Source: a virus. Taken from it: a stretch of 62,157 nt of DNA. The stretch lies in IMG/VR virus record IMGVR_UViG_3300025294_000001. One strand, written 5' to 3'. Position numbers and translations under genes: made by a program. A model generated the notes under the pieces. That model ran no database searches. It had not been told where the DNA came from and was given only the letters and a program-made list of their open reading frames with translations. Each line of letters starts with the position of its first letter. Within the stretch, counting starts at the first letter, position 1. Positions 1 through 62,157 of the stretch are shown here, piece after piece.

Positions 1-188
1 TATATGCTACAATGGAAGACATCGACGCTACTGTTCTTACTGAGTGGTCACATAAAGAAACACCTAAACAAGTACATTGTGTAATTGAAGTATCTGATAT
101 GAATGAAACTGTAATTGATAGAGAAGATGCAATGATTTTCAATAACTTAAATGATGCAATTGAAGAAATGGAAGCATGGAATGAGTAA
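1..188 (+). CDS. 3' part of a small early protein; the same gene as 61991..62157 (the window ends overlap)
   Basis: Frame with codons at 3,6,9... runs from the window start to TAA 186-188. Bases 1-127 equal 62031-62157, and an SD plus ATG at 61991 opens this frame. The joined ORF is 75 codons. Confidence 0.6.
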   Translation, partial: YATMEDIDATVLTEWSHKETPKQVHCVIEVSDMNETVIDREDAMIFNNLNDAIEEMEAWNE

Positions 189-195
189 GGGGGAT

Positions 196-456
196 ATGAC
201 AATGGATAACACATTACAATTAATTTTAGATAAACTAAGTAAGATGGATGAAAAAATGGATAAACTGGATAGTAAAATGGATAGACTGGAATCAAAAGTG
301 GACGACGTTCTGTTGGAAGCTAGACAGTTTCATGGGGTAGCTAGTGAAGAATTTGATAAGATAAAAGCAAACACGGAATCAAATAATAGTAGCATTGAAT
401 ATTTAGCTGGGGTAACTGGTGTACATGAAATGTTATTGAATAGAAAGAAGAACTAA
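196..456 (+). CDS. coiled-coil early protein, unknown function
   Basis: ORF-track frame 151..456. ATG 196 lies a few nt after the SD AAGGGGG. Heptad-like repeats MDEKMDKLDSKMDRLESKVDD. Confidence 0.6.
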   Translation: MTMDNTLQLILDKLSKMDEKMDKLDSKMDRLESKVDDVLLEARQFHGVASEEFDKIKANTESNNSSIEYLAGVTGVHEMLLNRKKN

Positions 457-484
457 GGAGACTGAAAACAGTCTTCTTTTTTTA
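457..484 (+). terminator. rho-independent terminator
   Basis: 8-bp stem GGAGACTG/CAGTCTTC, AAAA loop, followed by a T-run. Confidence 0.7.
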
Positions 485-560
485 TGTTCAAATTGCTTTT
501 ACGTTTTATGATCTTAAATATTGTCAGAATACTTTTAACAGTTTTACTTTTATATATCCC

Positions 561-589
561 TTGCAAAAGTCTTACACTTTTGATAAGAT
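561..589 (+). promoter_or_regulatory. early host-type (sigma-A-like) promoter
   Basis: TTGCAA-17 nt-TAAGAT, followed by the conserved TGTAAGG start region. Near-identical to the promoter at 56032. Confidence 0.65.
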
Positions 590-641
590 ATTTCTTGTAA
601 GGGAAAACGTCGTGAGACGTGTTAACGGCAATCGAATGCCA

Positions 642-669
642 GTGAGGAATGGACAAAGAAATAACTCAC
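642..669 (+). promoter_or_regulatory. conserved 5'-leader hairpin (copy 1)
   Basis: Stem GTGAG/CTCAC around the 18-nt loop GAATGGACAAAGAAATAA. Copy 2 at 61052 has a different stem (CCAGC/GCTGG) and the same loop apart from one base. Confidence 0.5.
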
Positions 670-724
670 ACCACTACACGTAAGGTTAAGTTAAAACTAA
701 TTAAGTTAAGGTAGGTAATGGAAA

Positions 725-1000
725 ATGAAAACAATCGAAATCGTAAAACAGTCAAGAACGGTAAGAGGTACGTGGTGCAATGGAGAAGGTGAAACATATC
801 AATTACACTTCACTAAAAGCATGACAGGGCTACGAATTGCGGTACATAACTGGATTACTGTGGGACAGATAGAAGTGAGACTTATTAAGGGTAATGGGCG
901 TACATGGAACTTTAAAGAGTATAAGAAGTTAGTTGTTACTACTCAGGAGGGCGTACAGGAAGCCATTGAGGAACTGAAAGAACTAGCTATCACACTGTAA
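725..1000 (+). CDS. hypothetical early protein
   Basis: 91-aa ORF behind the conserved leader AAAACTAATTAAGTTAAGGTAGGTAAT. A terminator-like hairpin follows. Confidence 0.65.
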   Translation: MKTIEIVKQSRTVRGTWCNGEGETYQLHFTKSMTGLRIAVHNWITVGQIEVRLIKGNGRTWNFKEYKKLVVTTQEGVQEAIEELKELAITL

Positions 1001-1308
1001 GAAGGAAAGGGGCTGAAAAGCCTCTTATCCCTCTTTTAAAGTCCTTAAATGAAGGACATTCAAATGAGTATTAATACTTTTACTCAGGTTAATCCCTAAA
1101 TCGTGTACTTTGAACAAACCCAGTCATACCAAGGGTTACAGCGTTTCTAATAAATTTGTGCATATTTTAACCTGTAAAAGTGCCACCATTCAAAAGCTAT
1201 TACTTAAGAAACCCTAACAGTAAGATAAGTATAATACACTATAACACACTTGATATAACTTACATTGCTTTGATATACTGTAAGCAACATGTATAAGGGG
1301 CTGATTAA

Positions 1309-1695
1309 GTGAGTATAGCAAAACAACCACATAACATAAGTGTTAGATTCAGTGATGAAGATTACAAGCAACTATTATTCTTACAAGATAAGTTTGCTAG
1401 AATGAGTTATGGTAAGGTTTCATTAGCTGATGTATTAAGGATAGCAACAAAGGAATTATATAATATAGAGAGTGCTGACATGAATAGACCTATCACAAGG
1501 GAAAAGAGTTACACACCTAAAAATTCAAATAGCGAAAATAAAGATCAGGAAATTGTTGTAAAAGTAGAAGACACTGAAAACAACAAAGAATTAGTTATTA
1601 CAGAGAAGATAAAAGAAGAAAGTCTTTCTACTAAGATAGAGAAGGAAAATCAGCTATTACAGGAAGCACAGGAAGAACAACAGAATAATAGTTAA
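1309..1695 (+). CDS. ribbon-helix-helix-like DNA-binding protein with an acidic, low-complexity tail
   Basis: GTG start after the SD AAGGGG. The N-terminus (HNISVRFSDEDYKQLLFLQDKF) fits a beta-strand then helix RHH pattern. Resembles ORF 54258 in both protein and upstream DNA. Confidence 0.5.
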   Translation: MSIAKQPHNISVRFSDEDYKQLLFLQDKFARMSYGKVSLADVLRIATKELYNIESADMNRPITREKSYTPKNSNSENKDQEIVVKVEDTENNKELVITEKIKEESLSTKIEKENQLLQEAQEEQQNNS

Positions 1696-1696
1696 A

Positions 1697-1727
1697 CCCA
1701 GCCTTTATTTAGGTTGGGGCTTTTTTT
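1697..1727 (+). terminator. rho-independent terminator
   Basis: Stem CCCAGCCT/AGGTTGGG followed by T7. Confidence 0.7.
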
Positions 1728-1759
1728 ATGTTTAAATTTATTTAATCACTCAAAAGTGT

Positions 1760-1788
1760 TTGACATATGATTGATTATCCTGTAATAT
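1760..1788 (+). promoter_or_regulatory. early host-type promoter
   Basis: TTGACA-17 nt-TAATAT, then TCTTGTAAGGG and an A/C-rich leader. Confidence 0.7.
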
Positions 1789-1842
1789 AAATCTTGTAAG
1801 GGAAACACAAACAAACAAAAACTAAAAGGTAGGTAATCAATC

Positions 1843-2052
1843 ATGAAAAAATCAATCACTTATTTAAACGAGTTCACACGAGTATCAATTGTAGAATGGA
1901 ATGAAAATGATATATCTGTACAGACACAATTTAATTCATGGGCTAAGTTAGAAAATGAGTGGACTAAGTGGGAAGTACTTGACGAAAACGAATTAGGAAG
2001 CCATATGGAAGTTTACGGATACATAGAAGAAATGAAACAAGAACACCTGTAA
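1843..2052 (+). CDS. hypothetical early protein
   Basis: 69-aa ORF, SD AAGGTAGG 8 nt upstream, terminator directly downstream. Confidence 0.65.
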   Translation: MKKSITYLNEFTRVSIVEWNENDISVQTQFNSWAKLENEWTKWEVLDENELGSHMEVYGYIEEMKQEHL

Positions 2053-2069
2053 AAAGGTGTTTTTTTTTA
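2043..2069 (+). terminator. rho-independent terminator
   Basis: Stem ACACCT/AGGTGT followed by T9. Confidence 0.75.
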
Positions 2070-2248
2070 TGTTTATTTTTAGGTAATGCACAAAGGCACT
2101 TTTTTTATCCTTATATAGAAGGAACTCGTTTTAGGCACTTTTTTTAATGTGATTTTTTGTGCAGAATACCGCTTGTTTGCATGTTTTACACACACGCCTC
2201 AGAATCTTTTTTTATGCACATTTTCTTAGGGAAGTAGGGCTATGGCAA

Positions 2249-2370
2249 CCCCCTTATATTAAAGCCCCTTATACGGCTTGCTAGACCCCTCATATATAGC
2301 CCCCTAATATAAGCCCCTATACACCCCCTCTATATAACCCCCTATATATAGCCCTACCATATAGCACCCC
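2249..2370. repeat. array of about 9 degenerate ~14-bp direct repeats (C4-5 tract plus TATATA)
   Basis: C-runs start at 2249, 2265, 2286, 2300, 2314, 2324, 2338, 2352 and 2367. Units look like AGCCCCCTAATATA and CCCCCTATATATAG. The + strand is almost G-free here. Confidence 0.8.
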
Positions 2371-2891
2371 ATACAGTAGCACCACACACCCACGTACACA
2401 CAGGCACACACACAGTACCACACTACACCAGCATACACAGGCAGTACACTACCACACATACCCAATCACAAGTCAAGACAAATGAGTGAGTGATAGGAGA
2501 GTACCAACGGTAGTACCTCAACCCCAATCACAAGTGTCAATCACAAGTGAATGAACAAAGAAAGAAAAGAAAAGAAAGAAAGCGAGATAACGAGAGGCGA
2601 CAGCACCAGCCCACCACGTACACCCATGCATATACCCACATGTAATAGCATATATCATTTTATGATCTTATTTTTAGCACCCCCACCATAGGGGGGCAGG
2701 GGGGCTGTATGGGGGTGGTCTAGTACTTACAAAATATACACCACGAATTTGAAACCTTTTTGGGGAGGCTTGCCGTTCCTTGCCGTGGCTTGCTGTAAAT
2801 TAGCGAGGCTTGGAGGTGGTTACTGTTTTTACCATAACGAACCTTGTCGAACCTCGTAAAAAATTTTGGGATTGATTCTGAAAACTTTTTC

Positions 2892-2920
2892 TTGCATTAC
2901 ACTATAACCTCGTGTAATAT
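2892..2920 (+). promoter_or_regulatory. host-type promoter
   Basis: TTGCAT-17 nt-TAATAT. The flanking ACCTCGTGTAATATA...TGTGAGGCAA recurs at 41884-41932. Confidence 0.55.
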
Positions 2921-2978
2921 ACTACGTGTGAGGCAAACAGCCTTACAATTACAATTTAATATAAAAGGGGTTTTCGAT

Positions 2979-3422
2979 ATGAAAGAAACTAACGTTACTA
3001 AGAAGGCATTCTATCAGAAGTGGTGGTTTTGGGTTATCGTTGCTATCGTTGTTATTAGTGCTTACAGCGGTGGAGGTACTGAGGAAAATGACAATGCTGC
3101 TAAACAAACTGAGAAATCTACTAATCAAGTAACGAAAGAAGAACCTAAAGAAAAACAACCGGAAGTAACTGAGAAAACTCAAACATCTTCTAATGAAAAG
3201 ACAATGACAAAAGATGAATTTGAACAGATTCAAAATGACATGTCTTATGAAGAAGTAGTTAAGATCATTGGAAGTGAAGGTGAACTTCAATCAGAATCTA
3301 CTGTCGGTGACTATACATCTAAACTATATACATGGAAAGGTGAGGGTGGTTTAGGTGCTAACGCAAACATCACTTTCTCAAATAACAAAGTACAAGCAAA
3401 GTCACAATTTGGACTTAAATAA
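2979..3422 (+). CDS. membrane-anchored extracytoplasmic protein (one N-terminal TM helix)
   Basis: ATG 2979, in frame with track ORF 2844, after the SD AAAGGGG. TM segment WWFWVIVAIVVISAY, K/E/T-rich linker, globular C-terminus. Confidence 0.6.
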   Translation: MKETNVTKKAFYQKWWFWVIVAIVVISAYSGGGTEENDNAAKQTEKSTNQVTKEEPKEKQPEVTEKTQTSSNEKTMTKDEFEQIQNDMSYEEVVKIIGSEGELQSESTVGDYTSKLYTWKGEGGLGANANITFSNNKVQAKSQFGLK

Positions 3423-3435
3423 GGAGAGATTAAGA

Positions 3436-3651
3436 ATGTACCAAGATAAAGATACTATAGAAGTAGGATTCGTATTTACCGAAGAACCTGACAAGAAACA
3501 CAGAGGCTTCATTAAAGACAATAAACCACTAGAAATGCAACTAGAAGAACGATTCATGCCAATTCAAATACACGGTATGTGGAAACACATTTCAACAAGA
3601 CGTATCAATGAAATATGGGAATCTAAGAAACATCAACACGGATTGTTGTAA
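3436..3651 (+). CDS. hypothetical protein
   Basis: ATG 3436, in frame with track ORF 3355, 7 nt after the SD AAGGAGAG. Confidence 0.6.
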   Translation: MYQDKDTIEVGFVFTEEPDKKHRGFIKDNKPLEMQLEERFMPIQIHGMWKHISTRRINEIWESKKHQHGLL

Positions 3652-3826
3652 TTTTTTACTGGACAAAGTTATAACATTGTTATAACATAAGAGAGTAAGG
3701 AAATCAATGAAAACGGCATTGATGGAATTGCACGTATATGTAAAATGACAAAAACCTATTTTTAAAAATTTAAAGTTTGTTAAATTCTCATGACTCCCAT
3801 AGGGGATTAAGGGTGAAGCGACACCC

Positions 3827-4048
3827 TCAAATTAATCCCTTGTCTTTTAAGACTTTAACAACAACGCCCTCTATTTCTGATTCGTCAGGGATAGGGGGTC
3901 TTTTTTCGTTCCTCAAAACCATTTCCTTCCTAATTGAGTTATAGATGATTTCTACGGTGTCACCGTCATATAAATCCATTTCTTCAAGTATCTCCTTAGG
4001 TAAAATCAATCCTGTAGAGTTACCTATCTTTCTAAGTTTTCGTTTCAT
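3827..4048 (-). CDS. AbrB/MazE (SpoVT-AbrB) family DNA-binding protein
   Basis: MKRKLRKIGNSTGLILPKEILEEMDLYDGDTVEI is the classic swapped-hairpin AbrB-type motif. Internal ATG 4048 follows the SD AGAGGTGA. Confidence 0.7.
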   Translation of the reverse strand: MKRKLRKIGNSTGLILPKEILEEMDLYDGDTVEIIYNSIRKEMVLRNEKRPPIPDESEIEGVVVKVLKDKGLI

Positions 4049-4085
4049 CGTTTCACCTCTACCTGACAGTATACCACAAACCCCT

Positions 4086-4122
4086 TGTCCTAAATCGGTC
4101 ACAGTTTGCAAGTACCTAATTG
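4086..4122 (+). promoter_or_regulatory. phage-specific promoter, class M, copy 1
   Basis: TGTCCTAAAT-N11-TGCAAGTACCTAATTG. The TGTCC to TGCAAG offset is exactly 21 nt. Confidence 0.6.
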
Positions 4123-4149
4123 TAAAACAACTTACAGGAGGTACTTACA

Positions 4150-4908
4150 ATGAAAGTAGAAGAATTAGTATATGGATATAAAGGAAATGAAACTTATTTA
4201 ACGTTATATCTCAGCAAAGTTAGTGTTGAGGACTTAAAAACATTACAGCACCGGGCAGGTGTCTACATGATTTATAGTAAAGAGGATGAATTAATGTATG
4301 TAGGGGAGACAACAAGTATTCCAAGACGAATGGCTAATCACTTATCTCCTAATCACAGTAAAAAAGAAATTACAAAAGAATCAGTTGGGTATATTCTCTA
4401 TGCTTATTTAAAATGTGACAGATATGAACGAAGTATTATTGAGGGGTTGTTAGTTCATAAGTATCAACCAGCTTTAAACTGTAATGATGAAATGAGGGGT
4501 GACGCATCCTCTAAAGTGGACAAAGCCGTTCAATATGACGCACTATACTACGCTAGAAATACTGATATTAGGTCGTTCGTTATTGCAAGGGCGTTAAACG
4601 TTGACAATGAATATATCAATAGCATTCGTAACTATGGTTGTTTTAACCATTCAGAACTACCTAACAACTACATCCCTAAAGTAATCATTACACAAGAATT
4701 TATTGATAATGCTGTTATTTCAAGAGAACCTATAAACCAAACGGTATTCAATCAAATTCGAGAATTGATTGAAGAAGGTTCTATGAAGAAAGTTGAGATC
4801 GCACGAAAGTTCGGGATTTCCCCAGCTTCTATGACACGTATGTACCATTTGGACACTAATAAGTATCGAAAGTGGGAGGAACAACGAACAGGAAAGGCGG
4901 TAGCTTAA
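4150..4908 (+). CDS. GIY-YIG nuclease with C-terminal HTH (free-standing homing-endonuclease-like)
   Basis: GVYMIY...LMYVGET, then PRRMANH (Arg), then ERSIIEGLL...ALN (Glu/Asn), in GIY-YIG order. C-terminal KKVEIARKFGISPASMTRM looks like an HTH. Confidence 0.7.
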   Translation: MKVEELVYGYKGNETYLTLYLSKVSVEDLKTLQHRAGVYMIYSKEDELMYVGETTSIPRRMANHLSPNHSKKEITKESVGYILYAYLKCDRYERSIIEGLLVHKYQPALNCNDEMRGDASSKVDKAVQYDALYYARNTDIRSFVIARALNVDNEYINSIRNYGCFNHSELPNNYIPKVIITQEFIDNAVISREPINQTVFNQIRELIEEGSMKKVEIARKFGISPASMTRMYHLDTNKYRKWEEQRTGKAVA

Positions 4909-5054
4909 TGACAAGAGAAGAAAAAGTGAAACGTCTCATTGACTTAATTGAACAAGTGGAGGGTGTAAAAGTTGCACCTGACCACTTTGTTAACATGTCT
5001 GACGAACAGTTAGAAGAGGAAATCGAATGGTATGACTACTTAATGACTAAATAA
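4908..5054 (+). CDS. hypothetical small acidic protein
   Basis: ATG 4908 overlaps the upstream TAA (TAATG coupling) and is in frame with track ORF 4872. Confidence 0.5.
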   Translation: MTREEKVKRLIDLIEQVEGVKVAPDHFVNMSDEQLEEEIEWYDYLMTK

Positions 5055-5062
5055 TTTCACGT

Positions 5063-5095
5063 ACCGTACCTTTAATAAAAAGGTGCGGTTTTTCT
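5063..5095 (+). terminator. rho-independent terminator
   Basis: 9-bp stem ACCGTACCT/AGGTGCGGT (one G-U pair) followed by a T-run. Confidence 0.65.
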
Positions 5096-5096
5096 T

Positions 5097-5133
5097 TGTC
5101 TCAAAATAGGTTTGACATGCAAGTACCTAAGTG
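5097..5133 (+). promoter_or_regulatory. phage-specific promoter, class M, copy 2
   Basis: TGTCTCAAAA-N11-TGCAAGTACCTAAGTG, 21-nt offset. Confidence 0.6.
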
Positions 5134-5157
5134 AAGTTCACTTTTGGAGGTATTTGT

Positions 5158-6129
5158 ATGTATACATTAAATTCATTTTTTGCTGGTGCAGGTGGTTTTG
5201 ATTTAGGATTCTTACAAGCTGGTTTTAAAATAGTTGGGGCTTATGAGTGGGATTCCTTTGCTGTAGAAAGCTACAAAGCAAACATTGATCCAGGGATTGA
5301 AGTTACAGATGTTAATGAATTAACTGGTGCGGATTTAAAGAAAGCTGACGTTTGGACATTCGGCTTCCCATGTCAGGATTTATCTAATAATGGGTGTAAA
5401 ACTGGTATTATAGATGGTTACCGTTCTAGGACATTCTTTGAGATTATGAGATTACTGGACGAGGTAGAAGAAAAGCCATCTATCTTATTAGCTGAGAACG
5501 TCAGAGGATTAAAGAAGTATCTTCATATATTAGAAGAAGAGTATGATAAGGCTGGCTATAAAATGTACTACACTCTTTACAATAGTAAATGGTGGGGTGT
5601 GCCACAAAGCCGTGACAGATATTTTGTGATTGGTGTTAGAAAAGATATTGCTAGTACATTCCAGTTCCCTGAGGAACAGCATGACTTTGTACCAGTTCTA
5701 TATGATTTCCTAGAAGATGATAATAGTGTACCTGTCAATTTATATATGGAACGTCCTTTAAATTACATTGAGTTAGGCATGGAGGGCGAGGCTATTATGA
5801 TTCGTGAAGCGGTCAAGAAAGGCTATAACCTAGCTAATATTGGCGACACGGTAAATATCACGTATCCGAATAGTAAAACGAGACGTGGACGTATTGGAAA
5901 GCAAATCTCACAAACTCTTTCTACTGGACTAGAACATGTAATCATAACTAAGGATATGAGGGCAAGACGATTTACACCGAGAGAGTACGCACGATTACAG
6001 GGATTCCCTGAATCATATAAACAAGTAGTCTCAAATACTCAGTTCTATAAACAACTAGGTAACGCAGTCACAGTACCAGTAGCTTTCGCTATAGCGGTAC
6101 AAATAAAACAATTCTTAGCCAACTCTTAA
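5158..6129 (+). CDS. DNA (cytosine-5)-methyltransferase
   Basis: Motifs in canonical order: FAGAGG (I), FPCQDLS (IV), ENV (VI), QSRDR (VIII), GNAV (X). ATG 5158 follows the SD GGAGG. Confidence 0.9.
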   Translation: MYTLNSFFAGAGGFDLGFLQAGFKIVGAYEWDSFAVESYKANIDPGIEVTDVNELTGADLKKADVWTFGFPCQDLSNNGCKTGIIDGYRSRTFFEIMRLLDEVEEKPSILLAENVRGLKKYLHILEEEYDKAGYKMYYTLYNSKWWGVPQSRDRYFVIGVRKDIASTFQFPEEQHDFVPVLYDFLEDDNSVPVNLYMERPLNYIELGMEGEAIMIREAVKKGYNLANIGDTVNITYPNSKTRRGRIGKQISQTLSTGLEHVIITKDMRARRFTPREYARLQGFPESYKQVVSNTQFYKQLGNAVTVPVAFAIAVQIKQFLANS

Positions 6130-6147
6130 CAGGGTTGGTTTTTCTTT

Positions 6148-6184
6148 TGTCCTAATTTTGCCACCAATTGCAAGTACCTAATTG
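6148..6184 (+). promoter_or_regulatory. phage-specific promoter, class M, copy 3
   Basis: TGTCCTAATT-N11-TGCAAGTACCTAATTG, 21-nt offset. A terminator hairpin lies just upstream (6118-6145). Confidence 0.6.
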
Positions 6185-6210
6185 TAACAACAATACAAGG
6201 AGGTATTTAC

Positions 6211-6720
6211 ATGATAGGACATAGAAGAGTACGAGTTTATGAGGACAACGGGCAAATGAAGGAAACGGATGTTTACTTGCCAAACATTAAGGACATTGTA
6301 GGATTCCTGAATGGTACATGGAACTTTAGTATGTTTGATGATTGTTTCGAGGGCAAATCTAAACTAGGTGACATTGACGCTTCAATAGAGTTACACGGTC
6401 ACACTTTAGTAATTGAATTTAAACGAGATCGTACAGCACTTACTACTGGTCAAATTGTAAAAGCTATCCGACAAGCAAAGCATAGCAATATCACTACTGT
6501 ATTTGTATTCGGTCATACGAACCGACCTGAGGAATACTTAGTTTTCTCACCTAACAACTTACAAGGTAGCGGTATTAAAAAGTGTGACACTATCACTCTT
6601 AGCAAAGTATTTAAGAATTGGAATGATTGGGCTTGCAAGAACTCATTAACAAGTCGTCATGACAATGATTGGACTATTGCCAAACGATACCTAAATGCTG
6701 TTGGTGGAGGGAAGAAATAA
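6211..6720 (+). CDS. hypothetical protein with a PD-(D/E)xK-like motif (possible nuclease)
   Basis: GDIDASIE...LVIEFKRD fits the D...E-x-K spacing. Sits directly downstream of the C5 methyltransferase. Confidence 0.35.
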   Translation: MIGHRRVRVYEDNGQMKETDVYLPNIKDIVGFLNGTWNFSMFDDCFEGKSKLGDIDASIELHGHTLVIEFKRDRTALTTGQIVKAIRQAKHSNITTVFVFGHTNRPEEYLVFSPNNLQGSGIKKCDTITLSKVFKNWNDWACKNSLTSRHDNDWTIAKRYLNAVGGGKK

Positions 6721-6923
6721 TGAATACAGTACGTGAAATTATAGAGGCTAAATTAGAAAACGGTGTTCAGACATTTTCGGCACAAGAAGTGGCACATCTT
6801 TTAAATCAGATTCGAGTAAATGAAGAAGGACTTAAAACATTAAACGCCACACGTCGTAAGCGTGATGAACTGAAAGCTAAATTAGAAGGCTTGTTATCAG
6901 CACATAAGGAACTAAAGAAATGA
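6720..6923 (+). CDS. hypothetical coiled-coil protein
   Basis: ATG 6720 overlaps the upstream TAA and is in frame with track ORF 6669. Confidence 0.5.
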   Translation: MNTVREIIEAKLENGVQTFSAQEVAHLLNQIRVNEEGLKTLNATRRKRDELKAKLEGLLSAHKELKK

Positions 6924-7135
6924 GAATAGATTGGTTGTTCGTTGGACTATGGACAGGCTTAATTATTACACTTACTCTTTTGTTCTTATGCTGTTATGCA
7001 TTATATCAGGAATCAGAAGAGTGCCACAATAGAGGCGGTAAGATGGTTGAAACAGGTGATACCTCAACAATCATTACTTATGTAAACAATATGCCAATTA
7101 TATCAACATATGAAGAAACGGAGTGTACAAGATAA
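6920..7135 (+). CDS. small membrane protein
   Basis: ATGA start/stop overlap with the upstream gene. TM segment WLFVGLWTGLIITLTLLFLCCYALY. Confidence 0.5.
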   Translation: MRIDWLFVGLWTGLIITLTLLFLCCYALYQESEECHNRGGKMVETGDTSTIITYVNNMPIISTYEETECTR

Positions 7136-7296
7136 TGAAATTAAAATACACACAAGTACAAATTGTTAAACATGCGTTACAGCATTATATCGAACGTCCT
7201 GAGGCTACTGATAAGGACTTAGTGAAAGAAAAGAACTTACTAGCTAAATTCACAAAAGAAGCTGAGGAAATGAAAACTAAATACGAAATCAATTAG
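7135..7296 (+). CDS. hypothetical small protein (53 aa, below the ORF-track cutoff)
   Basis: TAATG coupling to the upstream ORF. Open to TAG 7294-7296, followed by a terminator-like hairpin. Confidence 0.4.
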   Translation: MKLKYTQVQIVKHALQHYIERPEATDKDLVKEKNLLAKFTKEAEEMKTKYEIN

Positions 7297-7403
7297 GCGT
7301 GGGGGAAACCTCACGTCTTTCTTTTTGTACCTGTATTAGTGCTGGGTTTCTTGACCTTATTTATTAGAACTGACTGTGGTTCTAACATATGGGAGGGAAA
7401 TGA

Positions 7404-9155
7404 ATGAAGATAAAAGGGCATGTAAAAGGAAAGACCTATGACGAGTGGAAATTCCGCATGGGTGAGATAGATTCGTTCTTATATATCGTAAAAGAGAAAG
7501 CCCTACAAGGCAAAGAAATGTCACGAGACGTACTAGAGAAGGCTATTAAGCTGAAAGAGGAACGGAAACAATGTGAACGTGTTTTACGATGTTGGACATC
7601 TACACTTGAATTTATGTACGAATACTTTTCAGATGATGCGAACCCTGAAAATGAGAACAACTTAATTCCTGAGGGCATTAGCATTTTAGATGCACCAAAA
7701 TTTCACCAAGAATTAACAGACTATCTTGACGACTACATGAGAGATCATGCGAAGAGAATAGCTTGGTCAGTTCCTCGTGGTCACGCTAAATCAACTTATC
7801 TATCAAATATGTATCCACTGTATAACATAGTTTATAACTTACGTAAATTCATAGTTATCTTATCAGAAACTCATGATGGTGCGAAACAGTTCACTGACTT
7901 TGTAAATAACCAGTTAAAGGATAATAAGAAGTTACGTGAGGACTTTGGCGAACTGATGGGTGAAAACAGTCGTGAGAATAAAAAGGATAATGCTGAGAAA
8001 TTCGTCACAAAGAACAATATCATGGTTGCCTCAGGTTCTACACAGAAGCAATTACGTGGTATGCGATTTTTGAACGCTAGACCCGATATGATTATTCTGG
8101 ACGATTTAGAGAGTGAGAAGAATACGAACACACCTGAGTTAAGGCAGAAGAACTTAACGTGGTATACAAAGACGGTTAACCCACTTGGACAGCCTCCACG
8201 GTATGACAAGGAAGGCAACTGTATAGGCGGTACAGCATTTATATACATGGGAACATTAGTTAACCCTAATGGATTGTTACCATATGTAATGAATCGTGCT
8301 GACTTCAAATCTAAACGTTACTCAGCAATTGTTAACGCACCTGAACGTGTAGACCTATGGGAAGAATACGAACGTATTTATCGTGATTTAGATAATGAAG
8401 ATCGTAAGGACGAAGCGGAACAATTCTATTTCACTAATCAATCGGAAATGGATAAAGGAACAGAAGTATTGTGGCACGATAGAATGCCGTATTACAAACT
8501 TATCCAAGAAAAGGTAAACGTTGGAACAAGGGCTTTCAACTCAGAGTATCTTAATATACCTTACTCAGACGAGGACGCTATTTTCAAACAAGATAGTTTC
8601 ACTTGGTATGACGATAAGGACTTATACGATGAACAAGGTCGGATGATTCCGCTTGACTTGTACGGCTTTTGGGATATTGCCATTACAGGTAAAGGAGATT
8701 ACAACGCTATCGTTACACTAGGGCGTGATAGACGGACAGGCATATTCTATGTCATTGATGCATGGGCAGGTAAGGTAAATATGCATGAGGCACTGAGAAT
8801 CTGTGAACAGAAAATACTAGAATATGAACATCATACTTTTGGAGTCGAGACTATACAAGCACAATGGAGTATGTTCCAACAGTTACGTGTAAATCTGTCA
8901 AAGAAGAACTATTTCAAGACACGATTAAAACAGTATAATCCTCGTACTAAGAAAGAGATTCGTATTGAAGCATTAGAACCACTAGTAGAAGCTGGACAGA
9001 TTAGATTCAAAAGACAACATAGATTACTAATTGAAATGCTAGAACTATTTCCACAGCATGAACACGATGACTTACCTGATGCTATTGCATCTTGTGTAGA
9101 GGTCGCTGGTAATCACAGAAAACGTATGTTTACAAATAAACCTAAGGGCTGGTGA
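7404..9155 (+). CDS. terL: terminase large subunit
   Basis: 583 aa, directly upstream of the portal gene. P-loop-like VPRGHAKST, Walker-B-like MIILDDLE, C-terminal acidic nuclease-like HEHDDLPDA. Confidence 0.85.
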   Translation: MKIKGHVKGKTYDEWKFRMGEIDSFLYIVKEKALQGKEMSRDVLEKAIKLKEERKQCERVLRCWTSTLEFMYEYFSDDANPENENNLIPEGISILDAPKFHQELTDYLDDYMRDHAKRIAWSVPRGHAKSTYLSNMYPLYNIVYNLRKFIVILSETHDGAKQFTDFVNNQLKDNKKLREDFGELMGENSRENKKDNAEKFVTKNNIMVASGSTQKQLRGMRFLNARPDMIILDDLESEKNTNTPELRQKNLTWYTKTVNPLGQPPRYDKEGNCIGGTAFIYMGTLVNPNGLLPYVMNRADFKSKRYSAIVNAPERVDLWEEYERIYRDLDNEDRKDEAEQFYFTNQSEMDKGTEVLWHDRMPYYKLIQEKVNVGTRAFNSEYLNIPYSDEDAIFKQDSFTWYDDKDLYDEQGRMIPLDLYGFWDIAITGKGDYNAIVTLGRDRRTGIFYVIDAWAGKVNMHEALRICEQKILEYEHHTFGVETIQAQWSMFQQLRVNLSKKNYFKTRLKQYNPRTKKEIRIEALEPLVEAGQIRFKRQHRLLIEMLELFPQHEHDDLPDAIASCVEVAGNHRKRMFTNKPKGW

Positions 9156-9193
9156 TTATTCACCGCCCTTTTTTAATTTAAGGAGGAAAAGGA

Positions 9194-10729
9194 ATGGACT
9201 TGAAAGACCTATTTGTCAAGGGTGAATACTTCCCACTAACTGACCATGAAAACCGTATTGTTCGATATATCCGAAATGATAAGTTAGCTAAAGGTGACCA
9301 CGCTGACGTATTTAGAAGTACAGCAGAAAAGCATGAGTTCTATATTGGTAGTAACTTTGCTGGATTAATTACACGTAAATCAAGTGACTTCTTATTTGGT
9401 GAAGTTCCAGTGATCTCAAGTGGTAAAGATAATAAATCAAAGGAACAAGAGACACTTGACCGTATTACTCAGTTAAATGCTATGAATCGCTTAAACTATC
9501 AGCAAGCATTAACTTGTTCTATTATGGGAGACGCATTTTACAAGGTTCGTTTTGGACAAGAGTATGCTGGGGCATTCCCTGAATCATATGACCCTAAACG
9601 TATCATTGTTGAGGCTGTAGACCCTAAGAAAGTGTATCCTCAGACTTCACCGTTCGATAAGTCAAAGATTGTTGCCTTTCATATTGCCGAGGCAGTTCAG
9701 GACGGAACTAGTGACGACTGGACGTTGTACGTGGAAAGTCACTATGCAGGAAAGATCGTTTACCGTCAATTTGATTTAGATGTATTCCGCACAGACCGTT
9801 TCGGTAATGTAGAATTATTCAAAATCGGTAACGAATTACCTGAGGGATATGAAGAAGAAAAGACCGGAGTTCCTGTTCCTTTAGTAGTACACATTGCTAA
9901 CTACAATGACGGTATCGACTGGAAAGGTCAAGATGATATTAGCGAACACTTATCATTATTTGACGAGATTAATAACCGCTTATCTCAAATCGGTTCTATT
10001 TTAGACAAACACGCTGACCCACCAATTGCCGTTCCTACTGGACTATTACAGGACGATGGTGAAGGTGGTACTTACTTCCAAGTAGCTATGAATAAAGTAT
10101 TTGAGGTAATGGGTAAAGACGATATTGTACCGCAATATATTTCAAACTCAAACCCACAATTAGACCAGGCATTTAAAGAATTAGAAATGCTATTAGAGTT
10201 CCTGTTAAGTGCTACTGAGATTCCAGCCGTTGCTATTGGTCTGAAAGACTCAGGTACAAGTGGTAACTCAGGTCTTTCTATTAAATGGCGAATGAACTCG
10301 TTACTGGCTAAGATTAACCGTAAACGTCAATTCTTTGAAGACGGTCTTAAACGTGTCTACATGATAGCACAGATGTTAGAACAGTATGCTGACCCTTCTG
10401 TATCAAAACACGAAATCGTAGTTCCTACAATCAAATTTAACGATGGATTACCACAAGATGATACTGAAATTGCAAACCGTATGGCTATTCGTACAAACGG
10501 CACTCAGACATTATCTCAGAAAACAGCGTTAATGATTATGGACGGTTTAAGTGAAGAAGAGGCACAAGCTGAGATTGACCGTATCAATGAAGAGAAGGAA
10601 ACGGCAATGAGTATGGTTGCTGAACCTTCTATCTTCAATGAAGAGGACAATACTGACGTTAGTACTGATACTAATACTAAAACTGATACTGAACCTAAAG
10701 AAGATACTAAGAAGGAGGAAAAAGAATAA
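9194..10729 (+). CDS. portal protein
   Basis: 511-aa ORF immediately after terL, with an acidic T/D/E-rich C-terminal tail. Call rests on position and size. Confidence 0.75.
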   Translation: MDLKDLFVKGEYFPLTDHENRIVRYIRNDKLAKGDHADVFRSTAEKHEFYIGSNFAGLITRKSSDFLFGEVPVISSGKDNKSKEQETLDRITQLNAMNRLNYQQALTCSIMGDAFYKVRFGQEYAGAFPESYDPKRIIVEAVDPKKVYPQTSPFDKSKIVAFHIAEAVQDGTSDDWTLYVESHYAGKIVYRQFDLDVFRTDRFGNVELFKIGNELPEGYEEEKTGVPVPLVVHIANYNDGIDWKGQDDISEHLSLFDEINNRLSQIGSILDKHADPPIAVPTGLLQDDGEGGTYFQVAMNKVFEVMGKDDIVPQYISNSNPQLDQAFKELEMLLEFLLSATEIPAVAIGLKDSGTSGNSGLSIKWRMNSLLAKINRKRQFFEDGLKRVYMIAQMLEQYADPSVSKHEIVVPTIKFNDGLPQDDTEIANRMAIRTNGTQTLSQKTALMIMDGLSEEEAQAEIDRINEEKETAMSMVAEPSIFNEEDNTDVSTDTNTKTDTEPKEDTKKEEKE

Positions 10730-11091
10730 TGGCACTTACAGAATTGCAAAAGAAAGCCGTTTTAATTCAAATTGAACACCCTGAAATTTCTCAGCAAGCA
10801 CTAGCTGAGGAATTAGGGGTACATCGTAATACTATTGGTAACTGGAATCGTAATAAAGAGTACATCGAGTATAAGAATGATTTAGCAATGGACGTTCACA
10901 AATCGTTCCTAGCTGATACTCTTAAAATCTTGCGTACTAAAACGCTAGACCCACATGCACGAGGACATTCACGTTACTTAGAAATGGCTTTAAAAACTTA
11001 TGGTGTACTTACTGAGAAATCAGAACAAACTGTCACTGTTAAAGAAGAGAAGTCAGAGAAAGACTTACTTGCTGAACTAATGGAGGACTAG
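10729..11091 (+). CDS. HTH DNA-binding protein (possibly small-terminase-like)
   Basis: N-terminal HTH: ISQQALAEELGVHRNTIGNWNRN. ATGA-type coupling to the portal gene. Confidence 0.4.
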   Translation: MALTELQKKAVLIQIEHPEISQQALAEELGVHRNTIGNWNRNKEYIEYKNDLAMDVHKSFLADTLKILRTKTLDPHARGHSRYLEMALKTYGVLTEKSEQTVTVKEEKSEKDLLAELMED

Positions 11092-11106
11092 AAAGGTGTG
11101 AGGTAA

Positions 11107-12030
11107 ATGAATGAGTTTGAACAAGTACCTGAAACGTATGAGGCTGATAACCAAGAGTTTGACGCCTTATATGTTATGGCATGGTTAATGGTTATTCAGG
11201 CATTAATGAAACTATTACGTTTGCCTCAGGCTACTACTAGTACACAAATGTTACAAATGGAACGTCAAGTAAATACTGAGGTAAGGGCTATATTTACTAA
11301 CCTTGAACGTAAGGCTGTAAATATGGCTACTACTAAAGTAACTGAGGCTTATATGGAAGGCGTCTCTTATTCTCGTACAGCGAAAGCACAAGAAAGTAAA
11401 TTGATTGAGGTTAAGGGTAAGGACTTAAATGACAGTCATAAGCAAAGGCTAAATAAGATGATTAGTCAAACACAAAGTGATTTATTAAAGGCTACTCATA
11501 ATACTCAAAACAATGTGAAGCAATTAGTTAGAACTGTGGTTTCTAAAGAGATCAGTGGGACAGGGTATGGCGGTAAGATTGGTAAGCAGAAACACATGGC
11601 AGCTAGAATTGAAAAACAATTAAGAAAACAATTTATAGAGGCTGGAATTAAGGACTGTGACGTTGCAATAATTGGTCGTGATAAAAGAAAGTGGAAACTC
11701 AAAACTTATAGTTCGATGGTCACACGCACGAAAATGAATATGGCTTATATTGATGCTATTCGTGAAGAGGCGTTACAAGATGGTTCTGACTTAGCTATCA
11801 TTTCTACTAAACCTGATACGGCTGACGAATGTAAAAACTATGAGGGCATGATTATTTCATTAAATGGCTTAACGGCTGGTTATCTTACTTATGATGAAAT
11901 CAAACAATCAAAGGCTTGCTTCCATCCTAATTGTGGTCACTTTGTAAGACCTGTAGGCGGTATTGATTGGATACCTAAGAATCTACTGAAAATACATGAG
12001 AAACAAATGAGTAAGTATAGGGGCAATTAG
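11107..12030 (+). CDS. head morphogenesis protein (SPP1 gp7 / Mu F-like)
   Basis: Lies after the portal gene. C-terminal CFHPNCGHFVRP resembles the conserved HPNC motif of this family. Confidence 0.65.
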   Translation: MNEFEQVPETYEADNQEFDALYVMAWLMVIQALMKLLRLPQATTSTQMLQMERQVNTEVRAIFTNLERKAVNMATTKVTEAYMEGVSYSRTAKAQESKLIEVKGKDLNDSHKQRLNKMISQTQSDLLKATHNTQNNVKQLVRTVVSKEISGTGYGGKIGKQKHMAARIEKQLRKQFIEAGIKDCDVAIIGRDKRKWKLKTYSSMVTRTKMNMAYIDAIREEALQDGSDLAIISTKPDTADECKNYEGMIISLNGLTAGYLTYDEIKQSKACFHPNCGHFVRPVGGIDWIPKNLLKIHEKQMSKYRGN

Positions 12031-12174
12031 TTTCTAATCGGCTTAAAATTAACATCATTTTACGATATATGAAAAAAGTTTTTATTTTCACCTGTAAAAA
12101 GTGGGTGTTTTAAGAACATGTATATTAGAAAGAACAATAAGGCGGTCACGATAATTCGTGGTCGCTTTTTCTAT

Positions 12175-12250
12175 TGGGGTGTAACTCAGTTGGTAGAGTA
12201 ACTGGCTGTTAACCAGTAAGTCGTAGGTTCAAGTCCTACCATCCCAGCCA
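12175..12250 (+). tRNA. tRNA-Asn(GTT)
   Basis: Hand-folded cloverleaf: acceptor TGGGGTG/CATCCCA, anticodon stem ACTGG/CCAGT, loop CTGTTAA, T-loop TTCAAGT, encoded CCA. Confidence 0.8.
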
Positions 12251-12251
12251 T

Positions 12252-12326
12252 TGGAGAGTAGCTTAACGGTAAAGCGGTGTCTTGATAAGGCAAGGAGTGT
12301 AGGTTCGATTCCTACCTTTCCAACCA
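12252..12326 (+). tRNA. tRNA-Ile(GAT)
   Basis: Cloverleaf with anticodon loop TTGATAA, T arm GTAGG-TTCGATT-CCTAC and encoded CCA. There is a G-A mismatch at the top of the anticodon stem. Confidence 0.7.
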
Positions 12327-12332
12327 ATACAT

Positions 12333-12403
12333 GGGGATATGGTGAAGAGGTATCACGTAACACTGTCTATGTTAAATCAGGGGTTCAATTCCCCTTATCC
12401 TCG
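12333..12403 (+). tRNA. tRNA-Asp(GTC)
   Basis: Cloverleaf with anticodon stem TAACA/TGTTA and loop CTGTCTA. Position 37 is T, which is unusual. No encoded CCA. Confidence 0.65.
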
Positions 12404-12444
12404 TTGTAATAACCTTGTGAGTGCCTTAGGACAAACTCTCATAT

Positions 12445-12539
12445 GGAAAGTTGTCAGAGTGGCTTATTGTGATTGGTTGCTAACCAATTAGGGCGATTAA
12501 TAAAAACCCTCACAGGTTCGAATCCTGTACTTTCCTCCA
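12445..12539 (+). tRNA. tRNA-Ser(GCT), class II
   Basis: Anticodon stem ATTGG/CCAAT, loop TTGCTAA, 23-nt variable arm (stem AGGG/CCCT with a 13-nt loop), T arm ACAGG-TTCGAAT-CCTGT, encoded CCA. Confidence 0.7.
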
Positions 12540-12543
12540 ACTT

Positions 12544-12619
12544 GGGGTATTAGTATAACGGCTTATTATGACTGGCTTCCAACCAGTAGACAAGGGTTCG
12601 ATTCCCTTATGCCCCTCCA
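12544..12619 (+). tRNA. tRNA-Gly(TCC)
   Basis: Anticodon stem ACTGG/CCAGT, loop CTTCCAA, T arm AAGGG-TTCGATT-CCCTT, encoded CCA. The D stem is weak. Confidence 0.7.
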
Positions 12620-12623
12620 ATAT

Positions 12624-12697
12624 AAGTTCTTAGTGTAGTGGTAACACGTCAGATTCCAAACCTGAAATCGTGGGTTCGATTCCTACATAACTTGCCA
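12624..12697 (+). tRNA. tRNA-Trp(CCA)
   Basis: Loop TTCCAAA and encoded CCA. Mismatches in the acceptor stem (C6-U67) and at anticodon-stem pair 31-39 (A-C). Confidence 0.55.
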
Positions 12698-12819
12698 ACT
12701 TAAATTACATGAACCTTACTAGCCTCTTAACAATGCTGACTACGTGAGGTCTTACTACCTATAAAAATACTTCTCGTGGCGTTGCACGGTAAAAACGAAT
12801 GGAAGGGGAAAATTGATCT

Positions 12820-13374
12820 ATGACAGTACCAACAACAGAACCAACAACACCAGTTGCACCGACAACTGAACCGCCTGTAACACCTGAACCGCCAAAGGAA
12901 ACTATGATTCCTAAAACACGCTTTGATGAAGTTAATACAAAGCTAAAAGAAATGGCTGACAAGGTGGCTTCATTCGAGAAACTTCAAGCTGATGCACAAG
13001 CTGAGGCTGAACGTAAAGAACTTGAAGCAAAGAAAGAACAAGGAAAATTTGAAGAACTGTATCTCAATTCTCAAAAGGAATTAGACACATTAAAACAATC
13101 ACAATCTCGTGCTACTGAACTAGAAACAGTTATCAATGGCATGGTTGAAACTAAATTAAAAGCTGTACCTGAGGAAATGAAAGACTTAATCCCAGCTAAC
13201 TTAACTGCTGAGGCTACTTTGGATTGGTTGAACAAAGCTGAATCAAAAGGACTATTCGGTAAAGCGGAAGTTAAAGAAATCGGCAAGCCTTCAAACAAAT
13301 CTACTGAAACGCCAAAAGTAGATAAAGCAAATCTTTCTCCTTTGGACAAGATTCTTGCTGGATTAGGAAAATAG
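12820..13374 (+). CDS. head scaffolding protein
   Basis: Directly upstream of the capsid gene. P/T-rich N-terminus followed by a long A/E/K-rich coiled coil. Confidence 0.65.
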   Translation: MTVPTTEPTTPVAPTTEPPVTPEPPKETMIPKTRFDEVNTKLKEMADKVASFEKLQADAQAEAERKELEAKKEQGKFEELYLNSQKELDTLKQSQSRATELETVINGMVETKLKAVPEEMKDLIPANLTAEATLDWLNKAESKGLFGKAEVKEIGKPSNKSTETPKVDKANLSPLDKILAGLGK

Positions 13375-13426
13375 TAATTTGCCTTAGGGCAAGACAAATA
13401 TCGCATATTATGGAGGGAAATAAATT

Positions 13427-14305
13427 ATGGCATTAACTTTAGTCGATGCACAGGTAATCTCAAAAGATGTATTACAAGCTGGCATCATCGAAACAATTGT
13501 TAAAGAGAGTTCTGTACTAGCTGTACTACCTTTCCAAACAATTGAGGGTAACGCATATTCATACAATGTTGAGAAGGCACTTCCAACAGTAGCATTCCGT
13601 GGAGTTAACGAGGCTTACACTTCTAGCGAAGCACAATTTGAAACTCGTTCTGAGAATCTAGTAATTTTAGGTGGAGACGTAGAATTAGATAGATTCATTA
13701 TTCAGACTCTATCAAATGTTAACGACCAGATGGCTGTTCAAATTATGGAGAAAGCGAAAGCTGTTGCTAACACATTCAGTAAAACATTCTTCAAAGGAAA
13801 TAAAGCTACAAACGTTAAAGAGTTTGACGGCTTAGATGTTCGTATCGCTGGTACTGGACAAGAACTTGATGGTAAAGGTAAGTCTACTGAGGACAAAGAA
13901 GTTCTAGCAATTCTTAACGAATTACTTGACACAGTTCGTGGTGGGGCTGACGCTTTATTCTTAAATAAACGTGTTCGTCGTCGTATCTTAGCTGTATTAC
14001 AAAACTCTAATCACTACATTGAACAAGGTTCTGACGCTTTCGGACGTCCTGTTTCTATGTACGGTGGAGTACCATTGATGGTAGTTGAAAACGAAATCTT
14101 AGGAGACACAGACATCTATGCTGTTAAGTTTGGTGCTTACACGCATGTCGCTGGTTTAACTAATGGTGGAGTTCAAGTACGTCGCTTAGGTGAGACTTCT
14201 GCAAAAGCTGTAGAAATTACTCGTATTGAGTTCTTCTGTGGATTAGCACAATTCAACCCTTACAGTTCTGCTAGACTTAAAAACTTTGGCGTAGCTGGGG
14301 CGTAA
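13427..14305 (+). CDS. major capsid protein
   Basis: 292-aa ORF after the scaffold gene, with a strong SD (GGAGGG) and a strong terminator downstream. Call rests on position and size. Confidence 0.7.
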   Translation: MALTLVDAQVISKDVLQAGIIETIVKESSVLAVLPFQTIEGNAYSYNVEKALPTVAFRGVNEAYTSSEAQFETRSENLVILGGDVELDRFIIQTLSNVNDQMAVQIMEKAKAVANTFSKTFFKGNKATNVKEFDGLDVRIAGTGQELDGKGKSTEDKEVLAILNELLDTVRGGADALFLNKRVRRRILAVLQNSNHYIEQGSDAFGRPVSMYGGVPLMVVENEILGDTDIYAVKFGAYTHVAGLTNGGVQVRRLGETSAKAVEITRIEFFCGLAQFNPYSSARLKNFGVAGA

Positions 14306-14311
14306 TAGAGT

Positions 14312-14344
14312 GAGGTAAGGGTAATCCCCTTGCCTCCTTTTTTT
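14312..14344 (+). terminator. rho-independent terminator or attenuator after the capsid gene
   Basis: 10-bp stem GAGGTAAGGG/CCCTTGCCTC followed by T7. Confidence 0.7.
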
Positions 14345-14367
14345 ATTTATCTAAGGAGGGAAATTAT

Positions 14368-14616
14368 ATGAAAAAAGTAGAAATGCACGTACCTAATAAA
14401 TCATATGACGGATATTACGGTGGAGTTCGCTTCATTAAGGGCGTCGGTGTCTTTGAAGATGTTGAATTTGCTAAAGACCTAGCTAAACGTTATGGATATG
14501 AAATTGTTGAAATTAAGGAAGGTAAAGAAGTAGAGGAAGTTGTTGAGGTAGCTGAGGAAAAACCAGCACCAAAGAAACGTACTCGTAAGAAAGCTGAACC
14601 AAAGGCTGGTGAGTAA
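14368..14616 (+). CDS. hypothetical head-module protein with a basic K/E-rich tail
   Basis: 82-aa ORF with SD AAGGAGGG. Confidence 0.55.
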   Translation: MKKVEMHVPNKSYDGYYGGVRFIKGVGVFEDVEFAKDLAKRYGYEIVEIKEGKEVEEVVEVAEEKPAPKKRTRKKAEPKAGE

Positions 14617-14618
14617 TT

Positions 14619-15005
14619 ATGGAACTATTGGAAGTTCAAACTTTCATAGATAACAATATCTTCTATCGTGAGAAATGGGATGAAGTCCCTGAGGATAAAA
14701 TCAAGCAAGTTATTATTAACAATGCTGAGATTCTATTAAAGCGTGAGTTATCTCACCACTTTAATGATCTTAACCCTGTTCCTGTTGATGTATTAGTAGA
14801 ACAGTGTTTACACATTTTAGAAAGAGACGATTCACATAGACGTGCGGAAATGGGAGTTTCGTACTTTATGGCGAGTGGTCTTTATTTGTCATTTGACAAG
14901 AACTTTAAAGATTGGACTATTGCCCCATCTATTCTTAAAGCCTACCCACGTCGGAAGGCTGGACGTTATGTGTATAGCAGACCTGACACGTTTAGGAGGT
15001 ACTAA
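14619..15005 (+). CDS. head-tail connector/adaptor protein (by position)
   Basis: 128-aa ORF tightly packed after the capsid module. Confidence 0.4.
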   Translation: MELLEVQTFIDNNIFYREKWDEVPEDKIKQVIINNAEILLKRELSHHFNDLNPVPVDVLVEQCLHILERDDSHRRAEMGVSYFMASGLYLSFDKNFKDWTIAPSILKAYPRRKAGRYVYSRPDTFRRY

Positions 15006-15007
15006 TT

Positions 15008-15331
15008 ATGATTCCTTTAAATCAGAAGGTCAAAGTTATTTTTGCAGATTCTTTAAATGATGAGTGGGGAATACCTGTAAAAACCCCCAATTCCGTGACC
15101 TATAAGGTAAGGCTTGATTTCAACGCTGACGCACGGATTATAGAAGGGGCTGACGGTAAGAACATTATCTATTCAGCTACTCTCTATTTTAAAGGTGCTG
15201 TCCCTATCAGCTATAAGGATTTCATAGAGTACAACAGTGGTATCAACGGCATAGTTACAGAGAATCCAAGGGTTATTTTCCCTATTGTAGATTTAGCTGG
15301 AAAGGTCATCTTCACTAAGGTAATTGTGTAA
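15008..15331 (+). CDS. head closure / head-tail joining protein (by position)
   Basis: 107-aa ORF, tightly coupled to its neighbours. Confidence 0.35.
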   Translation: MIPLNQKVKVIFADSLNDEWGIPVKTPNSVTYKVRLDFNADARIIEGADGKNIIYSATLYFKGAVPISYKDFIEYNSGINGIVTENPRVIFPIVDLAGKVIFTKVIV

Positions 15332-15771
15332 TGGCTAGAGTTAAGATCACTGGATTTAATAAGAACATGAAGAAGATTGAGAAGGCTGTTTTTAACGCCT
15401 CCACTAAAACTATGAAAATGGCAATGCAAGACCTAGAACGAGTTGCTAGTGAAACTGCACCATATGAAGAAGGTGACCTTGAAATGGGTGGCTTTCATGA
15501 TGTGGATGTAAACGGCAAGGAGATTACAGGTTGGGTAGGTTTTGAGGCTTGGAACGATGCCCCTAATAGAAGTTACGATTTCAACTACGCTATATGGATT
15601 CATGAAGAAACCTATAACTTAGGTGAAGGTTCGAAACAAAAGGGTGGGGGTAGTGGTATGAGTGGTGCAAGTTATCCTGTCGGTAACAAGTATCTTACTC
15701 GACCACATGAAGGTGAAGCACCTACTTATCGTAACAAGATAGAAGAAGAGGTTAAAAAATCATTAAGGTAA
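15331..15771 (+). CDS. tail-neck component (HK97 gp10-like, by position)
   Basis: 146-aa ORF, TAATG coupling. Confidence 0.35.
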   Translation: MARVKITGFNKNMKKIEKAVFNASTKTMKMAMQDLERVASETAPYEEGDLEMGGFHDVDVNGKEITGWVGFEAWNDAPNRSYDFNYAIWIHEETYNLGEGSKQKGGGSGMSGASYPVGNKYLTRPHEGEAPTYRNKIEEEVKKSLR

Positions 15772-15785
15772 TTGGTGGTGTATTA

Positions 15786-16160
15786 ATGGTATCGCTTATT
15801 GATGTAGTCAGGTTCTTACGAACTGAGTTTCCTAAGCTGAATATCTACCCTTTAGAATACCCTCTTAACGCACCTATCAATTCAAATAGAGTTGATATTC
15901 AAGCGAACGTAGAGGCAAAGGCTGGTATCTATCCTTTAAATGTACAAATCAAAGTTAAGGACGACCACCCTTCTAAGGCTGAGGCTACTAGCTATGAGTT
16001 TAGAAAACTGTTAGAAAATAAAACAAATTTTGTTATTGGCGACGTACAGATTGTGATGGTTAAGTCCCAAAATCCTGTGCCTTTGTTCATAGGTAAGGAC
16101 AATAGCGGAGGCTATCTGTACAGCAATAACTTTAGATTCATGATAAATGAGGGGGCATAA
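15786..16160 (+). CDS. tail completion/terminator protein (by position)
   Basis: 124-aa ORF immediately upstream of the major tail gene. Confidence 0.35.
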   Translation: MVSLIDVVRFLRTEFPKLNIYPLEYPLNAPINSNRVDIQANVEAKAGIYPLNVQIKVKDDHPSKAEATSYEFRKLLENKTNFVIGDVQIVMVKSQNPVPLFIGKDNSGGYLYSNNFRFMINEGA

Positions 16161-16165
16161 CAAAC

Positions 16166-16573
16166 ATGGCAACAGGACAAAAAATTGCTGGTGTTGACAT
16201 TCTCGTAAAAGTCGGTTCACCTGCTATCGCTATCGGTGGACAGTCAGGCTGTACGATTAACCGTTCAATGAACGTAATTGAGACAACAGATAAAACAAGT
16301 AACGGATGGGTTACTAAGATCGGTGGAATTAAAGAATGGTCTACTGAGTTAGATTCATTCATGGTAATTGGAGACGCTGGTTATAAAGCGTTAAGCGACG
16401 CATTTAAGAATCGTACTGAAATTGATGTAGAGGTTGCAATTGGTGGCATTACTTACAAAGGTAAAGCATTACTATCTGACTTCCCTATTGAAGCACCACA
16501 AGACGATGCTGTTACATTCACTATCACTTTAGAAGGTACAGGAGAGTTACTAGAAACAACAGTACCAGCTTAG
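16166..16573 (+). CDS. major tail protein
   Basis: 135-aa ORF directly upstream of the frameshifted chaperone pair and the tape measure gene. Confidence 0.6.
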   Translation: MATGQKIAGVDILVKVGSPAIAIGGQSGCTINRSMNVIETTDKTSNGWVTKIGGIKEWSTELDSFMVIGDAGYKALSDAFKNRTEIDVEVAIGGITYKGKALLSDFPIEAPQDDAVTFTITLEGTGELLETTVPA

Positions 16574-16633
16574 TAGATTAACTAAATTTAGCTTAAACAC
16601 TTAACTTAAAACAATCAAGGAGGAATTTGCACT

Positions 16634-16921
16634 ATGGCAAACACTGAAAGAGGACAAGCAAAAATTACTTTAGATAAGGAACGTACAATTGTATTTACAC
16701 TGAACACTTTAATTGATGTGGAGGACGCATTAGGACATTCACTTGCTGAACTTGGTGACAAAATCACAGTTCGTGCTATGAGAACAATGTTAACTGCTGG
16801 CTTACGTCATGAAGACCCTGAAATTACTGAGACTTTCGTTGGTAGCCTAATCACTATGGACAACATGAGTGAAGTACAGGACGCACTAGGAAAGGCTATG
16901 GGTGGTTCGGTAAAAAACTAG
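16634..16921 (+). CDS. tail assembly chaperone (G-like, short product)
   Basis: 95-aa ORF before the tape measure gene. Ends just after the slippery heptamer. Confidence 0.7.
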   Translation: MANTERGQAKITLDKERTIVFTLNTLIDVEDALGHSLAELGDKITVRAMRTMLTAGLRHEDPEITETFVGSLITMDNMSEVQDALGKAMGGSVKN

Positions 16922-17274
16922 ATTGGAAGGAAATTAAGGAGTATGGGTACGGTCTGTTGGGGCTGTTACCTGACCAACTCTTTAATTTGACCCTTCCTGA
17001 ATTTACTGACATGGTTAGTGCTAAATTGTACTTTAAGTCACTAGATGGTGATACTGAAATGCAACGCACAGCATGGCAAACGTCATTACTTATGAGTGCT
17101 ACTGGCAACTATGGTAAGAAAGGCGTTGACCCTAAGAAGTTGTACAAACCTCAATTCGATGAAATGGGACAACCTATTAAATCTACTGAGGGGCATGGTG
17201 CATTTACACCAATTGATAAAGAAGAAAAAGATAAGAAGCTGAATGAGTTAATGGCAAAATTTAATAATAGGTAA
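16634..17274 (+). CDS. tail assembly chaperone, -1 frameshift fusion (G-T-like)
   Basis: A slip at A_AAA_AAC (16912-16918) joins frame 2 to the open -1 frame, which has no stops from 16912 to 17274 and contains track ORF 16957..17274. Confidence 0.6.
16912..16918 (+). promoter_or_regulatory. programmed -1 ribosomal frameshift slippery site
   Basis: A_AAA_AAC in the correct X_XXY_YYZ register, directly before the stop of the G-like ORF. Confidence 0.6.
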
Positions 17275-17281
17275 GAAGGGG

Positions 17282-17323
17282 GTAACTAAAGTTTAATACT
17301 AGACTTTGGTTACTCTCTTTTTT
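17282..17323 (+). terminator. terminator-like hairpin
   Basis: 11-bp stem GTAACTAAAGT/ACTTTGGTTAC followed by a T-run. Confidence 0.5.
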
Positions 17324-17345
17324 CTGTATAGAGGAAGGTGAGAAA

Positions 17346-20102
17346 ATGGCTTCAAATTTAGCTGATATTTTAGTAACCCTTACGCTAGATACTTCTGAGT
17401 TTTCTAGTAAGCTACGTGAGGTTGGTCAGGAATTAAATAACTTTCGTAACCATGTGAACCAAGTAACAACTAACATGGAGAACGATTTTACAAATAGCAT
17501 GAGTAATATGGGTAACTCAATGAATAGCTTAACACAGGCTACTCAGAGTACAAGTAACAGCATTAACCAACATATGAACTCAGCCTCTCAATCTGTAAAT
17601 AGGTTCGGTCAAAGTTCACGTTCATTAGCTAGAAACTTAGGGACGGATATGCAAAGTGTATATAGAGTAGTGCAAGCATCTACACAAGAATTTGAACGCT
17701 TTGGGCAAACTGGAAACAGAGTGTCAATGCAAGTTGCACAGCAATTCCAATACTTACCAAGACACTTACAATTGTACGTGCAACGTTTACAAGAAGCTGG
17801 ACGTAGTACTCAGGCATTCGGACAGTTAAATGAAATGTATGGTCAACGTAACTTAGAAATGTTAAGACGTCAAAATGATTTCATGCAACAACAAACAATG
17901 CAATCTACAAGAATGATCCAGGCTTTACGTGACCAAGACTTGTCACCACTATCTCAACAGTTCCTACGATTAGGGGAACGATTAGAGGCAAATGCAAGAC
18001 GAGGAACAGCCCTTAACTTAGCTTTAACTCAGTTGGGTGAAAATGCTTCACCTAAGCAAGTATCTGAACGAGTTAAGCTGATTGAACAAGGACTTGCAAG
18101 GGCAACTTCAACAGCTATGTTATTCGGTATTGCAACGGCTGGTATGGTATACGGATTAGTTCTTTTATCTAATGAAGTTGATGGTCGATTAGTTCCAGCA
18201 TTTGACCAATTAAAGTCTACGTGGGCTGATGCTTTAACACCGTTCGTACAAGCATTCACTACCTTTGTACTTTGGATTATGAAAGGTGCACAGGCGGTTG
18301 GTGAGTTCATGAAATCACTAGCTGAAACGAACCCACAGCTTTCACAAATGATATGGGGATTCTTAGCTTTAACCATTGCATTTACAGCCCTTTTAGCCCC
18401 GCTGGCTATATGTATTGGGCTTACAGATGGTTTGGCTGCTAGTTTCACAATGCTATGGGCTGTTATCTCTCCATTCGTATTAGGATTCCTTGCGGTGGTT
18501 GGTGTAGCTATGTTAGTTGCTGGTGCTATCGTTGTGGTAGTTGCGGTAATTAATAACCTATGGCAAGCTTCTGAATCATTCCGTCAAGCATGGATTACAA
18601 TTTGGCAAAATGTTAAGGACATGTTCATGAACTCATTTGTCGCCCCTATCTCTCAGGCATGGGCTACACTTTCACAAGCGTTTACTGGCTTAGTTGCAAG
18701 TATCACTGGTGGAACTGGAACAATGGGTAACTTATGGACTTGGTTAGGTGACCACTTATCTGTAATCATTACTCAAATTGCTGGGGTAATTCTTCCAATT
18801 CTAAACGTGGCATTCCAAACAATGGGTACTCTTATTTCTGCGGTTATTCAAGGAATTGCGGTAGTAGTAACTTGGATGGGACAAATGTGGCAACAACATG
18901 GAGATCAGATTTCTGCGGTATGTACAGTAATTTGGGGTTATGTAATGCAAGCCTTCACGGCAATTGGTAGTTTCTTACAAAGTATCATGCCACAAATTAT
19001 TTCCGTTGCTTCAAGTGGATGGGAATTAATTAAAACGGCTGTCGATTTTTGTATGAAATATATTGCACCAGTCGTAGTTTCAGCGTTTAACGTTATTTCT
19101 CAAATCATTGGTTTTGTAATGCCATTTATTTTACAAATCATTGTTTCGACATGGAACAACATTAAATCTGCAATTACGTCAGCAATCGCAATTATCCAAA
19201 ATGTTATCCAATTATTTACAAACATTCTGAAAGGAAACTGGTCAGGTGCTTGGAATAACATTAAAGAAATCTGTTCAAATGTACTTACTCTTATTTGGAA
19301 TTTAATTCAAATTTACTTCGCTGGTAAATTATTAGCACCACTTAAAGGGTTTGCTACTGCTGGGTTAAATATCGTTAAAGCTGGATGGACTGCTATTATG
19401 TCAACAATTAAGTCGGTATGTTCAAGCATCGCTTCATTCATATCTTCAATTTGGAATGCAATAGCGTCAGGTTTACGTGGGAACTTCTCAGGTATCCTAA
19501 GTTCAGCAACGTCAATCTTTAACTCAATGAAATCAAGTATTTCTTCAATTTTCAACAGTATTAAATCTACTGCTACGTCAGTCTTTAATGCTGTAAAGAC
19601 AGCTATCACGAACCCGATTGAAACAGCGAAAAATACCTTATTGGGTATCATTAGCAAGATTGTAGGGGCTTTCGCCGCTATGAAAATTGTTATCCCAAAA
19701 CCTAAGTTACCTAAGGTTGATATTGGTATTGGTCACAAGTCTATCGGTGGAATTGACCTTCCTTATCCTACATTCAGCGTAAGTTGGAACGCTAAAGGTA
19801 ACATCTTTAACGGTGCATCTATCTTAGGTGGAGGACAAGGTGTTGGTGAGGCTGGTGCTGAGGCTGTAATTCCACTAGAACGTAAGCGTTACATGAAGCC
19901 ATACGCAAGTGCTGTAGCACAACATTTATCTAAAATGTCAGGCGGTAGTTTCGGTAGCACTAATTCAGGTGGCAACCAGTATACAGTTCAGTTTAATGAA
20001 CCAGTAGTTATAAGAGAAGATGCTGACATTCAACGTATCGTTGACGAAATGGAACGTCGTCGCAAAATCTCAGAAAGAAGTCAAGGTGTATTCAGCTACT
20101 AA
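17346..20102 (+). CDS. tail tape measure protein
   Basis: 918 aa, after the chaperone pair. Q/N-rich coiled N-terminus, central multi-TM hydrophobic block, repetitive S/I/N-rich segment. Confidence 0.85.
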   Translation: MASNLADILVTLTLDTSEFSSKLREVGQELNNFRNHVNQVTTNMENDFTNSMSNMGNSMNSLTQATQSTSNSINQHMNSASQSVNRFGQSSRSLARNLGTDMQSVYRVVQASTQEFERFGQTGNRVSMQVAQQFQYLPRHLQLYVQRLQEAGRSTQAFGQLNEMYGQRNLEMLRRQNDFMQQQTMQSTRMIQALRDQDLSPLSQQFLRLGERLEANARRGTALNLALTQLGENASPKQVSERVKLIEQGLARATSTAMLFGIATAGMVYGLVLLSNEVDGRLVPAFDQLKSTWADALTPFVQAFTTFVLWIMKGAQAVGEFMKSLAETNPQLSQMIWGFLALTIAFTALLAPLAICIGLTDGLAASFTMLWAVISPFVLGFLAVVGVAMLVAGAIVVVVAVINNLWQASESFRQAWITIWQNVKDMFMNSFVAPISQAWATLSQAFTGLVASITGGTGTMGNLWTWLGDHLSVIITQIAGVILPILNVAFQTMGTLISAVIQGIAVVVTWMGQMWQQHGDQISAVCTVIWGYVMQAFTAIGSFLQSIMPQIISVASSGWELIKTAVDFCMKYIAPVVVSAFNVISQIIGFVMPFILQIIVSTWNNIKSAITSAIAIIQNVIQLFTNILKGNWSGAWNNIKEICSNVLTLIWNLIQIYFAGKLLAPLKGFATAGLNIVKAGWTAIMSTIKSVCSSIASFISSIWNAIASGLRGNFSGILSSATSIFNSMKSSISSIFNSIKSTATSVFNAVKTAITNPIETAKNTLLGIISKIVGAFAAMKIVIPKPKLPKVDIGIGHKSIGGIDLPYPTFSVSWNAKGNIFNGASILGGGQGVGEAGAEAVIPLERKRYMKPYASAVAQHLSKMSGGSFGSTNSGGNQYTVQFNEPVVIREDADIQRIVDEMERRRKISERSQGVFSY

Positions 20103-20150
20103 GCTGGTACGCCTTTTCTTTATTATATCCGAAATTGGAGGAAATAAACA

Positions 20151-21593
20151 ATGATTAAATTTGCAAATAAATCACTACCTTCCTATGTAAAGGTAACTGA
20201 TATTAAATATACAATTCTTCCATCTATTGAGAGTAAGACAGAACGTATTTATGGACGTTCAGGTTCTTATGATTTTGGTATTGAGTTGGGTGAAAGAAAG
20301 ATTGAAGTTGAGGTAATGCTTATTGGGGCTAATCAAAATGACGTGATTAAGAAAGCTAGGGACTTTGCTGTATGGCTATTCTACAAAGACTTACAGCCTT
20401 TAGTAATCCTTGACGAACCTGATAAACAGTACATGGCACGAGTAGTGGGCGATACTGACATTGCTGAATTATACCGTACAGGAACGGCAACTATAAGTTT
20501 CTTATGTCCTTCTGCATATGCGGAAAGCATCGGTGAGAAGAATCTTAGTTGGACAGCCTATGACACAACGCCTTACAACGTAATTAACAGTGGTTCGGCT
20601 GAGTGTTATCCAGTGTTTGACCTGACGCTTAAAGAGAATGTTCCTTCTATTGCTGTAATCAGTAATGACAAATTTGTACAACTAGGAATGGATAATGCAC
20701 TTGACAAGCCTAAGTTTGAAAGAAACCCACGTCAAATATGGGATGAAATGATTTCTACTAATGGATGGACAACAGCAAGTCAAGTTGATGGTGGTATTGT
20801 AGCTGGTACGTTTTCTAGTAACGGATACGAGTTTACACAAACTGGCTTAGATTATGGAACTGGTACAGGTTGGCACGGTGCTTCAATGGTTAAGTCATTA
20901 CCAAAACAGTTAGATAACTTTATCGTAGAGGGACGAATTTCTTTAAAATCTGCAAGTCCTCAACAAATGGGACGAATTGAAATCTACTTACTAGATGCTA
21001 ATAACGTACAGATTGGTAAGGTAGCTATGGCTGACGCTAACCCTGACGGTAAGTTCCCAATGGCTGAGGCTAGGGCTGGTTCGTTACAAGATGGTAAATA
21101 CTTTGTACGAGATTTTGGGGATTACAAAGGCGTATTCGAAAATTATGAGGGCTGTCTATGGATAGCTAAAGTAGGTAAAGGCTGGTCAGCTTACTTCTCT
21201 AAAATTGAAGCTAATGGACTTCACCATACTGAACTATACCGTGAATGGACAGATACTAAGAACAGCTATTCAGGAAAGAAACTAGCAAAGATTCAGATTC
21301 ATATCGGTGCTTATGGTGAAACTGAACCTGTATCTATTATGCGTTTCACAGACTTAAAGGTGTGGGAGAGAACTGTGGATGAACCTGCTGGACAAATTCC
21401 TGTGATCTTTAAGACAGGCGACATTGTAACTATAGATAATCAGAAAGCAATTGTATACCTAAACGGTAGACCAATCTTTACTGAGTTAGACCCATCGAGT
21501 GACTTTTTCCCACTGGATGTAGGGAACAACGGACTAATAGTTTCACCGCCTAAGGCTGACGTAAAAATTCGTTATAAGGAGAGGTGGCTATAA
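20151..21593 (+). CDS. distal tail protein (Dit-like)
   Basis: 480-aa ORF immediately after the tape measure gene. Call rests on position. Confidence 0.6.
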   Translation: MIKFANKSLPSYVKVTDIKYTILPSIESKTERIYGRSGSYDFGIELGERKIEVEVMLIGANQNDVIKKARDFAVWLFYKDLQPLVILDEPDKQYMARVVGDTDIAELYRTGTATISFLCPSAYAESIGEKNLSWTAYDTTPYNVINSGSAECYPVFDLTLKENVPSIAVISNDKFVQLGMDNALDKPKFERNPRQIWDEMISTNGWTTASQVDGGIVAGTFSSNGYEFTQTGLDYGTGTGWHGASMVKSLPKQLDNFIVEGRISLKSASPQQMGRIEIYLLDANNVQIGKVAMADANPDGKFPMAEARAGSLQDGKYFVRDFGDYKGVFENYEGCLWIAKVGKGWSAYFSKIEANGLHHTELYREWTDTKNSYSGKKLAKIQIHIGAYGETEPVSIMRFTDLKVWERTVDEPAGQIPVIFKTGDIVTIDNQKAIVYLNGRPIFTELDPSSDFFPLDVGNNGLIVSPPKADVKIRYKERWL

Positions 21594-21594
21594 T

Positions 21595-23040
21595 ATGTTA
21601 TTCATTTTAAATAAGAATCAAGAAACAGTAGGGGTTGCATCTAATAGCAACCCTCTTTCTTTGCCTTATTTTGAGGACTGGCATACTGAGAATTTAGAAG
21701 GTATTAACACATATGAGTTTAAAGTCCCTAGTGACCATTTGGACTCAGGAAAGTTAGAAGTAGAAGGACATGTGATTATAAAGAACCTTGACGGTGAACA
21801 TCTTCTATTTACTATCAAGGAAGTTAGTGACGGTATGGACAGTGGGCGTCGTATTAAGTCAGTCTTCTGTGAGGAAACGGCTATTACTGAATTACTGTCT
21901 GATGTACAGCGTCCTGACAAACTTGCAAGTACTACACTTGAAGTTGTGGCAAAGTCAATCCTTAACAATACAGTGGGATACACTTTGGCTGATGTGCCTT
22001 ACACACAATCGCAAGACATTGAGTTTTCTGATTACATGACAGTGCTTGAAGCGTTCCGACAAGTTGCTAATGAGTTTGCAATGGAAATGTACTTCACAGT
22101 TAAGCTACAAGGAACAAAGATCGTAGAGAAGACTATCCACTTTGTAGAGGAACGAGGACAGAAGACAGGCGTTCGTTTTGATTACTCTTATGATTTAAGA
22201 GGTGTGGGACGTACTGAGGACAGTTCACAAGTGGTTACAGCTTTAATAGGTGTAGGTAAAGGTGATAACTCACAAACTCGTATTAACTTAATTTCTGTTG
22301 GTGCATTTAACATGGGTGACATCTACAAAGAGGCTGGGGCTGATTGGATTGGTTCTGAGGTAGCTTTACAGCGTTTTGGTAGAAATGGTCGTCATAGATT
22401 CGGATTCTTTGTTGATGATAAATCTGATTCTGACAATCAATTGAAAGACAGAACAATTAAGGAACTAATGAAACGATGTGTACCAGCCGTTCACTATTCT
22501 AGTTCTATTACTACATTAGAACGATTAACTGGCTATGATGCTAAGAAACTAAGAATAGGCGACACGATTGTAATTAATGATAAGAGTTTCACACCATATA
22601 TCGTAATTAATGGGCGTGTTAAACAGCTAAAACGTTCTTACACACGTACAAATGTAGACGAGGTTGAATTAGGAAACTACAAGCCTATTACTCTATCACC
22701 GAATAAATCAATTAAGGACTTACAGAATGTCATTTCCAAAAGTGAAGCTAAATGGAATAACACTTCAATTCAAATTGTAGTTGAAGCATTAGGCGGTACA
22801 GTGTTCTTAAATGGTGAGGGTGAAACAATCCTTACAGCTAAACTGTACAACAATGAAGAGGAAATTGACGCTGACGGTAGGGACTTTATTTACAAATGGT
22901 TCAAGTACACAGCCAATGGAGAAGAAGTTCCATTATGGGGCGGTACTGTTAATTATAAAACTGGAAAACAACAAAAAATCACTTCACTAGATTTAGAAGG
23001 ACAAGCCACATTTAAGATCATAATCGACGACGGAAAATAA
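21595..23040 (+). CDS. tail-associated / baseplate hub protein (Tal-like)
   Basis: 481-aa ORF after the Dit-like gene. Call rests on position. Confidence 0.55.
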   Translation: MLFILNKNQETVGVASNSNPLSLPYFEDWHTENLEGINTYEFKVPSDHLDSGKLEVEGHVIIKNLDGEHLLFTIKEVSDGMDSGRRIKSVFCEETAITELLSDVQRPDKLASTTLEVVAKSILNNTVGYTLADVPYTQSQDIEFSDYMTVLEAFRQVANEFAMEMYFTVKLQGTKIVEKTIHFVEERGQKTGVRFDYSYDLRGVGRTEDSSQVVTALIGVGKGDNSQTRINLISVGAFNMGDIYKEAGADWIGSEVALQRFGRNGRHRFGFFVDDKSDSDNQLKDRTIKELMKRCVPAVHYSSSITTLERLTGYDAKKLRIGDTIVINDKSFTPYIVINGRVKQLKRSYTRTNVDEVELGNYKPITLSPNKSIKDLQNVISKSEAKWNNTSIQIVVEALGGTVFLNGEGETILTAKLYNNEEEIDADGRDFIYKWFKYTANGEEVPLWGGTVNYKTGKQQKITSLDLEGQATFKIIIDDGK

Positions 23041-23052
23041 GGAGGAAATTAT

Positions 23053-26000
23053 ATGGCGGTTATCACACAAGGACAAATCACTCTATACGAGGTATGGGAC
23101 GGACAACAAGGTATTAAAGGGGACAAGGGTGATAAAGGAGATAAAGGTGACCAAGGACTACAAGGTATTCAAGGTGGTGTTGGTGCTGATGGAAAAACTT
23201 ATTACACTTGGATTAAATACGCTGATACACCAACAACAGGAATGAGTGACTTACCAACTGGTAAATCTTATATGGGTATCGCCTATAACAAAACAACAGC
23301 GACGGAAAGCACGAACTACAATGACTACTCATGGTCATTAATCCGTGGTGACAAGGGTGACACTGGTGAACGTGGTTTGCAAGGATTACAGGGGGCTAAA
23401 GGTGACCAAGGGATTCAAGGTAACATGGGGATTCCAGGGATGCCCGGAACGTCTTCTTATACTCACATTGCTTACTCAACTAGTGCTGAGGGTTCAACTG
23501 GATTCTCAGTAAGCGACCCTGTAGGTAAAACGCATATTGGTATGTACGTTGACCAAACGGCTACGGACTCTACTGACCCTAAGAAATACAAATGGACTCT
23601 TATTAAGGGTGCTGACGGTTCTCAGGGTATTCAGGGACAAGCTGGTGCTGATGGTAAGACACCTTACTTCCATACAGCTTACGCTACTAACTCAAACGGT
23701 ACAGCTGGGTTTTCTACTACTGATGCAACAGGTAAAACATATATTGGTACTTATACTGATTATGTTTCTGCTGATTCAACAGACCCAACTAAGTACACAT
23801 GGATGTTAATTAAGGGAGATAAAGGAGACAAGGGTGACCAAGGGGTTCAAGGTATTCAGGGTGTGGCTGGTAAGGATGGTACTACTACTTACACATGGGT
23901 AAAATATGCTACTTCTTCTACTGGTGCTAACATGAGTGACTTACCTGATGGAAAGACTTACATCGGTTTAGCATACAACAAGACAACGCCTACTGAATCT
24001 ACTGTAGCCACTGATTACCAATGGGCTTTAATTCAAGGTGCAAAAGGGGATACAGGCTTAACTGGTTCTGCTGGTACTAATGGTAAAGACGGTATTACGT
24101 ATTACACATGGTTGAAATATGCTGATACGCCTACTACTGGTATGTCTGATTCACCAACTGGAAAAACCTACATGGGTATTGCTTACAATAAGACTACTGC
24201 AACAGAAAGCACTAACTATGCTGACTATAGCTGGTCTTTAATTAAAGGGGATACAGGGGCAACAGGAAGTACAGGTGCTAAGGGTGACCAAGGATTACAA
24301 GGAATTGCAGGCCCGAAAGGTGCGGACGGTCAAACAACGTACACATGGGTTAAGTACGCTGATGATGAATTAGGTAACGGTATGTCTGATTTACCTGACG
24401 GTAAAAGATATTTAGGACTTGCTTACAATAAAACAACTGCAACTGAGTCTACAACTAAGACTGATTATTCATGGTCACCATTGTATGACAATGTTCAAGT
24501 TGGTGGGCGTAACTTACTGTTACTATCAGGTAAAACATTTAATACAACGGACTACTTAATTAACCAATATACATTATCTGAGGACTTTGTTGTTGGTCAG
24601 GAATACACGTTTGTTATTAAAGGTACTGTTCCTGCTGGACAGAAGTTTGGTATTTGGATGAATGGCGGTTCTAACAATGTTGGTTACGCAACAACAACAT
24701 ATGTTAACGGTGTTACTTTTGTAACGTTTAAAGCTATTGCAACAACGTCAGGTAATGAGAGACGCCTTAACCTTTACAACTTCCCACAGAACACTACACA
24801 GGCAACAGTGGAATGGGTTGCACTGTACAAAGGTAATGTTCCTATGGACTATGTACCTACCCCTGAGGACTTAAATATAGGTGGTCGTAACTGGGTTTTA
24901 GGAACTGGAACACCTAAGAGTATAACTGGTACTAACACAGCAAACCAAACTGTGAATATCTATGACTTTGTAGGTAAGGATAGTACACCTATTCTTAATA
25001 CAGATATTGTAGTTTCATTTGATTGGGAGGTTACAGGGACTACAACGCCTACTGGTACATTGTACATGCAAGGAAGTAACCCTTATCCGTTAATTGCTGA
25101 CAGAATCACTTTCTCAGCTTCTAACTTAAAAGGACATTACTCTAAGGCTACAACTAAAATTCCTGCTGGTAAATTTGCATCGGTTAACATGAGACTAGAT
25201 AACGTAACAGTGGGTGCTGTTGTTACTATCTCTAATTTCAAGATTGCAACTGGAAACGTAGAAACAGGCTGGTCACCTGCACCTGAGGACGCACAATCAG
25301 GCGTAGATTCTGCTTTGGCTTCTATTTCTGATTTAGCAAGTGATTCACTGTTAACAGCATTGGAAAAGCGTACTTTAAAGAAAGAGTGGGACGGTATCGT
25401 TGCTGAGAAACCAACACTGGAAGCACAGGCAACAACTTACAGTATCACTACTGAGAAGACGAATTTCACAAATGCTTACAACACGTTAAACACTTTCATT
25501 ACACCATTGCTTTCTAATTTAACTGTTACAAGTTCGGCTGACGGTAATACTCTTAGAACTAACTTTAAGAACTATTACAGCACGAAAGCACTTCTTTTAA
25601 AGAAGATAACTGATACAGCCGATACATTCATTGACAATAAAGCTGACACAACTACTGTTACACCAATTAAGAACGCTGTTGAGGGCTGGACTATTGGACA
25701 GATTAACGGTAAACCTGCAATGAATGGTGACATGATTCAGAAGGATACGATCTTAGCAAGCCGTTTAGCGGTCGGTAACTTTGAAAACTTATTCACAAAT
25801 GGTTCTGCTGAGTATGGAAACATTGGATGGGACGCACACCCTCAGTGGTCTATTGTAAATAGTACATCTAACTCGTATAGCGGTTTATACCACTTCAAAG
25901 GGCTACACGGTGCTTCTACAAACTCTGAGTTTTATGATAGCAATGTTATACAAGTACGTGCTGGTGAGAAGTACTACATGGAAGGTTACTTCAAGTTAGA

Positions 26001-27453
26001 AAAGAGTGGTACAGCCTTTAACACTCGTACTTTATTAGCTAGATGGATTGATAGTGCTGGGGCATCTACATGGTCTATCATGACTGGAAATCTAACTAAT
26101 ACATGGCAAAAATTTGCTTACGAATTTACTGTCCCTGCTACTGCTGTGAAAATGCAAATCGGTCTTTCTGTTGCTGGTGGTCTAGCTACTGGAAACTCAA
26201 CTTATGCTGATTCTCTATTCTGTAAACGTATGTTAACAGGTGAGTTAATTGTTGACGGTTCTATTAAGGCTGACAGTATTGATGTTGCTAACCTTATGTC
26301 TCAGACTGCTGTTATTAACACAATCAAGTCAACGGATATTGTCGGTGACAAGATTAAGGGTGGAAAGATCAGTGGTGTTACTTACGAAAGTATTAACGCT
26401 TCAAACCCTAAAATCAAGGCTGTTATTGAAGGTAACTCATTTAAGTCTTACGGTGCTTCTGACGGTACAAAACAGAACTACGCTGAACTTAAAGAGGGAA
26501 AAGTTGTTGTATTTGAGGTTGCTGAAAGTGGTTCACCTTATGGTGATAAACAAGCCAATGTTGAACCAGCGAGATTTAACGCTGTACAAGGTTCTTCATA
26601 TAGTTCTGCATTAGAACCTAATGAACTACGTTTTTGGGTTCCGAACATGACAGGTAAGATTTACTTTGACGTAACAAGTAACGGTTCTACTGGTTATGGA
26701 TTACGTATGGAATCACCTGAGGGTATTCAAATTAACAACACGTTAGGGGCAAGTACCCCAGCACTTCAATTTAGTCAAGGTGAGTCAATTTACTTTGACG
26801 GATGGGGAAATTTACGTGGTGGTAAATACTCTACACAGTATGCTACATGGTCAATTAAGGACGCCAATGACCGTATAAAATTCCTTACACCAACAGGTAA
26901 AGGTGGTAACGGTGCTACTGAATTACGTGGTCATGGTAATGGTATAGACTTCTTCTATAACGAGTACCGCTTCATGAGTTTTTGGGGTGATAGCGTAAAC
27001 CGAGTTATCCGTTTTGGCGACGGTGGACAATTCAAGTGGCAAGCCAATCAAGGACGCTTTGAGTTTCGTACCTTTGATGATGGCGGTTGGACTAATGCTG
27101 CGGCTGGTAGTTTCCAAAACTCTTCTTCCTTTAACTGGAAGACAGATATTAAAAACTATGAAGGTAACGCACTTGACCTTATCGTAAATACGGACATCAT
27201 GACATACAAAATGAAGCCACCTGTAAACAATGAAACTAATGAGATAGTGGACATTGAGACACTACCTACTCACATTGGTGTCATTGCCGAGTTCGCCCCT
27301 AAAGAGATTAACGGAACGGACAATACTTCTGTTGACCTGTACGCTATGATCTCAGTTGGATGGAAAGCAATACAAGAACTGAATTTACAAATTAAAGAAT
27401 TAAAAGCGGAAATCGACCTGTTAAAAGCACCCCCTGTGGAGGCTAATAACTAG
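23053..27453 (+). CDS. tail fibre / receptor-binding protein with collagen-like repeats and a C-terminal chaperone-like domain
   Basis: G-X-Y runs (GDKGDKGDKGDQGLQGIQG and others) alternate with six ~55-aa modules (TYYTWIKYADTPTTGMSD...YSWSLIKG). The C-terminus has SSFNWKTDIKN and a coiled coil, like S74-type intramolecular chaperones. Confidence 0.8.
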   Translation: MAVITQGQITLYEVWDGQQGIKGDKGDKGDKGDQGLQGIQGGVGADGKTYYTWIKYADTPTTGMSDLPTGKSYMGIAYNKTTATESTNYNDYSWSLIRGDKGDTGERGLQGLQGAKGDQGIQGNMGIPGMPGTSSYTHIAYSTSAEGSTGFSVSDPVGKTHIGMYVDQTATDSTDPKKYKWTLIKGADGSQGIQGQAGADGKTPYFHTAYATNSNGTAGFSTTDATGKTYIGTYTDYVSADSTDPTKYTWMLIKGDKGDKGDQGVQGIQGVAGKDGTTTYTWVKYATSSTGANMSDLPDGKTYIGLAYNKTTPTESTVATDYQWALIQGAKGDTGLTGSAGTNGKDGITYYTWLKYADTPTTGMSDSPTGKTYMGIAYNKTTATESTNYADYSWSLIKGDTGATGSTGAKGDQGLQGIAGPKGADGQTTYTWVKYADDELGNGMSDLPDGKRYLGLAYNKTTATESTTKTDYSWSPLYDNVQVGGRNLLLLSGKTFNTTDYLINQYTLSEDFVVGQEYTFVIKGTVPAGQKFGIWMNGGSNNVGYATTTYVNGVTFVTFKAIATTSGNERRLNLYNFPQNTTQATVEWVALYKGNVPMDYVPTPEDLNIGGRNWVLGTGTPKSITGTNTANQTVNIYDFVGKDSTPILNTDIVVSFDWEVTGTTTPTGTLYMQGSNPYPLIADRITFSASNLKGHYSKATTKIPAGKFASVNMRLDNVTVGAVVTISNFKIATGNVETGWSPAPEDAQSGVDSALASISDLASDSLLTALEKRTLKKEWDGIVAEKPTLEAQATTYSITTEKTNFTNAYNTLNTFITPLLSNLTVTSSADGNTLRTNFKNYYSTKALLLKKITDTADTFIDNKADTTTVTPIKNAVEGWTIGQINGKPAMNGDMIQKDTILASRLAVGNFENLFTNGSAEYGNIGWDAHPQWSIVNSTSNSYSGLYHFKGLHGASTNSEFYDSNVIQVRAGEKYYMEGYFKLEKSGTAFNTRTLLARWIDSAGASTWSIMTGNLTNTWQKFAYEFTVPATAVKMQIGLSVAGGLATGNSTYADSLFCKRMLTGELIVDGSIKADSIDVANLMSQTAVINTIKSTDIVGDKIKGGKISGVTYESINASNPKIKAVIEGNSFKSYGASDGTKQNYAELKEGKVVVFEVAESGSPYGDKQANVEPARFNAVQGSSYSSALEPNELRFWVPNMTGKIYFDVTSNGSTGYGLRMESPEGIQINNTLGASTPALQFSQGESIYFDGWGNLRGGKYSTQYATWSIKDANDRIKFLTPTGKGGNGATELRGHGNGIDFFYNEYRFMSFWGDSVNRVIRFGDGGQFKWQANQGRFEFRTFDDGGWTNAAAGSFQNSSSFNWKTDIKNYEGNALDLIVNTDIMTYKMKPPVNNETNEIVDIETLPTHIGVIAEFAPKEINGTDNTSVDLYAMISVGWKAIQELNLQIKELKAEIDLLKAPPVEANN

Positions 27454-27497
27454 GAAAAGCGATTCCGCTTTTTCTTATTCATAAAGGAGGAAACCAC

Positions 27498-27635
27498 ATG
27501 CAATTAGACCCAAACATCATTATCAACGCACTAAGACAGAAACTATCAGAAATGACTTTAGAGTCTGTAATGAAAGACGCACGTATTCACCAGCTAGAAC
27601 ACGAGTTAGCTAGTAAAGATAGTCCTAAGGAATAG
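27498..27635 (+). CDS. XkdX-like small lysis-cassette protein (45 aa, below the ORF-track cutoff)
   Basis: SD AAAGGAGG 8 nt upstream. Lies between the fibre gene and the BhlA-like gene, as in Bacillus prophage lysis modules. Confidence 0.5.
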   Translation: MQLDPNIIINALRQKLSEMTLESVMKDARIHQLEHELASKDSPKE

Positions 27636-27646
27636 GGGGCTATGAA

Positions 27647-27934
27647 ATGACTGAACTAGAGTTATTTAACACCTTTGGCAAAGAGAGTATTGTCTTTGTC
27701 GCAATAATTCTTATTTGGTTTCTATTCGTCAAACCAAAGGATGAACAGATTAAAGAACTGTTGGAAAGTAACCGATTGGTAGTGTCTGAGAACAGTGAAA
27801 CACTTGCTAGTATTTCTGACACTATGAAAGAGATTTCAGGAGAGTTAACTAACTTGAATGAGAATCAGGTGAAACTAAAAGATGGTCAAGACGAATTGTG
27901 GAAAGAAATTATTATGATTAAAAAGGAGAGATAA
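27647..27934 (+). CDS. BhlA/UviB-family holin-like protein
   Basis: One N-terminal TM (IVFVAIILIWFLFV) followed by a coiled coil. Immediately upstream of the endolysin gene. Confidence 0.6.
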   Translation: MTELELFNTFGKESIVFVAIILIWFLFVKPKDEQIKELLESNRLVVSENSETLASISDTMKEISGELTNLNENQVKLKDGQDELWKEIIMIKKER

Positions 27935-27936
27935 GA

Positions 27937-28776
27937 ATGAAGTATGATTCTCGTAACCGAACTAACTTAAACAAGCTAGGTGACCGTTCTAAGGTACTAG
28001 CTTACAAGTGGTATCAATACTGCTTAGACCACGGAATTGAAGTTTTAATTTATGAAACTATCCGTACTGTGGAACAACAACGTGAAAACGTAAATAAAGG
28101 TGCTTCCCAAACAATGAAGTCATATCACATTGTAGGACAAGCCCTTGACTTTGTACCAATCAAATCTAATGGCTTAGAAGACTGGAACGGCTACAATAAA
28201 GAACCGTGGGCTTCTGCTATCCGTTACGCTAAACAGATTGGTATTGAATGGGGTGGAGACTGGAAAGGCTTTGTTGACAGCCCTCACTTACAGTTCAATT
28301 TAAACGGCTATGGCACAGATACATTTAACGGCAAAGGTTCAGCACCATCTACGCCTTCAACTGGTACTGGTACTAGTACTAATGTTGGTAATGGTATCGG
28401 TGTTGCTACTGTAACTGCTGATGTATTAAATGTTCGTTCTGCACCTAGTACTTCTGCTACTATCGTGAAGAAAGTTAAGCAAGGTGAAGCATATGAAACA
28501 TTCGGCTATAAAGATGGTTTCCTTAACGTAGGAGGTAACCAGTGGATTAGTGCTGAGTTTGTTTCATTCGTACCTAAAGAACAGCCAAAGCCAAAACCTG
28601 AATACAGCGTAGGCGTTATTACAGGTGATGTGTGGTTACACAGCACACCTGATTTTAATGATTCAAGCCGTGTACGTGTCCTGAAAAAAGGCGAGTCGTA
28701 CAAGGTTTGGGGTGAAGCTAATGGCATGTATGCTATTGGTGGATACGTCTCTAAGAAATATATGAATCTACAATAA
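27937..28776 (+). CDS. endolysin: M15 (VanY-type, L-Ala-D-Glu peptidase-like) domain plus two SH3b domains
   Basis: SYHIVGQALD...SPHLQF zinc-peptidase motifs, a T/G/S linker, and two SH3b-like repeats (VLNVRSAPS..., VWLHSTPDF...). Confidence 0.85.
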   Translation: MKYDSRNRTNLNKLGDRSKVLAYKWYQYCLDHGIEVLIYETIRTVEQQRENVNKGASQTMKSYHIVGQALDFVPIKSNGLEDWNGYNKEPWASAIRYAKQIGIEWGGDWKGFVDSPHLQFNLNGYGTDTFNGKGSAPSTPSTGTGTSTNVGNGIGVATVTADVLNVRSAPSTSATIVKKVKQGEAYETFGYKDGFLNVGGNQWISAEFVSFVPKEQPKPKPEYSVGVITGDVWLHSTPDFNDSSRVRVLKKGESYKVWGEANGMYAIGGYVSKKYMNLQ

Positions 28777-28818
28777 CTTTAATATTAGTACTAGTATTAA
28801 TACCAAAGTTAGTATTGG
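28775..28818. repeat. palindromic-hexamer repeat block A
   Basis: AACTTTAATATTAGTACTAGTATTAATACCAAAGTTAGTATTGG, between the endolysin and holin genes. Confidence 0.7.
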
Positions 28819-28828
28819 AGGTGAAACT

Positions 28829-29026
28829 ATGTTAAAGAAAGTTATGACACGTTTAAAAAATCCTAAGGTTGTAACGGCTGTTGTATCAGGCGTTCTTATG
28901 ATTCTAGTAAACACTGGTGTTATTGATATGGACATGTCTGCAAAGGCTATGGACATTACTAACACTGTATTAGGACTTGGTGTTACTGTCGGTATCTTTG
29001 GTAACCCTGAATCGCATATCGAATAG
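28829..29026 (+). CDS. holin (two TM segments)
   Basis: 65 aa, two hydrophobic segments, directly after the endolysin gene with SD GGAGGTG. Confidence 0.65.
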   Translation: MLKKVMTRLKNPKVVTAVVSGVLMILVNTGVIDMDMSAKAMDITNTVLGLGVTVGIFGNPESHIE

Positions 29027-29035
29027 TAAGAAGGA

Positions 29036-29068
29036 AGCCCACTGTAAAAGGTGGGCTATTCTTTTTTT
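29036..29068. terminator. bidirectional terminator between convergent lysis and rep genes
   Basis: Stem AGCCCAC/GTGGGCT flanked by an A-rich 5' side and a T-run on the 3' side. Confidence 0.75.
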
Positions 29069-29071
29069 GTC

Positions 29072-30004
29072 TTAGAACGGTAAGTCGTCATTGTTGAACG
29101 CTGGTTTCGTCCCATCATCTTCTAAGAAGTTGTATAGCTTAACTTGTGGCTGGAATGCTGGTTCTTCTGCTACTGGTTCTACTGGTGCTGTAATAGGGTA
29201 ATAAACTGTTGGAACTAGTTTCATAGTCGTAGAAATGAATGCACCTGTTTTATGTATGTCCTCAGTGTATGTAGCAAGCTGTTTAAATACGAAACACATT
29301 TGATTATAGGGTACTGTATCCACGTTCTTATTGACCCATTTGATAACAACATTGAGGTCAACTTTATTCTCTATCATTTTAGCTTTCCAATATTCGAACT
29401 CAGAAATAACAATAGGATTAACGTTTTCATTAAACGCTACTTCCTCTGTCTTCTTAACAGGCTTAGGTTCTTCTTTCGGTAAGTCCTGCATATCTTTAGG
29501 TAAATCGGCTTCAACTACCTCAGGGACGTCTTGTTTCTTAGGGCGTCCACCCTTCTTAGTGAAGTCAAACTTTTCTTCTGTACGCTTTTCCCACTCACGA
29601 ATTTTTACCAATGGCTTTAATAAATTAGTGTCGTCATTTAAAGGTGACTCAAATACAATAACATTCTGAAATGCATTACCGTCCTGTATGTACTCTATGT
29701 AATCAATGAATCCGTACTCATATAAAGGCTTTAATAGTTTAATTAGTGTCGGTTTAGATACCCCTAATTTCTTAGCTAGTAATTGCTGGCTGTACTTAAC
29801 CGTATCTTTACCGTTCTTACGGTCAACCATAGTTAATAGCTTTAACCACATACAGAATGACTTTTCGCCAATCTTTTCAAACCAATCATCTACGGTTACA
29901 AAGTGCATAATTGGTAGGTTTAATTGGTGGCGTGTTTTTGTAGCCTTCTCGAAAGTCATTGTTCCTTCTGCTTCTGTTACTGGTGCTAGTGTATCGTTTG
30001 TCAT
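29072..30004 (-). CDS. replication initiator-like winged-helix protein (RepA_N-like)
   Basis: FCMWLKLLTMVDRKNGKDTVKYSQQLLAKKLGVSKPTLIKLLKPLYEYGFIDY fits the plasmid RepA_N / DnaD-type wHTH pattern. Transcribed away from the iterons at 30320. Confidence 0.55.
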   Translation of the reverse strand: MTNDTLAPVTEAEGTMTFEKATKTRHQLNLPIMHFVTVDDWFEKIGEKSFCMWLKLLTMVDRKNGKDTVKYSQQLLAKKLGVSKPTLIKLLKPLYEYGFIDYIEYIQDGNAFQNVIVFESPLNDDTNLLKPLVKIREWEKRTEEKFDFTKKGGRPKKQDVPEVVEADLPKDMQDLPKEEPKPVKKTEEVAFNENVNPIVISEFEYWKAKMIENKVDLNVVIKWVNKNVDTVPYNQMCFVFKQLATYTEDIHKTGAFISTTMKLVPTVYYPITAPVEPVAEEPAFQPQVKLYNFLEDDGTKPAFNNDDLPF

Positions 30005-30058
30005 TTTAAATTCCTTCTTCCTGTCGTATAGTGACGAGAAAAAAAGAACGAATTTACC

Positions 30059-30087
30059 TTGTCTTAGAAGCCTTTATGTATTATAAT
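30059..30087 (+). promoter_or_regulatory. candidate promoter for an antisense RNA against the rep leader
   Basis: TTGTCT-17 nt-TATAAT on the + strand, inside the 5' UTR of the reverse-strand rep gene. Confidence 0.45.
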
Positions 30088-30093
30088 TAGGGC

Positions 30094-30191
30094 ATAACTA
30101 AATAAGCAATCTTCTTGTCGGAAGATAAATTCGTTCTAAGCACTCACCTTTGAAGTTCGCCAAAACTTCATGTTACAGGTGGGTGTTTTTT
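30094..30191 (+). ncRNA. candidate ~100-nt countertranscript antisense to the rep mRNA leader
   Basis: Bounded by the + strand promoter (30059-30087) and a compound terminator hairpin (outer stem 30141-49/30177-85, inner stem TGAAGTT/AACTTCA) followed by T6. No ORF. Confidence 0.4.
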
Positions 30192-30203
30192 CGTCTTGTC
30201 CTA

Positions 30204-30232
30204 AATATAAACCATGTTGAAATATCCGTCAA
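30204..30232 (-). promoter_or_regulatory. host-type promoter of the rep gene
   Basis: Minus strand reads TTGACG-17 nt-TATATT. The operator-like palindrome 30241-30256 lies just upstream of the -35 box. Confidence 0.5.
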
Positions 30233-30240
30233 TACCTGAT

Positions 30241-30256
30241 TTACGATATACGGTAA
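30241..30256. promoter_or_regulatory. operator-like 16-bp imperfect palindrome TTACGATATACGGTAA (copy 1)
   Basis: Identical 16-mers occur at 47178-47193 (inverted) and 58478-58493. Half-sites occur near 12058 and 55847. Confidence 0.55.
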
Positions 30257-30319
30257 AATTATTTTATGAAAGTATTTCCACCTTTATCACGGGGTTATAG
30301 CAAAGTTATCCACAGGTAG

Positions 30320-30441
30320 GGGTAGTTAAAATAATTTTACTAGGGTAGTTAAAGAAAATTAACTAGGTCTAGGGTAGTTAAAATAATTTTACTCAGGGTA
30401 GTTAAAAAAACTTTACTCAGGGTAGTTAAGAAAATTTTACT
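30320..30441. repeat. five iterons, GGGTAGTTAA(A/G)AAAATTTTACT
   Basis: Copies start at 30320, 30343, 30372, 30396 and 30420 (23-29 bp period). Confidence 0.85.
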
Positions 30442-30443
30442 CT

Positions 30444-30515
30444 AATAATGTATCAAATTAATAAATCAATAATGTATCAAATTAATAAATCAATAATGTA
30501 TCAAATTAATAATTA
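30444..30515. repeat. three near-perfect 24-bp tandem repeats, AATAATGTATCAAATTAATAAATC (AT-rich)
   Basis: Copies start at 30444, 30468 and 30492, directly abutting the iteron array. Origin-like architecture. Confidence 0.85.
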
Positions 30516-30612
30516 AATCTCTCTCGTAAATTTTGGCTGCTAAAGTTATAATGAACTGAGGGAGAGAAATACATAAGCAACTATTTTATGATCTTCAAGG
30601 GGGAATTTATTA

Positions 30613-30837
30613 ATGGATATTGAAAAATTCAATAGCGTATTAGAAACACCGTACATGAATGTGGCTGAAAAACATGCATTTATTATAGGCATGGGGCTAT
30701 CAAAGGGGATTAAGATTAAACACATGCTAGTGTACATACAACTTGAATGGACTGGTAAACTACAAGATTTAGATAATAAAGCACTATTACAGCAAGTAAT
30801 AGCGGATACTGATGAACTGGCTTCTACCTTAGGGTAG
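30613..30837 (+). CDS. hypothetical protein
   Basis: 74-aa ORF, SD AAGGGGG, terminator at its 3' end. Confidence 0.55.
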   Translation: MDIEKFNSVLETPYMNVAEKHAFIIGMGLSKGIKIKHMLVYIQLEWTGKLQDLDNKALLQQVIADTDELASTLG

Positions 30838-30848
30838 AGGCTTTTTTT
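30821..30848 (+). terminator. rho-independent terminator
   Basis: Stem CTTCTACC/GGTAGAGG (one G-U pair) followed by T7. Confidence 0.65.
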
Positions 30849-30876
30849 GTGTCTTTTTTATTAATCACAATTCCAA

Positions 30877-30913
30877 TGTCCTAAAACAAGGGATTAATGC
30901 AAGTACCTAAGTG
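30877..30913 (+). promoter_or_regulatory. phage-specific promoter, class M, copy 4
   Basis: TGTCCTAAAA-N11-TGCAAGTACCTAAGTG, 21-nt offset. Confidence 0.6.
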
Positions 30914-30940
30914 TAAGGGAAATTGAAAGGATGATTAATA

Positions 30941-31822
30941 ATGACAGACAGCTTATTTTCAGTATCACATGACCAAGAACTTAATTTAGGTAACGGCAAA
31001 ACTATAAACAATGTGTATGTACGTGTTTATACGTCCCTCTTTACGTCAGGATTGGTCGCTAGAATGGGTTCTAATAGGTTTACTACCCTAATGGCTTTAG
31101 CCTCTTATATGGACGCACAGGGCGAATGTTACCCTACTCAAATTCAATTAGCTGATGCAATTGGTGTTCACAAGAATACTGTAAACAAATATATCAATGA
31201 ATTACTAGATTTTACAATTGACGATAAACCTCTTGTTACTAGAACAAAGATAAATCGTGGTCAAGGTAAAATATCAAGCTATTACAAGATTCACCCACTA
31301 TCTCAATTAGCTAAGTTCAGTGGAACGATTGAAGAGGTTAATACCAAAACTACTGATTCGCTAATCACAAAGGGAAGTGATGAACTAATCCCTACCAACT
31401 GTGACGTAATAAAAGTCACTAATAATAATCAATTAATAAATAATACTGACGTATTAGAAGTCACTAATTCTAGTAACGCTATTAAGTACTTTCAACAGGT
31501 ATACAGAGAGACATATGACGTTAACTATACAGTGAGTAATTACGGACGTGAAGGTAAGATCATAAAAGATAAAGTACTAACGCCTTATCCTGAAATAGCT
31601 AAAGAGATTATTAGATTAGCTGTTACAAAGTATGACGAGTTATTCAAGAATGCACGTTACCCACGACCTAGCGTTGCTATGTTTAGTTGGGCTGTTAATC
31701 AAATCATTCCAATGATTGAAGAGGAACAACAGGTGATTGAAGTGGCTTCACAGTCAAACGAATTAGAGGACGAGGCTGAAAAACGCATGTTAGAACGTAT
31801 GAACAAGTTAGGAGGTATGTAA
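30941..31822 (+). CDS. replication organizer / initiator-like wHTH protein (DnaD-like)
   Basis: FTTLMALASYMDAQGECYPTQIQLADAIGVHKNTVNKYINELLDF wHTH. Directly upstream of the loader and helicase genes. Confidence 0.55.
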   Translation: MTDSLFSVSHDQELNLGNGKTINNVYVRVYTSLFTSGLVARMGSNRFTTLMALASYMDAQGECYPTQIQLADAIGVHKNTVNKYINELLDFTIDDKPLVTRTKINRGQGKISSYYKIHPLSQLAKFSGTIEEVNTKTTDSLITKGSDELIPTNCDVIKVTNNNQLINNTDVLEVTNSSNAIKYFQQVYRETYDVNYTVSNYGREGKIIKDKVLTPYPEIAKEIIRLAVTKYDELFKNARYPRPSVAMFSWAVNQIIPMIEEEQQVIEVASQSNELEDEAEKRMLERMNKLGGM

Positions 31823-31824
31823 GT

Positions 31825-32601
31825 ATGGAGACGAAAGACAGTGTATGTAAGTTAGCCCCATTTTGTAAAGTGGCTGGCAAGGAAGGTTTCTGTAATGCCA
31901 TTTGTTCTCCATACTTGCTACTACATGGAGAGGGTGAAGGTGGGCTTTGGAAGGCAACGAATGTACCGCCTAAATATAAAAACTCATTCTTTGCTACTCT
32001 ACCAATCAAACAAGATAATCCTATTGCACATACTTTTATCAAGTCATATACAGCTAATGTACTAGAAAACGTACAGAACGGTGTGGGACTATTCTTTTAC
32101 AGCATACCAAACGTTCATAACCGCTTAGGTACTGGAACAGGTAAAACAACAAGTGCTGTAGCTATTCTTCATGAGTACCTATTAGCACGAGTTAAGGAAC
32201 AGTCAAAAGGTGGACGTGTTATTTCTACGAACCCTGCCTTGTTCTATAAAGCTAGTGAATTTCAAACATTATACAATTCACAGTTTCGTGGAACATTTGA
32301 AATGCAAGAAAAAGCAAGTCTCAGATACTACAAGGTTAAGTCATTGCTTATGAAGGCTGAAATGTTGGTACTGGACGATATAGGTATTCGACAAAAGATA
32401 ACGGACGCATTCGAAAACGAACTGACAGAAATTATCGACGCACGAGACAGCAAAATGCTTATGACTATTTACACATCAAACTTACCAGTAGAGAAACTGG
32501 CTGAGACATTAGGGGAACGTATTGCTTCACGTATTGAAGGAATGACCGAACCTGTTTCATTCAAAGGCAAAGATCATAGAAAAGGCGGTATCCTGAAATG
32601 A
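31825..32601 (+). CDS. DnaC/IstB-like AAA+ helicase loader with a Cys-rich N-terminus
   Basis: Walker A GTGTGKTT, Walker B LVLDDIG. N-terminal C-x6-C-x8-C-x3-C cluster. Confidence 0.75.
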   Translation: METKDSVCKLAPFCKVAGKEGFCNAICSPYLLLHGEGEGGLWKATNVPPKYKNSFFATLPIKQDNPIAHTFIKSYTANVLENVQNGVGLFFYSIPNVHNRLGTGTGKTTSAVAILHEYLLARVKEQSKGGRVISTNPALFYKASEFQTLYNSQFRGTFEMQEKASLRYYKVKSLLMKAEMLVLDDIGIRQKITDAFENELTEIIDARDSKMLMTIYTSNLPVEKLAETLGERIASRIEGMTEPVSFKGKDHRKGGILK

Positions 32602-33851
32602 TAGAATCACAATTACTTTCAAAGATTATTGACGAGAACAGTTTTTACGCAATGACAAAATACAATGTGAACGGTGCGGACTTTGAGGCATACCCACATG
32701 TTTATCAATATATTAAAGATTATGTACAGGACTATCAGCAAACACCTGACTATCGAAACGTGGTTGCTAAATTTGAAGACTTTGATTATAGCCCTGATGT
32801 AACGGACTCATACGCTTACCTTTGCAAAACTATTAAAGGTCAATCAGCTAAACGTAAGGCTGTTATGAAACTTGCAAAGATTAACGAGAACTTCAAAAAT
32901 ATGAACGGTACTGAGTTTGCTACATGGCTTAAAGAAGAGGCGGTGTCTTTAGAGGCATTAGCTAGTTCTAGTTCCTCAACAGCTACAAACTACGCTGTGA
33001 ACGGACACGAACGTAAAGAGTGGTATAACGAGAATAAGGAGAACCGAACATACAGCTACATTCCTACGCCTTATAACACGCTGACAAGTTGGTTAGGCGG
33101 TGGCTTTGAATTAGGTGATTATATTTTACTTATGGCATATACCAACAAAGGTAAGTCATGGATTGGTTCACATATCGGAAACGTGGCACATACAAGTGGA
33201 TTCGGTGTACTTCACTATTCACCTGAGTTAAGCAAAAAGCAACAAGTGTACCGGAACGATACTTTACGAGGTCATTTTGATAACGTGAAAATCAGACGAG
33301 GTACTTTGGACAATGAACAAGAGTACTTAGAGTACCTTGACACGTTCAACGAGAAGAACGAAATCCCTTACTATATCAAAACTATGGAAGACCTACCAAA
33401 CGGCTTATCGGCTGATGTAATTGAGGCTGACTTGCAAATGTATGGAGATAAAATTGGAATGGTCATTATTGACGGATTCAACCTTATGAAGTTCCCTAAA
33501 ATTGGTCGTGACGGAATGAGTGCTACTTCAAGACAGTTACGTCAAATCTTTGGTCGTCATAAAGTAGCTGGTCTAGTAATTCACCAAACACCTACAAGTG
33601 CTGAGAAAGAGTCACGAGTGGACGAGGATGAATTAGAAGTAGAATTACCAGTACCACAGGTAACAGACTACTCAGAAACAATTGCTGTAGTACAGGATTC
33701 AGCGACGGTACTCACGTTCAATCAGAAGGACGGACGAGGACGTTTACTACTCGCTAAATGCCGTGAACCGCATGTAGGAAAGTCACTGGACTTACGCTGT
33801 AACTTTAATATGGGATGGATTACAGAGGCGTCACCAGTGGATTACTTTTAA
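32598..33851 (+). CDS. DnaB-like replicative helicase
   Basis: Walker A AYTNKGKSW, Walker B MVIIDGFNLM. ATGA coupling to the loader gene. Confidence 0.75.
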   Translation: MIESQLLSKIIDENSFYAMTKYNVNGADFEAYPHVYQYIKDYVQDYQQTPDYRNVVAKFEDFDYSPDVTDSYAYLCKTIKGQSAKRKAVMKLAKINENFKNMNGTEFATWLKEEAVSLEALASSSSSTATNYAVNGHERKEWYNENKENRTYSYIPTPYNTLTSWLGGGFELGDYILLMAYTNKGKSWIGSHIGNVAHTSGFGVLHYSPELSKKQQVYRNDTLRGHFDNVKIRRGTLDNEQEYLEYLDTFNEKNEIPYYIKTMEDLPNGLSADVIEADLQMYGDKIGMVIIDGFNLMKFPKIGRDGMSATSRQLRQIFGRHKVAGLVIHQTPTSAEKESRVDEDELEVELPVPQVTDYSETIAVVQDSATVLTFNQKDGRGRLLLAKCREPHVGKSLDLRCNFNMGWITEASPVDYF

Positions 33852-33860
33852 TTTAAAGTT

Positions 33861-33897
33861 GGTACTGATACTGATATTGGTATTAGTACCTTTTTTA
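33861..33897 (+). terminator. rho-independent terminator built from palindromic-hexamer repeats
   Basis: Stem GGTACTGATAC/GTATTAGTACC (one G-U pair) followed by T6. Confidence 0.65.
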
Positions 33898-33899
33898 TT

Positions 33900-33936
33900 T
33901 GTCCCAAAATAAGTGATTAATGCAAGTAATTAATTG
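33900..33936 (+). promoter_or_regulatory. phage-specific promoter, class M, copy 5
   Basis: TGTCCCAAAA-N11-TGCAAGTAATTAATTG, 21-nt offset. Confidence 0.55.
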
Positions 33937-33947
33937 AGGTGATTGAA

Positions 33948-34100
33948 ATGATTGTAAGAAGACATAAAAACAAGGCTTACTCATGTAGTGAGTGCCGAGA
34001 CACGGCTGATTTTAGAATTTGGATAAGTCTTACACGAATTAATTTATGTACAAAATGCTTCACAGAATTAAAAGAGAAAATCGGAAGATTTATTTATTAG
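33948..34100 (+). CDS. small zinc-ribbon protein (50 aa, below the ORF-track cutoff)
   Basis: SD GAGGTGA, ATG 33948. Paired CSEC...CTKC motifs. Confidence 0.5.
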   Translation: MIVRRHKNKAYSCSECRDTADFRIWISLTRINLCTKCFTELKEKIGRFIY

Positions 34101-34113
34101 AGAGGTGAGAGAA

Positions 34114-34305
34114 ATGATAGGGAAAACAGTTTATGTAAAGTTCGGCAAGCATCACGGAAAACAAGGAACTATTGTAAGGGAAACAACTAAAAAGGGCGAA
34201 CTAGCCTTTGTACTATTAATAGGCGGTAATCACGTTATAAAGAAACAAAAGAATGTTGTTTTCTTTGGTGGGGTGCAAAAGAATGATAACCATTTATCGA
34301 AATGA
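34114..34305 (+). CDS. hypothetical small basic protein
   Basis: ATG 34114, in frame with track ORF 34105, after the SD AGAGGTGAG. Confidence 0.45.
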   Translation: MIGKTVYVKFGKHHGKQGTIVRETTKKGELAFVLLIGGNHVIKKQKNVVFFGGVQKNDNHLSK

Positions 34306-35239
34306 GGTCTATTATGACCTGAATGTAGATATTGCTGAGGAACTAGGGTATTACGATTGGCACAGGGCAAGACCTAAGGGAGAGGAAATGGTTGCATGTT
34401 CACCATTCCGTGACGAGTCGTCGCCTTCATTCTCTATCAATTTAGAAACTGGACTATGGATTGACTTTGGTTCTAACCATGATCTTTACGGTAGAGGTGG
34501 GTTAGTAACTCTATTATCATTCCTGAGAAATGAGACGCCCCTTGAAGTAGAGGATTACTTATTAGAGAAGTACGGTATAGATTTAAGCGACACGGATAAA
34601 CTTGAACTTAATGTTAACTTTGATACTAGTACTAAAGTTGATACTATTATTAGTACTGAGGATTACCAGCCGTATGCGTACCGTTCGCCTTACCTTGCTG
34701 GACGTGGAATAAGTGAGAAGGTGCAACGTGCTTTTAAGGTTGGTTATGATAGAAAGTCAAAGGCGGTAGCTTTAGCGTGGCATGATGTAAAAGGGAACAT
34801 GGTTAATATCAAGTTCCGTTCTATCAATTCAAAAATATTCTACTACTACCCAACAGGGCAACAGCTAAGAAACCACATTTACGGAATGCACTTCATTTAC
34901 AAGTTGAAACCTGACACTGTTTTTCTAGTGGAATCAGAAATAGACTGTTTGTATTTATGGTCGATTGGCGTTCCTGCAATTGCATTAGGTGGAAGTAAGA
35001 TCAGTGAGAAGAGAAAGCAACTTTTATTACGATGTCCTGCAAAGCGAATTGTTCTAGCAACGGACAATGACAAAGTAGGTAACGAAATAAGGGATAAGGT
35101 TACTAAGTTACTAGTTGGGTACAAGGAACTATATGAGATTAAGATTCCTGAAAACTACAATGACGTGAACGATGTACCGCCTGAAATATTAAAAAGGGTT
35201 TGCGACAATGCAACCCCTGTAAACTTAATACTATTCTAG
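34283..35239 (+). CDS. DNA primase (zinc-finger-like N-terminus plus Toprim domain)
   Basis: CSPFRDESSPSFSIN resembles the DnaG-type zinc-binding motif. Toprim acidic motifs VESEID and ATDNDKVGNE. ATG 34283 follows the SD GGTGGGG. Confidence 0.75.
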   Translation: MITIYRNEVYYDLNVDIAEELGYYDWHRARPKGEEMVACSPFRDESSPSFSINLETGLWIDFGSNHDLYGRGGLVTLLSFLRNETPLEVEDYLLEKYGIDLSDTDKLELNVNFDTSTKVDTIISTEDYQPYAYRSPYLAGRGISEKVQRAFKVGYDRKSKAVALAWHDVKGNMVNIKFRSINSKIFYYYPTGQQLRNHIYGMHFIYKLKPDTVFLVESEIDCLYLWSIGVPAIALGGSKISEKRKQLLLRCPAKRIVLATDNDKVGNEIRDKVTKLLVGYKELYEIKIPENYNDVNDVPPEILKRVCDNATPVNLILF

Positions 35240-35241
35240 CA

Positions 35242-35277
35242 AATCCTAGTCTATAAAATGACTGGGATTTTCTTTTT
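35242..35277 (+). terminator. rho-independent terminator
   Basis: 10-bp stem AATCCTAGTC/GACTGGGATT followed by a T-run. Confidence 0.7.
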
Positions 35278-35725
35278 ATATCAAGGGTTTTGCCTTCATG
35301 CAAAATTTATTTTCTACCAATGTTTGGAGTGGTCAGACAACTAAACGTCAGACGTGTCAACGTTCAACGATTTAGACAGATAAACAAATAAAGTGAAACC
35401 TCGTGAGGTTCACTGTTTTCCCCTATTTACACCTACTCACCTACGTTATATACTCAATAGTGTACTACACGAGGTTACAAGATAATACCCACGATTACAG
35501 TGTGCGACACAGTTCGACACGATTCGACAAACTACAAGGTCGAACCTTCCCAACTGTCGCAAAAACTCAGGACAAACAACCTAATAAAAAAATGAGGTCT
35601 ATTCATAGGCTTGTTTAGTTATGCCTTTTTCAAGGCATTTCTCCTTAGCCCCTTTATGCCCTTTTTACCGAACGTGTGTTCTATTTTAGGTTAAAAAATT
35701 TTAATTAAAAAACTTTTGTCCTGCA

Positions 35726-35762
35726 TGTCCTAATCCGTGTCCTATCTGCAAGTACCTAAGTG
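35726..35762 (+). promoter_or_regulatory. phage-specific promoter, class M, copy 6 (triple TGTCCT boxes)
   Basis: TGTCCTAATC-N11-TGCAAGTACCTAAGTG, 21-nt offset. Extra TGTCCT boxes at 35717 and 35738. Confidence 0.6.
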
Positions 35763-35800
35763 TAAAGCAAATAAAACACTACAAAGGTGGAAACAAAACT

Positions 35801-36550
35801 ATGAAAACTTACTTTGAAATCGTTGAAAACAAATCTTACCGTGAATTAACTGTCGCTGAAAAGCTAACAATTCAAGAACGCCAAACTGAACTAGTTGTAC
35901 GTTGGCAAGATGAATCAAACGAAAGTAAGAAAGAAGAGATTTTCGATGAACTTCATGCTTCAATCAAAGGCTTAATTAAAGGAATGGCTTACCGTCAAGC
36001 GGAAAAATCATTCTCAGTTGAACAAGAAGACTTTGAAGGAATCATGTTCCTAGTACTATCTGAAACTCTTAATGGTAATGGTGACGAGGAACAAATTGAC
36101 CTTTACGGACAACGCTTAATCACGTTTGACCGTTCAATGGACAAGCCCTTTCAACCAATCTTTATCACTAATATTAAGAACGTTTTAAAGATGATGTACC
36201 GTCAAAAAGGATATGACGTTCACGAGACTACATTGCATGAGGCGAACCGCTTAGATTCTCCTTCACCTGACGATGAAACTGTAACGATGGCTGACACGAT
36301 TGAAACTAGTCACAGCTTTACAGTGGATGTTGAACATACGGTGGTGACAGAAGAAATCCTTACAGACCTGTTCGGAAATGACATTAGAAAGAAAACAATA
36401 GTTCATATGTCTGTACAAGGATTTAAGCGTAATGAAATTGTTTCAGCCCTAATCAACAAGGGTCAATCTACTGACGCTGTAGCGAAACAAATTAACCGTA
36501 CTATGAGTCAGTTTAAGACACATTACCGTGAAGTGATGCGAGGCATGTAA
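35801..36550 (+). CDS. sigma-70-family-like transcription factor
   Basis: 249 aa. C-terminal region-4-like HTH (GFKRNEIVSALINKGQSTDAVAKQINRTMSQFK). Size and position resemble phage middle-gene sigma factors such as SPO1 gp28. Confidence 0.5.
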   Translation: MKTYFEIVENKSYRELTVAEKLTIQERQTELVVRWQDESNESKKEEIFDELHASIKGLIKGMAYRQAEKSFSVEQEDFEGIMFLVLSETLNGNGDEEQIDLYGQRLITFDRSMDKPFQPIFITNIKNVLKMMYRQKGYDVHETTLHEANRLDSPSPDDETVTMADTIETSHSFTVDVEHTVVTEEILTDLFGNDIRKKTIVHMSVQGFKRNEIVSALINKGQSTDAVAKQINRTMSQFKTHYREVMRGM

Positions 36551-36770
36551 CTGTGCCTCTTTGTCACTGACAGTGCCACGGTGTCACATTACGTAATTGA
36601 GTATAACACACCTTTACGGACACTTGTACAAACACCTGTTCTATTTTGGTTAATTTCACCAAAAAAAATTAAATAGACTTGGATAGTTCCTCCTTGACCA
36701 ATGGCATTACGTCGAAAAACTGTTTGCCTCAATTATTCAGCTTATAAAAGCTACTTAGGAGGAACTATAT

Positions 36771-37466
36771 ATGTCATTATTTACAGCAACAGGAGAAGAA
36801 GCAAAGGCTTCAGCAAGCAAGAAAAACGTGGATTTAAAAACGGCTTACATTCGTTTAAAAGAGAACGAGTCTGTGAGAGTACGAGTTTTAGGACTTACGG
36901 ATTACGTAGAGTATAAGGCACATGGAGACTTTAACTTAGGAATCTATACTCAACCTTGCTTAACGCCAATGTCAGGCGAACTTGACCCATTATGTGTAGC
37001 ATCTAAATCAGGTATTGAAGGCTTTGATAAATTAGTAGCTAAGAAACGCTACATCTTTGCTTTATACGATTTAGATATGAAAGCTATCCGTTTCTGGGAT
37101 TGTTCAAAAACTCAGGCAAGTAAGCTAATTGGTGATATTGAGGAATATCGTGAGAATATCATTTCTGAGGATAAAGATGATCTTATTGCATTCAACTTTA
37201 AGCGTACAGGAACTAAGACGGATACAGTTTATTCATTAAACCCTATCCTAAAACTTGACGCTAAAGGGAAAGAAGGCTTTGAGTCTGCGGAAGGCTTAAC
37301 AGTCGAAATGTCTCACTTTGAATCTGTACTTATTCCACGTACAGTAGAACAACAAATTGAGGCTTTAAAACAAGCTGGATTCCCTGTGGAAGACTTCTTT
37401 ACAGTAGGCGAAGGTTCTGAACCTGTTGACCTAAGCAAAGATGAAGACCCTGTTAACCAGTTCTAA
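36771..37466 (+). CDS. putative single-stranded DNA-binding protein
   Basis: 231 aa in the replication module with a strong SD (AGGAGG). Acidic C-terminal tip DLSKDEDPVNQF, typical of SSB tails. Confidence 0.4.
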   Translation: MSLFTATGEEAKASASKKNVDLKTAYIRLKENESVRVRVLGLTDYVEYKAHGDFNLGIYTQPCLTPMSGELDPLCVASKSGIEGFDKLVAKKRYIFALYDLDMKAIRFWDCSKTQASKLIGDIEEYRENIISEDKDDLIAFNFKRTGTKTDTVYSLNPILKLDAKGKEGFESAEGLTVEMSHFESVLIPRTVEQQIEALKQAGFPVEDFFTVGEGSEPVDLSKDEDPVNQF

Positions 37467-37487
37467 TTAATGGGGGCTTTTGCCCCT

Positions 37488-37545
37488 AACTTTAATATTA
37501 ACTTTAAATTTGCCATTAACTTTAATATTAGTACTAACTTTAATC
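37488..37545. repeat. palindromic-hexamer repeat block C
   Basis: AACTTTAATATTAACTTTAAATTTGCCATTAACTTTAATATTAGTACTAACTTTAATC. Confidence 0.7.
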
Positions 37546-37572
37546 TTATAAAATCAATCGGAGGTAATGTAT

Positions 37573-37884
37573 ATGTTAGGTGGAAATATGTTTGGAATGG
37601 GAATGAAGTCAGCCCGCGTTGCTGACCAAATAGATGCTGAGGTAATTGGGGGAAAAACACTTTTAGCCAACACTAAAATGACAGCCCAACAATTAGATTT
37701 CATTGAAACTCAGTTACAACAATTTGCACAGATGTTAGGTCAACAAGACCCTATGGCGTCAATGCAATTCCAAAACTTAGTACAACAAATCAATAACATT
37801 CAAGGTCAAATTGTGAACGGTATTTCACAGGCTGAGAGTTCATTTGTTAAAATCGACGCTTTGACTGACAAAATCCAAAACTAG
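37573..37884 (+). CDS. hypothetical Q-rich protein
   Basis: In frame with track ORF 37567. ATG 37573 has better spacing to the SD GGAGG. Confidence 0.5.
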   Translation: MLGGNMFGMGMKSARVADQIDAEVIGGKTLLANTKMTAQQLDFIETQLQQFAQMLGQQDPMASMQFQNLVQQINNIQGQIVNGISQAESSFVKIDALTDKIQN

Positions 37885-37997
37885 AAAGGTTGATGTTCAA
37901 TGTTTCGAAAAGATGAAAGACGTCCTTCACCAATCATTGTAATTGACACTGGCGGTTGGGACTAAAAATTAAAGGGACTTAAAACGTCCCTTATTAT

Positions 37998-38072
37998 GGG
38001 GTAGTAGTTTAATTGGTAGCAACGGAGGGCAAATTACCCTAGCGGTGTGAGGTTCGAGTCCCACCTACCCCC
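37998..38072 (+). tRNA. tRNA-like element with a non-canonical anticodon loop (possible pseudo-tRNA)
   Basis: Good acceptor stem (GGGGTAG/CTACCCC) and TTCGAGT T-loop. The T stem has a bulged A, and the 7-nt anticodon loop CAAATTA lacks U33 and a purine at 37. Confidence 0.45.
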
Positions 38073-38124
38073 AACAAACCTAAATGAGTTGGGAAGTGTT
38101 TTAGGTTTCACTTCCTGACATCAT

Positions 38125-38205
38125 GGGGGAATAGCTTAACGGAAAAGCATTGCGTGTACAGTTAAATAATAGCAAAGACTAGGGGTTCGAATCCCCTTTC
38201 CCTCG
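38125..38205 (+). tRNA. tRNA-like element with a 16-18-nt anticodon loop
   Basis: Canonical acceptor (GGGGGAA/TTCCCTC), D arm (GCTT/AAGC) and T arm (AGGGG-TTCGAAT-CCCCT). The anticodon stem TTGC/GCAA encloses GTGTACAGTTAAATAATA. Confidence 0.45.
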
Positions 38206-38206
38206 T

Positions 38207-38238
38207 GGGCATACCTTCAAACGGTATGTCCTTTTTTT
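38207..38238 (+). terminator. rho-independent terminator
   Basis: 9-bp stem GGGCATACC/GGTATGTCC followed by T7. Confidence 0.7.
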
Positions 38239-38263
38239 GTGTCCTAATGCAAGTAACTAAGTG
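38227..38263 (+). promoter_or_regulatory. phage-specific promoter, class M, copy 7
   Basis: TGTCCTTTTT-N11-TGCAAGTAACTAAGTG, 21-nt offset. The -35-like box overlaps the terminator 3' arm. Confidence 0.55.
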
Positions 38264-38275
38264 AGGTGATTATAG

Positions 38276-40438
38276 ATGGAACTTAATTTTAATCCCACAC
38301 TAGACGAGAACGGTGAGGACATAAAGAAGCAAGCAAGAATTAAAGAGGCTGAGAGAAAGAAAGCCCTTAAATTATATCAACCTACTGATGAAGAGGTTTG
38401 GTTTAAAGGATATGAAACTCATACAGGAAAGCGTAAAGCTGGCATCTTTCAAACTAAGATCAACAGTGAAGCTGACAAGCAAAAACTAATGATGGTATAT
38501 GATGCAATACAGCAAGGCGAACTTTCAAAAGGCGTCGAGGATATGAAGAAGTTTTCTAAGACCCACGCAAAGAATCTATATCAAGTATTGTTACAGAAAC
38601 GTCGTACTTTGATTCTAGAAAACATGGTTCGGAAAACACCTGATAATTATATTCTAGCAATGGACGTAATGACTATTGGACATATGTTTGAAGTCCTGAA
38701 AGATGAACCTATTGTCTCAGTGGATACAGAGACGACGGGCTTAAATATGTATGGTCGTGACAAGATTGTAGGTGTATCATTTACAGCCCCTAAGAAGGAC
38801 TTACACTGGTACATTCCTTTAAGACACGACGAGGGCAACGCCCCTTTTGAAAAGGCTAAATATTATATTCAACGTGCTTTGCATTTAGCAAACGCTAAAG
38901 TATTCCATAATGCCACATTCGACTTACACCAGTTTATGAGTGAGGGAATGACTGTAAATGGAATGATTCATGATACTCAGGAACTTATGAAAGTATTGAA
39001 TGAGAATGAACCATCTTACAAATTAAAAGACTTAGTACCTAAGTACTTACAGATAGAATCAGATACTTTTGATGCGTTGTTTGGTAAAACACCTTTCAAT
39101 GAAGTGGAACTAAAATACGCTAGAGTTTATGGCTGTAAAGATACTCATGTGACATGGCTGCTATTCGATTTCTTGATGAATCATATTAAGAAACAGGAGG
39201 GCTTGTACAAGTATTACATGGAAGTTGAACAGCCGTTAATCAAGGTTGTATTCGAAATGGAACGAGAAGGTTTCTATATTGATATGGAAGAGGTAGAACG
39301 TCAAAAGACAATTCTACGTCCTGCATTAGAAGAAACTAGAAAACAGCTTGTAAAGGTGCTAGGGGATATTAACTTTAATTCCCCTGCACAGCTTTTACCA
39401 GCACTTCAAAGAACAGTAGATAAGAAGTTACAGGGAACAGGAAAGAAGGAAATTAAGCCTCACAAGTTTCACCCTGTAATTCAGCTACTACAAAAATATA
39501 AAGACGACTATAAACAGTTAACTGGTTTCGTAGAATCTATTGATTCCTTTATACAGCCTGATGGAAAGTTACACGGTAGCTTTAAACAGAACGGTGCGAA
39601 AACTGGTCGATTCAGTTCTAGCGAACCTAACTTACAGCAACAGCCGTATGAGGCACGTAAGATGTTTAGAGTTCATGAGGATTATGTCATTTTAGGACTG
39701 GATTTCTCAGCCCAAGAACCACGTATGTTAACGCACTATACACAAGAACCTATCTTAATAGAAAACTATCGTAACGGACGTGATCTTTACGCAACGCTGG
39801 GTAGTGAGTTCTATGGTAAGCCTTATGAAGAATGTTATAAGAATGAGGACGGTTCTGATACTAAAATTCGTAAAGAGTTTAAAGTAGTAGTTCTTGCCAT
39901 CATGTACGGAATGGGTGCGAAGTCGCTTGGTGACTCATTAGGTATCACTAGATACCAAGCCCAAAACATGATTAATACCTTCTATGATAAGTTCCCTAAG
40001 GTAGCACAGTTCGTTAAGAACAATACAGAAGAGGCGTGTAGACAGGGTTATGTAGAAATGAAAATTGGTGACTTAGTAAGGAAGCGTCGCTTACCTTTCT
40101 TTAGAGGACAAAACCCTCTCAAAGCCTATGACACTTATTCTACTAATGCAAAAATCCAAGGAACGTCAGCTATTCAAACTAAGAAATGTATGATTGAAGG
40201 CGACAAACTTTGTAAGCAACTTTCAACCCCTGGTCGAACTTTTGGACTATTAGCGTGTGTACATGATGAATTACTATTCCGAGTACCTAAAGACGTTACA
40301 AGGGAAGAGGTTGCATTATTTGAGGCAATCATGACGGACACAGTAAAACTAAACAATATTCCTAGTGGTACTGACGGTGAATTAGGTAACTGTTGGGGTA
40401 AATTAACTGGAATTAAACAATGGTACGGCAATAAATAA
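38276..40438 (+). CDS. family A DNA polymerase (Pol I-like) with 3'-5' exonuclease domain
   Basis: Exo I SVDTETTGL, Exo II NATFDLH. Polymerase motif A DFSAQEPR, motif B KVVVLAIMYGMG, motif C VHDELLF. Confidence 0.9.
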   Translation: MELNFNPTLDENGEDIKKQARIKEAERKKALKLYQPTDEEVWFKGYETHTGKRKAGIFQTKINSEADKQKLMMVYDAIQQGELSKGVEDMKKFSKTHAKNLYQVLLQKRRTLILENMVRKTPDNYILAMDVMTIGHMFEVLKDEPIVSVDTETTGLNMYGRDKIVGVSFTAPKKDLHWYIPLRHDEGNAPFEKAKYYIQRALHLANAKVFHNATFDLHQFMSEGMTVNGMIHDTQELMKVLNENEPSYKLKDLVPKYLQIESDTFDALFGKTPFNEVELKYARVYGCKDTHVTWLLFDFLMNHIKKQEGLYKYYMEVEQPLIKVVFEMEREGFYIDMEEVERQKTILRPALEETRKQLVKVLGDINFNSPAQLLPALQRTVDKKLQGTGKKEIKPHKFHPVIQLLQKYKDDYKQLTGFVESIDSFIQPDGKLHGSFKQNGAKTGRFSSSEPNLQQQPYEARKMFRVHEDYVILGLDFSAQEPRMLTHYTQEPILIENYRNGRDLYATLGSEFYGKPYEECYKNEDGSDTKIRKEFKVVVLAIMYGMGAKSLGDSLGITRYQAQNMINTFYDKFPKVAQFVKNNTEEACRQGYVEMKIGDLVRKRRLPFFRGQNPLKAYDTYSTNAKIQGTSAIQTKKCMIEGDKLCKQLSTPGRTFGLLACVHDELLFRVPKDVTREEVALFEAIMTDTVKLNNIPSGTDGELGNCWGKLTGIKQWYGNK

Positions 40439-40492
40439 GGCACTCTTAACTGAGTGTCTTTTTCTTATATATATAGGAGAGGACGAGAGAAA

Positions 40493-41392
40493 ATGAGTTT
40501 ACTATCAAAACCAACTGATTTAACTGAGAAAGTACGAGAAAAGAAAAAGAATATGGCACGAGGCGACGAACTTGTAAATGCCTTTACCAAACATATTAAT
40601 GATGTAAATAAGACAAGCTATTTTAATATTGTAGAAGTTGAGGAATTAGTGTTAAAGGAACAGGAACATGCAATTAAGATCATGAAAACGCCAAAGTCAT
40701 ATCCTAAGCATTTACCACGCTTTTCTCCTTCAAGTTCGGACAAGTGTGAAAGAGAACTATTCTTCAAGGATAAGAAAATGGAACGTGATGAACAGACTAC
40801 ACACCCCTTTCAGAATCGTTGGACTCGTAATAGTACAGCCGTTCACGGTGCTATGCAAAAACAGTTATTAGAGGCTGAAATTGTACTAGATACGCCTGAG
40901 TTTAAAGTTATGAGATTACCAAACGGATTACCTGCATGGGAGAAATCAATTGAGAACTGGAAAGTCATAGAACACAATGGACAGCAATTTGTACTGTTTG
41001 GTATGTGTGATGGAATCTTGGAATATAAAGACGGTTCTAAAATTGGTTTTGAGTATAAAACAAAGTCCAATAGTGTAGCCCAAATTAAACAAATTAAAGA
41101 ACCAGCACCAAGCCACCGTCAACAAATTGTGGCTTATTCGATTTTGTTTGGCGTGGATGAATGGCTAGTAACTTATGAATCTGTAGCTAAGGATAAATGG
41201 GGTACTCATGAGAATGCACGACCTGACTTTAAGGTGTTCTATCACAAGGTAACTGAAAGAGAACGTCAATTACTTTTAGATAAGTGGTCACGAGTTGCTG
41301 AGAATGTTGAGACAGGTGAAATCCCACGTCCTAACCCTTCAAAGTGTATGTTCTGTCCATTCAAAACGGTTTGTGGAAAGGTTGGTATCTAA
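40493..41392 (+). CDS. PD-(D/E)xK exonuclease with Cas4/AddB-type Cys cluster
   Basis: N-terminal Cys (DKCERE) plus C-terminal CMFCPFKTVC. Core MCDGILEY...FEYKTK (D...E-x-K). ATG 40493 follows the SD AGGAGAGGA. Confidence 0.65.
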   Translation: MSLLSKPTDLTEKVREKKKNMARGDELVNAFTKHINDVNKTSYFNIVEVEELVLKEQEHAIKIMKTPKSYPKHLPRFSPSSSDKCERELFFKDKKMERDEQTTHPFQNRWTRNSTAVHGAMQKQLLEAEIVLDTPEFKVMRLPNGLPAWEKSIENWKVIEHNGQQFVLFGMCDGILEYKDGSKIGFEYKTKSNSVAQIKQIKEPAPSHRQQIVAYSILFGVDEWLVTYESVAKDKWGTHENARPDFKVFYHKVTERERQLLLDKWSRVAENVETGEIPRPNPSKCMFCPFKTVCGKVGI

Positions 41393-41877
41393 TGAAAAAA
41401 TTAGTACTAGCCTGTGACCTGTCTTTAACTTGTCCAGCATTTGCTGTAATGGAATTTGATTTAAGAAAGAAAACGGTTGACCTATTAGAAGTGACTCATA
41501 TAAAGACGAACTCAAAGAAACCCTTAGGACATCGACTTGACCAAATCGCTGAACATTTACAAGGACATTTAGACAAGTACCCATTTGACGATATTGTTCT
41601 AGAAAAAGGGTTTAATAGATTCGCTGTAGCTACTCAACAATTACAACGTGTGGTCGGTATTACAGTCATTACCTTATATCGTAAAGGACATGAGGGATAC
41701 AGCGAATTAAGTCCAACTACTGTGAAGAAAGCTGTTACAGGTAGTGGAAAAGCAACTAAGGAAGAACTAGCAAAATCATTATATAGCTTTGTTAAATATG
41801 ACGACTATAAAACTAATGATGAATCGGACGCTGTAGGCGTAGGCATTGCATTAGGGAAACAAAAAGGATGGATTTAA
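41392..41877 (+). CDS. RuvC-like Holliday junction resolvase
   Basis: LACDLS (Asp), VLEKGF (Glu), ESDAVGVGIA (Asp) in RuvC order. TAATG coupling at 41392. Confidence 0.6.
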   Translation: MKKLVLACDLSLTCPAFAVMEFDLRKKTVDLLEVTHIKTNSKKPLGHRLDQIAEHLQGHLDKYPFDDIVLEKGFNRFAVATQQLQRVVGITVITLYRKGHEGYSELSPTTVKKAVTGSGKATKEELAKSLYSFVKYDDYKTNDESDAVGVGIALGKQKGWI

Positions 41878-41933
41878 TTTAATACCTCGTGTATAATAGT
41901 GACATAAACTACATGTGAGGCAAGGTGAGGCAA

Positions 41934-42074
41934 ATGGATGAAAAGAAAACATTGTCTGATACTAAGAAAAACCGTATTAAAGGATTCTTAAAACTAGGGT
42001 TTCTACCTAAGGAAATTGCCAAGCTGGAAAAAGTCACCATACGTCAAGTGTACAGTATAAAAGAAGAAATGTAG
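41934..42074 (+). CDS. small HTH-like protein (46 aa, below the ORF-track cutoff)
   Basis: ATG 41934 after GGTGAGGCAA, with a terminator directly downstream. LPKEIAKLEKVTIRQVYSI looks like an HTH. Confidence 0.4.
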   Translation: MDEKKTLSDTKKNRIKGFLKLGFLPKEIAKLEKVTIRQVYSIKEEM

Positions 42075-42105
42075 AGATTGGTTTTTATAACCAGTCTCTT
42101 TTTTT
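42074..42105 (+). terminator. rho-independent terminator
   Basis: Stem GAGATTGGTT/AACCAGTCTC (one G-U pair) followed by T7. Confidence 0.7.
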
Positions 42106-42141
42106 GTCCTAAAAGTCGTCTGAAATGCAAGTAACTAAGTG
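42105..42141 (+). promoter_or_regulatory. phage-specific promoter, class M, copy 8
   Basis: TGTCCTAAAA-N11-TGCAAGTAACTAAGTG, 21-nt offset. Confidence 0.6.
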
Positions 42142-42199
42142 TAAGGCAATGACACACCGCCTTAATAAACTTAAAACAAATTTAAGGAGTGTACTTATT

Positions 42200-42565
42200 A
42201 TGACAAACGAAAAAGTGTTATTACCAAAAGATGTAGTAGAGGGAATCAACCATTTACGAAACACGTTAGGAAAATCAAATTCTTATATCTTAAATAAAAC
42301 AGAGAATCACTTTGTTAAAGAATTCGCAAATGAAAGTGAAGCTAACAAGGACTTATTAATGAAAGCGTTAGTGCTGGGATATGACATCGAACCTGAACCA
42401 ATCATTCTAAAAAATGAAATCAGTGAAGAAAACGCTAAAAAATTAGTTGAACGTTTTAAAAGCTGGGGTAAGCCTGAATTATTTAATTATGAAGACGGAA
42501 AGCGTGACGGTGTATTATTCGCTTTACTTGAATTAGGCATTGAGATTAAAGGAATCAATAAGTAA
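42200..42565 (+). CDS. hypothetical protein
   Basis: ATG 42200, in frame with track ORF 42125, after the SD AAGGAG. The upstream part of the track ORF covers the promoter. Confidence 0.55.
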   Translation: MTNEKVLLPKDVVEGINHLRNTLGKSNSYILNKTENHFVKEFANESEANKDLLMKALVLGYDIEPEPIILKNEISEENAKKLVERFKSWGKPELFNYEDGKRDGVLFALLELGIEIKGINK

Positions 42566-43122
42566 TGCTGACGGTTATCGCTGGCGGTATGTTTGCTGAG
42601 AAAACAACGGAATTACAGAGACGTGGACGACGCCTTGAAAGGGCTGGAAAGAAAGTGGTTTATTTTAAACCAGCAATGGACACACGATATTCAGAGAATG
42701 AAATTGTGACTCATGATGGTGCAAAGGTATCAGCGGTCAATATTCCACACGAAAAGCCTATCAAAATATTAACGCACGAGTACTTAATTCCTGATGTTTA
42801 TTTGATTGATGAAATTCAATTCTTTGATGTGAAAATAATCGGAGTTATTGAAGTTTTATTACAGGAAGGAAAGACAGTAATTGTTGCCGGACTTGATCTT
42901 GATTTTGAGGCAATACCTTTCACAGTTACATCCCACCTAATGGCAATGGCTGAGAATGTTGTGAAACTACATGCTGTCTGTTCTGAATGTGGCGACGATG
43001 CTTGGGTTTCTCATAAAGAAGAGGGCGGTCAACGTATCCAATTAGGAACGGACGAATACACGCCAATGTGTAGAAAATGCTTTAACAATATAAAGAAAAA
43101 GGGGACGGTTAATAATGGTTAA
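42565..43122 (+). CDS. tdk: thymidine kinase
   Basis: P-loop variant GGMFAEKT, IDEIQFF, VAGLDLDF, and a C-terminal zinc ribbon CSECG...CRKC. Confidence 0.85.
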   Translation: MLTVIAGGMFAEKTTELQRRGRRLERAGKKVVYFKPAMDTRYSENEIVTHDGAKVSAVNIPHEKPIKILTHEYLIPDVYLIDEIQFFDVKIIGVIEVLLQEGKTVIVAGLDLDFEAIPFTVTSHLMAMAENVVKLHAVCSECGDDAWVSHKEEGGQRIQLGTDEYTPMCRKCFNNIKKKGTVNNG

Positions 43123-43543
43123 ATTTGAAGAATTAGAATTAGGACAATTAGTTGAACATGATATGGGGTTCATCGGTGAAGTTACTGAGTTACAGGAAAA
43201 CGAAACTCTAAAAATAGAGGTTACTAATTCAGGAACAAGTAATTACGAGGTTGGTTATGTATATTACGCTGACATTAATTATATTAAACGTATTGTTGCA
43301 CCAGCACCAAACAAACAAAAATTAACTGTTGAGGTTGATGTAACAGGTTTGGAGAAGGTTGCTGAAATTGGTCAACAAGTAGTATTGCTTGCTGAGGATA
43401 TGGCTGACCTACGTAAAGAAGAATCAGTGTTCAAAGCTGAATTAGGTAATGGTATTACTTTTGAGGGTACAAAATCTGACTTTAAAGTGTTCATGGAAGG
43501 CGTTACAGAAATGTTTGCTGTCGCTAAAAACATGGAACTGTAA
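43115..43543 (+). CDS. hypothetical protein
   Basis: 142-aa ORF overlapping the tdk stop. Confidence 0.55.
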   Translation: MVKFEELELGQLVEHDMGFIGEVTELQENETLKIEVTNSGTSNYEVGYVYYADINYIKRIVAPAPNKQKLTVEVDVTGLEKVAEIGQQVVLLAEDMADLRKEESVFKAELGNGITFEGTKSDFKVFMEGVTEMFAVAKNMEL

Positions 43544-43555
43544 TAGGAGGGCATT

Positions 43556-44464
43556 ATGAAAGTGATTACTGTTGCTGGAATGATTAGTGCTGGAAAAAGT
43601 ACTCTTACTGAATTAATCAGTAATGAGTACAATTCACTAGCTAAGTATGAGGAAATCCCTGAAATCTTATCTAAATGGTATGGTGACGCAAGGGTTGTTA
43701 CAGATGGTGAACGTATTCCATTCTTAACTCAATTAACTTTCTTAACTCAACGTATGAATAGCATTCGTGAGTGTAGAACTTCTAAAGAATCAGGCTTTGC
43801 CGTACTGGATAGAAGTATCTATGAAGATAGATTGTTCGGAAAGTTAGCACATGAGGACGGGGGTATTTCAGATTCAGAGTGGGAAGTATATGAAACTCTA
43901 ATCAGTACAATGTGGAAAGAACTTGAACTTATTCCACAAATCCACCCTGACTTAACTGTTTATATTCGTATCTCTTTTGAGACGTTCTATAAGCGAATTA
44001 TGAAACGTGGACGTTCTATTGAAGTAGCAAACTATGACAAGAATAAAGAGTACTTCTATAAGTTATGGTCACGCTACGACGACTATATGTTCAATGAATA
44101 TCAGAAGTTCGCACAGTGTCGTGTATTAGTTATCGACGGTGATAAATACGACTTTGTAGAAAATGAAGCTGATAGAAAAGTAGTCTTACAAATGGTTCAT
44201 GACGCTTTAGTTGACGAGGGTGTAATTAAAGATCATAAAGAACAACAACCCTTTCCACAATTCATTGAAGGTAAGAAAGTGAAAATCTTCCCTGAGTGGT
44301 ATACAAAGCAAGGATACACAGAGGGTATTGTAAGAGGCTGTTATTCTGACGGTTGCGGTTCAATGTTTACTATTGATGTAGAAGTTGAGGGACGTGAAAA
44401 CAAACTACGACTTTATGAGGGACAATACGAAATTATGGAGGATGTAACTAATGAGATTCTATGA
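43556..44464 (+). CDS. deoxynucleoside kinase with a C-terminal extension
   Basis: P-loop AGMISAGKST and a DRSIYED motif, typical of the dNK family. About 80 extra C-terminal residues. Confidence 0.7.
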   Translation: MKVITVAGMISAGKSTLTELISNEYNSLAKYEEIPEILSKWYGDARVVTDGERIPFLTQLTFLTQRMNSIRECRTSKESGFAVLDRSIYEDRLFGKLAHEDGGISDSEWEVYETLISTMWKELELIPQIHPDLTVYIRISFETFYKRIMKRGRSIEVANYDKNKEYFYKLWSRYDDYMFNEYQKFAQCRVLVIDGDKYDFVENEADRKVVLQMVHDALVDEGVIKDHKEQQPFPQFIEGKKVKIFPEWYTKQGYTEGIVRGCYSDGCGSMFTIDVEVEGRENKLRLYEGQYEIMEDVTNEIL

Positions 44465-44801
44465 TAATCAAGTTCTATTTGATAAAGGATATGAAACGCT
44501 TGCTACTAAATTTGAGGCTGTAATGGACAAAGCACCTGAATTAGAAAGTGAACTTACTGACCTAGTAATTTTCGTTACAGATGAACTTGACACTGGTGAT
44601 GTACGTGCTGAGGATAATTACGAACGTGGTCGTGAAGATGGTCGAGACGAGGGTTACCAAGAAGGTTATGACGATGCTGAATTTGAGTACTCAGATAAGT
44701 ACGATGAAGGCTTTGAAGACGGACGTTCTGAGGGTTACGAAGAAGGCTATCAAGAAGGATACGAGTCAGGTCGTGAAGAAGGCGAAAGCATTTTACACTA
44801 G
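44451..44801 (+). CDS. highly acidic repeat protein (EGY repeats)
   Basis: RGREDGRDEGYQEGYDD...EGFEDGRSEGYEEGYQEGYESGREEGE. D/E-rich throughout. Confidence 0.55.
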   Translation: MRFYDNQVLFDKGYETLATKFEAVMDKAPELESELTDLVIFVTDELDTGDVRAEDNYERGREDGRDEGYQEGYDDAEFEYSDKYDEGFEDGRSEGYEEGYQEGYESGREEGESILH

Positions 44802-44829
44802 TACTGGTACTAATATTAATACTAACTTT
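44797..44829. repeat. palindromic-hexamer repeat block D
   Basis: ACTAGTACTGGTACTAATATTAATACTAACTTT, overlapping the stop of ORF 44451. Confidence 0.7.
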
Positions 44830-44891
44830 GGGGGCGTGAAGTTAACCACGCCTTAATAAAAAATAAGGTAAAACACAGGAGGAAATAACAG

Positions 44892-45200
44892 ATGGATATG
44901 GTTCAATTCTTTTCAATGCTTCAATTAATTGGTGGGGTAATTCTTTCAGTCGGATACATTCCGCAAATCATTAAAATGATTAAAACTCGTTCGGTAGATG
45001 ATTTCAGTAAAATGTATTTAGGTTCTATTTTCTTTGGTATCGTGTTAATGGAAATGTACGCTGTTTATATGTATCTTGTAATTGATGTAGCTGAAATGCA
45101 ATCATTCTTCATTACTAATACAGCCTCTACTATTTTAAGTGGTACTGAGTTTGTATTACTATTAATGTTCGCAACTAAGAAACCTAAGAAACTTAAATAG
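44892..45200 (+). CDS. PQ-loop (SemiSWEET-like) three-TM membrane protein
   Basis: 102 aa, three hydrophobic segments. TM1 carries YIPQIIKMIKTRSVDDFS, matching the PQ-loop signature. Confidence 0.55.
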   Translation: MDMVQFFSMLQLIGGVILSVGYIPQIIKMIKTRSVDDFSKMYLGSIFFGIVLMEMYAVYMYLVIDVAEMQSFFITNTASTILSGTEFVLLLMFATKKPKKLK

Positions 45201-45210
45201 TATTAAAATT

Positions 45211-45247
45211 GACGTTGGTACTGATACTAGTACTAACGTCTTTTTTT
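45211..45247 (+). terminator. rho-independent terminator built from hexamer repeats
   Basis: Stem GACGTTGGTAC/GTACTAACGTC (one G-U pair) followed by T7. Confidence 0.7.
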
Positions 45248-45254
45248 GTTTATA

Positions 45255-45291
45255 TGTCCTAAAACTCTATGATTCTGCAAGTACCTAAGTG
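45255..45291 (+). promoter_or_regulatory. phage-specific promoter, class M, copy 9
   Basis: TGTCCTAAAA-N11-TGCAAGTACCTAAGTG, 21-nt offset. Confidence 0.6.
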
Positions 45292-45320
45292 TAAGGCAAA
45301 TGAGATAAGGGGTGACTAAA

Positions 45321-45539
45321 TTGTCAAACAAGCCAACAGTTAGAAAGATAGTACAGGACGCTTTATTTAACCATCCTGTTAAGGAAGTAAGTCATGAACA
45401 TAATACTTTGGTGTTAGTTTTAAATGCTGGGTATGAACTTGAAATTTCTGCTGAGTACAACCATTGCGACGAAACAGCCGAATTACATGTTGACCTTTTC
45501 AAAAATGAGAGAACTCATGTTGGGAATTATCAGGTTTGA
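45321..45539 (+). CDS. hypothetical protein
   Basis: Frame of track ORF 45312. TTG 45321 has better spacing to the SD AAGGGG than GTG 45312. Confidence 0.45.
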   Translation: MSNKPTVRKIVQDALFNHPVKEVSHEHNTLVLVLNAGYELEISAEYNHCDETAELHVDLFKNERTHVGNYQV

Positions 45540-45748
45540 GTAGGCTAGAACAGGTTGAAAACCCAATGGTTCGACCTATTAAAGATGTTCAAAGAGTGGG
45601 TGTAAGTTTCTGTGTTCACTGTAGCATAAGGCTATTTGCTGACGAGGAATTTCTTACTTTAGATGATGAACATTTTTGTGACACTCAATGTTTAAGAGAT
45701 TACTTAGGTGTTAGAAGAATAGAAGGGTGGGAACTACATGAAAAATAA
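45536..45748 (+). CDS. hypothetical Cys-containing small protein
   Basis: 70-aa ORF, overlap-coupled. CVHC...CDTQC motifs. Confidence 0.45.
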   Translation: MSRLEQVENPMVRPIKDVQRVGVSFCVHCSIRLFADEEFLTLDDEHFCDTQCLRDYLGVRRIEGWELHEK

Positions 45749-46013
45749 GATCATTGACGGTATTGCTACTGGTTTTAAGTTTCTATTAAACGTAATTGGT
45801 GTAACTATTGGAATTGCTATTCTACTGGCTTATCACTTTGGGATTCCGTATTTATTTTACAAATTCCTTAACAGTGGTGACACGGCTTATTCATTCTATT
45901 TAGCTGTATGGTTTGGTACTAGTTATGTACTGGAACTATGGCACAGACGCACGTTAAAGAAACAGTTAAAGCTATACAAAGAAATTGACGACATTATGAA
46001 AGGGAGATTCTAA
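45738..46013 (+). CDS. membrane protein (two TM segments)
   Basis: 91-aa ORF with hydrophobic segments VIGVTIGIAILLAYHF and FYLAVWFGTSYVL. Confidence 0.5.
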   Translation: MKNKIIDGIATGFKFLLNVIGVTIGIAILLAYHFGIPYLFYKFLNSGDTAYSFYLAVWFGTSYVLELWHRRTLKKQLKLYKEIDDIMKGRF

Positions 46014-46198
46014 TGGGTGAAGAACTAACATTGTCTCAACGATTAGAAGAACTGGCAAAGGAACTAGATGAAATTGCTTATCTTCCTGAGGACTATCATT
46101 ACAGTGATTTAGGTGACTGGTTCGCTAGTTCAGGTAGTGGCGACATTGATTGGGTAGCAAGTAAATTAAGAGAAATGGCAAAGGAGATAGAAAAATAA
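46013..46198 (+). CDS. hypothetical acidic protein
   Basis: 61-aa ORF, TAATG coupling. Confidence 0.45.
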   Translation: MGEELTLSQRLEELAKELDEIAYLPEDYHYSDLGDWFASSGSGDIDWVASKLREMAKEIEK

Positions 46199-46521
46199 TG
46201 AGAATCGTATTACAAGGAAGTTGCACACCTAGTCAAATGGGTAAAGCTGTACAGGAGATTTTAGAAAACACTTTAGAAAAGGCTGAGGCGAAAGGGAAGA
46301 AATACCCTATTCACAATGCTGTAATTGAATTTAACTTAAACGTAGTAGGCGAGGAAAAGCCTGTTTTAGTTATGGACGACGAAAGAGGGGCTATGCTTAC
46401 AATTCATACTGGAATTGAAAAGGGTAAGCTAACTGAATACGTTGAACCTGACCGTGAAGAACTGTTATCTAAATTCAATGAAATGATGGATAACGCAACA
46501 GGTGAAGCCAATGATGAATAG
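46198..46521 (+). CDS. hypothetical protein
   Basis: 107-aa ORF, TAATG coupling. Confidence 0.5.
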   Translation: MRIVLQGSCTPSQMGKAVQEILENTLEKAEAKGKKYPIHNAVIEFNLNVVGEEKPVLVMDDERGAMLTIHTGIEKGKLTEYVEPDREELLSKFNEMMDNATGEANDE

Positions 46522-46690
46522 GTTTTTCAATGTAGTTTGGTTAATAGTATTTTCAATGACTTTAGTGTTAAGTATCCAAAAGGGTAGTGCTGTTTGGATT
46601 GTTATTGACTCATTAATTATCCTTTTAAATTCTGTGGCTTTATTAGGAACTTCCAAAGTGACAGCAAATATCAAAGTAACAAAAGATTAA
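46502..46690 (+). CDS. small membrane protein
   Basis: 62-aa ORF with two hydrophobic segments. Confidence 0.45.
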   Translation: MKPMMNRFFNVVWLIVFSMTLVLSIQKGSAVWIVIDSLIILLNSVALLGTSKVTANIKVTKD

Positions 46691-46695
46691 AAAGA

Positions 46696-46726
46696 AACCC
46701 ACTGGCTTATTTGCTGGTGGGTTTTT
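46696..46726. terminator. bidirectional terminator between convergent genes
   Basis: 10-bp stem AACCCACTGG/CTGGTGGGTT flanked by an A-run and a T-run. Overlaps the 3' end of the reverse-strand gene. Confidence 0.65.
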
Positions 46727-47129
46727 CTGCTTTCTTTTTAAGTGTTCTCTTACTTCTCTTTCTAATTGACATTAAGTAGTCGTCCTGTTCAGGTAACATA
46801 CTACCACATAACTCTATTAGTTGTTGGTCTTGCTTCATAATTTCCTCAGTTTCAGGTGGCATAGTAAATTCAATTAAATCATTTAAATCTGTAATTCTTA
46901 ATGTAACAGCTATCACTATTAAATGTGGAACGCTAATTGTAGTTCTTTTCATGTTAGCTAACTCAGACAGCGACGCTGTACGGATACCTGTTAAATGACT
47001 TAATTCAGTCATGCTTATTCCTCTATCTTTTAAAATTTCCCCTAACTTACATCTAACTGTAAAGTACGGAAACCTCTCTAAATTCTTCTTAACGTGGTCA
47101 GTCGTATTTTCATGCACTCTAACTATCAT
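46707..47129 (-). CDS. XRE/Cro-CI family HTH transcriptional regulator (repressor candidate)
   Basis: LGEILKDRGISMTELSHLTGIRTASLSELANMKR is a classic XRE HTH. One of only four reverse-strand genes. Its promoter contains the 16-bp palindrome. Confidence 0.7.
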   Translation of the reverse strand: MIVRVHENTTDHVKKNLERFPYFTVRCKLGEILKDRGISMTELSHLTGIRTASLSELANMKRTTISVPHLIVIAVTLRITDLNDLIEFTMPPETEEIMKQDQQLIELCGSMLPEQDDYLMSIRKRSKRTLKKKAEKPTSK

Positions 47130-47171
47130 ATGTATTACCTCACTTAATTAATTAGTTTTCCTTACGACTCT

Positions 47172-47201
47172 ATTATATTACCGTATATCGTAAAATGTCA
47201 A
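47172..47201 (-). promoter_or_regulatory. host-type promoter of the XRE gene with an embedded operator-like palindrome
   Basis: Minus strand reads TTGACA-18 nt-TATAAT. Most of the spacer is TTACGATATACGGTAA (47178-47193). Followed by CGTAAGG and the conserved leader. Confidence 0.65.
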
Positions 47202-47209
47202 ATACAATT

Positions 47210-47246
47210 TGTCCCAAAATGCCTCCAAACTGCAAGTACATAAGTG
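47210..47246 (+). promoter_or_regulatory. phage-specific promoter, class M, copy 10
   Basis: TGTCCCAAAA-N11-TGCAAGTACATAAGTG, 21-nt offset. Divergent from the XRE promoter. Confidence 0.6.
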
Positions 47247-47259
47247 AGGAGGTTTCTAT

Positions 47260-47400
47260 ATGACAAAGAAAAAACAAAAGAAAACCATTGGTGTTATGAC
47301 ACAAAACAGAGGAACAATGCCACCACCAGCAAGGGCTGACAAAGTGAAAAAAGGCAAGGGTTCATATAACAGAAAAGAAGGAAAGAGAGTGGAATGGTAA
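47260..47400 (+). CDS. small basic protein with an ArfA-like KKGKGSYNRK motif (46 aa, below the ORF-track cutoff)
   Basis: SD GAGGAGG 7 nt upstream of ATG 47260. ADKVKKGKGSYNRKEGK resembles the KKGKGSYMRKGK segment of E. coli ArfA as I recall it. Confidence 0.45.
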   Translation: MTKKKQKKTIGVMTQNRGTMPPPARADKVKKGKGSYNRKEGKRVEW

Positions 47401-47942
47401 TGAAAATTGCACTGGTCGGAAAAATGAGATCAGGAAAGGATACGGTAGCGAAATTCTTTATTGATAATGAAGATGCAAACCAAATAGCGTTCGGTGATGA
47501 AATTAAAAAGATAGCACGACGTTACTTCCCTGAAATTGTAGCAAAGGGCAAACCAAGAGAGTTATATCAAGTAATTGGACAAGAAATGAGAAAGATTGAC
47601 CCTGATGTGTGGGTTAAGGCTTTAGATAGAACATTAACAAATTTAATGGGTTATGGAGAAACAAGTTTTGTTATTTCAGATGTTCGGCAAATGAATGAAT
47701 ATCATTACTTGAAAGAAATGGGCTTCACAGTTATTAAAGTTGAGGCTGACGATGAATTACGAAAAGAAAGAATTTATCAGTCAGGTGATTTATTTGAACC
47801 TGAACATTTCTATCATGAGACAGAAACAACGGTTGAGGATATACCTTGTGACTACTTAGTAACTAATAATACAACATTGGCTGATTTATACGACCAAATA
47901 TTTTATATACACAATGAACTTAAAGAGGGTGAGAAAGTATGA
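47394..47942 (+). CDS. P-loop nucleotide kinase (dNMP-kinase-like)
   Basis: Walker A LVGKMRSGKDT near the N-terminus. About 180 aa. The start could instead be ATG 47400. Confidence 0.55.
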   Translation: MVMKIALVGKMRSGKDTVAKFFIDNEDANQIAFGDEIKKIARRYFPEIVAKGKPRELYQVIGQEMRKIDPDVWVKALDRTLTNLMGYGETSFVISDVRQMNEYHYLKEMGFTVIKVEADDELRKERIYQSGDLFEPEHFYHETETTVEDIPCDYLVTNNTTLADLYDQIFYIHNELKEGEKV

Positions 47943-48268
47943 CAAATAAATATGAACAAGCGTACAAGCTGGATACCGAAAGTGGTGTGACAGCTTTTTT
48001 AAATGATTACCCTAAACTAGCTGAGGCGAGATTTTATTCAAGTGATTTTACTATTAGTGATTTCTTACTGGACTTCCATTTCTCAGTTAATAAGGCATTA
48101 ACAGAAAGACAGCGACAAGTTATTGAATTAACTTTCTATAAAGATATGAGACAGGTTGACGTTGCGAGAGAACTTAATTTATCACAGCAAACTGTACAGG
48201 AACATACTCAGAAAGCTATTAAGAATTTAGCGACGTATCACATGATCTTAAAGGAACGAGGTGAATAG
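47939..48268 (+). CDS. sigma-70 region-4-like HTH protein (late-transcription factor candidate)
   Basis: LTERQRQVIELTFYKDMRQVDVARELNLSQQTVQEHTQKAIKNL fits the region 4.2 pattern. Only 109 aa. Confidence 0.5.
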   Translation: MTNKYEQAYKLDTESGVTAFLNDYPKLAEARFYSSDFTISDFLLDFHFSVNKALTERQRQVIELTFYKDMRQVDVARELNLSQQTVQEHTQKAIKNLATYHMILKERGE

Positions 48269-48641
48269 TTTGGGTGTCAAAGCTGACTTTGAACAGGAAG
48301 TAGAACGGCTATTAGCTATTAAAGAGATTCTACCTTTAGAGACTCGTATTAAACAGGTTGAGGACTTGACTGAGTGGTATTACAAACAAACTGGACGCCA
48401 CTATAACAACAGTTTCTTTCTTGATATGTTAGGGACTTATTTACTGGCTGATATGCTGAGAGATAAAGGAACTCATAAAGTAAAGAAAACTGAGTATCCT
48501 GTCCTATCTCATACTCAACAGAAGTTGAGAAACAGACGTGAAAACCGTGTAGGTGACGAAAACATGGACTTTATCAAATTAAAGAAGGTACATAATCACC
48601 CTAACGCTTTCAAAAAGACAACTCAAAATAAAGATGAATAG
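48261..48641 (+). CDS. hypothetical protein, translationally coupled to the region-4-like gene
   Basis: 126-aa ORF overlapping the upstream gene by 8 nt. Confidence 0.5.
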   Translation: MNSLGVKADFEQEVERLLAIKEILPLETRIKQVEDLTEWYYKQTGRHYNNSFFLDMLGTYLLADMLRDKGTHKVKKTEYPVLSHTQQKLRNRRENRVGDENMDFIKLKKVHNHPNAFKKTTQNKDE

Positions 48642-48652
48642 GAGAGGTACAG

Positions 48653-48838
48653 ATGGGACTTACTGAAATTTTAACAGTTGTATTCATAGTTTTAAAATTA
48701 ACAGGTGTAATTGATTGGTCATGGTGGCTGGTTCTACTTCCTGAATTACTTGCAATCGGCTTATATATCATTGTAGTAACTGTAGGAGGTATCCTTACTG
48801 GTAAAGCTATTAAACATACATTCAAGAAACGGAAGTGA
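48653..48838 (+). CDS. small membrane protein (two TM segments)
   Basis: 61 aa with SD GGAGAGG. ILTVVFIVLKLTGVIDWSWWLVLLPELLAIGLYIIVVTVGGIL. Confidence 0.5.
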   Translation: MGLTEILTVVFIVLKLTGVIDWSWWLVLLPELLAIGLYIIVVTVGGILTGKAIKHTFKKRK

Positions 48839-48932
48839 TAGTATGTCAAATATCTTTTGTGGTATCTTTGCATTTTTCTTTTTCTTAATATGGTTCATGA
48901 TTCCAAGGGACGAGTAACTTTTACAGGTTGCT

Positions 48933-48969
48933 TGTCCTTTTTTTACGTTTATTTGCAAGTACATAAGTG
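48933..48969 (+). promoter_or_regulatory. phage-specific promoter, class M, copy 11
   Basis: TGTCCTTTTT-N11-TGCAAGTACATAAGTG, 21-nt offset. Confidence 0.55.
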
Positions 48970-49001
48970 TAAGGCAATTAAACGAAAAGGACGTGTCATT
49001 T

Positions 49002-49694
49002 ATGAACACAGAAAAAATGATTTTTAACCGTAACGAACCAGTATTCGGACAAGCTATTGAACAACCTTCACAGGAACTTATTAAGAATACATTGGGCCTA
49101 CATAATGCTTCATTAGAAGATGCTTTAAAATACGGTGGCGAATTAACACGTCAAGCGATTGGTTCAATGAACCTAACAATGTCTCGTAAATATATCACTG
49201 TTGATACAAAGATTCACATGTTAGTACCTAATATGTGTCCTGCAATTGGTGGCTGGCATAATGACGGTGTACCTCGTGGGGAACAACTTGACCCTAACGC
49301 AAAATCAAAGCCAAATATTCAATCACAGGAAGAACTTGATAGTTCTATTTTCCATCTATTAGTTACTGGTGATTCTTGCTTAACTCAGTTCATCAAAGAA
49401 AGAGATATTGAATTAGACGTACCTGCTGTACCTGATACAAGTCTTTACAGAATGATGAACGCACAGGTTACTGAGAAAGTAAAGAACGGTGAATTAACAT
49501 CATATGAAATGCCAAGCTGTACCCCTGTTATGTGGGACTGGTGGGAACTTCATACTGGTGTACCTGCTAAGAAACATGAATGGAGATTCTTGATTCGTGT
49601 TACTGAGTCAGACCATATTAAACCTAAAACGGATTTACGTGATGTTATCCGAACTCAACAACAAGGTTATATGCCTATCGGCTTTGGGTGGTAA
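49002..49694 (+). CDS. hypothetical protein with H-x-D...H...R spacing (possible 2OG-Fe(II) oxygenase fold)
   Basis: GGWHNDG, then about 95 aa later ELHTG, then WRFLIRV. ATG 49002 is in frame with track ORF 48993. Confidence 0.3.
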   Translation: MNTEKMIFNRNEPVFGQAIEQPSQELIKNTLGLHNASLEDALKYGGELTRQAIGSMNLTMSRKYITVDTKIHMLVPNMCPAIGGWHNDGVPRGEQLDPNAKSKPNIQSQEELDSSIFHLLVTGDSCLTQFIKERDIELDVPAVPDTSLYRMMNAQVTEKVKNGELTSYEMPSCTPVMWDWWELHTGVPAKKHEWRFLIRVTESDHIKPKTDLRDVIRTQQQGYMPIGFGW

Positions 49695-49696
49695 GA

Positions 49697-50008
49697 ATGG
49701 AATACATTGTTAAAGCTACTCAGAATCTAAACTTAAATGAATATATCGAATTTGAACAACAGTTCAAAGACAAAGCAAAGTCAAGAAGTATAGCTTACCT
49801 TTGGTGGGCTATCTTTGGGGCTTTTGGCGGTCATAGATTCTATTTAGGTAATTACGGTACTGGACTAATTATATTAGTCGTGACGCTGTTCACATTAGGG
49901 CTAGGGGCTATTGTCGGCTGGCTTGACGTACTGAATATTAAACGATTAACCGAGAACGCAAATAGAGAGATTGTATTAAATATAGTGAAGGACGTGAAAC
50001 GAAAGTGA
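49697..50008 (+). CDS. TM2-domain membrane protein
   Basis: YLWWAIFGAFGGHRFYLGNYGTGLIILV matches the TM2 domain signature. ATG 49697 is in frame with track ORF 49688. Confidence 0.6.
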   Translation: MEYIVKATQNLNLNEYIEFEQQFKDKAKSRSIAYLWWAIFGAFGGHRFYLGNYGTGLIILVVTLFTLGLGAIVGWLDVLNIKRLTENANREIVLNIVKDVKRK

Positions 50009-50295
50009 GTCATGACCCTAATATTCTTAGAATGCAAACCTACATAAATAAAGACATTATCGCTACTGTTCCTGATAGAGAGTTATTTGAGGACTTTCAG
50101 GAGAAAAGAGTGACTGATGCAATGCGTGAGGAAATCCATAAAAAGGTTAAGTTTTCATGGACGGACGAGGATGATCTTAATTCGACGGTACTTATTGGCG
50201 AGGTCGCTATTTTACATGTTGATGAATATAAACAACTTTTAACACAGTTAAAAACTTATAAAGAAATAAGTGAGAGAAGAGGGAGACATATATGA
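50005..50295 (+). CDS. hypothetical protein
   Basis: 96-aa ORF, overlap-coupled. Confidence 0.5.
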   Translation: MSHDPNILRMQTYINKDIIATVPDRELFEDFQEKRVTDAMREEIHKKVKFSWTDEDDLNSTVLIGEVAILHVDEYKQLLTQLKTYKEISERRGRHI

Positions 50296-50714
50296 AACGA
50301 GTTTATTTAGCTTCACCATTCTTTAATGTAAGAGAGGTAGAACTAGTAAAACAGGTTGAAAATATTCTAGCTGCTAAAGGTCTTGAAGTGTTCTCACCGA
50401 TGCGTGACCAAATGACAAACCTTGAAGCTGGAACACGTCACTGGTCAATTGAAACATTCCGAAACGATGTTAAATACATTGATTGGGCTGAGGTAGTTGT
50501 AACTATCTATCACGGTAATTATTCTGATAGTGGTACAGCATGGGAATTAGGTTACGCTTATGGAACTAATAAACCAGTTATTGTTGTACATGTAGGTGAA
50601 GACAGCAACTTAATGGTACATGAGGGCGGTCATGCAAACATTACCTTAGAAGAGTTAGTTAACTATAATTTTGATAAGTTACCTAGTTCTTTCTATGAAG
50701 GTAAAATGTTTTGA
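50292..50714 (+). CDS. nucleoside 2-deoxyribosyltransferase-like protein
   Basis: VYLASPFFN near the N-terminus and GTAWELGYAYG (catalytic Glu context) fit the family pattern. Confidence 0.65.
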   Translation: MKRVYLASPFFNVREVELVKQVENILAAKGLEVFSPMRDQMTNLEAGTRHWSIETFRNDVKYIDWAEVVVTIYHGNYSDSGTAWELGYAYGTNKPVIVVHVGEDSNLMVHEGGHANITLEELVNYNFDKLPSSFYEGKMF

Positions 50715-51010
50715 GGTTTGGATTATTAGAGTGGATGAATAGGAGACAGCGACAAATCCTAGTCCACTCTTTTTTATATTACCAATTAAACGAAAACATA
50801 ATTGATGATTCTACTTTTGATAAATGGTCAAAAGAACTATATGAAGCAATGCAAAATAATCCTGACGTAGCAAAAAGATCAGTTTACTATAAAGACTTTT
50901 TGGAGTTCGACGGTTCAAGTGGGTATGACTTACCATACGCCAACCCTGAGGTTCAACACAGTGGATATAGATTACTTAAAATACACGCTGAAAAGAGGAA
51001 AAAGAAATGA
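50711..51010 (+). CDS. hypothetical protein
   Basis: 99-aa ORF, TTG start overlapping the upstream stop. Alternative ATG at 50735. Confidence 0.45.
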   Translation: MRFGLLEWMNRRQRQILVHSFLYYQLNENIIDDSTFDKWSKELYEAMQNNPDVAKRSVYYKDFLEFDGSSGYDLPYANPEVQHSGYRLLKIHAEKRKKK

Positions 51011-51438
51011 CAAACTTACAAGTAGCAACAACAGGTAGTGAGTACAAGTTTTGGGAACTGTTTCGTTATGGAGAAGATAAAGATGTTTTTGAAGTAATTA
51101 AGTCAGATATTCCAGAGTATACAGGTACACGTTACGTAATGAAACAAACTAAATCAGGTGTTATTTTAAAACACTTTGGTACTTATGAGAATGATTCAAG
51201 CGACGATATTGTTGTACCTTATGGTGTAGTTACTGGTGCTATTTTCAAACGTGTAGAACAGTTCTTACCTATTCATATTGGTGACGCTATGAACGAAATC
51301 AAAGAGGACAAGCGAAACGTATTTGTTCAAGACAAAAACGGTCACTTTGAACGAGTTACGGTATGGACTGGATTAGATGAAATTGAAGTTGCTGATTTTG
51401 ATGATTTACTAAAACGACAATTCTTTATTAAAAAATAA
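51007..51438 (+). CDS. hypothetical protein
   Basis: 143-aa ORF, ATGA coupling. Confidence 0.5.
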   Translation: MTNLQVATTGSEYKFWELFRYGEDKDVFEVIKSDIPEYTGTRYVMKQTKSGVILKHFGTYENDSSDDIVVPYGVVTGAIFKRVEQFLPIHIGDAMNEIKEDKRNVFVQDKNGHFERVTVWTGLDEIEVADFDDLLKRQFFIKK

Positions 51439-51503
51439 TAACCAGGGGCGAGGAAACTTGCCTCTTTTACATTTCTATTACAAAAGGAGGATTCACCTGT
51501 AAA

Positions 51504-51833
51504 ATGACTGACTTTTATAAGGTTAAGTGTACAAGAGTTAAAGACGGTGACACGTTCGTAGGTGATGTTACTTTTGGTTCTTTTAACATGACTTTACATG
51601 ACCAAGTATTCCGTTTGATGGGCGTTGATACACCTGAGAGACATGAGGAACTTTACTATGAGGCAACTGAATTTACAGCCCAACATATTGAGGGAAAAGA
51701 ATTTACAGTGTTTCTACATGGAAAGGATTCTTTTGGACGATGGTTAACTGACGTTTACTTGAACGGAAATTTAAACACTAGTTTTAATGATTCTTTATTG
51801 AAAGAAGGGTTAGCGAAAGTATTCAAAAAATAA
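51504..51833 (+). CDS. thermonuclease (SNase)-like protein
   Basis: VKDGDTFVGD...FRLMGVDTPE matches the staphylococcal nuclease core motifs. SD AAGGAGG. Confidence 0.6.
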   Translation: MTDFYKVKCTRVKDGDTFVGDVTFGSFNMTLHDQVFRLMGVDTPERHEELYYEATEFTAQHIEGKEFTVFLHGKDSFGRWLTDVYLNGNLNTSFNDSLLKEGLAKVFKK

Positions 51834-51848
51834 AAAGGTGGTTTTAAA

Positions 51849-52517
51849 ATGAGGAAAGCAATAACAACTTTAGCATTAATGGGTGGAATTTTATTTGTAG
51901 GTGGACAAGATGCGTTTGCTTATGAGGTGAAGAGTGGAGATACTATGTCAAAGGTGGCTGAGACTCAGGGAATGAGTTTACATACATTAGTAAGCCTTAA
52001 CCCACAGGTTTCTAACATTGACCGTATCTTTGTAGGACAAACTTTACACACTGACGCAACAGGCGTTGAACAGGAAACAACTAAAGTTGACACTAATATT
52101 AATACTGATACTAGTACTAATGATGATGTCATGACTGCTTTAAATATTAGCGGTGACGACTTTGATTTATTATCTAGATTAGTAGAGGCTGAGGCTGGTA
52201 TTGAACCTTTCGAGGGTAAAATAGCTGTAGCTAATGTAATCTTAAACCGAGTTGAGTCAGACCAATTCCCTAATACAATTGAGGGTGTTATTTACGAGGC
52301 TGGACAGTTTCAACCTGTCAGAAATGGACACATAAATAAAGTACCTTCTGAGGAATCGAAAGAGGCTGTACGAAAGGCTTTATCAGTCAATAGAAGTCTT
52401 GGAGGAAACTCTTTATACTTCTATGATCCACGTTATAGCGACGAGTCGGCAAAGCGTTGGTTTAATACTTTAGAGACAACTATGACAATCGGAAATCACG
52501 TATTCAAAACAGAATAG
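51849..52517 (+). CDS. secreted LysM plus SleB-type cell-wall hydrolase
   Basis: Signal-like N-terminus, LysM (YEVKSGDTMSKVAETQGMSLHTLVSLNP), T/D/N linker, and SleB/Hydrolase_2-like LSRLVEAEAG...VANVILNRV...GQFQP. Confidence 0.7.
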   Translation: MRKAITTLALMGGILFVGGQDAFAYEVKSGDTMSKVAETQGMSLHTLVSLNPQVSNIDRIFVGQTLHTDATGVEQETTKVDTNINTDTSTNDDVMTALNISGDDFDLLSRLVEAEAGIEPFEGKIAVANVILNRVESDQFPNTIEGVIYEAGQFQPVRNGHINKVPSEESKEAVRKALSVNRSLGGNSLYFYDPRYSDESAKRWFNTLETTMTIGNHVFKTE

Positions 52518-52526
52518 TCATAAGAA

Positions 52527-52562
52527 AAGGACAGGGGATGTATTCCCTTGTCCTTATTTTTT
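52527..52562. terminator. bidirectional terminator
   Basis: 11-bp stem AAGGACAGGGG/CCCTTGTCCTT, with an A-run upstream and a T-run downstream. Lies between convergent genes. Confidence 0.75.
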
Positions 52563-53723
52563 ATTTAAATTATCTGCACAAGCTGTAAGGATTGAAGTTA
52601 TACCACCCTCACCATTTCCACTAAATTGTATTAGTCCTGTATTAGATAGGAATGCACCATATTTACCCCAATAATCAATATCTATTTCCCATTTAACTTT
52701 ACTAATAGCCTCAAATATTTCTTTATCTTCCCTGTGTAAATCATGTCTAGCATGATGAATAAACTTTGCTATACCCTTCAAAGCATAATTCTTCTCTAAG
52801 ACATATTTCCCCTTTGTATCTATATCAGGAGGTAAGTTATAGAACATTTCATTTAGAGTATCATTTGTCTTTGTTTTAAACTCTAAATAATTATCCTCAT
52901 TGATAAAGTTATAATCCTTCTTATACTCATACCAGTACAATAACTTTGTAATAGCATATACAGTAGTTAGAAGAATTGTATTAGGGTTATTTGATTTAAT
53001 AGACATCTTATTAAATTCAATACCGTAATGTTTTAAATATCTATTTGACTCAGCAAGTTCCCTAGCTAGACGACTGAAAATGTCAGTCTGTGCTAATCGG
53101 ATAGTAGCGTTTCTAGATGGTCGCTGTGCTAAGTTATTTAAATCATGGAATAACTGTTTTTCCTCTTCTTCAGTTAGGTTGTTAAAAATAACGATAGGTA
53201 TAACCATTTCTTTTAGATTCTCTAATAAGTCTCTATATTTGTTTCTAACAGCTTTATCTTTAACCTTGTTAATTCTACCCTGTAACTCTCTAATAGCCTC
53301 AGATATACCGTAAAAACGGTGCTGTCCATCATTTATAGATAGCTTTGAGTTTCTAGTGTCTATAGCTACCTTCTTTTGTGATTCATCATAGAAGATGTTT
53401 CCTCGTGCTGTAACTGTAATCCCTGAGAAAAATCTCATACTATAAGGATTCTCAACGCCTGATAAAACATACATTTTAATTTTTGAAACACGTCTAGGTA
53501 CTATATCCCTTTGAACGTCAGGGAATACTTGTAGGAAGTCCATTAAGTCTTTAAATTTCAAGACTGTTGTAAAGACTTCTCTTCCAAACTGTTTCCCCTT
53601 AATTCCGCTAATAGTTGCCATATGACTCAAAGAAAGATCATGTTCTCGTTTTGCTTTTAACATAGCCTCAACCTCGTGTCTTGATGGATTACTTAACATA
53701 TCTAGTTCTAACGCTTTCCCCAA
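52554..53723 (-). CDS. DGQHR-domain (DndB-like, ParB/Srx-fold) protein
   Basis: Motifs DVQRDI, INDGQHRF and QLFHDLNN in the order typical of DndB/DGQHR proteins. TTG start 7 nt after the SD AGAGGTG. Confidence 0.7.
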   Translation of the reverse strand: MGKALELDMLSNPSRHEVEAMLKAKREHDLSLSHMATISGIKGKQFGREVFTTVLKFKDLMDFLQVFPDVQRDIVPRRVSKIKMYVLSGVENPYSMRFFSGITVTARGNIFYDESQKKVAIDTRNSKLSINDGQHRFYGISEAIRELQGRINKVKDKAVRNKYRDLLENLKEMVIPIVIFNNLTEEEEKQLFHDLNNLAQRPSRNATIRLAQTDIFSRLARELAESNRYLKHYGIEFNKMSIKSNNPNTILLTTVYAITKLLYWYEYKKDYNFINEDNYLEFKTKTNDTLNEMFYNLPPDIDTKGKYVLEKNYALKGIAKFIHHARHDLHREDKEIFEAISKVKWEIDIDYWGKYGAFLSNTGLIQFSGNGEGGITSILTACADNLNKK

Positions 53724-53896
53724 TATATATACACCTCTTCTATATAGTTTGTTTCACCTCACTACTTCATTATAACTAATTCCTAATAAATTACATAGAA
53801 TATTATTGGTAAACTTACATATAATAGGAAGTGGTGTGATTTACGTCACACTAACTTTTTGGTATCTCTTCAAATAATAGGAAGTTAAAAAGACAC

Positions 53897-53933
53897 GAAA
53901 AAACCCACGAACCGTTGAGGAACGTGGGTTTTC
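53897..53933. terminator. bidirectional terminator-like hairpin upstream of the DGQHR cassette
   Basis: Stem CCCACG/CGTGGG flanked by A6 and T4. Confidence 0.5.
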
Positions 53934-54257
53934 TCTGTAAGGTCAAACAAACAAAATAACTATGTACGGTGTTTGTTCTATAAAAAACTAATTAAGTTAA
54001 GTTAGTTATTATGTTACACTAAGTTATACATAATGTAAAGAGGTGAATGTAATAATAACTAAGTAATTATCAAAATCTTTCGTTTTTCTTCATATAAACT
54101 AAAGTTTTATACAGCTAAACATTACCAAACTTCACAAATATTTCACTTGATTTTTTAGGGAAGTTGAGTGAATCTCATTGTAATTTAAGAAACAATACGG
54201 TAACATAGTGAGTATAACTGAGTATAACTTACATTAACTTAAAATAAGGCAAGTGGG

Positions 54258-54500
54258 GTGCTTATCGTGTCTAACACGAAAACAAAGAATTTAACTGTAA
54301 CATTAACTATGGAGGAACATGAGGACGTAGAATTTTTAGTAAACTATTTCCAAGAACAATCTATATCTAATGTAACTAAAAGTGACGTTATTAAATTTAT
54401 GATAAAACAGATGAGAAAAACAGTAGAGAATGATTTAGTTAAAGACGTTAATAAACTTATAAAAGATGCTGAAAAAGATAATGAAGAATCTAATAAATAA
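54258..54500 (+). CDS. ribbon-helix-helix-like protein (related to ORF 1309)
   Basis: GTG start after AAGTGGGG. KNLTVTLTMEEHEDVEFLVNYF fits an RHH pattern. The upstream DNA shares ATAACTTACATT with the region before ORF 1309. Confidence 0.45.
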   Translation: MLIVSNTKTKNLTVTLTMEEHEDVEFLVNYFQEQSISNVTKSDVIKFMIKQMRKTVENDLVKDVNKLIKDAEKDNEESNK

Positions 54501-54580
54501 TAAAATAATATCTATACAACTACATATTAGGACGAATAGAGTGTGATGCATATATCCACTCTATTTTTTATGCCTTTTTT

Positions 54581-54645
54581 ATTAGTACTAACATTAGTAT
54601 TAAATTTAGTATTGACATTAATATTAGTTATGGTATTATTAATCT
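54581..54645. repeat. palindromic-hexamer repeat block F (overlaps the parA promoter)
   Basis: ATTAGTACTAACATTAGTATTAAATTTAGTATTGACATTAATATTAGTTATGGTATTATTAATC. Confidence 0.7.
54612..54639 (+). promoter_or_regulatory. early host-type promoter of the parA operon
   Basis: TTGACA-16 nt-TATTAT, then TCTCGTAAGG. Embedded in a hexamer-repeat block. Confidence 0.6.
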
Positions 54646-54692
54646 CGTAAGGTTCATTGACAACAAAATAAAAACTAAAGGCGGTATTTAAA

Positions 54693-55499
54693 ATGACAGC
54701 AAAAGTTATCTGTATCAACAATAACAAAGGTGGCGTTCTAAAGACGACAACTACTACGAATTTGGCTGGGGTTTTAGCTAATCAAGGTAAGAAAGTTCTT
54801 ATTATCGACGCTGATAATCAGGCTAACGTTTCATTAGCTTTTGGTTTGATTCCTGAGGATTTCAAACTAACTATTTATGACGTTCTGACTGGTAGTGTTC
54901 CTGCTGAGGAATGTATAGTGGAAATTAAAGATCATAAAAACATTCATATTTTACCTTCTAATAGAGAACTGGTTTCTTTCGAGTTTAAAGTGATTGGCAA
55001 TAGAGACAAATTCCCTGAACCATTTTATTTAATGGTGGATACTTTAGACCGCTTAAAAGAACAATATGACTATATTCTAATTGATACACCACCGAGTTTA
55101 GGTGTAATGAATGGTAATGTTTTTACATACAGTGATTATGTTATAATTCCATTTGTACCTGAATTATTTTCAATGCGTTCACTGGTTGAGGTAGTTCGTA
55201 CTATTAGAGAATTTAAAGATGTTCATAATCCTGATTTAGAAATTTTAGGGGTTCTAAGAACTATGGTTGAATATCGCACCAATGTTCATAGCGACGTAAT
55301 TCAAGAAACAAATAGATACGCAAGTCAAAACGATGTGCATGTGTTTGATACGGTTATACCTAAGTCAGCACAATTTACAAAGTCAGTTCTATATAATCAA
55401 TTACCAGCAACGTTATTACCTGAAAAGAAACGTGACAAGGCTGATTTATATTATGAGTTATGGGCTGAAATTGAAGGGTATCTTGAAGGAGGTAATTAA
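54693..55499 (+). CDS. parA: ParA/Soj-family partition ATPase
   Basis: Deviant Walker A NNNKGGVLKTT, plus DADNQAN and LIDTPPS motifs. 268 aa. Confidence 0.85.
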   Translation: MTAKVICINNNKGGVLKTTTTTNLAGVLANQGKKVLIIDADNQANVSLAFGLIPEDFKLTIYDVLTGSVPAEECIVEIKDHKNIHILPSNRELVSFEFKVIGNRDKFPEPFYLMVDTLDRLKEQYDYILIDTPPSLGVMNGNVFTYSDYVIIPFVPELFSMRSLVEVVRTIREFKDVHNPDLEILGVLRTMVEYRTNVHSDVIQETNRYASQNDVHVFDTVIPKSAQFTKSVLYNQLPATLLPEKKRDKADLYYELWAEIEGYLEGGN

Positions 55500-55501
55500 T
55501 A

Positions 55502-55783
55502 ATGTCAACATTAGCTGGAGAAGGTCAAGGTAGAGGGCGTAAAAACCGCCCTAAGGTTACCTTTGACAATGTATCAGGTGAAACAGTTAAAACTAAAATT
55601 GATGAATTTTATGCACCTGTGGAAAAGATTGAGAAAAAACAAGTTTCTATATATTTAGATACTGACGTTATTTCTGCAATGGATAAATGGATTGATTCTT
55701 TACCTGAGAAGAAGAAGAAAGGGGCTAGAAGTGATTTAGTCAATAACTTCCTGAAACAAGTTTTCAACATTAGACAAGGTTAA
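55502..55783 (+). CDS. small centromere-binding-protein candidate (ParG-like, C-terminal RHH)
   Basis: 93 aa, directly after parA. Basic disordered N-terminus, then KKQVSIYLDTDVISAMDKWI...RSDLVNNFLKQVF (strand-helix-helix). Confidence 0.55.
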   Translation: MSTLAGEGQGRGRKNRPKVTFDNVSGETVKTKIDEFYAPVEKIEKKQVSIYLDTDVISAMDKWIDSLPEKKKKGARSDLVNNFLKQVFNIRQG

Positions 55784-55798
55784 TTCCTTGTCTTTTTT
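55773..55798 (+). terminator. rho-independent terminator
   Basis: Stem GACAAGG/CCTTGTC followed by T6. Confidence 0.7.
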
Positions 55799-55914
55799 GT
55801 TACCTTATATAGTAATGATTATTTTAAATGAAACAATTACCATATACTATATACGGTAAAGGTGTTATGATTCTAAGGCATTTATTTTCTCTTTAGAAGG
55901 GTAAGTATAAGTTT

Positions 55915-55989
55915 ATGATAAGAAGTGAAAAGATACTAGTTGTACTATTTATAGTGTGCTGGTCACTCGAACTCATTATGATTGATTAG
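55915..55989 (+). CDS. possible 24-aa hydrophobic peptide (speculative)
   Basis: MIRSEKILVVLFIVCWSLELIMID, with its stop inside a terminator hairpin. The SD is weak. Confidence 0.2.
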   Translation: MIRSEKILVVLFIVCWSLELIMID

Positions 55990-56021
55990 GAACGAGTTTT
56001 TATTTTGTTCCTACTTTTTTT
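55988..56021 (+). terminator. rho-independent terminator
   Basis: Stem AGGAAC/GTTCCT followed by T8. Confidence 0.6.
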
Positions 56022-56031
56022 AAATTAACCC

Positions 56032-56060
56032 TTGCAAAAGTGTTTCACTTTTGATAAGAT
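56032..56060 (+). promoter_or_regulatory. early host-type promoter
   Basis: TTGCAA-17 nt-TAAGAT. The spacer is nearly identical to the promoter at 561. Confidence 0.65.
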
Positions 56061-56102
56061 GATTACAGATAAGAAAAGCGACTAATTAAATTAAGTGAGG
56101 TA

Positions 56103-56744
56103 ATGGAAATGACGGAATTAAACAGCACAGAAGGAACGGTATATGGGTACGCTAGGGTTTCAACTTTACAACAGGATTTAACTTTACAAATTGAGGCACT
56201 ATTAAATTATGGTATCAAAGCTGAGAATATTTACAGCGATAAGAAAACAGGTAAAGATTTAGACCGTGACGAACTAAAGGAATTACTTTCTGTTGTTAAG
56301 AAGGGTGATTTAATTATAGTTAAAAAGCTAGACCGTTTAGGACGTTCGGTTTCACAGGTTACAAATTTGATTGAGGAACTAACTGAAAAGGGTATTTATA
56401 TTAAGTCCATTGACGACAATGTAGATACTTCTAATCAATCACCTATGTCAAAAGCTATGATGCAATTACTAGTTATGTTTGCGGAAATGGAAAGAGGGTT
56501 TATTGAAGAACGTACTAAACCAGCTATTCAAAACGCTAGGGAAAAGGGCGTAAAATTTGGTAGACCTGAAACAAATAAAACTGTATATGAAATGGCTGTA
56601 AAGGATTATTTAGATGGATTTATGACCTCTAAAGAAATCATTAAGAAATATGGTAAGGGTTCAAATGGTAAGGATATTATAACCGAGGCTACGTTATTTA
56701 GACGTATCAAAAAGGAAAGAGAAAAAAGGGGGATTAATAACTAA
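56103..56744 (+). CDS. small serine recombinase (resolvase/invertase type)
   Basis: YGYARVSTLQQDLTLQ catalytic-Ser motif, DRLGRS, and a C-terminal HTH. About 210 aa. Alternative start at ATG 56109. Confidence 0.85.
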   Translation: MEMTELNSTEGTVYGYARVSTLQQDLTLQIEALLNYGIKAENIYSDKKTGKDLDRDELKELLSVVKKGDLIIVKKLDRLGRSVSQVTNLIEELTEKGIYIKSIDDNVDTSNQSPMSKAMMQLLVMFAEMERGFIEERTKPAIQNAREKGVKFGRPETNKTVYEMAVKDYLDGFMTSKEIIKKYGKGSNGKDIITEATLFRRIKKEREKRGINN

Positions 56745-56968
56745 TGAAAGCTATTCCAGAACATATTATAGAGGCTATCAATGTGTTACGAAAGCATGAT
56801 TATACTAATAGGGCTATCCTATGTAACATTAATAATGAATACTTTTCTTTAGGTAATGAAGAGGTAAATGAGGCTTTTCGATTACTGAACATGTACTTTA
56901 TTACATGGGATGATAAAGGCTTTGATATGCTGGTTAAATACTTATATAAAATGGAGGGACAGAACTAA
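56744..56968 (+). CDS. hypothetical early protein
   Basis: 74-aa ORF, TAATG coupling. Confidence 0.5.
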   Translation: MKAIPEHIIEAINVLRKHDYTNRAILCNINNEYFSLGNEEVNEAFRLLNMYFITWDDKGFDMLVKYLYKMEGQN

Positions 56969-57348
56969 TGTTAGTACAAAAGGATTTCCACAAAGTTCAT
57001 TATGAGGCTATTGAAATTGAAAAGAGATTAGGAAAGACTATGCTTTCTAGTGGCAAAGGTTCTACCCAAAAAGTCTATATGTTCAAAAATGGTTACGGTG
57101 CGTCTGTTGTGAACGGTTTTATGTCATTCGGTCATGATGAACTGGCTGTACTGTATTTCCACAACCCTTATAAAATGTATCGTTCTAAAACTAAACGTCT
57201 TAAAAAGAAGATGTTAAAACAGGCTGGTGACTGGTCATTATCTTATAGCACACCTATTACAAGTGATGTAAAACGCTATTCTGATAAGATGGAATTAAAT
57301 CGTGATTTACAGCTTATTTCAAAGCTAAATAAAAATGGGCAAATTTAA
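56968..57348 (+). CDS. hypothetical early protein
   Basis: 126-aa ORF, TAATG coupling. Confidence 0.5.
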   Translation: MLVQKDFHKVHYEAIEIEKRLGKTMLSSGKGSTQKVYMFKNGYGASVVNGFMSFGHDELAVLYFHNPYKMYRSKTKRLKKKMLKQAGDWSLSYSTPITSDVKRYSDKMELNRDLQLISKLNKNGQI

Positions 57349-57388
57349 GATCATAAAATCAAAAACTAATTAAGTGAGGTTATTTGTT

Positions 57389-57736
57389 ATGAAAAATTAT
57401 ATTCGTGTAGTTCTTGTTGAGGCTGGAAATCCTCAAATTAAAATTATTGATAAATGGGAACATTCTTTAGATACTGTACAACAGTTTGTAGGTGGTTATA
57501 TTCAGCCTATTCGTGTAAATGAATCTATTACGATGTGGATGAATGAAGAAGGCAAAATGCAACAGCTAGAACCTAATTTCATATATGTTAATAAAGAAGG
57601 TACGCCACTTGATACTGTTGTAGGCAATGTTTTAATTGCTGGTACTAATGATGAAGGTGACGACGTTTCTTTATCTGATGAAGAGATAGAATTATTACAA
57701 GAAAGATTTATAAGTAGAACCATGTTTCAGTTGTAA
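57389..57736 (+). CDS. hypothetical early protein
   Basis: ATG 57389, in frame with track ORF 57374, behind the conserved leader AAAACTAATTAAGTGAGGT. Confidence 0.55.
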   Translation: MKNYIRVVLVEAGNPQIKIIDKWEHSLDTVQQFVGGYIQPIRVNESITMWMNEEGKMQQLEPNFIYVNKEGTPLDTVVGNVLIAGTNDEGDDVSLSDEEIELLQERFISRTMFQL

Positions 57737-57762
57737 TTTACATATAAATAGCTTAAAATATA

Positions 57763-57795
57763 AGAACAGGTGTTTGGTATTCCTGTTCTTTTTTC
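57763..57795 (+). terminator. rho-independent terminator
   Basis: 8-bp stem AGAACAGG/CCTGTTCT followed by a T-run. Confidence 0.7.
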
Positions 57796-57890
57796 TTGCT
57801 AAATTTTACCTCATGACGTAAGGTCGTCTGACATGTTATATTTTAGTAAGTGCCTATACATAGTTAATTATTAGGGGGTCAAACGTTAAA

Positions 57891-58139
57891 TTGAATAGCA
57901 TTATGGAAGAGTTCTTGAAATATCAGCATGTGGAACATGTGAAGAAAAAACCTATTAGTAAACTTGAATATGAAAAAGTACTATTGCTTGCAATTCAAAT
58001 TTCGTATCAATTATTAGAAGTTGGAAAAGATGTGTTGGGGAATACACTTGAAGACGAACATATTAAATACGTAAAGCATTTACAAATGTTAGCAACAACA
58101 GAATTATCACTATTACATCAAACGATGGAAGAGGAATAG
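57891..58139 (+). CDS. hypothetical early protein
   Basis: 82-aa ORF with a TTG start. Shares a motif with the next ORF (GKDVLGNTLEDEHI vs GKDIQGNPLSEEEI). Confidence 0.45.
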   Translation: MNSIMEEFLKYQHVEHVKKKPISKLEYEKVLLLAIQISYQLLEVGKDVLGNTLEDEHIKYVKHLQMLATTELSLLHQTMEEE

Positions 58140-58156
58140 TGTAAAGGTGGGTAATT

Positions 58157-58441
58157 ATGGGAATGCAATTTAAAGGTTCTGACGTTGACGGTAAATCATA
58201 TATAAACAACGAAAGAGAACAGTATAAGAAGCGTACAGGCTTCACAGACACACAGTACTATAAGATTGTAACACTATCATGTAAATTCTACATACAGGGG
58301 TATGAGACTGGCAAGGACATACAAGGGAATCCATTAAGTGAAGAAGAGATTTCTATTTGTAAGATGCTATATGACAAGATGCAAGGCGAAATTGCTTTAG
58401 CAAAAGAAAAACATATGTTAGATGAAGAAGAACAGTCCTAA
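58157..58441 (+). CDS. hypothetical early protein (paralog-like to 57891)
   Basis: 94-aa ORF with SD AAAGGTGGG. Confidence 0.5.
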   Translation: MGMQFKGSDVDGKSYINNEREQYKKRTGFTDTQYYKIVTLSCKFYIQGYETGKDIQGNPLSEEEISICKMLYDKMQGEIALAKEKHMLDEEEQS

Positions 58442-58471
58442 AGGCTGTTTTTTATTTTGTTAAAATAGTTG

Positions 58472-58501
58472 TTGACTTTACGATATACGGTAATATATAA
58501 T
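58472..58501 (+). promoter_or_regulatory. early host-type promoter with an embedded operator-like palindrome
   Basis: TTGACT, then a spacer containing TTACGATATACGGTAA (58478-58493), then TATAAT and TCTCGTAAGG. Confidence 0.65.
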
Positions 58502-58566
58502 CAATCTCGTAAGGTACACGAGTGGTAAGGCACTTGTGAAAAACTAATTTAAGCGAGGTAATTATT

Positions 58567-58833
58567 ATGCAATCAACTATTTTAACAATCAAAGACGGAC
58601 GTATCCAAAGAGTGGCGAAAGTTCAACAGCAAGTAAGAGGCAAGTTTAATCTTTTAAAAGGGTTAAAACGTACTTTCAAATATGGTTTTGACCAAGTATC
58701 TGAATACTTTGGTGTAACTCATGAAGATGATAGGAAATGGTTTTATGGCTTTTATGCTACATGCTTTGGTATCATGTTCTTAACGTTTCTTATTACTCAG
58801 GTTCTACCATATTTCTTAGGAGGTACTAACTAA
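58567..58833 (+). CDS. hypothetical early protein with a C-terminal TM segment
   Basis: 88-aa ORF behind the conserved leader. Confidence 0.55.
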   Translation: MQSTILTIKDGRIQRVAKVQQQVRGKFNLLKGLKRTFKYGFDQVSEYFGVTHEDDRKWFYGFYATCFGIMFLTFLITQVLPYFLGGTN

Positions 58834-58997
58834 TGAAGAAGATTAAACAGTATAAAGGCTTTGTTATCGCACAGGATAAAGAAGGATTACTACATATATT
58901 TACTAAAGATGAATGGTCATACGGTGCTGGCTGTCGCTATCCTGAACATGAGGCTGGAACAGTACAGGAAGCTATTGATTTTATAGACTCATATTAA
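58833..58997 (+). CDS. hypothetical small protein (54 aa, below the ORF-track cutoff)
   Basis: TAATG coupling to the upstream ORF. A terminator follows. Confidence 0.45.
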   Translation: MKKIKQYKGFVIAQDKEGLLHIFTKDEWSYGAGCRYPEHEAGTVQEAIDFIDSY

Positions 58998-59006
58998 GTT
59001 TTTCAA

Positions 59007-59035
59007 AAGATGATCTTAAATAGGTCATCTTTTTA
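59007..59035 (+). terminator. rho-independent terminator
   Basis: Stem AAGATGATC/GGTCATCTT followed by a T-run. Confidence 0.6.
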
Positions 59036-59045
59036 TTTACATATT

Positions 59046-59093
59046 TTAGTAGGTATTAATACTAGTACTAACTTTAGTGTTAAATTTAAATTT
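59046..59093. repeat. palindromic-hexamer repeat block G
   Basis: TTAGTAGGTATTAATACTAGTACTAACTTTAGTGTTAAATTTAAATTT, directly upstream of a -35 box. Confidence 0.7.
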
Positions 59094-59098
59094 ATGTA

Positions 59099-59127
59099 TT
59101 GACAATCAAAAGTGTATCAATTATGAT
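59099..59127 (+). promoter_or_regulatory. early host-type promoter
   Basis: TTGACA-17 nt (ATCAAAAGTGTATCAAT)-TATGAT, then TTTACGTAAGGTAA. Confidence 0.75.
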
Positions 59128-59172
59128 TGTTTACGTAAGGTAATAACAAATAAAACAAGTGAGGTTATTCAA

Positions 59173-59364
59173 ATGAAAAAACTATGGACAGTTGCAAAAA
59201 GCATTGTAAAGGGAACGGCTTGTGTTAGTGCTATCTATCTAGCATATGATAAGGCTTTGGTTTATTACATTTCTGCTGGGGTTATTAGTGACAATGGATA
59301 TGATTACAATTATTTACCTGAGTTCGTAGGTGCTTTAAAAACTACAATTTTATCATTCATTTAA
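59173..59364 (+). CDS. small membrane protein
   Basis: ATG 59173, in frame with track ORF 59077, whose 5' part covers the promoter. SD GTGAGGT. Confidence 0.55.
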   Translation: MKKLWTVAKSIVKGTACVSAIYLAYDKALVYYISAGVISDNGYDYNYLPEFVGALKTTILSFI

Positions 59365-59379
59365 TAGGGGGTTGTAATT

Positions 59380-59514
59380 ATGTTCCGTAAATTAAAGCTG
59401 GTAATTAGTTTGGCTGCTAAACCGTCAAAGGAAGAAAAGAAAGGGTATATGAAGTATCTAAAGTTTCTATTCTTCTTATATGGACTGGTGGCGATGTTCC
59501 AAATGTGTAATTAA
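59380..59514 (+). CDS. small membrane protein (44 aa, below the ORF-track cutoff)
   Basis: SD GGGGG. Hydrophobic C-terminus FLFFLYGLVAMF. Confidence 0.35.
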   Translation: MFRKLKLVISLAAKPSKEEKKGYMKYLKFLFFLYGLVAMFQMCN

Positions 59515-59527
59515 AAAAATTTAAGTG

Positions 59528-59556
59528 TTGACAATCAAAAGTCTTACAGTTATGAT
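59528..59556 (+). promoter_or_regulatory. early host-type promoter
   Basis: AAAAAATTTAAGTG-TTGACA-17 nt-TATGAT, then TAACGTAAGGTAA. Confidence 0.75.
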
Positions 59557-59608
59557 AGATAACGTAAGGTAATAACAAAACAAAAACTAACTAAGTGAGG
59601 TAATCAAA

Positions 59609-59926
59609 ATGACTGAAAAACAAAAAGCGTTATTAATTAAATTACAAGGTGTTATCAATGAACTATCTGTAGAGTGTGAAAAAGACGAGAGTTTCAATGA
59701 CCTACTGTGGGAACTAAATAGCGAACGTGAAGTATTTGGTTCTGATTTAGATGAAATCAATATTTTAACTTTCATTGAAGAGAAGGAACGCCCTTCTTTC
59801 GAATTTGAAGGACAAGAAATTACAAACCCATATTTAAGTGAGTGCTTACGCTTTGAAGTGAAAAACCCATGTGAGTACTATGGTATCAGTGAAGAGTTTC
59901 TAAAACAGTTCCCTAAAGAGGGCTAA
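59609..59926 (+). CDS. hypothetical acidic early protein
   Basis: 105-aa ORF behind the conserved leader ACTAACTAAGTGAGGTAAT. Confidence 0.6.
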   Translation: MTEKQKALLIKLQGVINELSVECEKDESFNDLLWELNSEREVFGSDLDEINILTFIEEKERPSFEFEGQEITNPYLSECLRFEVKNPCEYYGISEEFLKQFPKEG

Positions 59927-59938
59927 AAAATTTAAGTG

Positions 59939-59967
59939 TTGACAATCAAATGTGTAACACTTATGAT
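59939..59967 (+). promoter_or_regulatory. early host-type promoter
   Basis: AAAAAATTTAAGTG-TTGACA-17 nt-TATGAT, then AAATGTAAGGTTAA. Confidence 0.75.
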
Positions 59968-60023
59968 AGTAAATGTAAGGTTAATCAAAACAAATAAAAA
60001 ACTAATTAAGGTAGGTAATTGAA

Positions 60024-60812
60024 ATGACAAACACTATGAGATTGATTGGCGTAGGCGAGGTAGAAGGAACACCAGCAAGTGAATTAAAAGTAGGCGATAT
60101 TACACGCTGGAACTACGGCGGTATCGAAAGAATTACAAGTATTGAATTTTCTAAAACTGGAAAGACAATCATTGTAGAAATTGAATACATGGACTATGAC
60201 AATCAAGTAGTTACTTCAAAAAGACAGTTCCGTGCTACACGTTTGGTAAACATTATCGGACGTGGAAACACTAGACTAACTGGAAAGTATAACTTTAGAA
60301 GTGAAGAAGAAGAAAACTTAGTAGCAAAGTATATGAGTAATCCAGTATTTAAATATGATGAAGTAGAAGAAGAAGAAGCACCTGTATTAGTTGAAACGGT
60401 TGAGGTGGTTGAAGAAGTTCAAGAGGAAACTGTTGAAATTAAGAAGGCACATTTTGAGTCTAAACCTTCTAACATTAAAGAAGTTAAAATGCGTGAAATT
60501 TCTTCTTATGACTCTTATGCTGTTGCGGAAACTATAGAATTAAACATAGTTGAGTTTTATGATCTTTGTGATAGCCTTCTTTCGAGTAGGGAATATTTGG
60601 AAGGTAAAGGTGGTACATACTCAACAACAGAACCTGAGGGTTGTGAAGACGTGGACAACTTCTTTGACCTAACACCAGCCCAACAAAAGGAATGGAGAAA
60701 AGGGGCTTACCGTAATTGTGTGAAGGTTACATGTTCTAGTGCTACTTTTGATTTACTTATTGACCCACAGGGGTACAACTATGGGCGTTACGTTGCAATA
60801 GAATATAAATAA
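60024..60812 (+). CDS. hypothetical early protein with an acidic E/V linker
   Basis: 262-aa ORF behind the conserved leader. Confidence 0.6.
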   Translation: MTNTMRLIGVGEVEGTPASELKVGDITRWNYGGIERITSIEFSKTGKTIIVEIEYMDYDNQVVTSKRQFRATRLVNIIGRGNTRLTGKYNFRSEEEENLVAKYMSNPVFKYDEVEEEEAPVLVETVEVVEEVQEETVEIKKAHFESKPSNIKEVKMREISSYDSYAVAETIELNIVEFYDLCDSLLSSREYLEGKGGTYSTTEPEGCEDVDNFFDLTPAQQKEWRKGAYRNCVKVTCSSATFDLLIDPQGYNYGRYVAIEYK

Positions 60813-60930
60813 GGGGGGCGTTGCCCCTTTAATCCTTCATATAGTGATTAATGAAATCTAAAGTACCTGACATATGTGATTAATAGAAAACACGCTTATA
60901 ACAGCCTTTAAACAGCTATAATCACATATG

Positions 60931-60986
60931 TTAGTGACTATTAATATTAGTACTAGTATTAACTTTAGTACTAACTTTAAATTTAA
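60931..60986. repeat. palindromic-hexamer repeat block H
   Basis: TTAGTGACTATTAATATTAGTACTAGTATTAACTTTAGTACTAACTTTAAATTTAA, directly upstream of a -35 box. Confidence 0.7.
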
Positions 60987-60989
60987 TTG

Positions 60990-61018
60990 TTGACAATCAA
61001 AAGTGTATGATTTATGAT
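60990..61018 (+). promoter_or_regulatory. early host-type promoter
   Basis: TTGACA-17 nt-TATGAT, preceded by a hexamer-repeat block. Confidence 0.7.
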
Positions 61019-61051
61019 AGGTACAGATAAGAAAACGTCAATCAAATGATT

Positions 61052-61079
61052 CCAGCGAATGGACACAGAAATAAGCTGG
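61052..61079 (+). promoter_or_regulatory. conserved 5'-leader hairpin (copy 2)
   Basis: Stem CCAGC/GCTGG around the loop GAATGGACACAGAAATAA. Compare copy 1 at 642-669. Confidence 0.5.
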
Positions 61080-61195
61080 CTTATCGAATGCTAAATTTAA
61101 GATCATAAATATAGTGAGGTGAAAAAAATGATAATCATGTTATTCATGGCAATAGAAAAAGGCATTGATAAAATCGTTAATTTTGTAGTAAGTCT

Positions 61196-61237
61196 GTAAG
61201 TTAAGTTAAGTTAAGTTGTTAAGTTGAGTTAAGTAAG
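61196..61237. repeat. pentanucleotide tandem repeat (GTTAA/TTAAG), about 8 units
   Basis: GTAAGTTAAGTTAAGTTAAGTTGTTAAGTTGAGTTAAGTAAGG. Confidence 0.75.
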
Positions 61238-61272
61238 GGTAAAAAACTAATTAAGTTAAGGTGGAAATTAAA

Positions 61273-61860
61273 ATGATGAATACAGAAATTACAATGAACC
61301 ATGAAGGATTTTCTTACACAGGGGTAATCACAAATTACATTATCAATAAAGTATCATTCTTAGATTCAAGAACAAAGGAAACTATTGAGTTTGAAGTGGA
61401 ACAGGTAGCACTAAAACACATTTTACAAATGATGATTGATAAAATCAGAATGGAACGTCAATACGGTCACTTATCTTGTTATGACTATCCAATTGAATAT
61501 ATCCAAATGGAAAACCTAAATGATATTATTTGCTGTTGCTTAATGAAGTACAATGAATCTATTTATGATAGCCGTTACAAGCACATATATGAGAACCTAA
61601 AGGACATAGCAATTGATGTTATCAACGGCAATATCAATTTTAAAAAGTTAACATTCAGTTATATGTCAATGGACGAATGGGTTGAGGTTTATATAACTTC
61701 TAACATGTGTGAAGAGGCTAAGAAGGTATTTGAATCAGCATACTATTATATGCCTACTGATGTAAGAAACGGCTGGCTAGAAGGTAACCACCTTTCTCAT
61801 TATGATAATTTATATACTAATCCAATGATGGATTACATATTAGTAGCACACCAAATGTAA
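61273..61860 (+). CDS. hypothetical early protein
   Basis: ATG 61273, in frame with track ORF 61261, 8 nt after the SD AAGGTGG. Confidence 0.6.
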   Translation: MMNTEITMNHEGFSYTGVITNYIINKVSFLDSRTKETIEFEVEQVALKHILQMMIDKIRMERQYGHLSCYDYPIEYIQMENLNDIICCCLMKYNESIYDSRYKHIYENLKDIAIDVINGNINFKKLTFSYMSMDEWVEVYITSNMCEEAKKVFESAYYYMPTDVRNGWLEGNHLSHYDNLYTNPMMDYILVAHQM

Positions 61861-61910
61861 GGGGGATTTTCCCCCTTTAAAAATAAAATAAAAAATCTTA
61901 TCAAAAGTGA

Positions 61911-61939
61911 TTGACTTATGATTGGATTACATGTAATAT
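61911..61939 (+). promoter_or_regulatory. early host-type promoter
   Basis: TTGACT-17 nt-TAATAT, then AAACGTAAGGTAAAC. Confidence 0.7.
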
Positions 61940-61990
61940 AATAAACGTAAGGTAAACAAAACAAAAACAAACAAGGTGAGGTAATTAACT

Positions 61991-62157
61991 ATGAAAACTG
62001 TAAAAACTATGAACTTATTCTTTGACAAATTATATGCTACAATGGAAGACATCGACGCTACTGTTCTTACTGAGTGGTCACATAAAGAAACACCTAAACA
62101 AGTACATTGTGTAATTGAAGTATCTGATATGAATGAAACTGTAATTGATAGAGAAGA
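61991..62157 (+). CDS. 5' part of a small early protein (continues as 1..188)
   Basis: SD GGTGAGGT, ATG 61991. The frame is open to the window end and continues through the duplicated 127 bp. Confidence 0.6.
   Translation, partial: MKTVKTMNLFFDKLYATMEDIDATVLTEWSHKETPKQVHCVIEVSDMNETVIDRE
62031..62157. repeat. exact 127-bp duplicate of bases 1-127 (circular closure / assembly overlap)
   Basis: Compared base by base over the whole stretch. The junction lies inside an ORF. Confidence 0.95.

Follow-up and report, generated by a model that had tools for sequence, protein, structure and literature searches.

DndB, a well-described counterpart of the protein analysed here, regulates its own expression and binds to palindromes in its promoter (PMC4507180). 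It has been described as an ATP-dependent repressor, and binding of both ATP and GTP is known for a DndB-like protein (PMC12704722). The DGQHR family is recognised by a QR pair, a near-invariant DGQHR pentapeptide and an FxxxN motif (PMC4619093), and the DUF262/GmrS-type N-terminal domains of the type IV restriction enzymes GmrSD, SspE and BrxU likewise combine a DGQ[HQ]R motif with an NTPase fold of the ParB/Srx type. A lone dndB-annotated gene is carried by the phages of the phiCD5763 group of Clostridioides difficile, extrachromosomal siphoviruses of a Firmicute, in which the gene has been used as a PCR marker only and has been assigned no function (PMC5786514). For the sequence neighbouring the gene of this study, the closest described systems are the c4 RNA of P1/P7, the CI RNA of P4 and the CA RNA of N15, small terminator-ended RNAs from maintenance/immunity regions with complementarity to sites that recur in early transcripts and take in the Shine-Dalgarno region.

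The DGQHR gene considered here lies in a viral sequence of 62,157 nucleotides (IMG/VR record IMGVR_UViG_3300025294_000001), the whole of which is referred to below as the window. Its host element is a siphovirus-like phage-plasmid of about 61-62 kb from the Bacillus cereus group. No integrase was seen in the element, and a ParA, a small ribbon-helix-helix (RHH)-like protein and a small serine recombinase bear out its initial description as plasmid-like. The resemblance to the phiCD5763 group is one of annotation and of plasmid-like state, and those phages are different in being about 130 kb long and in having ParM-type rather than ParA-type segregation. Together with the predicted small RNA, orf80, ParA, the RHH-like protein and the resolvase, the DGQHR gene occupies a maintenance/immunity region (Table 1), and genes for a nucleoside 2-deoxyribosyltransferase-family protein, a dNMP kinase, dNK, TK and the DNA ligase Nlig-Ia are found in its neighbourhood. 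The orf80 promoter was read from the sequence and from its conservation in relatives; homologues of orf80 itself are confined to this phage family, always between DGQHR and ParA. Assignment of the 93-aa protein behind ParA to the RHH class is based on a weak BrnA_antitoxin (RHH) Pfam match in the orthologue of one relative (L002) and on its sequence pattern, and a PDB search with this protein gave no match. There is no compositional anomaly in the DGQHR region, the GC content of which is 0.33-0.34, compared with 0.29-0.36 in adjacent 1-kb windows and 0.29-0.43 over the whole window.

Table 1 Features in and around the DGQHR transcription unit
Feature	Position	Strand	Details
Convergent terminator, hairpin and T-run	52527..52565	both	Shared by the SleB-type late gene (+) and the DGQHR gene (-)
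Stand-alone DGQHR (DndB-like) gene	52554..53723	-	ORF of 389 aa, TTG start
Predicted DGQHR promoter core	53757..53774	-	-10 TATAAT 53774..53769, 6 nt, GTGAGG 53762..53757
Operator-like region	53803..53885		Palindrome between two ~30-bp direct repeats (family D14)
Rho-independent terminator	53898..53933	-	Folding; stronger on the minus strand
Predicted non-coding RNA, ~110 nt	53896..54004	-	Conserved promoter and terminator
Predicted small-RNA promoter	54011..54039	-	-35 TTTACA 54039..54034, 17 nt, -10 TAACAT 54016..54011
orf80 unit	54178..54500	+	Predicted promoter TTGTAA (54178), 17 nt, TAACAT (54201-54206); 80-aa ORF 54258-54500
Partition module	54580..55793	+	12-bp iterons 54580-54641, overlapping the ParA promoter 54612-54639; ParA 54693-55499; RHH-like 93-aa protein 55502-55783; terminator 55772-55793

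The initial annotation had placed the protein in the DGQHR (ParB/Srx-type) family, and profile scores, motifs and predicted fold all agree with this. The Pfam DndB profile (PF14072) scores 108 bits against a cut-off of 29.1 and covers residues 40-354, so that the full-length architecture is that of DndB, and the family model TIGR03187 scores 87.2 bits against a cut-off of 58.85. In contrast, the equivalog model of DndB proper (TIGR03233) reaches just 53.2 bits, far from its 328-bit cut-off, and no other NCBIfam model was matched at E ≤ 1. The QR, DGQHR and FxxxN motifs known from DndB are present as Q71-R72, D132-G-Q-H-R136 and F192-x-D-L-N196, which are invariant in 34 aligned homologues. In the AlphaFold2 model (mean pLDDT 84.9, with low confidence for the N-terminal 35 residues), the protein is predicted to comprise a ParB/Srx-type NTP-binding core and a helical domain. 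Foldseek searches of this model against BFVD returned GmrSD_N/DUF262 and 'DNA-sulfur modification-associated' proteins with E values of 1e-5 to 1e-9, the best matches belonging to the DUF262/GmrS-type class. Against the PDB, Foldseek gave mostly spurious GroEL matches, with weak matches to Noc and SspE (6jiv) and modest TM-scores, and a PDB sequence search yielded nothing, no solved DndB structure being matched; the PDB results are therefore uninformative beyond the fold class. Unlike GmrSD and its relatives, the DGQHR protein carries no DUF1524/HNH nuclease domain and has no partner nuclease gene next to it. Neither a nuclease nor any other effector domain could be detected in the protein, in which nothing is matched besides the Pfam DndB model, and PADLOC likewise reported the DndB model as its sole match, with the neighbouring genes matching no defence model. 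The protein is a stand-alone member of the DGQHR/DndB superfamily and not a true DndB.

The gene was also confirmed to be an orphan, as had been claimed. Members of the dnd, dpd and queuosine families were absent from the scanned ORFs of the window, a set that takes in some but not all of the structural genes, from the precomputed Pfam annotations of relatives between DNA polymerase I and the right end, and from the surroundings of clade members in at least 20 other loci. The search included dndA and dndCDE, the latter being the genes co-encoded with DndB proper, which were found neither in the scanned window ORFs, nor among the Pfam annotations of relatives, nor in the other clade contexts examined; it also included dpdA, dpdC and the preQ0 synthesis genes that accompany DpdB, which were missing from the scanned ORFs and from relatives. 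TGT/DpdA-like, QueC/D/E, DndC/D/E and SspABCD families were equally absent from both. By its gene content, the locus thus appears to stand outside any phosphorothioate or 7-deazaguanine modification system. A further difference from DndB is that the present gene is borne by phages and plasmids of Bacillales.

All carriers of the narrow DGQHR clade are mobile elements of Bacillales and related Firmicutes. Elsewhere in the clade, the gene is located co-directionally inside phage DNA-metabolism arrays, beside GmrSD (L009) or McrBC (L041), or directly upstream of ParA. Where ParA is adjacent, three arrangements exist: divergent in the present element, convergent in L007, and on the same strand in L017/L018, where DGQHR lies upstream with a gap of 22 bp. 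Many clade members have no ParA nearby, and an Nlig-Ia gene recurs near the more distant members L019-L023. Scans with the family profile returned seven loci on genome contigs and 22 on metagenome contigs, so that statistics on these contexts are those of a small sample. Outside the clade, a distant DGQHR gene of Salmonella plasmids is paired with a PAPS-reductase-family (DndC-like) gene, and on MOBF conjugative plasmids of Vibrio, distant homologues (25-28% identity) lie among genes for RadC, DUF3560 and a protein with a ParB N-terminal domain, a gene set typical for plasmid leading regions.

The self-contained, reverse-oriented unit described initially is supported by a conserved TATAAT, by a terminator and by the strand of the gene, which is opposite to that of all its neighbours. 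Translation is preceded by a Shine-Dalgarno sequence at 53732-53738. The hexanucleotide TATAAT is perfect upstream of DGQHR in 12/12 sequences inspected and is followed after 5-7 nt by a GTAAGG-like hexamer, which is GT[AG][AG]GG in most of them, GTAAGC in L015 and GAAGG in L016; the corresponding GTGAGG of the present element is likely the start of the DGQHR transcript. No good -35 was found for this promoter. At the other end, the convergent hairpin (52527-52555) folds on both strands, with -22.6 kcal/mol (z -5.2) and a following T-run on the plus strand and -15.4 kcal/mol (z -3.05) on the minus strand; its 3' arm contains the stop codon of DGQHR. This hairpin is therefore one of the two bidirectional terminators that had been proposed, and it is also kept in L065, a relative that does not carry DGQHR. 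Judged by these predicted signals, DGQHR is transcribed as a separate unit, in the opposite direction to the lytic genes, as is expected of a phage moron. Because it is located inside the maintenance/immunity region, it is probably expressed in the carrier (plasmid-prophage) state.

Upstream of the promoter, the palindrome TGTGA-N6-TCACA (53835-53850) lies between direct repeats at 53803-53832 and 53856-53885, and is the sole perfect site of this kind in the window. An operator-like palindrome upstream of its own gene, here a predicted one, is a further likeness to DndB, of which the palindrome is TACG-N10-CGTA. The palindrome is kept in the DGQHR-bearing B. cereus-group relatives L001, L003, L014, L064 and L066, while L065 lacks it and has a single copy of the repeat. 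It is missing as well from distant DGQHR-bearing relatives, including L002 and L015, and so cannot be a universal operator.

The order of LysM/SleB hydrolase, DGQHR on the opposite strand, orf80 and ParA is kept in more than 15 distinct relatives (L001-L003, L014-L016, L024-L031, L033, L037, L038, L062-L064 and L066), among which identity of the DGQHR proteins ranges from 50 to 100% and that of SleB goes down to 45%. This bears directly on the proposal in the initial annotation that a reverse-oriented DGQHR cassette had entered an early transcription unit, removed its promoter and left a decapitated leader. Comparison with relatives was named there as what could overturn the proposal, and it revealed conserved synteny and orientation of the gene. 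An insertion would account for a reverse-oriented gene with its own promoter and terminator, for a leader-like sequence with neither promoter nor ORF on the plus strand, and for the 'empty' site in L065. However, all other relatives, even those with as little as 50% identity, carry the gene at this position, no anomaly is seen in its GC content, and the leader-like element has a conserved promoter and terminator of its own on the minus strand. Moreover, L065 nests within the gene-bearing clade and retains a stretch of about 35 bp from upstream of DGQHR, which makes a deletion simpler than a gain, and the upstream hairpin abuts GTAAGG directly in L065 too, indicating that the missing promoter is independent of the presence of DGQHR. 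A recent insertion is thus contradicted, and we consider the destruction of an early unit by such an event highly improbable; an insertion long ago, at the base of the lineage, is possible.

The absence of DGQHR from L065 instead points to secondary loss. In this genome, ParA (85% identity), orf80 (79% identity), the small protein behind ParA and the nucleotide-metabolism genes are all kept. With L065 lacking the gene and a split DGQHR copy present in one B. toyonensis genome, DGQHR is apparently dispensable, and the comparison as a whole presents it as an old, ancestral and conserved accessory gene rather than a recent insert. It therefore resembles phage morons in being dispensable and in being transcribed from the opposite strand with a predicted promoter and terminator of its own. 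It differs from them in its constant position throughout a deep lineage and in its GC content, which is not deviant; sporadic presence and atypical composition would mark a recently acquired moron.

The leader-like sequence (53937-54010) is similar to the leaders that follow the early promoters of this genome (families D3, D6 and D7). As had been noted, it has no ORF on the plus strand, where the sole reading is ATG-TTA-CAC-TAA, and no plus-strand sigma-70-like promoter with at least 9/12 matches occurs between 53240 and 54612. A reading of the element as a plus-strand leader was rejected, no promoter being found by scan or by eye and the -10 position falling within the hairpin. The hairpin upstream of DGQHR is itself real but biased to the minus strand, where it folds with -24.9 kcal/mol (z -5.5) and is followed by an invariant U6; on the plus strand it folds with -20.3 kcal/mol (z -3.05) and is followed by UUUUCUCU. 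It is flanked by GGGUUUUUUCGUGU and CCUUACAGA, both invariant in relatives, and in an alignment of nine distinct relatives the stem is kept with differing sequences, compensatory changes at two pairs amounting to thin covariation. On the other side of the element, a minus-strand -35 (CTTTAC[AT]) and -10 (TAACAT, TATACT, TATAGT or TATCAT) spaced by 17-18 nt are present in 10/10 distinct versions, between which the spacer sequences differ, and in all ten this promoter and the strong terminator frame the leader-like element. Since promoter and terminator on the opposite strand are conserved, the element is better explained as a working RNA gene of the minus strand than as the scar of an insertion. 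Most likely, the 'decapitated leader' is the gene of a predicted antisense RNA of about 110 nt, in which no ATG-initiated ORF is visible. L065 has kept the hairpin and the promoter-less leader-like sequence. Taken together, the gene, its motifs, its orphan state and the hairpins of the initial description stand, whereas the equal strength of the second terminator in both directions and the displacement of an early promoter do not.

RNAduplex predicted pairing of this RNA with nine GTAAGG-initiated early leaders at -22 to -39 kcal/mol, compared with -14.5 ± 4 kcal/mol for control 5' regions, a complementarity that follows automatically from the sequence similarity of the element to the leaders. 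The leader of a tenth unit, that of the resolvase, which is without GTAAGG, gave -18.4 kcal/mol, within the control range, and pairing was best with the leaders of the same genome in 6/7 genomes. The predicted RNA may thus pair in trans with the GUAAGG...SD leaders of early transcripts and would damp these transcripts in the manner of the P1 c4, P4 CI and N15 CA RNAs. It would differ from them in its Gram-positive host, in having its own promoter instead of being processed from the target operon, and in targeting a 5' GUAAGG leader common to many units. It also has no sequence or structure match in Rfam, a search of which with the small RNA and the intergenic region produced nothing at gathering score and, up to E = 1, chance-level terminator matches only.

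As to the function of the DGQHR protein, our best guess, made by analogy, is that it works in the carrier state as a DNA-binding regulator gated by NTP, or as a conflict factor. Like DndB, the protein would bind DNA in an NTP-dependent manner, and it may act as a regulator or silencer of the element's own transcription, possibly first at its own operator, or of competing DNA. The varied contexts of the clade, from DNA-metabolism arrays to McrBC/GmrSD and ParA, are compatible with regulation and equally with a part in conflict or an accessory role. The overall picture, in which an ancestral, dispensable orphan DGQHR gene serves as an NTP-gated regulator or silencer of the carrier state next to an antisense RNA gene, is tentative and falls somewhat short of probable. 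A further-reaching possibility, which we regard as rather unlikely, is that the minus-strand interval 53757-54039 and DGQHR form one carrier-state control module, in which the RNA, with the shape of a complement to the common early leader (anti-GUAAGG plus anti-SD), would silence all early units in trans and the NTP-gated protein, encoded directly downstream on the same strand, would add a second, energy-sensing layer of silencing or exclusion.

Two roles in defence or its evasion are unlikely, to a similar degree. In anti-defence or establishment, the protein would protect the incoming element against defence systems of the host, perhaps by binding DNA or by sequestering a component of modification-dependent or other nucleases; the leading-region-type gene set around the homologues on Vibrio plasmids, the accessory nature of a gene that is gained or lost, and the suggested part of phage ParB-fold fusion proteins in anti-defence (PMC12704722) are consistent with this. 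However, phage anti-defence genes are usually early and co-oriented, while DGQHR is antisense, has a weak promoter of its own and lies in a maintenance region, the plasmid homologues are very distant, and there is no similarity to characterised anti-defence proteins. In defence or superinfection exclusion, as by a classical moron, a DGQHR/DUF262-like NTPase would sense foreign, possibly modified, DNA and block competing phages or plasmids. The moron-like architecture, the dispensability of the gene, the clade members beside GmrSD and McrBC, and a fold of the class that provides the sensor and NTPase domain in GmrSD- and SspE-type systems (PMC4619093) argue for this role, against which stand the lack of a detectable nuclease or effector domain, a PADLOC result of a DndB model alone and the fact that a single-gene system of such composition is not known.

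The suggestion that ParA works with the protein as its ParB-fold partner, be it in binding the centromere or as an accessory of segregation, has been weakened and is now very doubtful, notwithstanding the adjacency to ParA in three arrangements and a weak PHROG match to 'ParB-like partition protein'. ParA has its own RHH-like protein and iterons at its promoter, so that its system looks complete and type Ib-like; both ParA and the small protein persist in L065 without DGQHR, many clade members have no ParA close by, and the co-operonic arrangement to be expected of a required partner is confined to the L017/L018 lineage, the two genes being divergent here. The slimmest chance is given to an accessory ATPase of an unrecognised, DpdB-like DNA-modification pathway that would work with the nucleotide-metabolism genes of the phage. 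Such genes in the neighbourhood, the Nlig-Ia genes of distant clade members and the Salmonella plasmid pairing speak for it, but none of the modification families searched for was found in the scanned window ORFs or in relatives, and L065 lost DGQHR while its nucleotide-metabolism genes stayed. The idea of a replication initiator, raised by nearby AT-rich repeats, was rejected, as the genome encodes its own DnaD/DnaC/DnaB/primase/PolA module and L065 exists without the gene.

Deposited phages offer no useful comparator for these questions: an INPHARED megablast with positions 51500-56000 gave no match, the terminase is at most 51% identical to that of any deposited phage, and tblastn with the DGQHR protein found two gut contigs only, at about 25% identity. 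Bacillus phage PK2, without the ParA region, and Parageobacillus phage JGon-2020a, with only ParA and a methylase in common, were dropped as DGQHR-less comparators because they are too distant.

The carriers themselves are more informative. A widespread phage-plasmid of B. cereus, B. toyonensis and B. anthracis has a coherent orphan clade fixed in its maintenance region, and the clade is also found on large Bacillales plasmids. The natural knockout L065, the split B. toyonensis pseudogene and the candidate operator constitute a clean genetic system in which the role of a lone DGQHR/ParB-fold NTPase can be asked. Were the leader-mimicking antisense RNA confirmed, it would be a Gram-positive counterpart to the immunity RNAs of P1, P4 and N15, and its silencing in trans would be an RNA-based immunity of a kind not described for Bacillus phages; a control module including DGQHR would give the orphan clade its first function outside DNA modification. 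With regard to nomenclature, orphan DndB-like genes routinely receive the label "DNA sulfur modification protein DndB", although no genes for making phosphorothioate DNA were found in the genomes considered here.

The ORF at 52554-53723 (minus strand, 389 aa) is real and encodes a bona fide DGQHR-family protein, as the initial annotation had proposed: profile searches scored 108 bits for PF14072 (cut-off 29.1) and 87.2 bits for TIGR03187 (cut-off 58.85), and 34 homologues all share the QR, DGQHR and FxDLN motifs without change. DndB proper was rejected as its identity, with TIGR03233 reaching 53 bits where 328 are required. The AlphaFold2 model (pLDDT 84.9) matches viral GmrSD-N/DUF262 and "DNA-sulfur modification-associated" proteins in structure comparison, with weak matches to Noc and SspE in the PDB. 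Consistent with the reported absence of dnd, dpd and queuosine genes, none of these families was matched among the window ORFs scanned or in the precomputed Pfam assignments of the relatives' orthologues from PolA to the right end. The gene is a DGQHR/DndB-superfamily member used as a single gene on Bacillales mobile elements, and the database label of such proteins, sulfur-modification protein, is misleading.

The window seems to be a complete siphovirus-type genome of ~62 kb; its GC is low (0.29-0.43), it has seven tRNA genes and almost all of its genes lie on the plus strand. It encodes a replication module (DnaD-like, DnaC-like, DnaB-like, primase and PolA), and behind its ParA ATPase gene come genes for a 93-aa protein and a small serine recombinase; the window ORFs that were scanned included no integrase. 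Copies of the DGQHR protein that are identical or nearly so are encoded on contigs of 60-61.7 kb from B. cereus, B. toyonensis and B. anthracis isolates, so the element is apparently a plasmid-like B. cereus-group prophage. Megablast returned no close relative among deposited phages, to which the terminase is at most 51% identical, and the best PLSDB match to DGQHR is 62% identical. An orphan methyltransferase may provide phage self-methylation against host restriction.

The gene order LysM/SleB hydrolase, DGQHR (opposite strand), orf80 (an 80-aa ORF), ParA, small protein, resolvase is kept in every relative with recognisable flanks (loci L001, L002, L003, L014, L015, L016/L033, L024-L031, L037, L038, L062-L064 and L066). 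DGQHR identity across them falls from 100% to 50%, and in the distant ones SleB is just 45-50% and ParA 46-60% identical; the GC content of the gene is unremarkable. This constancy of place and orientation contradicts the earlier proposal that the gene was inserted as a cassette into an early transcription unit. A search with the family-specific neighbour orf80 found one genome without DGQHR, the 57-kb contig L065 of B. cereus group sp. Bc015 (GCA_027716665.1, JAQFUV010000022.1), where orf80 directly follows SleB. The window is nearer to L065 (ParA 85%, Ndt 81%, orf80 79%, SleB 71% identity) than to the DGQHR-bearing L002, L015, L016 and L027-L030, and L065 still holds ~35 bp of homology to the sequence upstream of DGQHR (window 53796-53832). 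A secondary deletion is the simplest reading of these sequences. In one B. toyonensis genome, DGQHR is split into 217- and 182-aa pieces. From the L065 state and this split copy, the gene is ancestral to the lineage and dispensable. At its locus (4859-6240), L065 lacks both genes that flank the SleB-type gene, DGQHR and an SNase-like gene; orf143 (50%) and SleB (71%) have diverged there to an unusual degree, which suggests that a module was exchanged or that two deletions occurred near the lysis gene.

Both hairpins described as bidirectional terminators were recovered by terminator scanning and folding, but the second (53898-53933) clearly favours the minus strand: it folds there at -24.9 kcal/mol (z -5.5) with U6 behind it, compared with -20.3 kcal/mol (z -3.05) on the plus strand. 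The adjoining leader-like sequence (53937-54010), akin to the leaders behind repeated early promoters, indeed carries neither promoter nor ORF on the plus strand. Its supposed decapitation by the insert is not supported, because L065, without DGQHR, retains the second hairpin abutting GTAAGG and an equally promoter-less leader-like sequence. The absence of a plus-strand promoter is therefore independent of DGQHR, and the "decapitated leader" stands as a conserved element of its own. The initial annotation was thus largely right in observation and wrong in inferring insertion and a displaced promoter. One 13-mer beside the second hairpin in the window family, ACACGAAAAAACC, recurs unchanged in L007, an otherwise divergent 65-kb phage. 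It lies there at 11915 (+), where the ParA operon ends, with a DGQHR-orf116-orf75 array on one side and that convergent operon on the other; this position suggests that the terminator module moves together with the par/DGQHR region.

The most interesting by-product of the analysis is a predicted leader-mimicking antisense RNA, compared in ten distinct versions (window, L001, L002, L003, L015, L024, L028, L033, L040 and L065). The hairpin stem is kept despite differing sequences, and its minus-strand flanks CCUUACAGA and GGGUUUUUUCGUGU are identical in nine aligned versions and one base off in each in L065. Further right, all ten versions have a minus-strand promoter (CTTTAC[AT], 17-18 nt, then TAACAT, TATACT, TATAGT or TATCAT), which persists while its spacer sequences vary. 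Together, promoter and flanked hairpin predict a transcript that shows no ORF starting with ATG. The body of this RNA is complementary to the leader that early transcripts share (GUAAGG, an A-rich stretch, then AAAACUAAUUAAGUGAGGU), a restatement of their sequence similarity. Predicted duplexes with nine GTAAGG-initiated early leaders range from -22 to -39 kcal/mol, compared with -14.5 ± 4 kcal/mol (minimum -25.6) for 58 other 5' regions; the tenth unit, the resolvase leader (56060-56105), lacks GTAAGG and falls inside the control range (-18.4 kcal/mol). In a 7x7 cross-genome pairing matrix, the own-genome duplex was best in six of seven rows, most clearly in the divergent L002 and L015. Because complementarity follows similarity, stem covariation is thin (2 pairs) and Rfam gave no match, we put this antisense RNA forward as a good hypothesis and do not claim it as a finding. 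Its functional analogues would be the c4 (P1/P7), CI (P4) and CA (N15) RNAs.

DGQHR itself was correctly described as a self-contained, reverse-oriented unit, with its own TATAAT and terminator on the antisense strand of the maintenance region. A perfect TATAAT lies upstream of the start codon in all 12 sequences inspected, none with a good -35, followed 5-7 nt on by a hexamer resembling GTAAGG, the motif opening early transcripts (mostly GT[AG][AG]GG; GTAAGC in L015, GAAGG in L016). Upstream is a palindrome flanked by two 30-bp direct repeats; L065 has no palindrome and a single repeat copy, and the distant DGQHR-bearing L002 and L015 likewise lack the palindrome. The minus strand thus reads small-RNA promoter, RNA, terminator, operator-like region, DGQHR promoter, DGQHR, shared terminator. 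The palindrome, TGTGATTTACGTCACA, has the Crp/Fnr-family consensus form. A 310-aa ORF (29072-30004, minus strand), the only other long minus-strand ORF without assigned function, weakly matches HTH_Crp_2 (E 1e-3).

GTAAGG(T/G) follows the -10 box of nearly every early-type promoter by 6-8 nt, also follows promoters in L002 and L015, and appears to be a conserved start-of-transcript signal, possibly acting in RNA stability, processing or as a regulator site. The iteron has 24 matches in the window (at most one mismatch) versus about 7 expected, and this spread of centromere-like sites into early promoters resembles the arrangement in phage-plasmid N15.

Features of the window
Feature	Position	Strand	Remarks
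First hairpin	52527-52555		Compact convergent terminator common to SleB-type hydrolase gene and DGQHR; contains DGQHR stop codon
Perfect palindrome TGTGA-N6-TCACA	53835-53850		Between DGQHR promoter and second hairpin; unique in window; B. cereus-group subclade
Predicted small RNA	~54004 to 53896	-	~110 nt; conserved promoter and terminator
GTAAGG(T/G) sites	597, 680, 1796, 54647, 58509, 59135, 59564, 59975, 61233, 61947	+	
GTAAGG(T/G) site	53762	-	
~12-bp iteron arrays (TTAGTAYTAAC)	54580-54641, 59048-59097, 60939-60988		Upstream of or overlapping ParA promoter and two early promoters
Six tRNA genes (Asn, Ile, Asp, Ser, Gly, Trp)	12175-12697		Clustered within structural-gene region
tRNA-Tyr gene	38124-38206		Directly before DNA polymerase gene
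Orphan C-5 cytosine DNA methyltransferase	5131-6129		PF00145, E 2e-65; just upstream of terminase region
GIY-YIG/HTH_7 protein	4150-4908		Adjoins methyltransferase

Family membership, orphan status, ancestral synteny, dispensability and an autonomous antisense unit in the maintenance region are established here, and we hold this structural and evolutionary description with high confidence. As to function, the leading candidate, put forward tentatively by analogy, is a carrier-state, NTP-modulated DNA-binding regulator or silencer, which would be expressed in the carrier state and may bind DNA under NTP gating like DndB. DndB binds palindromes in its own promoter for autoregulation (PMC4507180); it has been termed an ATP-dependent repressor, and binding of both ATP and GTP is recorded for a DndB-like protein (PMC12704722). 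Somewhat less probable, though live, are a defence or exclusion gene and, equally, an anti-defence factor. A role as ParB partner of ParA is unlikely in the window's lineage, since ParA already comes with iterons and a small RHH-like protein of its own and is present without DGQHR in L065; a DNA-modification role is unlikely because no partner enzyme was found among the window ORFs scanned or in the relatives' Pfam assignments.

The clade profile matched 547 representatives at E ≤ 1e-3 in a library of 1.84 billion proteins, of which just 29 reached 1e-30 and about eight were full-length with more than 330 bits, so the clade is narrow. Its members (37-62% identity) occur on large plasmids of Cytobacillus (adjoining xerS), Paenibacillus and Brevibacillus, between an FtsK-like gene and, directly downstream, a ParA gene in 86-116-kb viral contigs (L017/L018), convergent with ParA in the phage L007, in co-directional phage arrays with RusA, NAMPT, DUF1599 or LysM hydrolases, and adjoining GmrSD or McrBC genes; dndCDE is absent from all these contexts. 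An orphan "dndB", with no function given, is recorded in plasmidial C. difficile phages (PMC5786514). A distant DGQHR (32% identity) in Heliobacterium mobile (L010, 10001-14685) and in L042 (2116-7044) precedes three conserved genes whose products, of ~630 aa, ~300 aa and ~250 aa (DUF6339), match nothing else in Pfam, a possible uncharacterised four-gene system. On Salmonella plasmid pSA20053897.1 (L068, 4971-7982), DGQHR has as its partner a 626-aa PAPS-reductase-family (DndC-like) gene, with no other dnd genes beside the pair, a pairing found on enterobacterial MOBP/MPF_I conjugative plasmids. On the Vibrio MOBF conjugative plasmid pHLE-202008 (L069), "DndB" lies among RadC, DUF3560 and 608-aa ParB-N-terminal-domain genes, a leading-region-like set. 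In the window, a stand-alone Nlig-Ia gene (NAD+-binding domain of DNA ligase; 50292-51010) and a nucleoside 2-deoxyribosyltransferase-family gene (49688-50008) lie 1.5-2.5 kb from DGQHR, and in more distant clade members (L019-L023) an Nlig-Ia gene again lies ~1.7 kb upstream.
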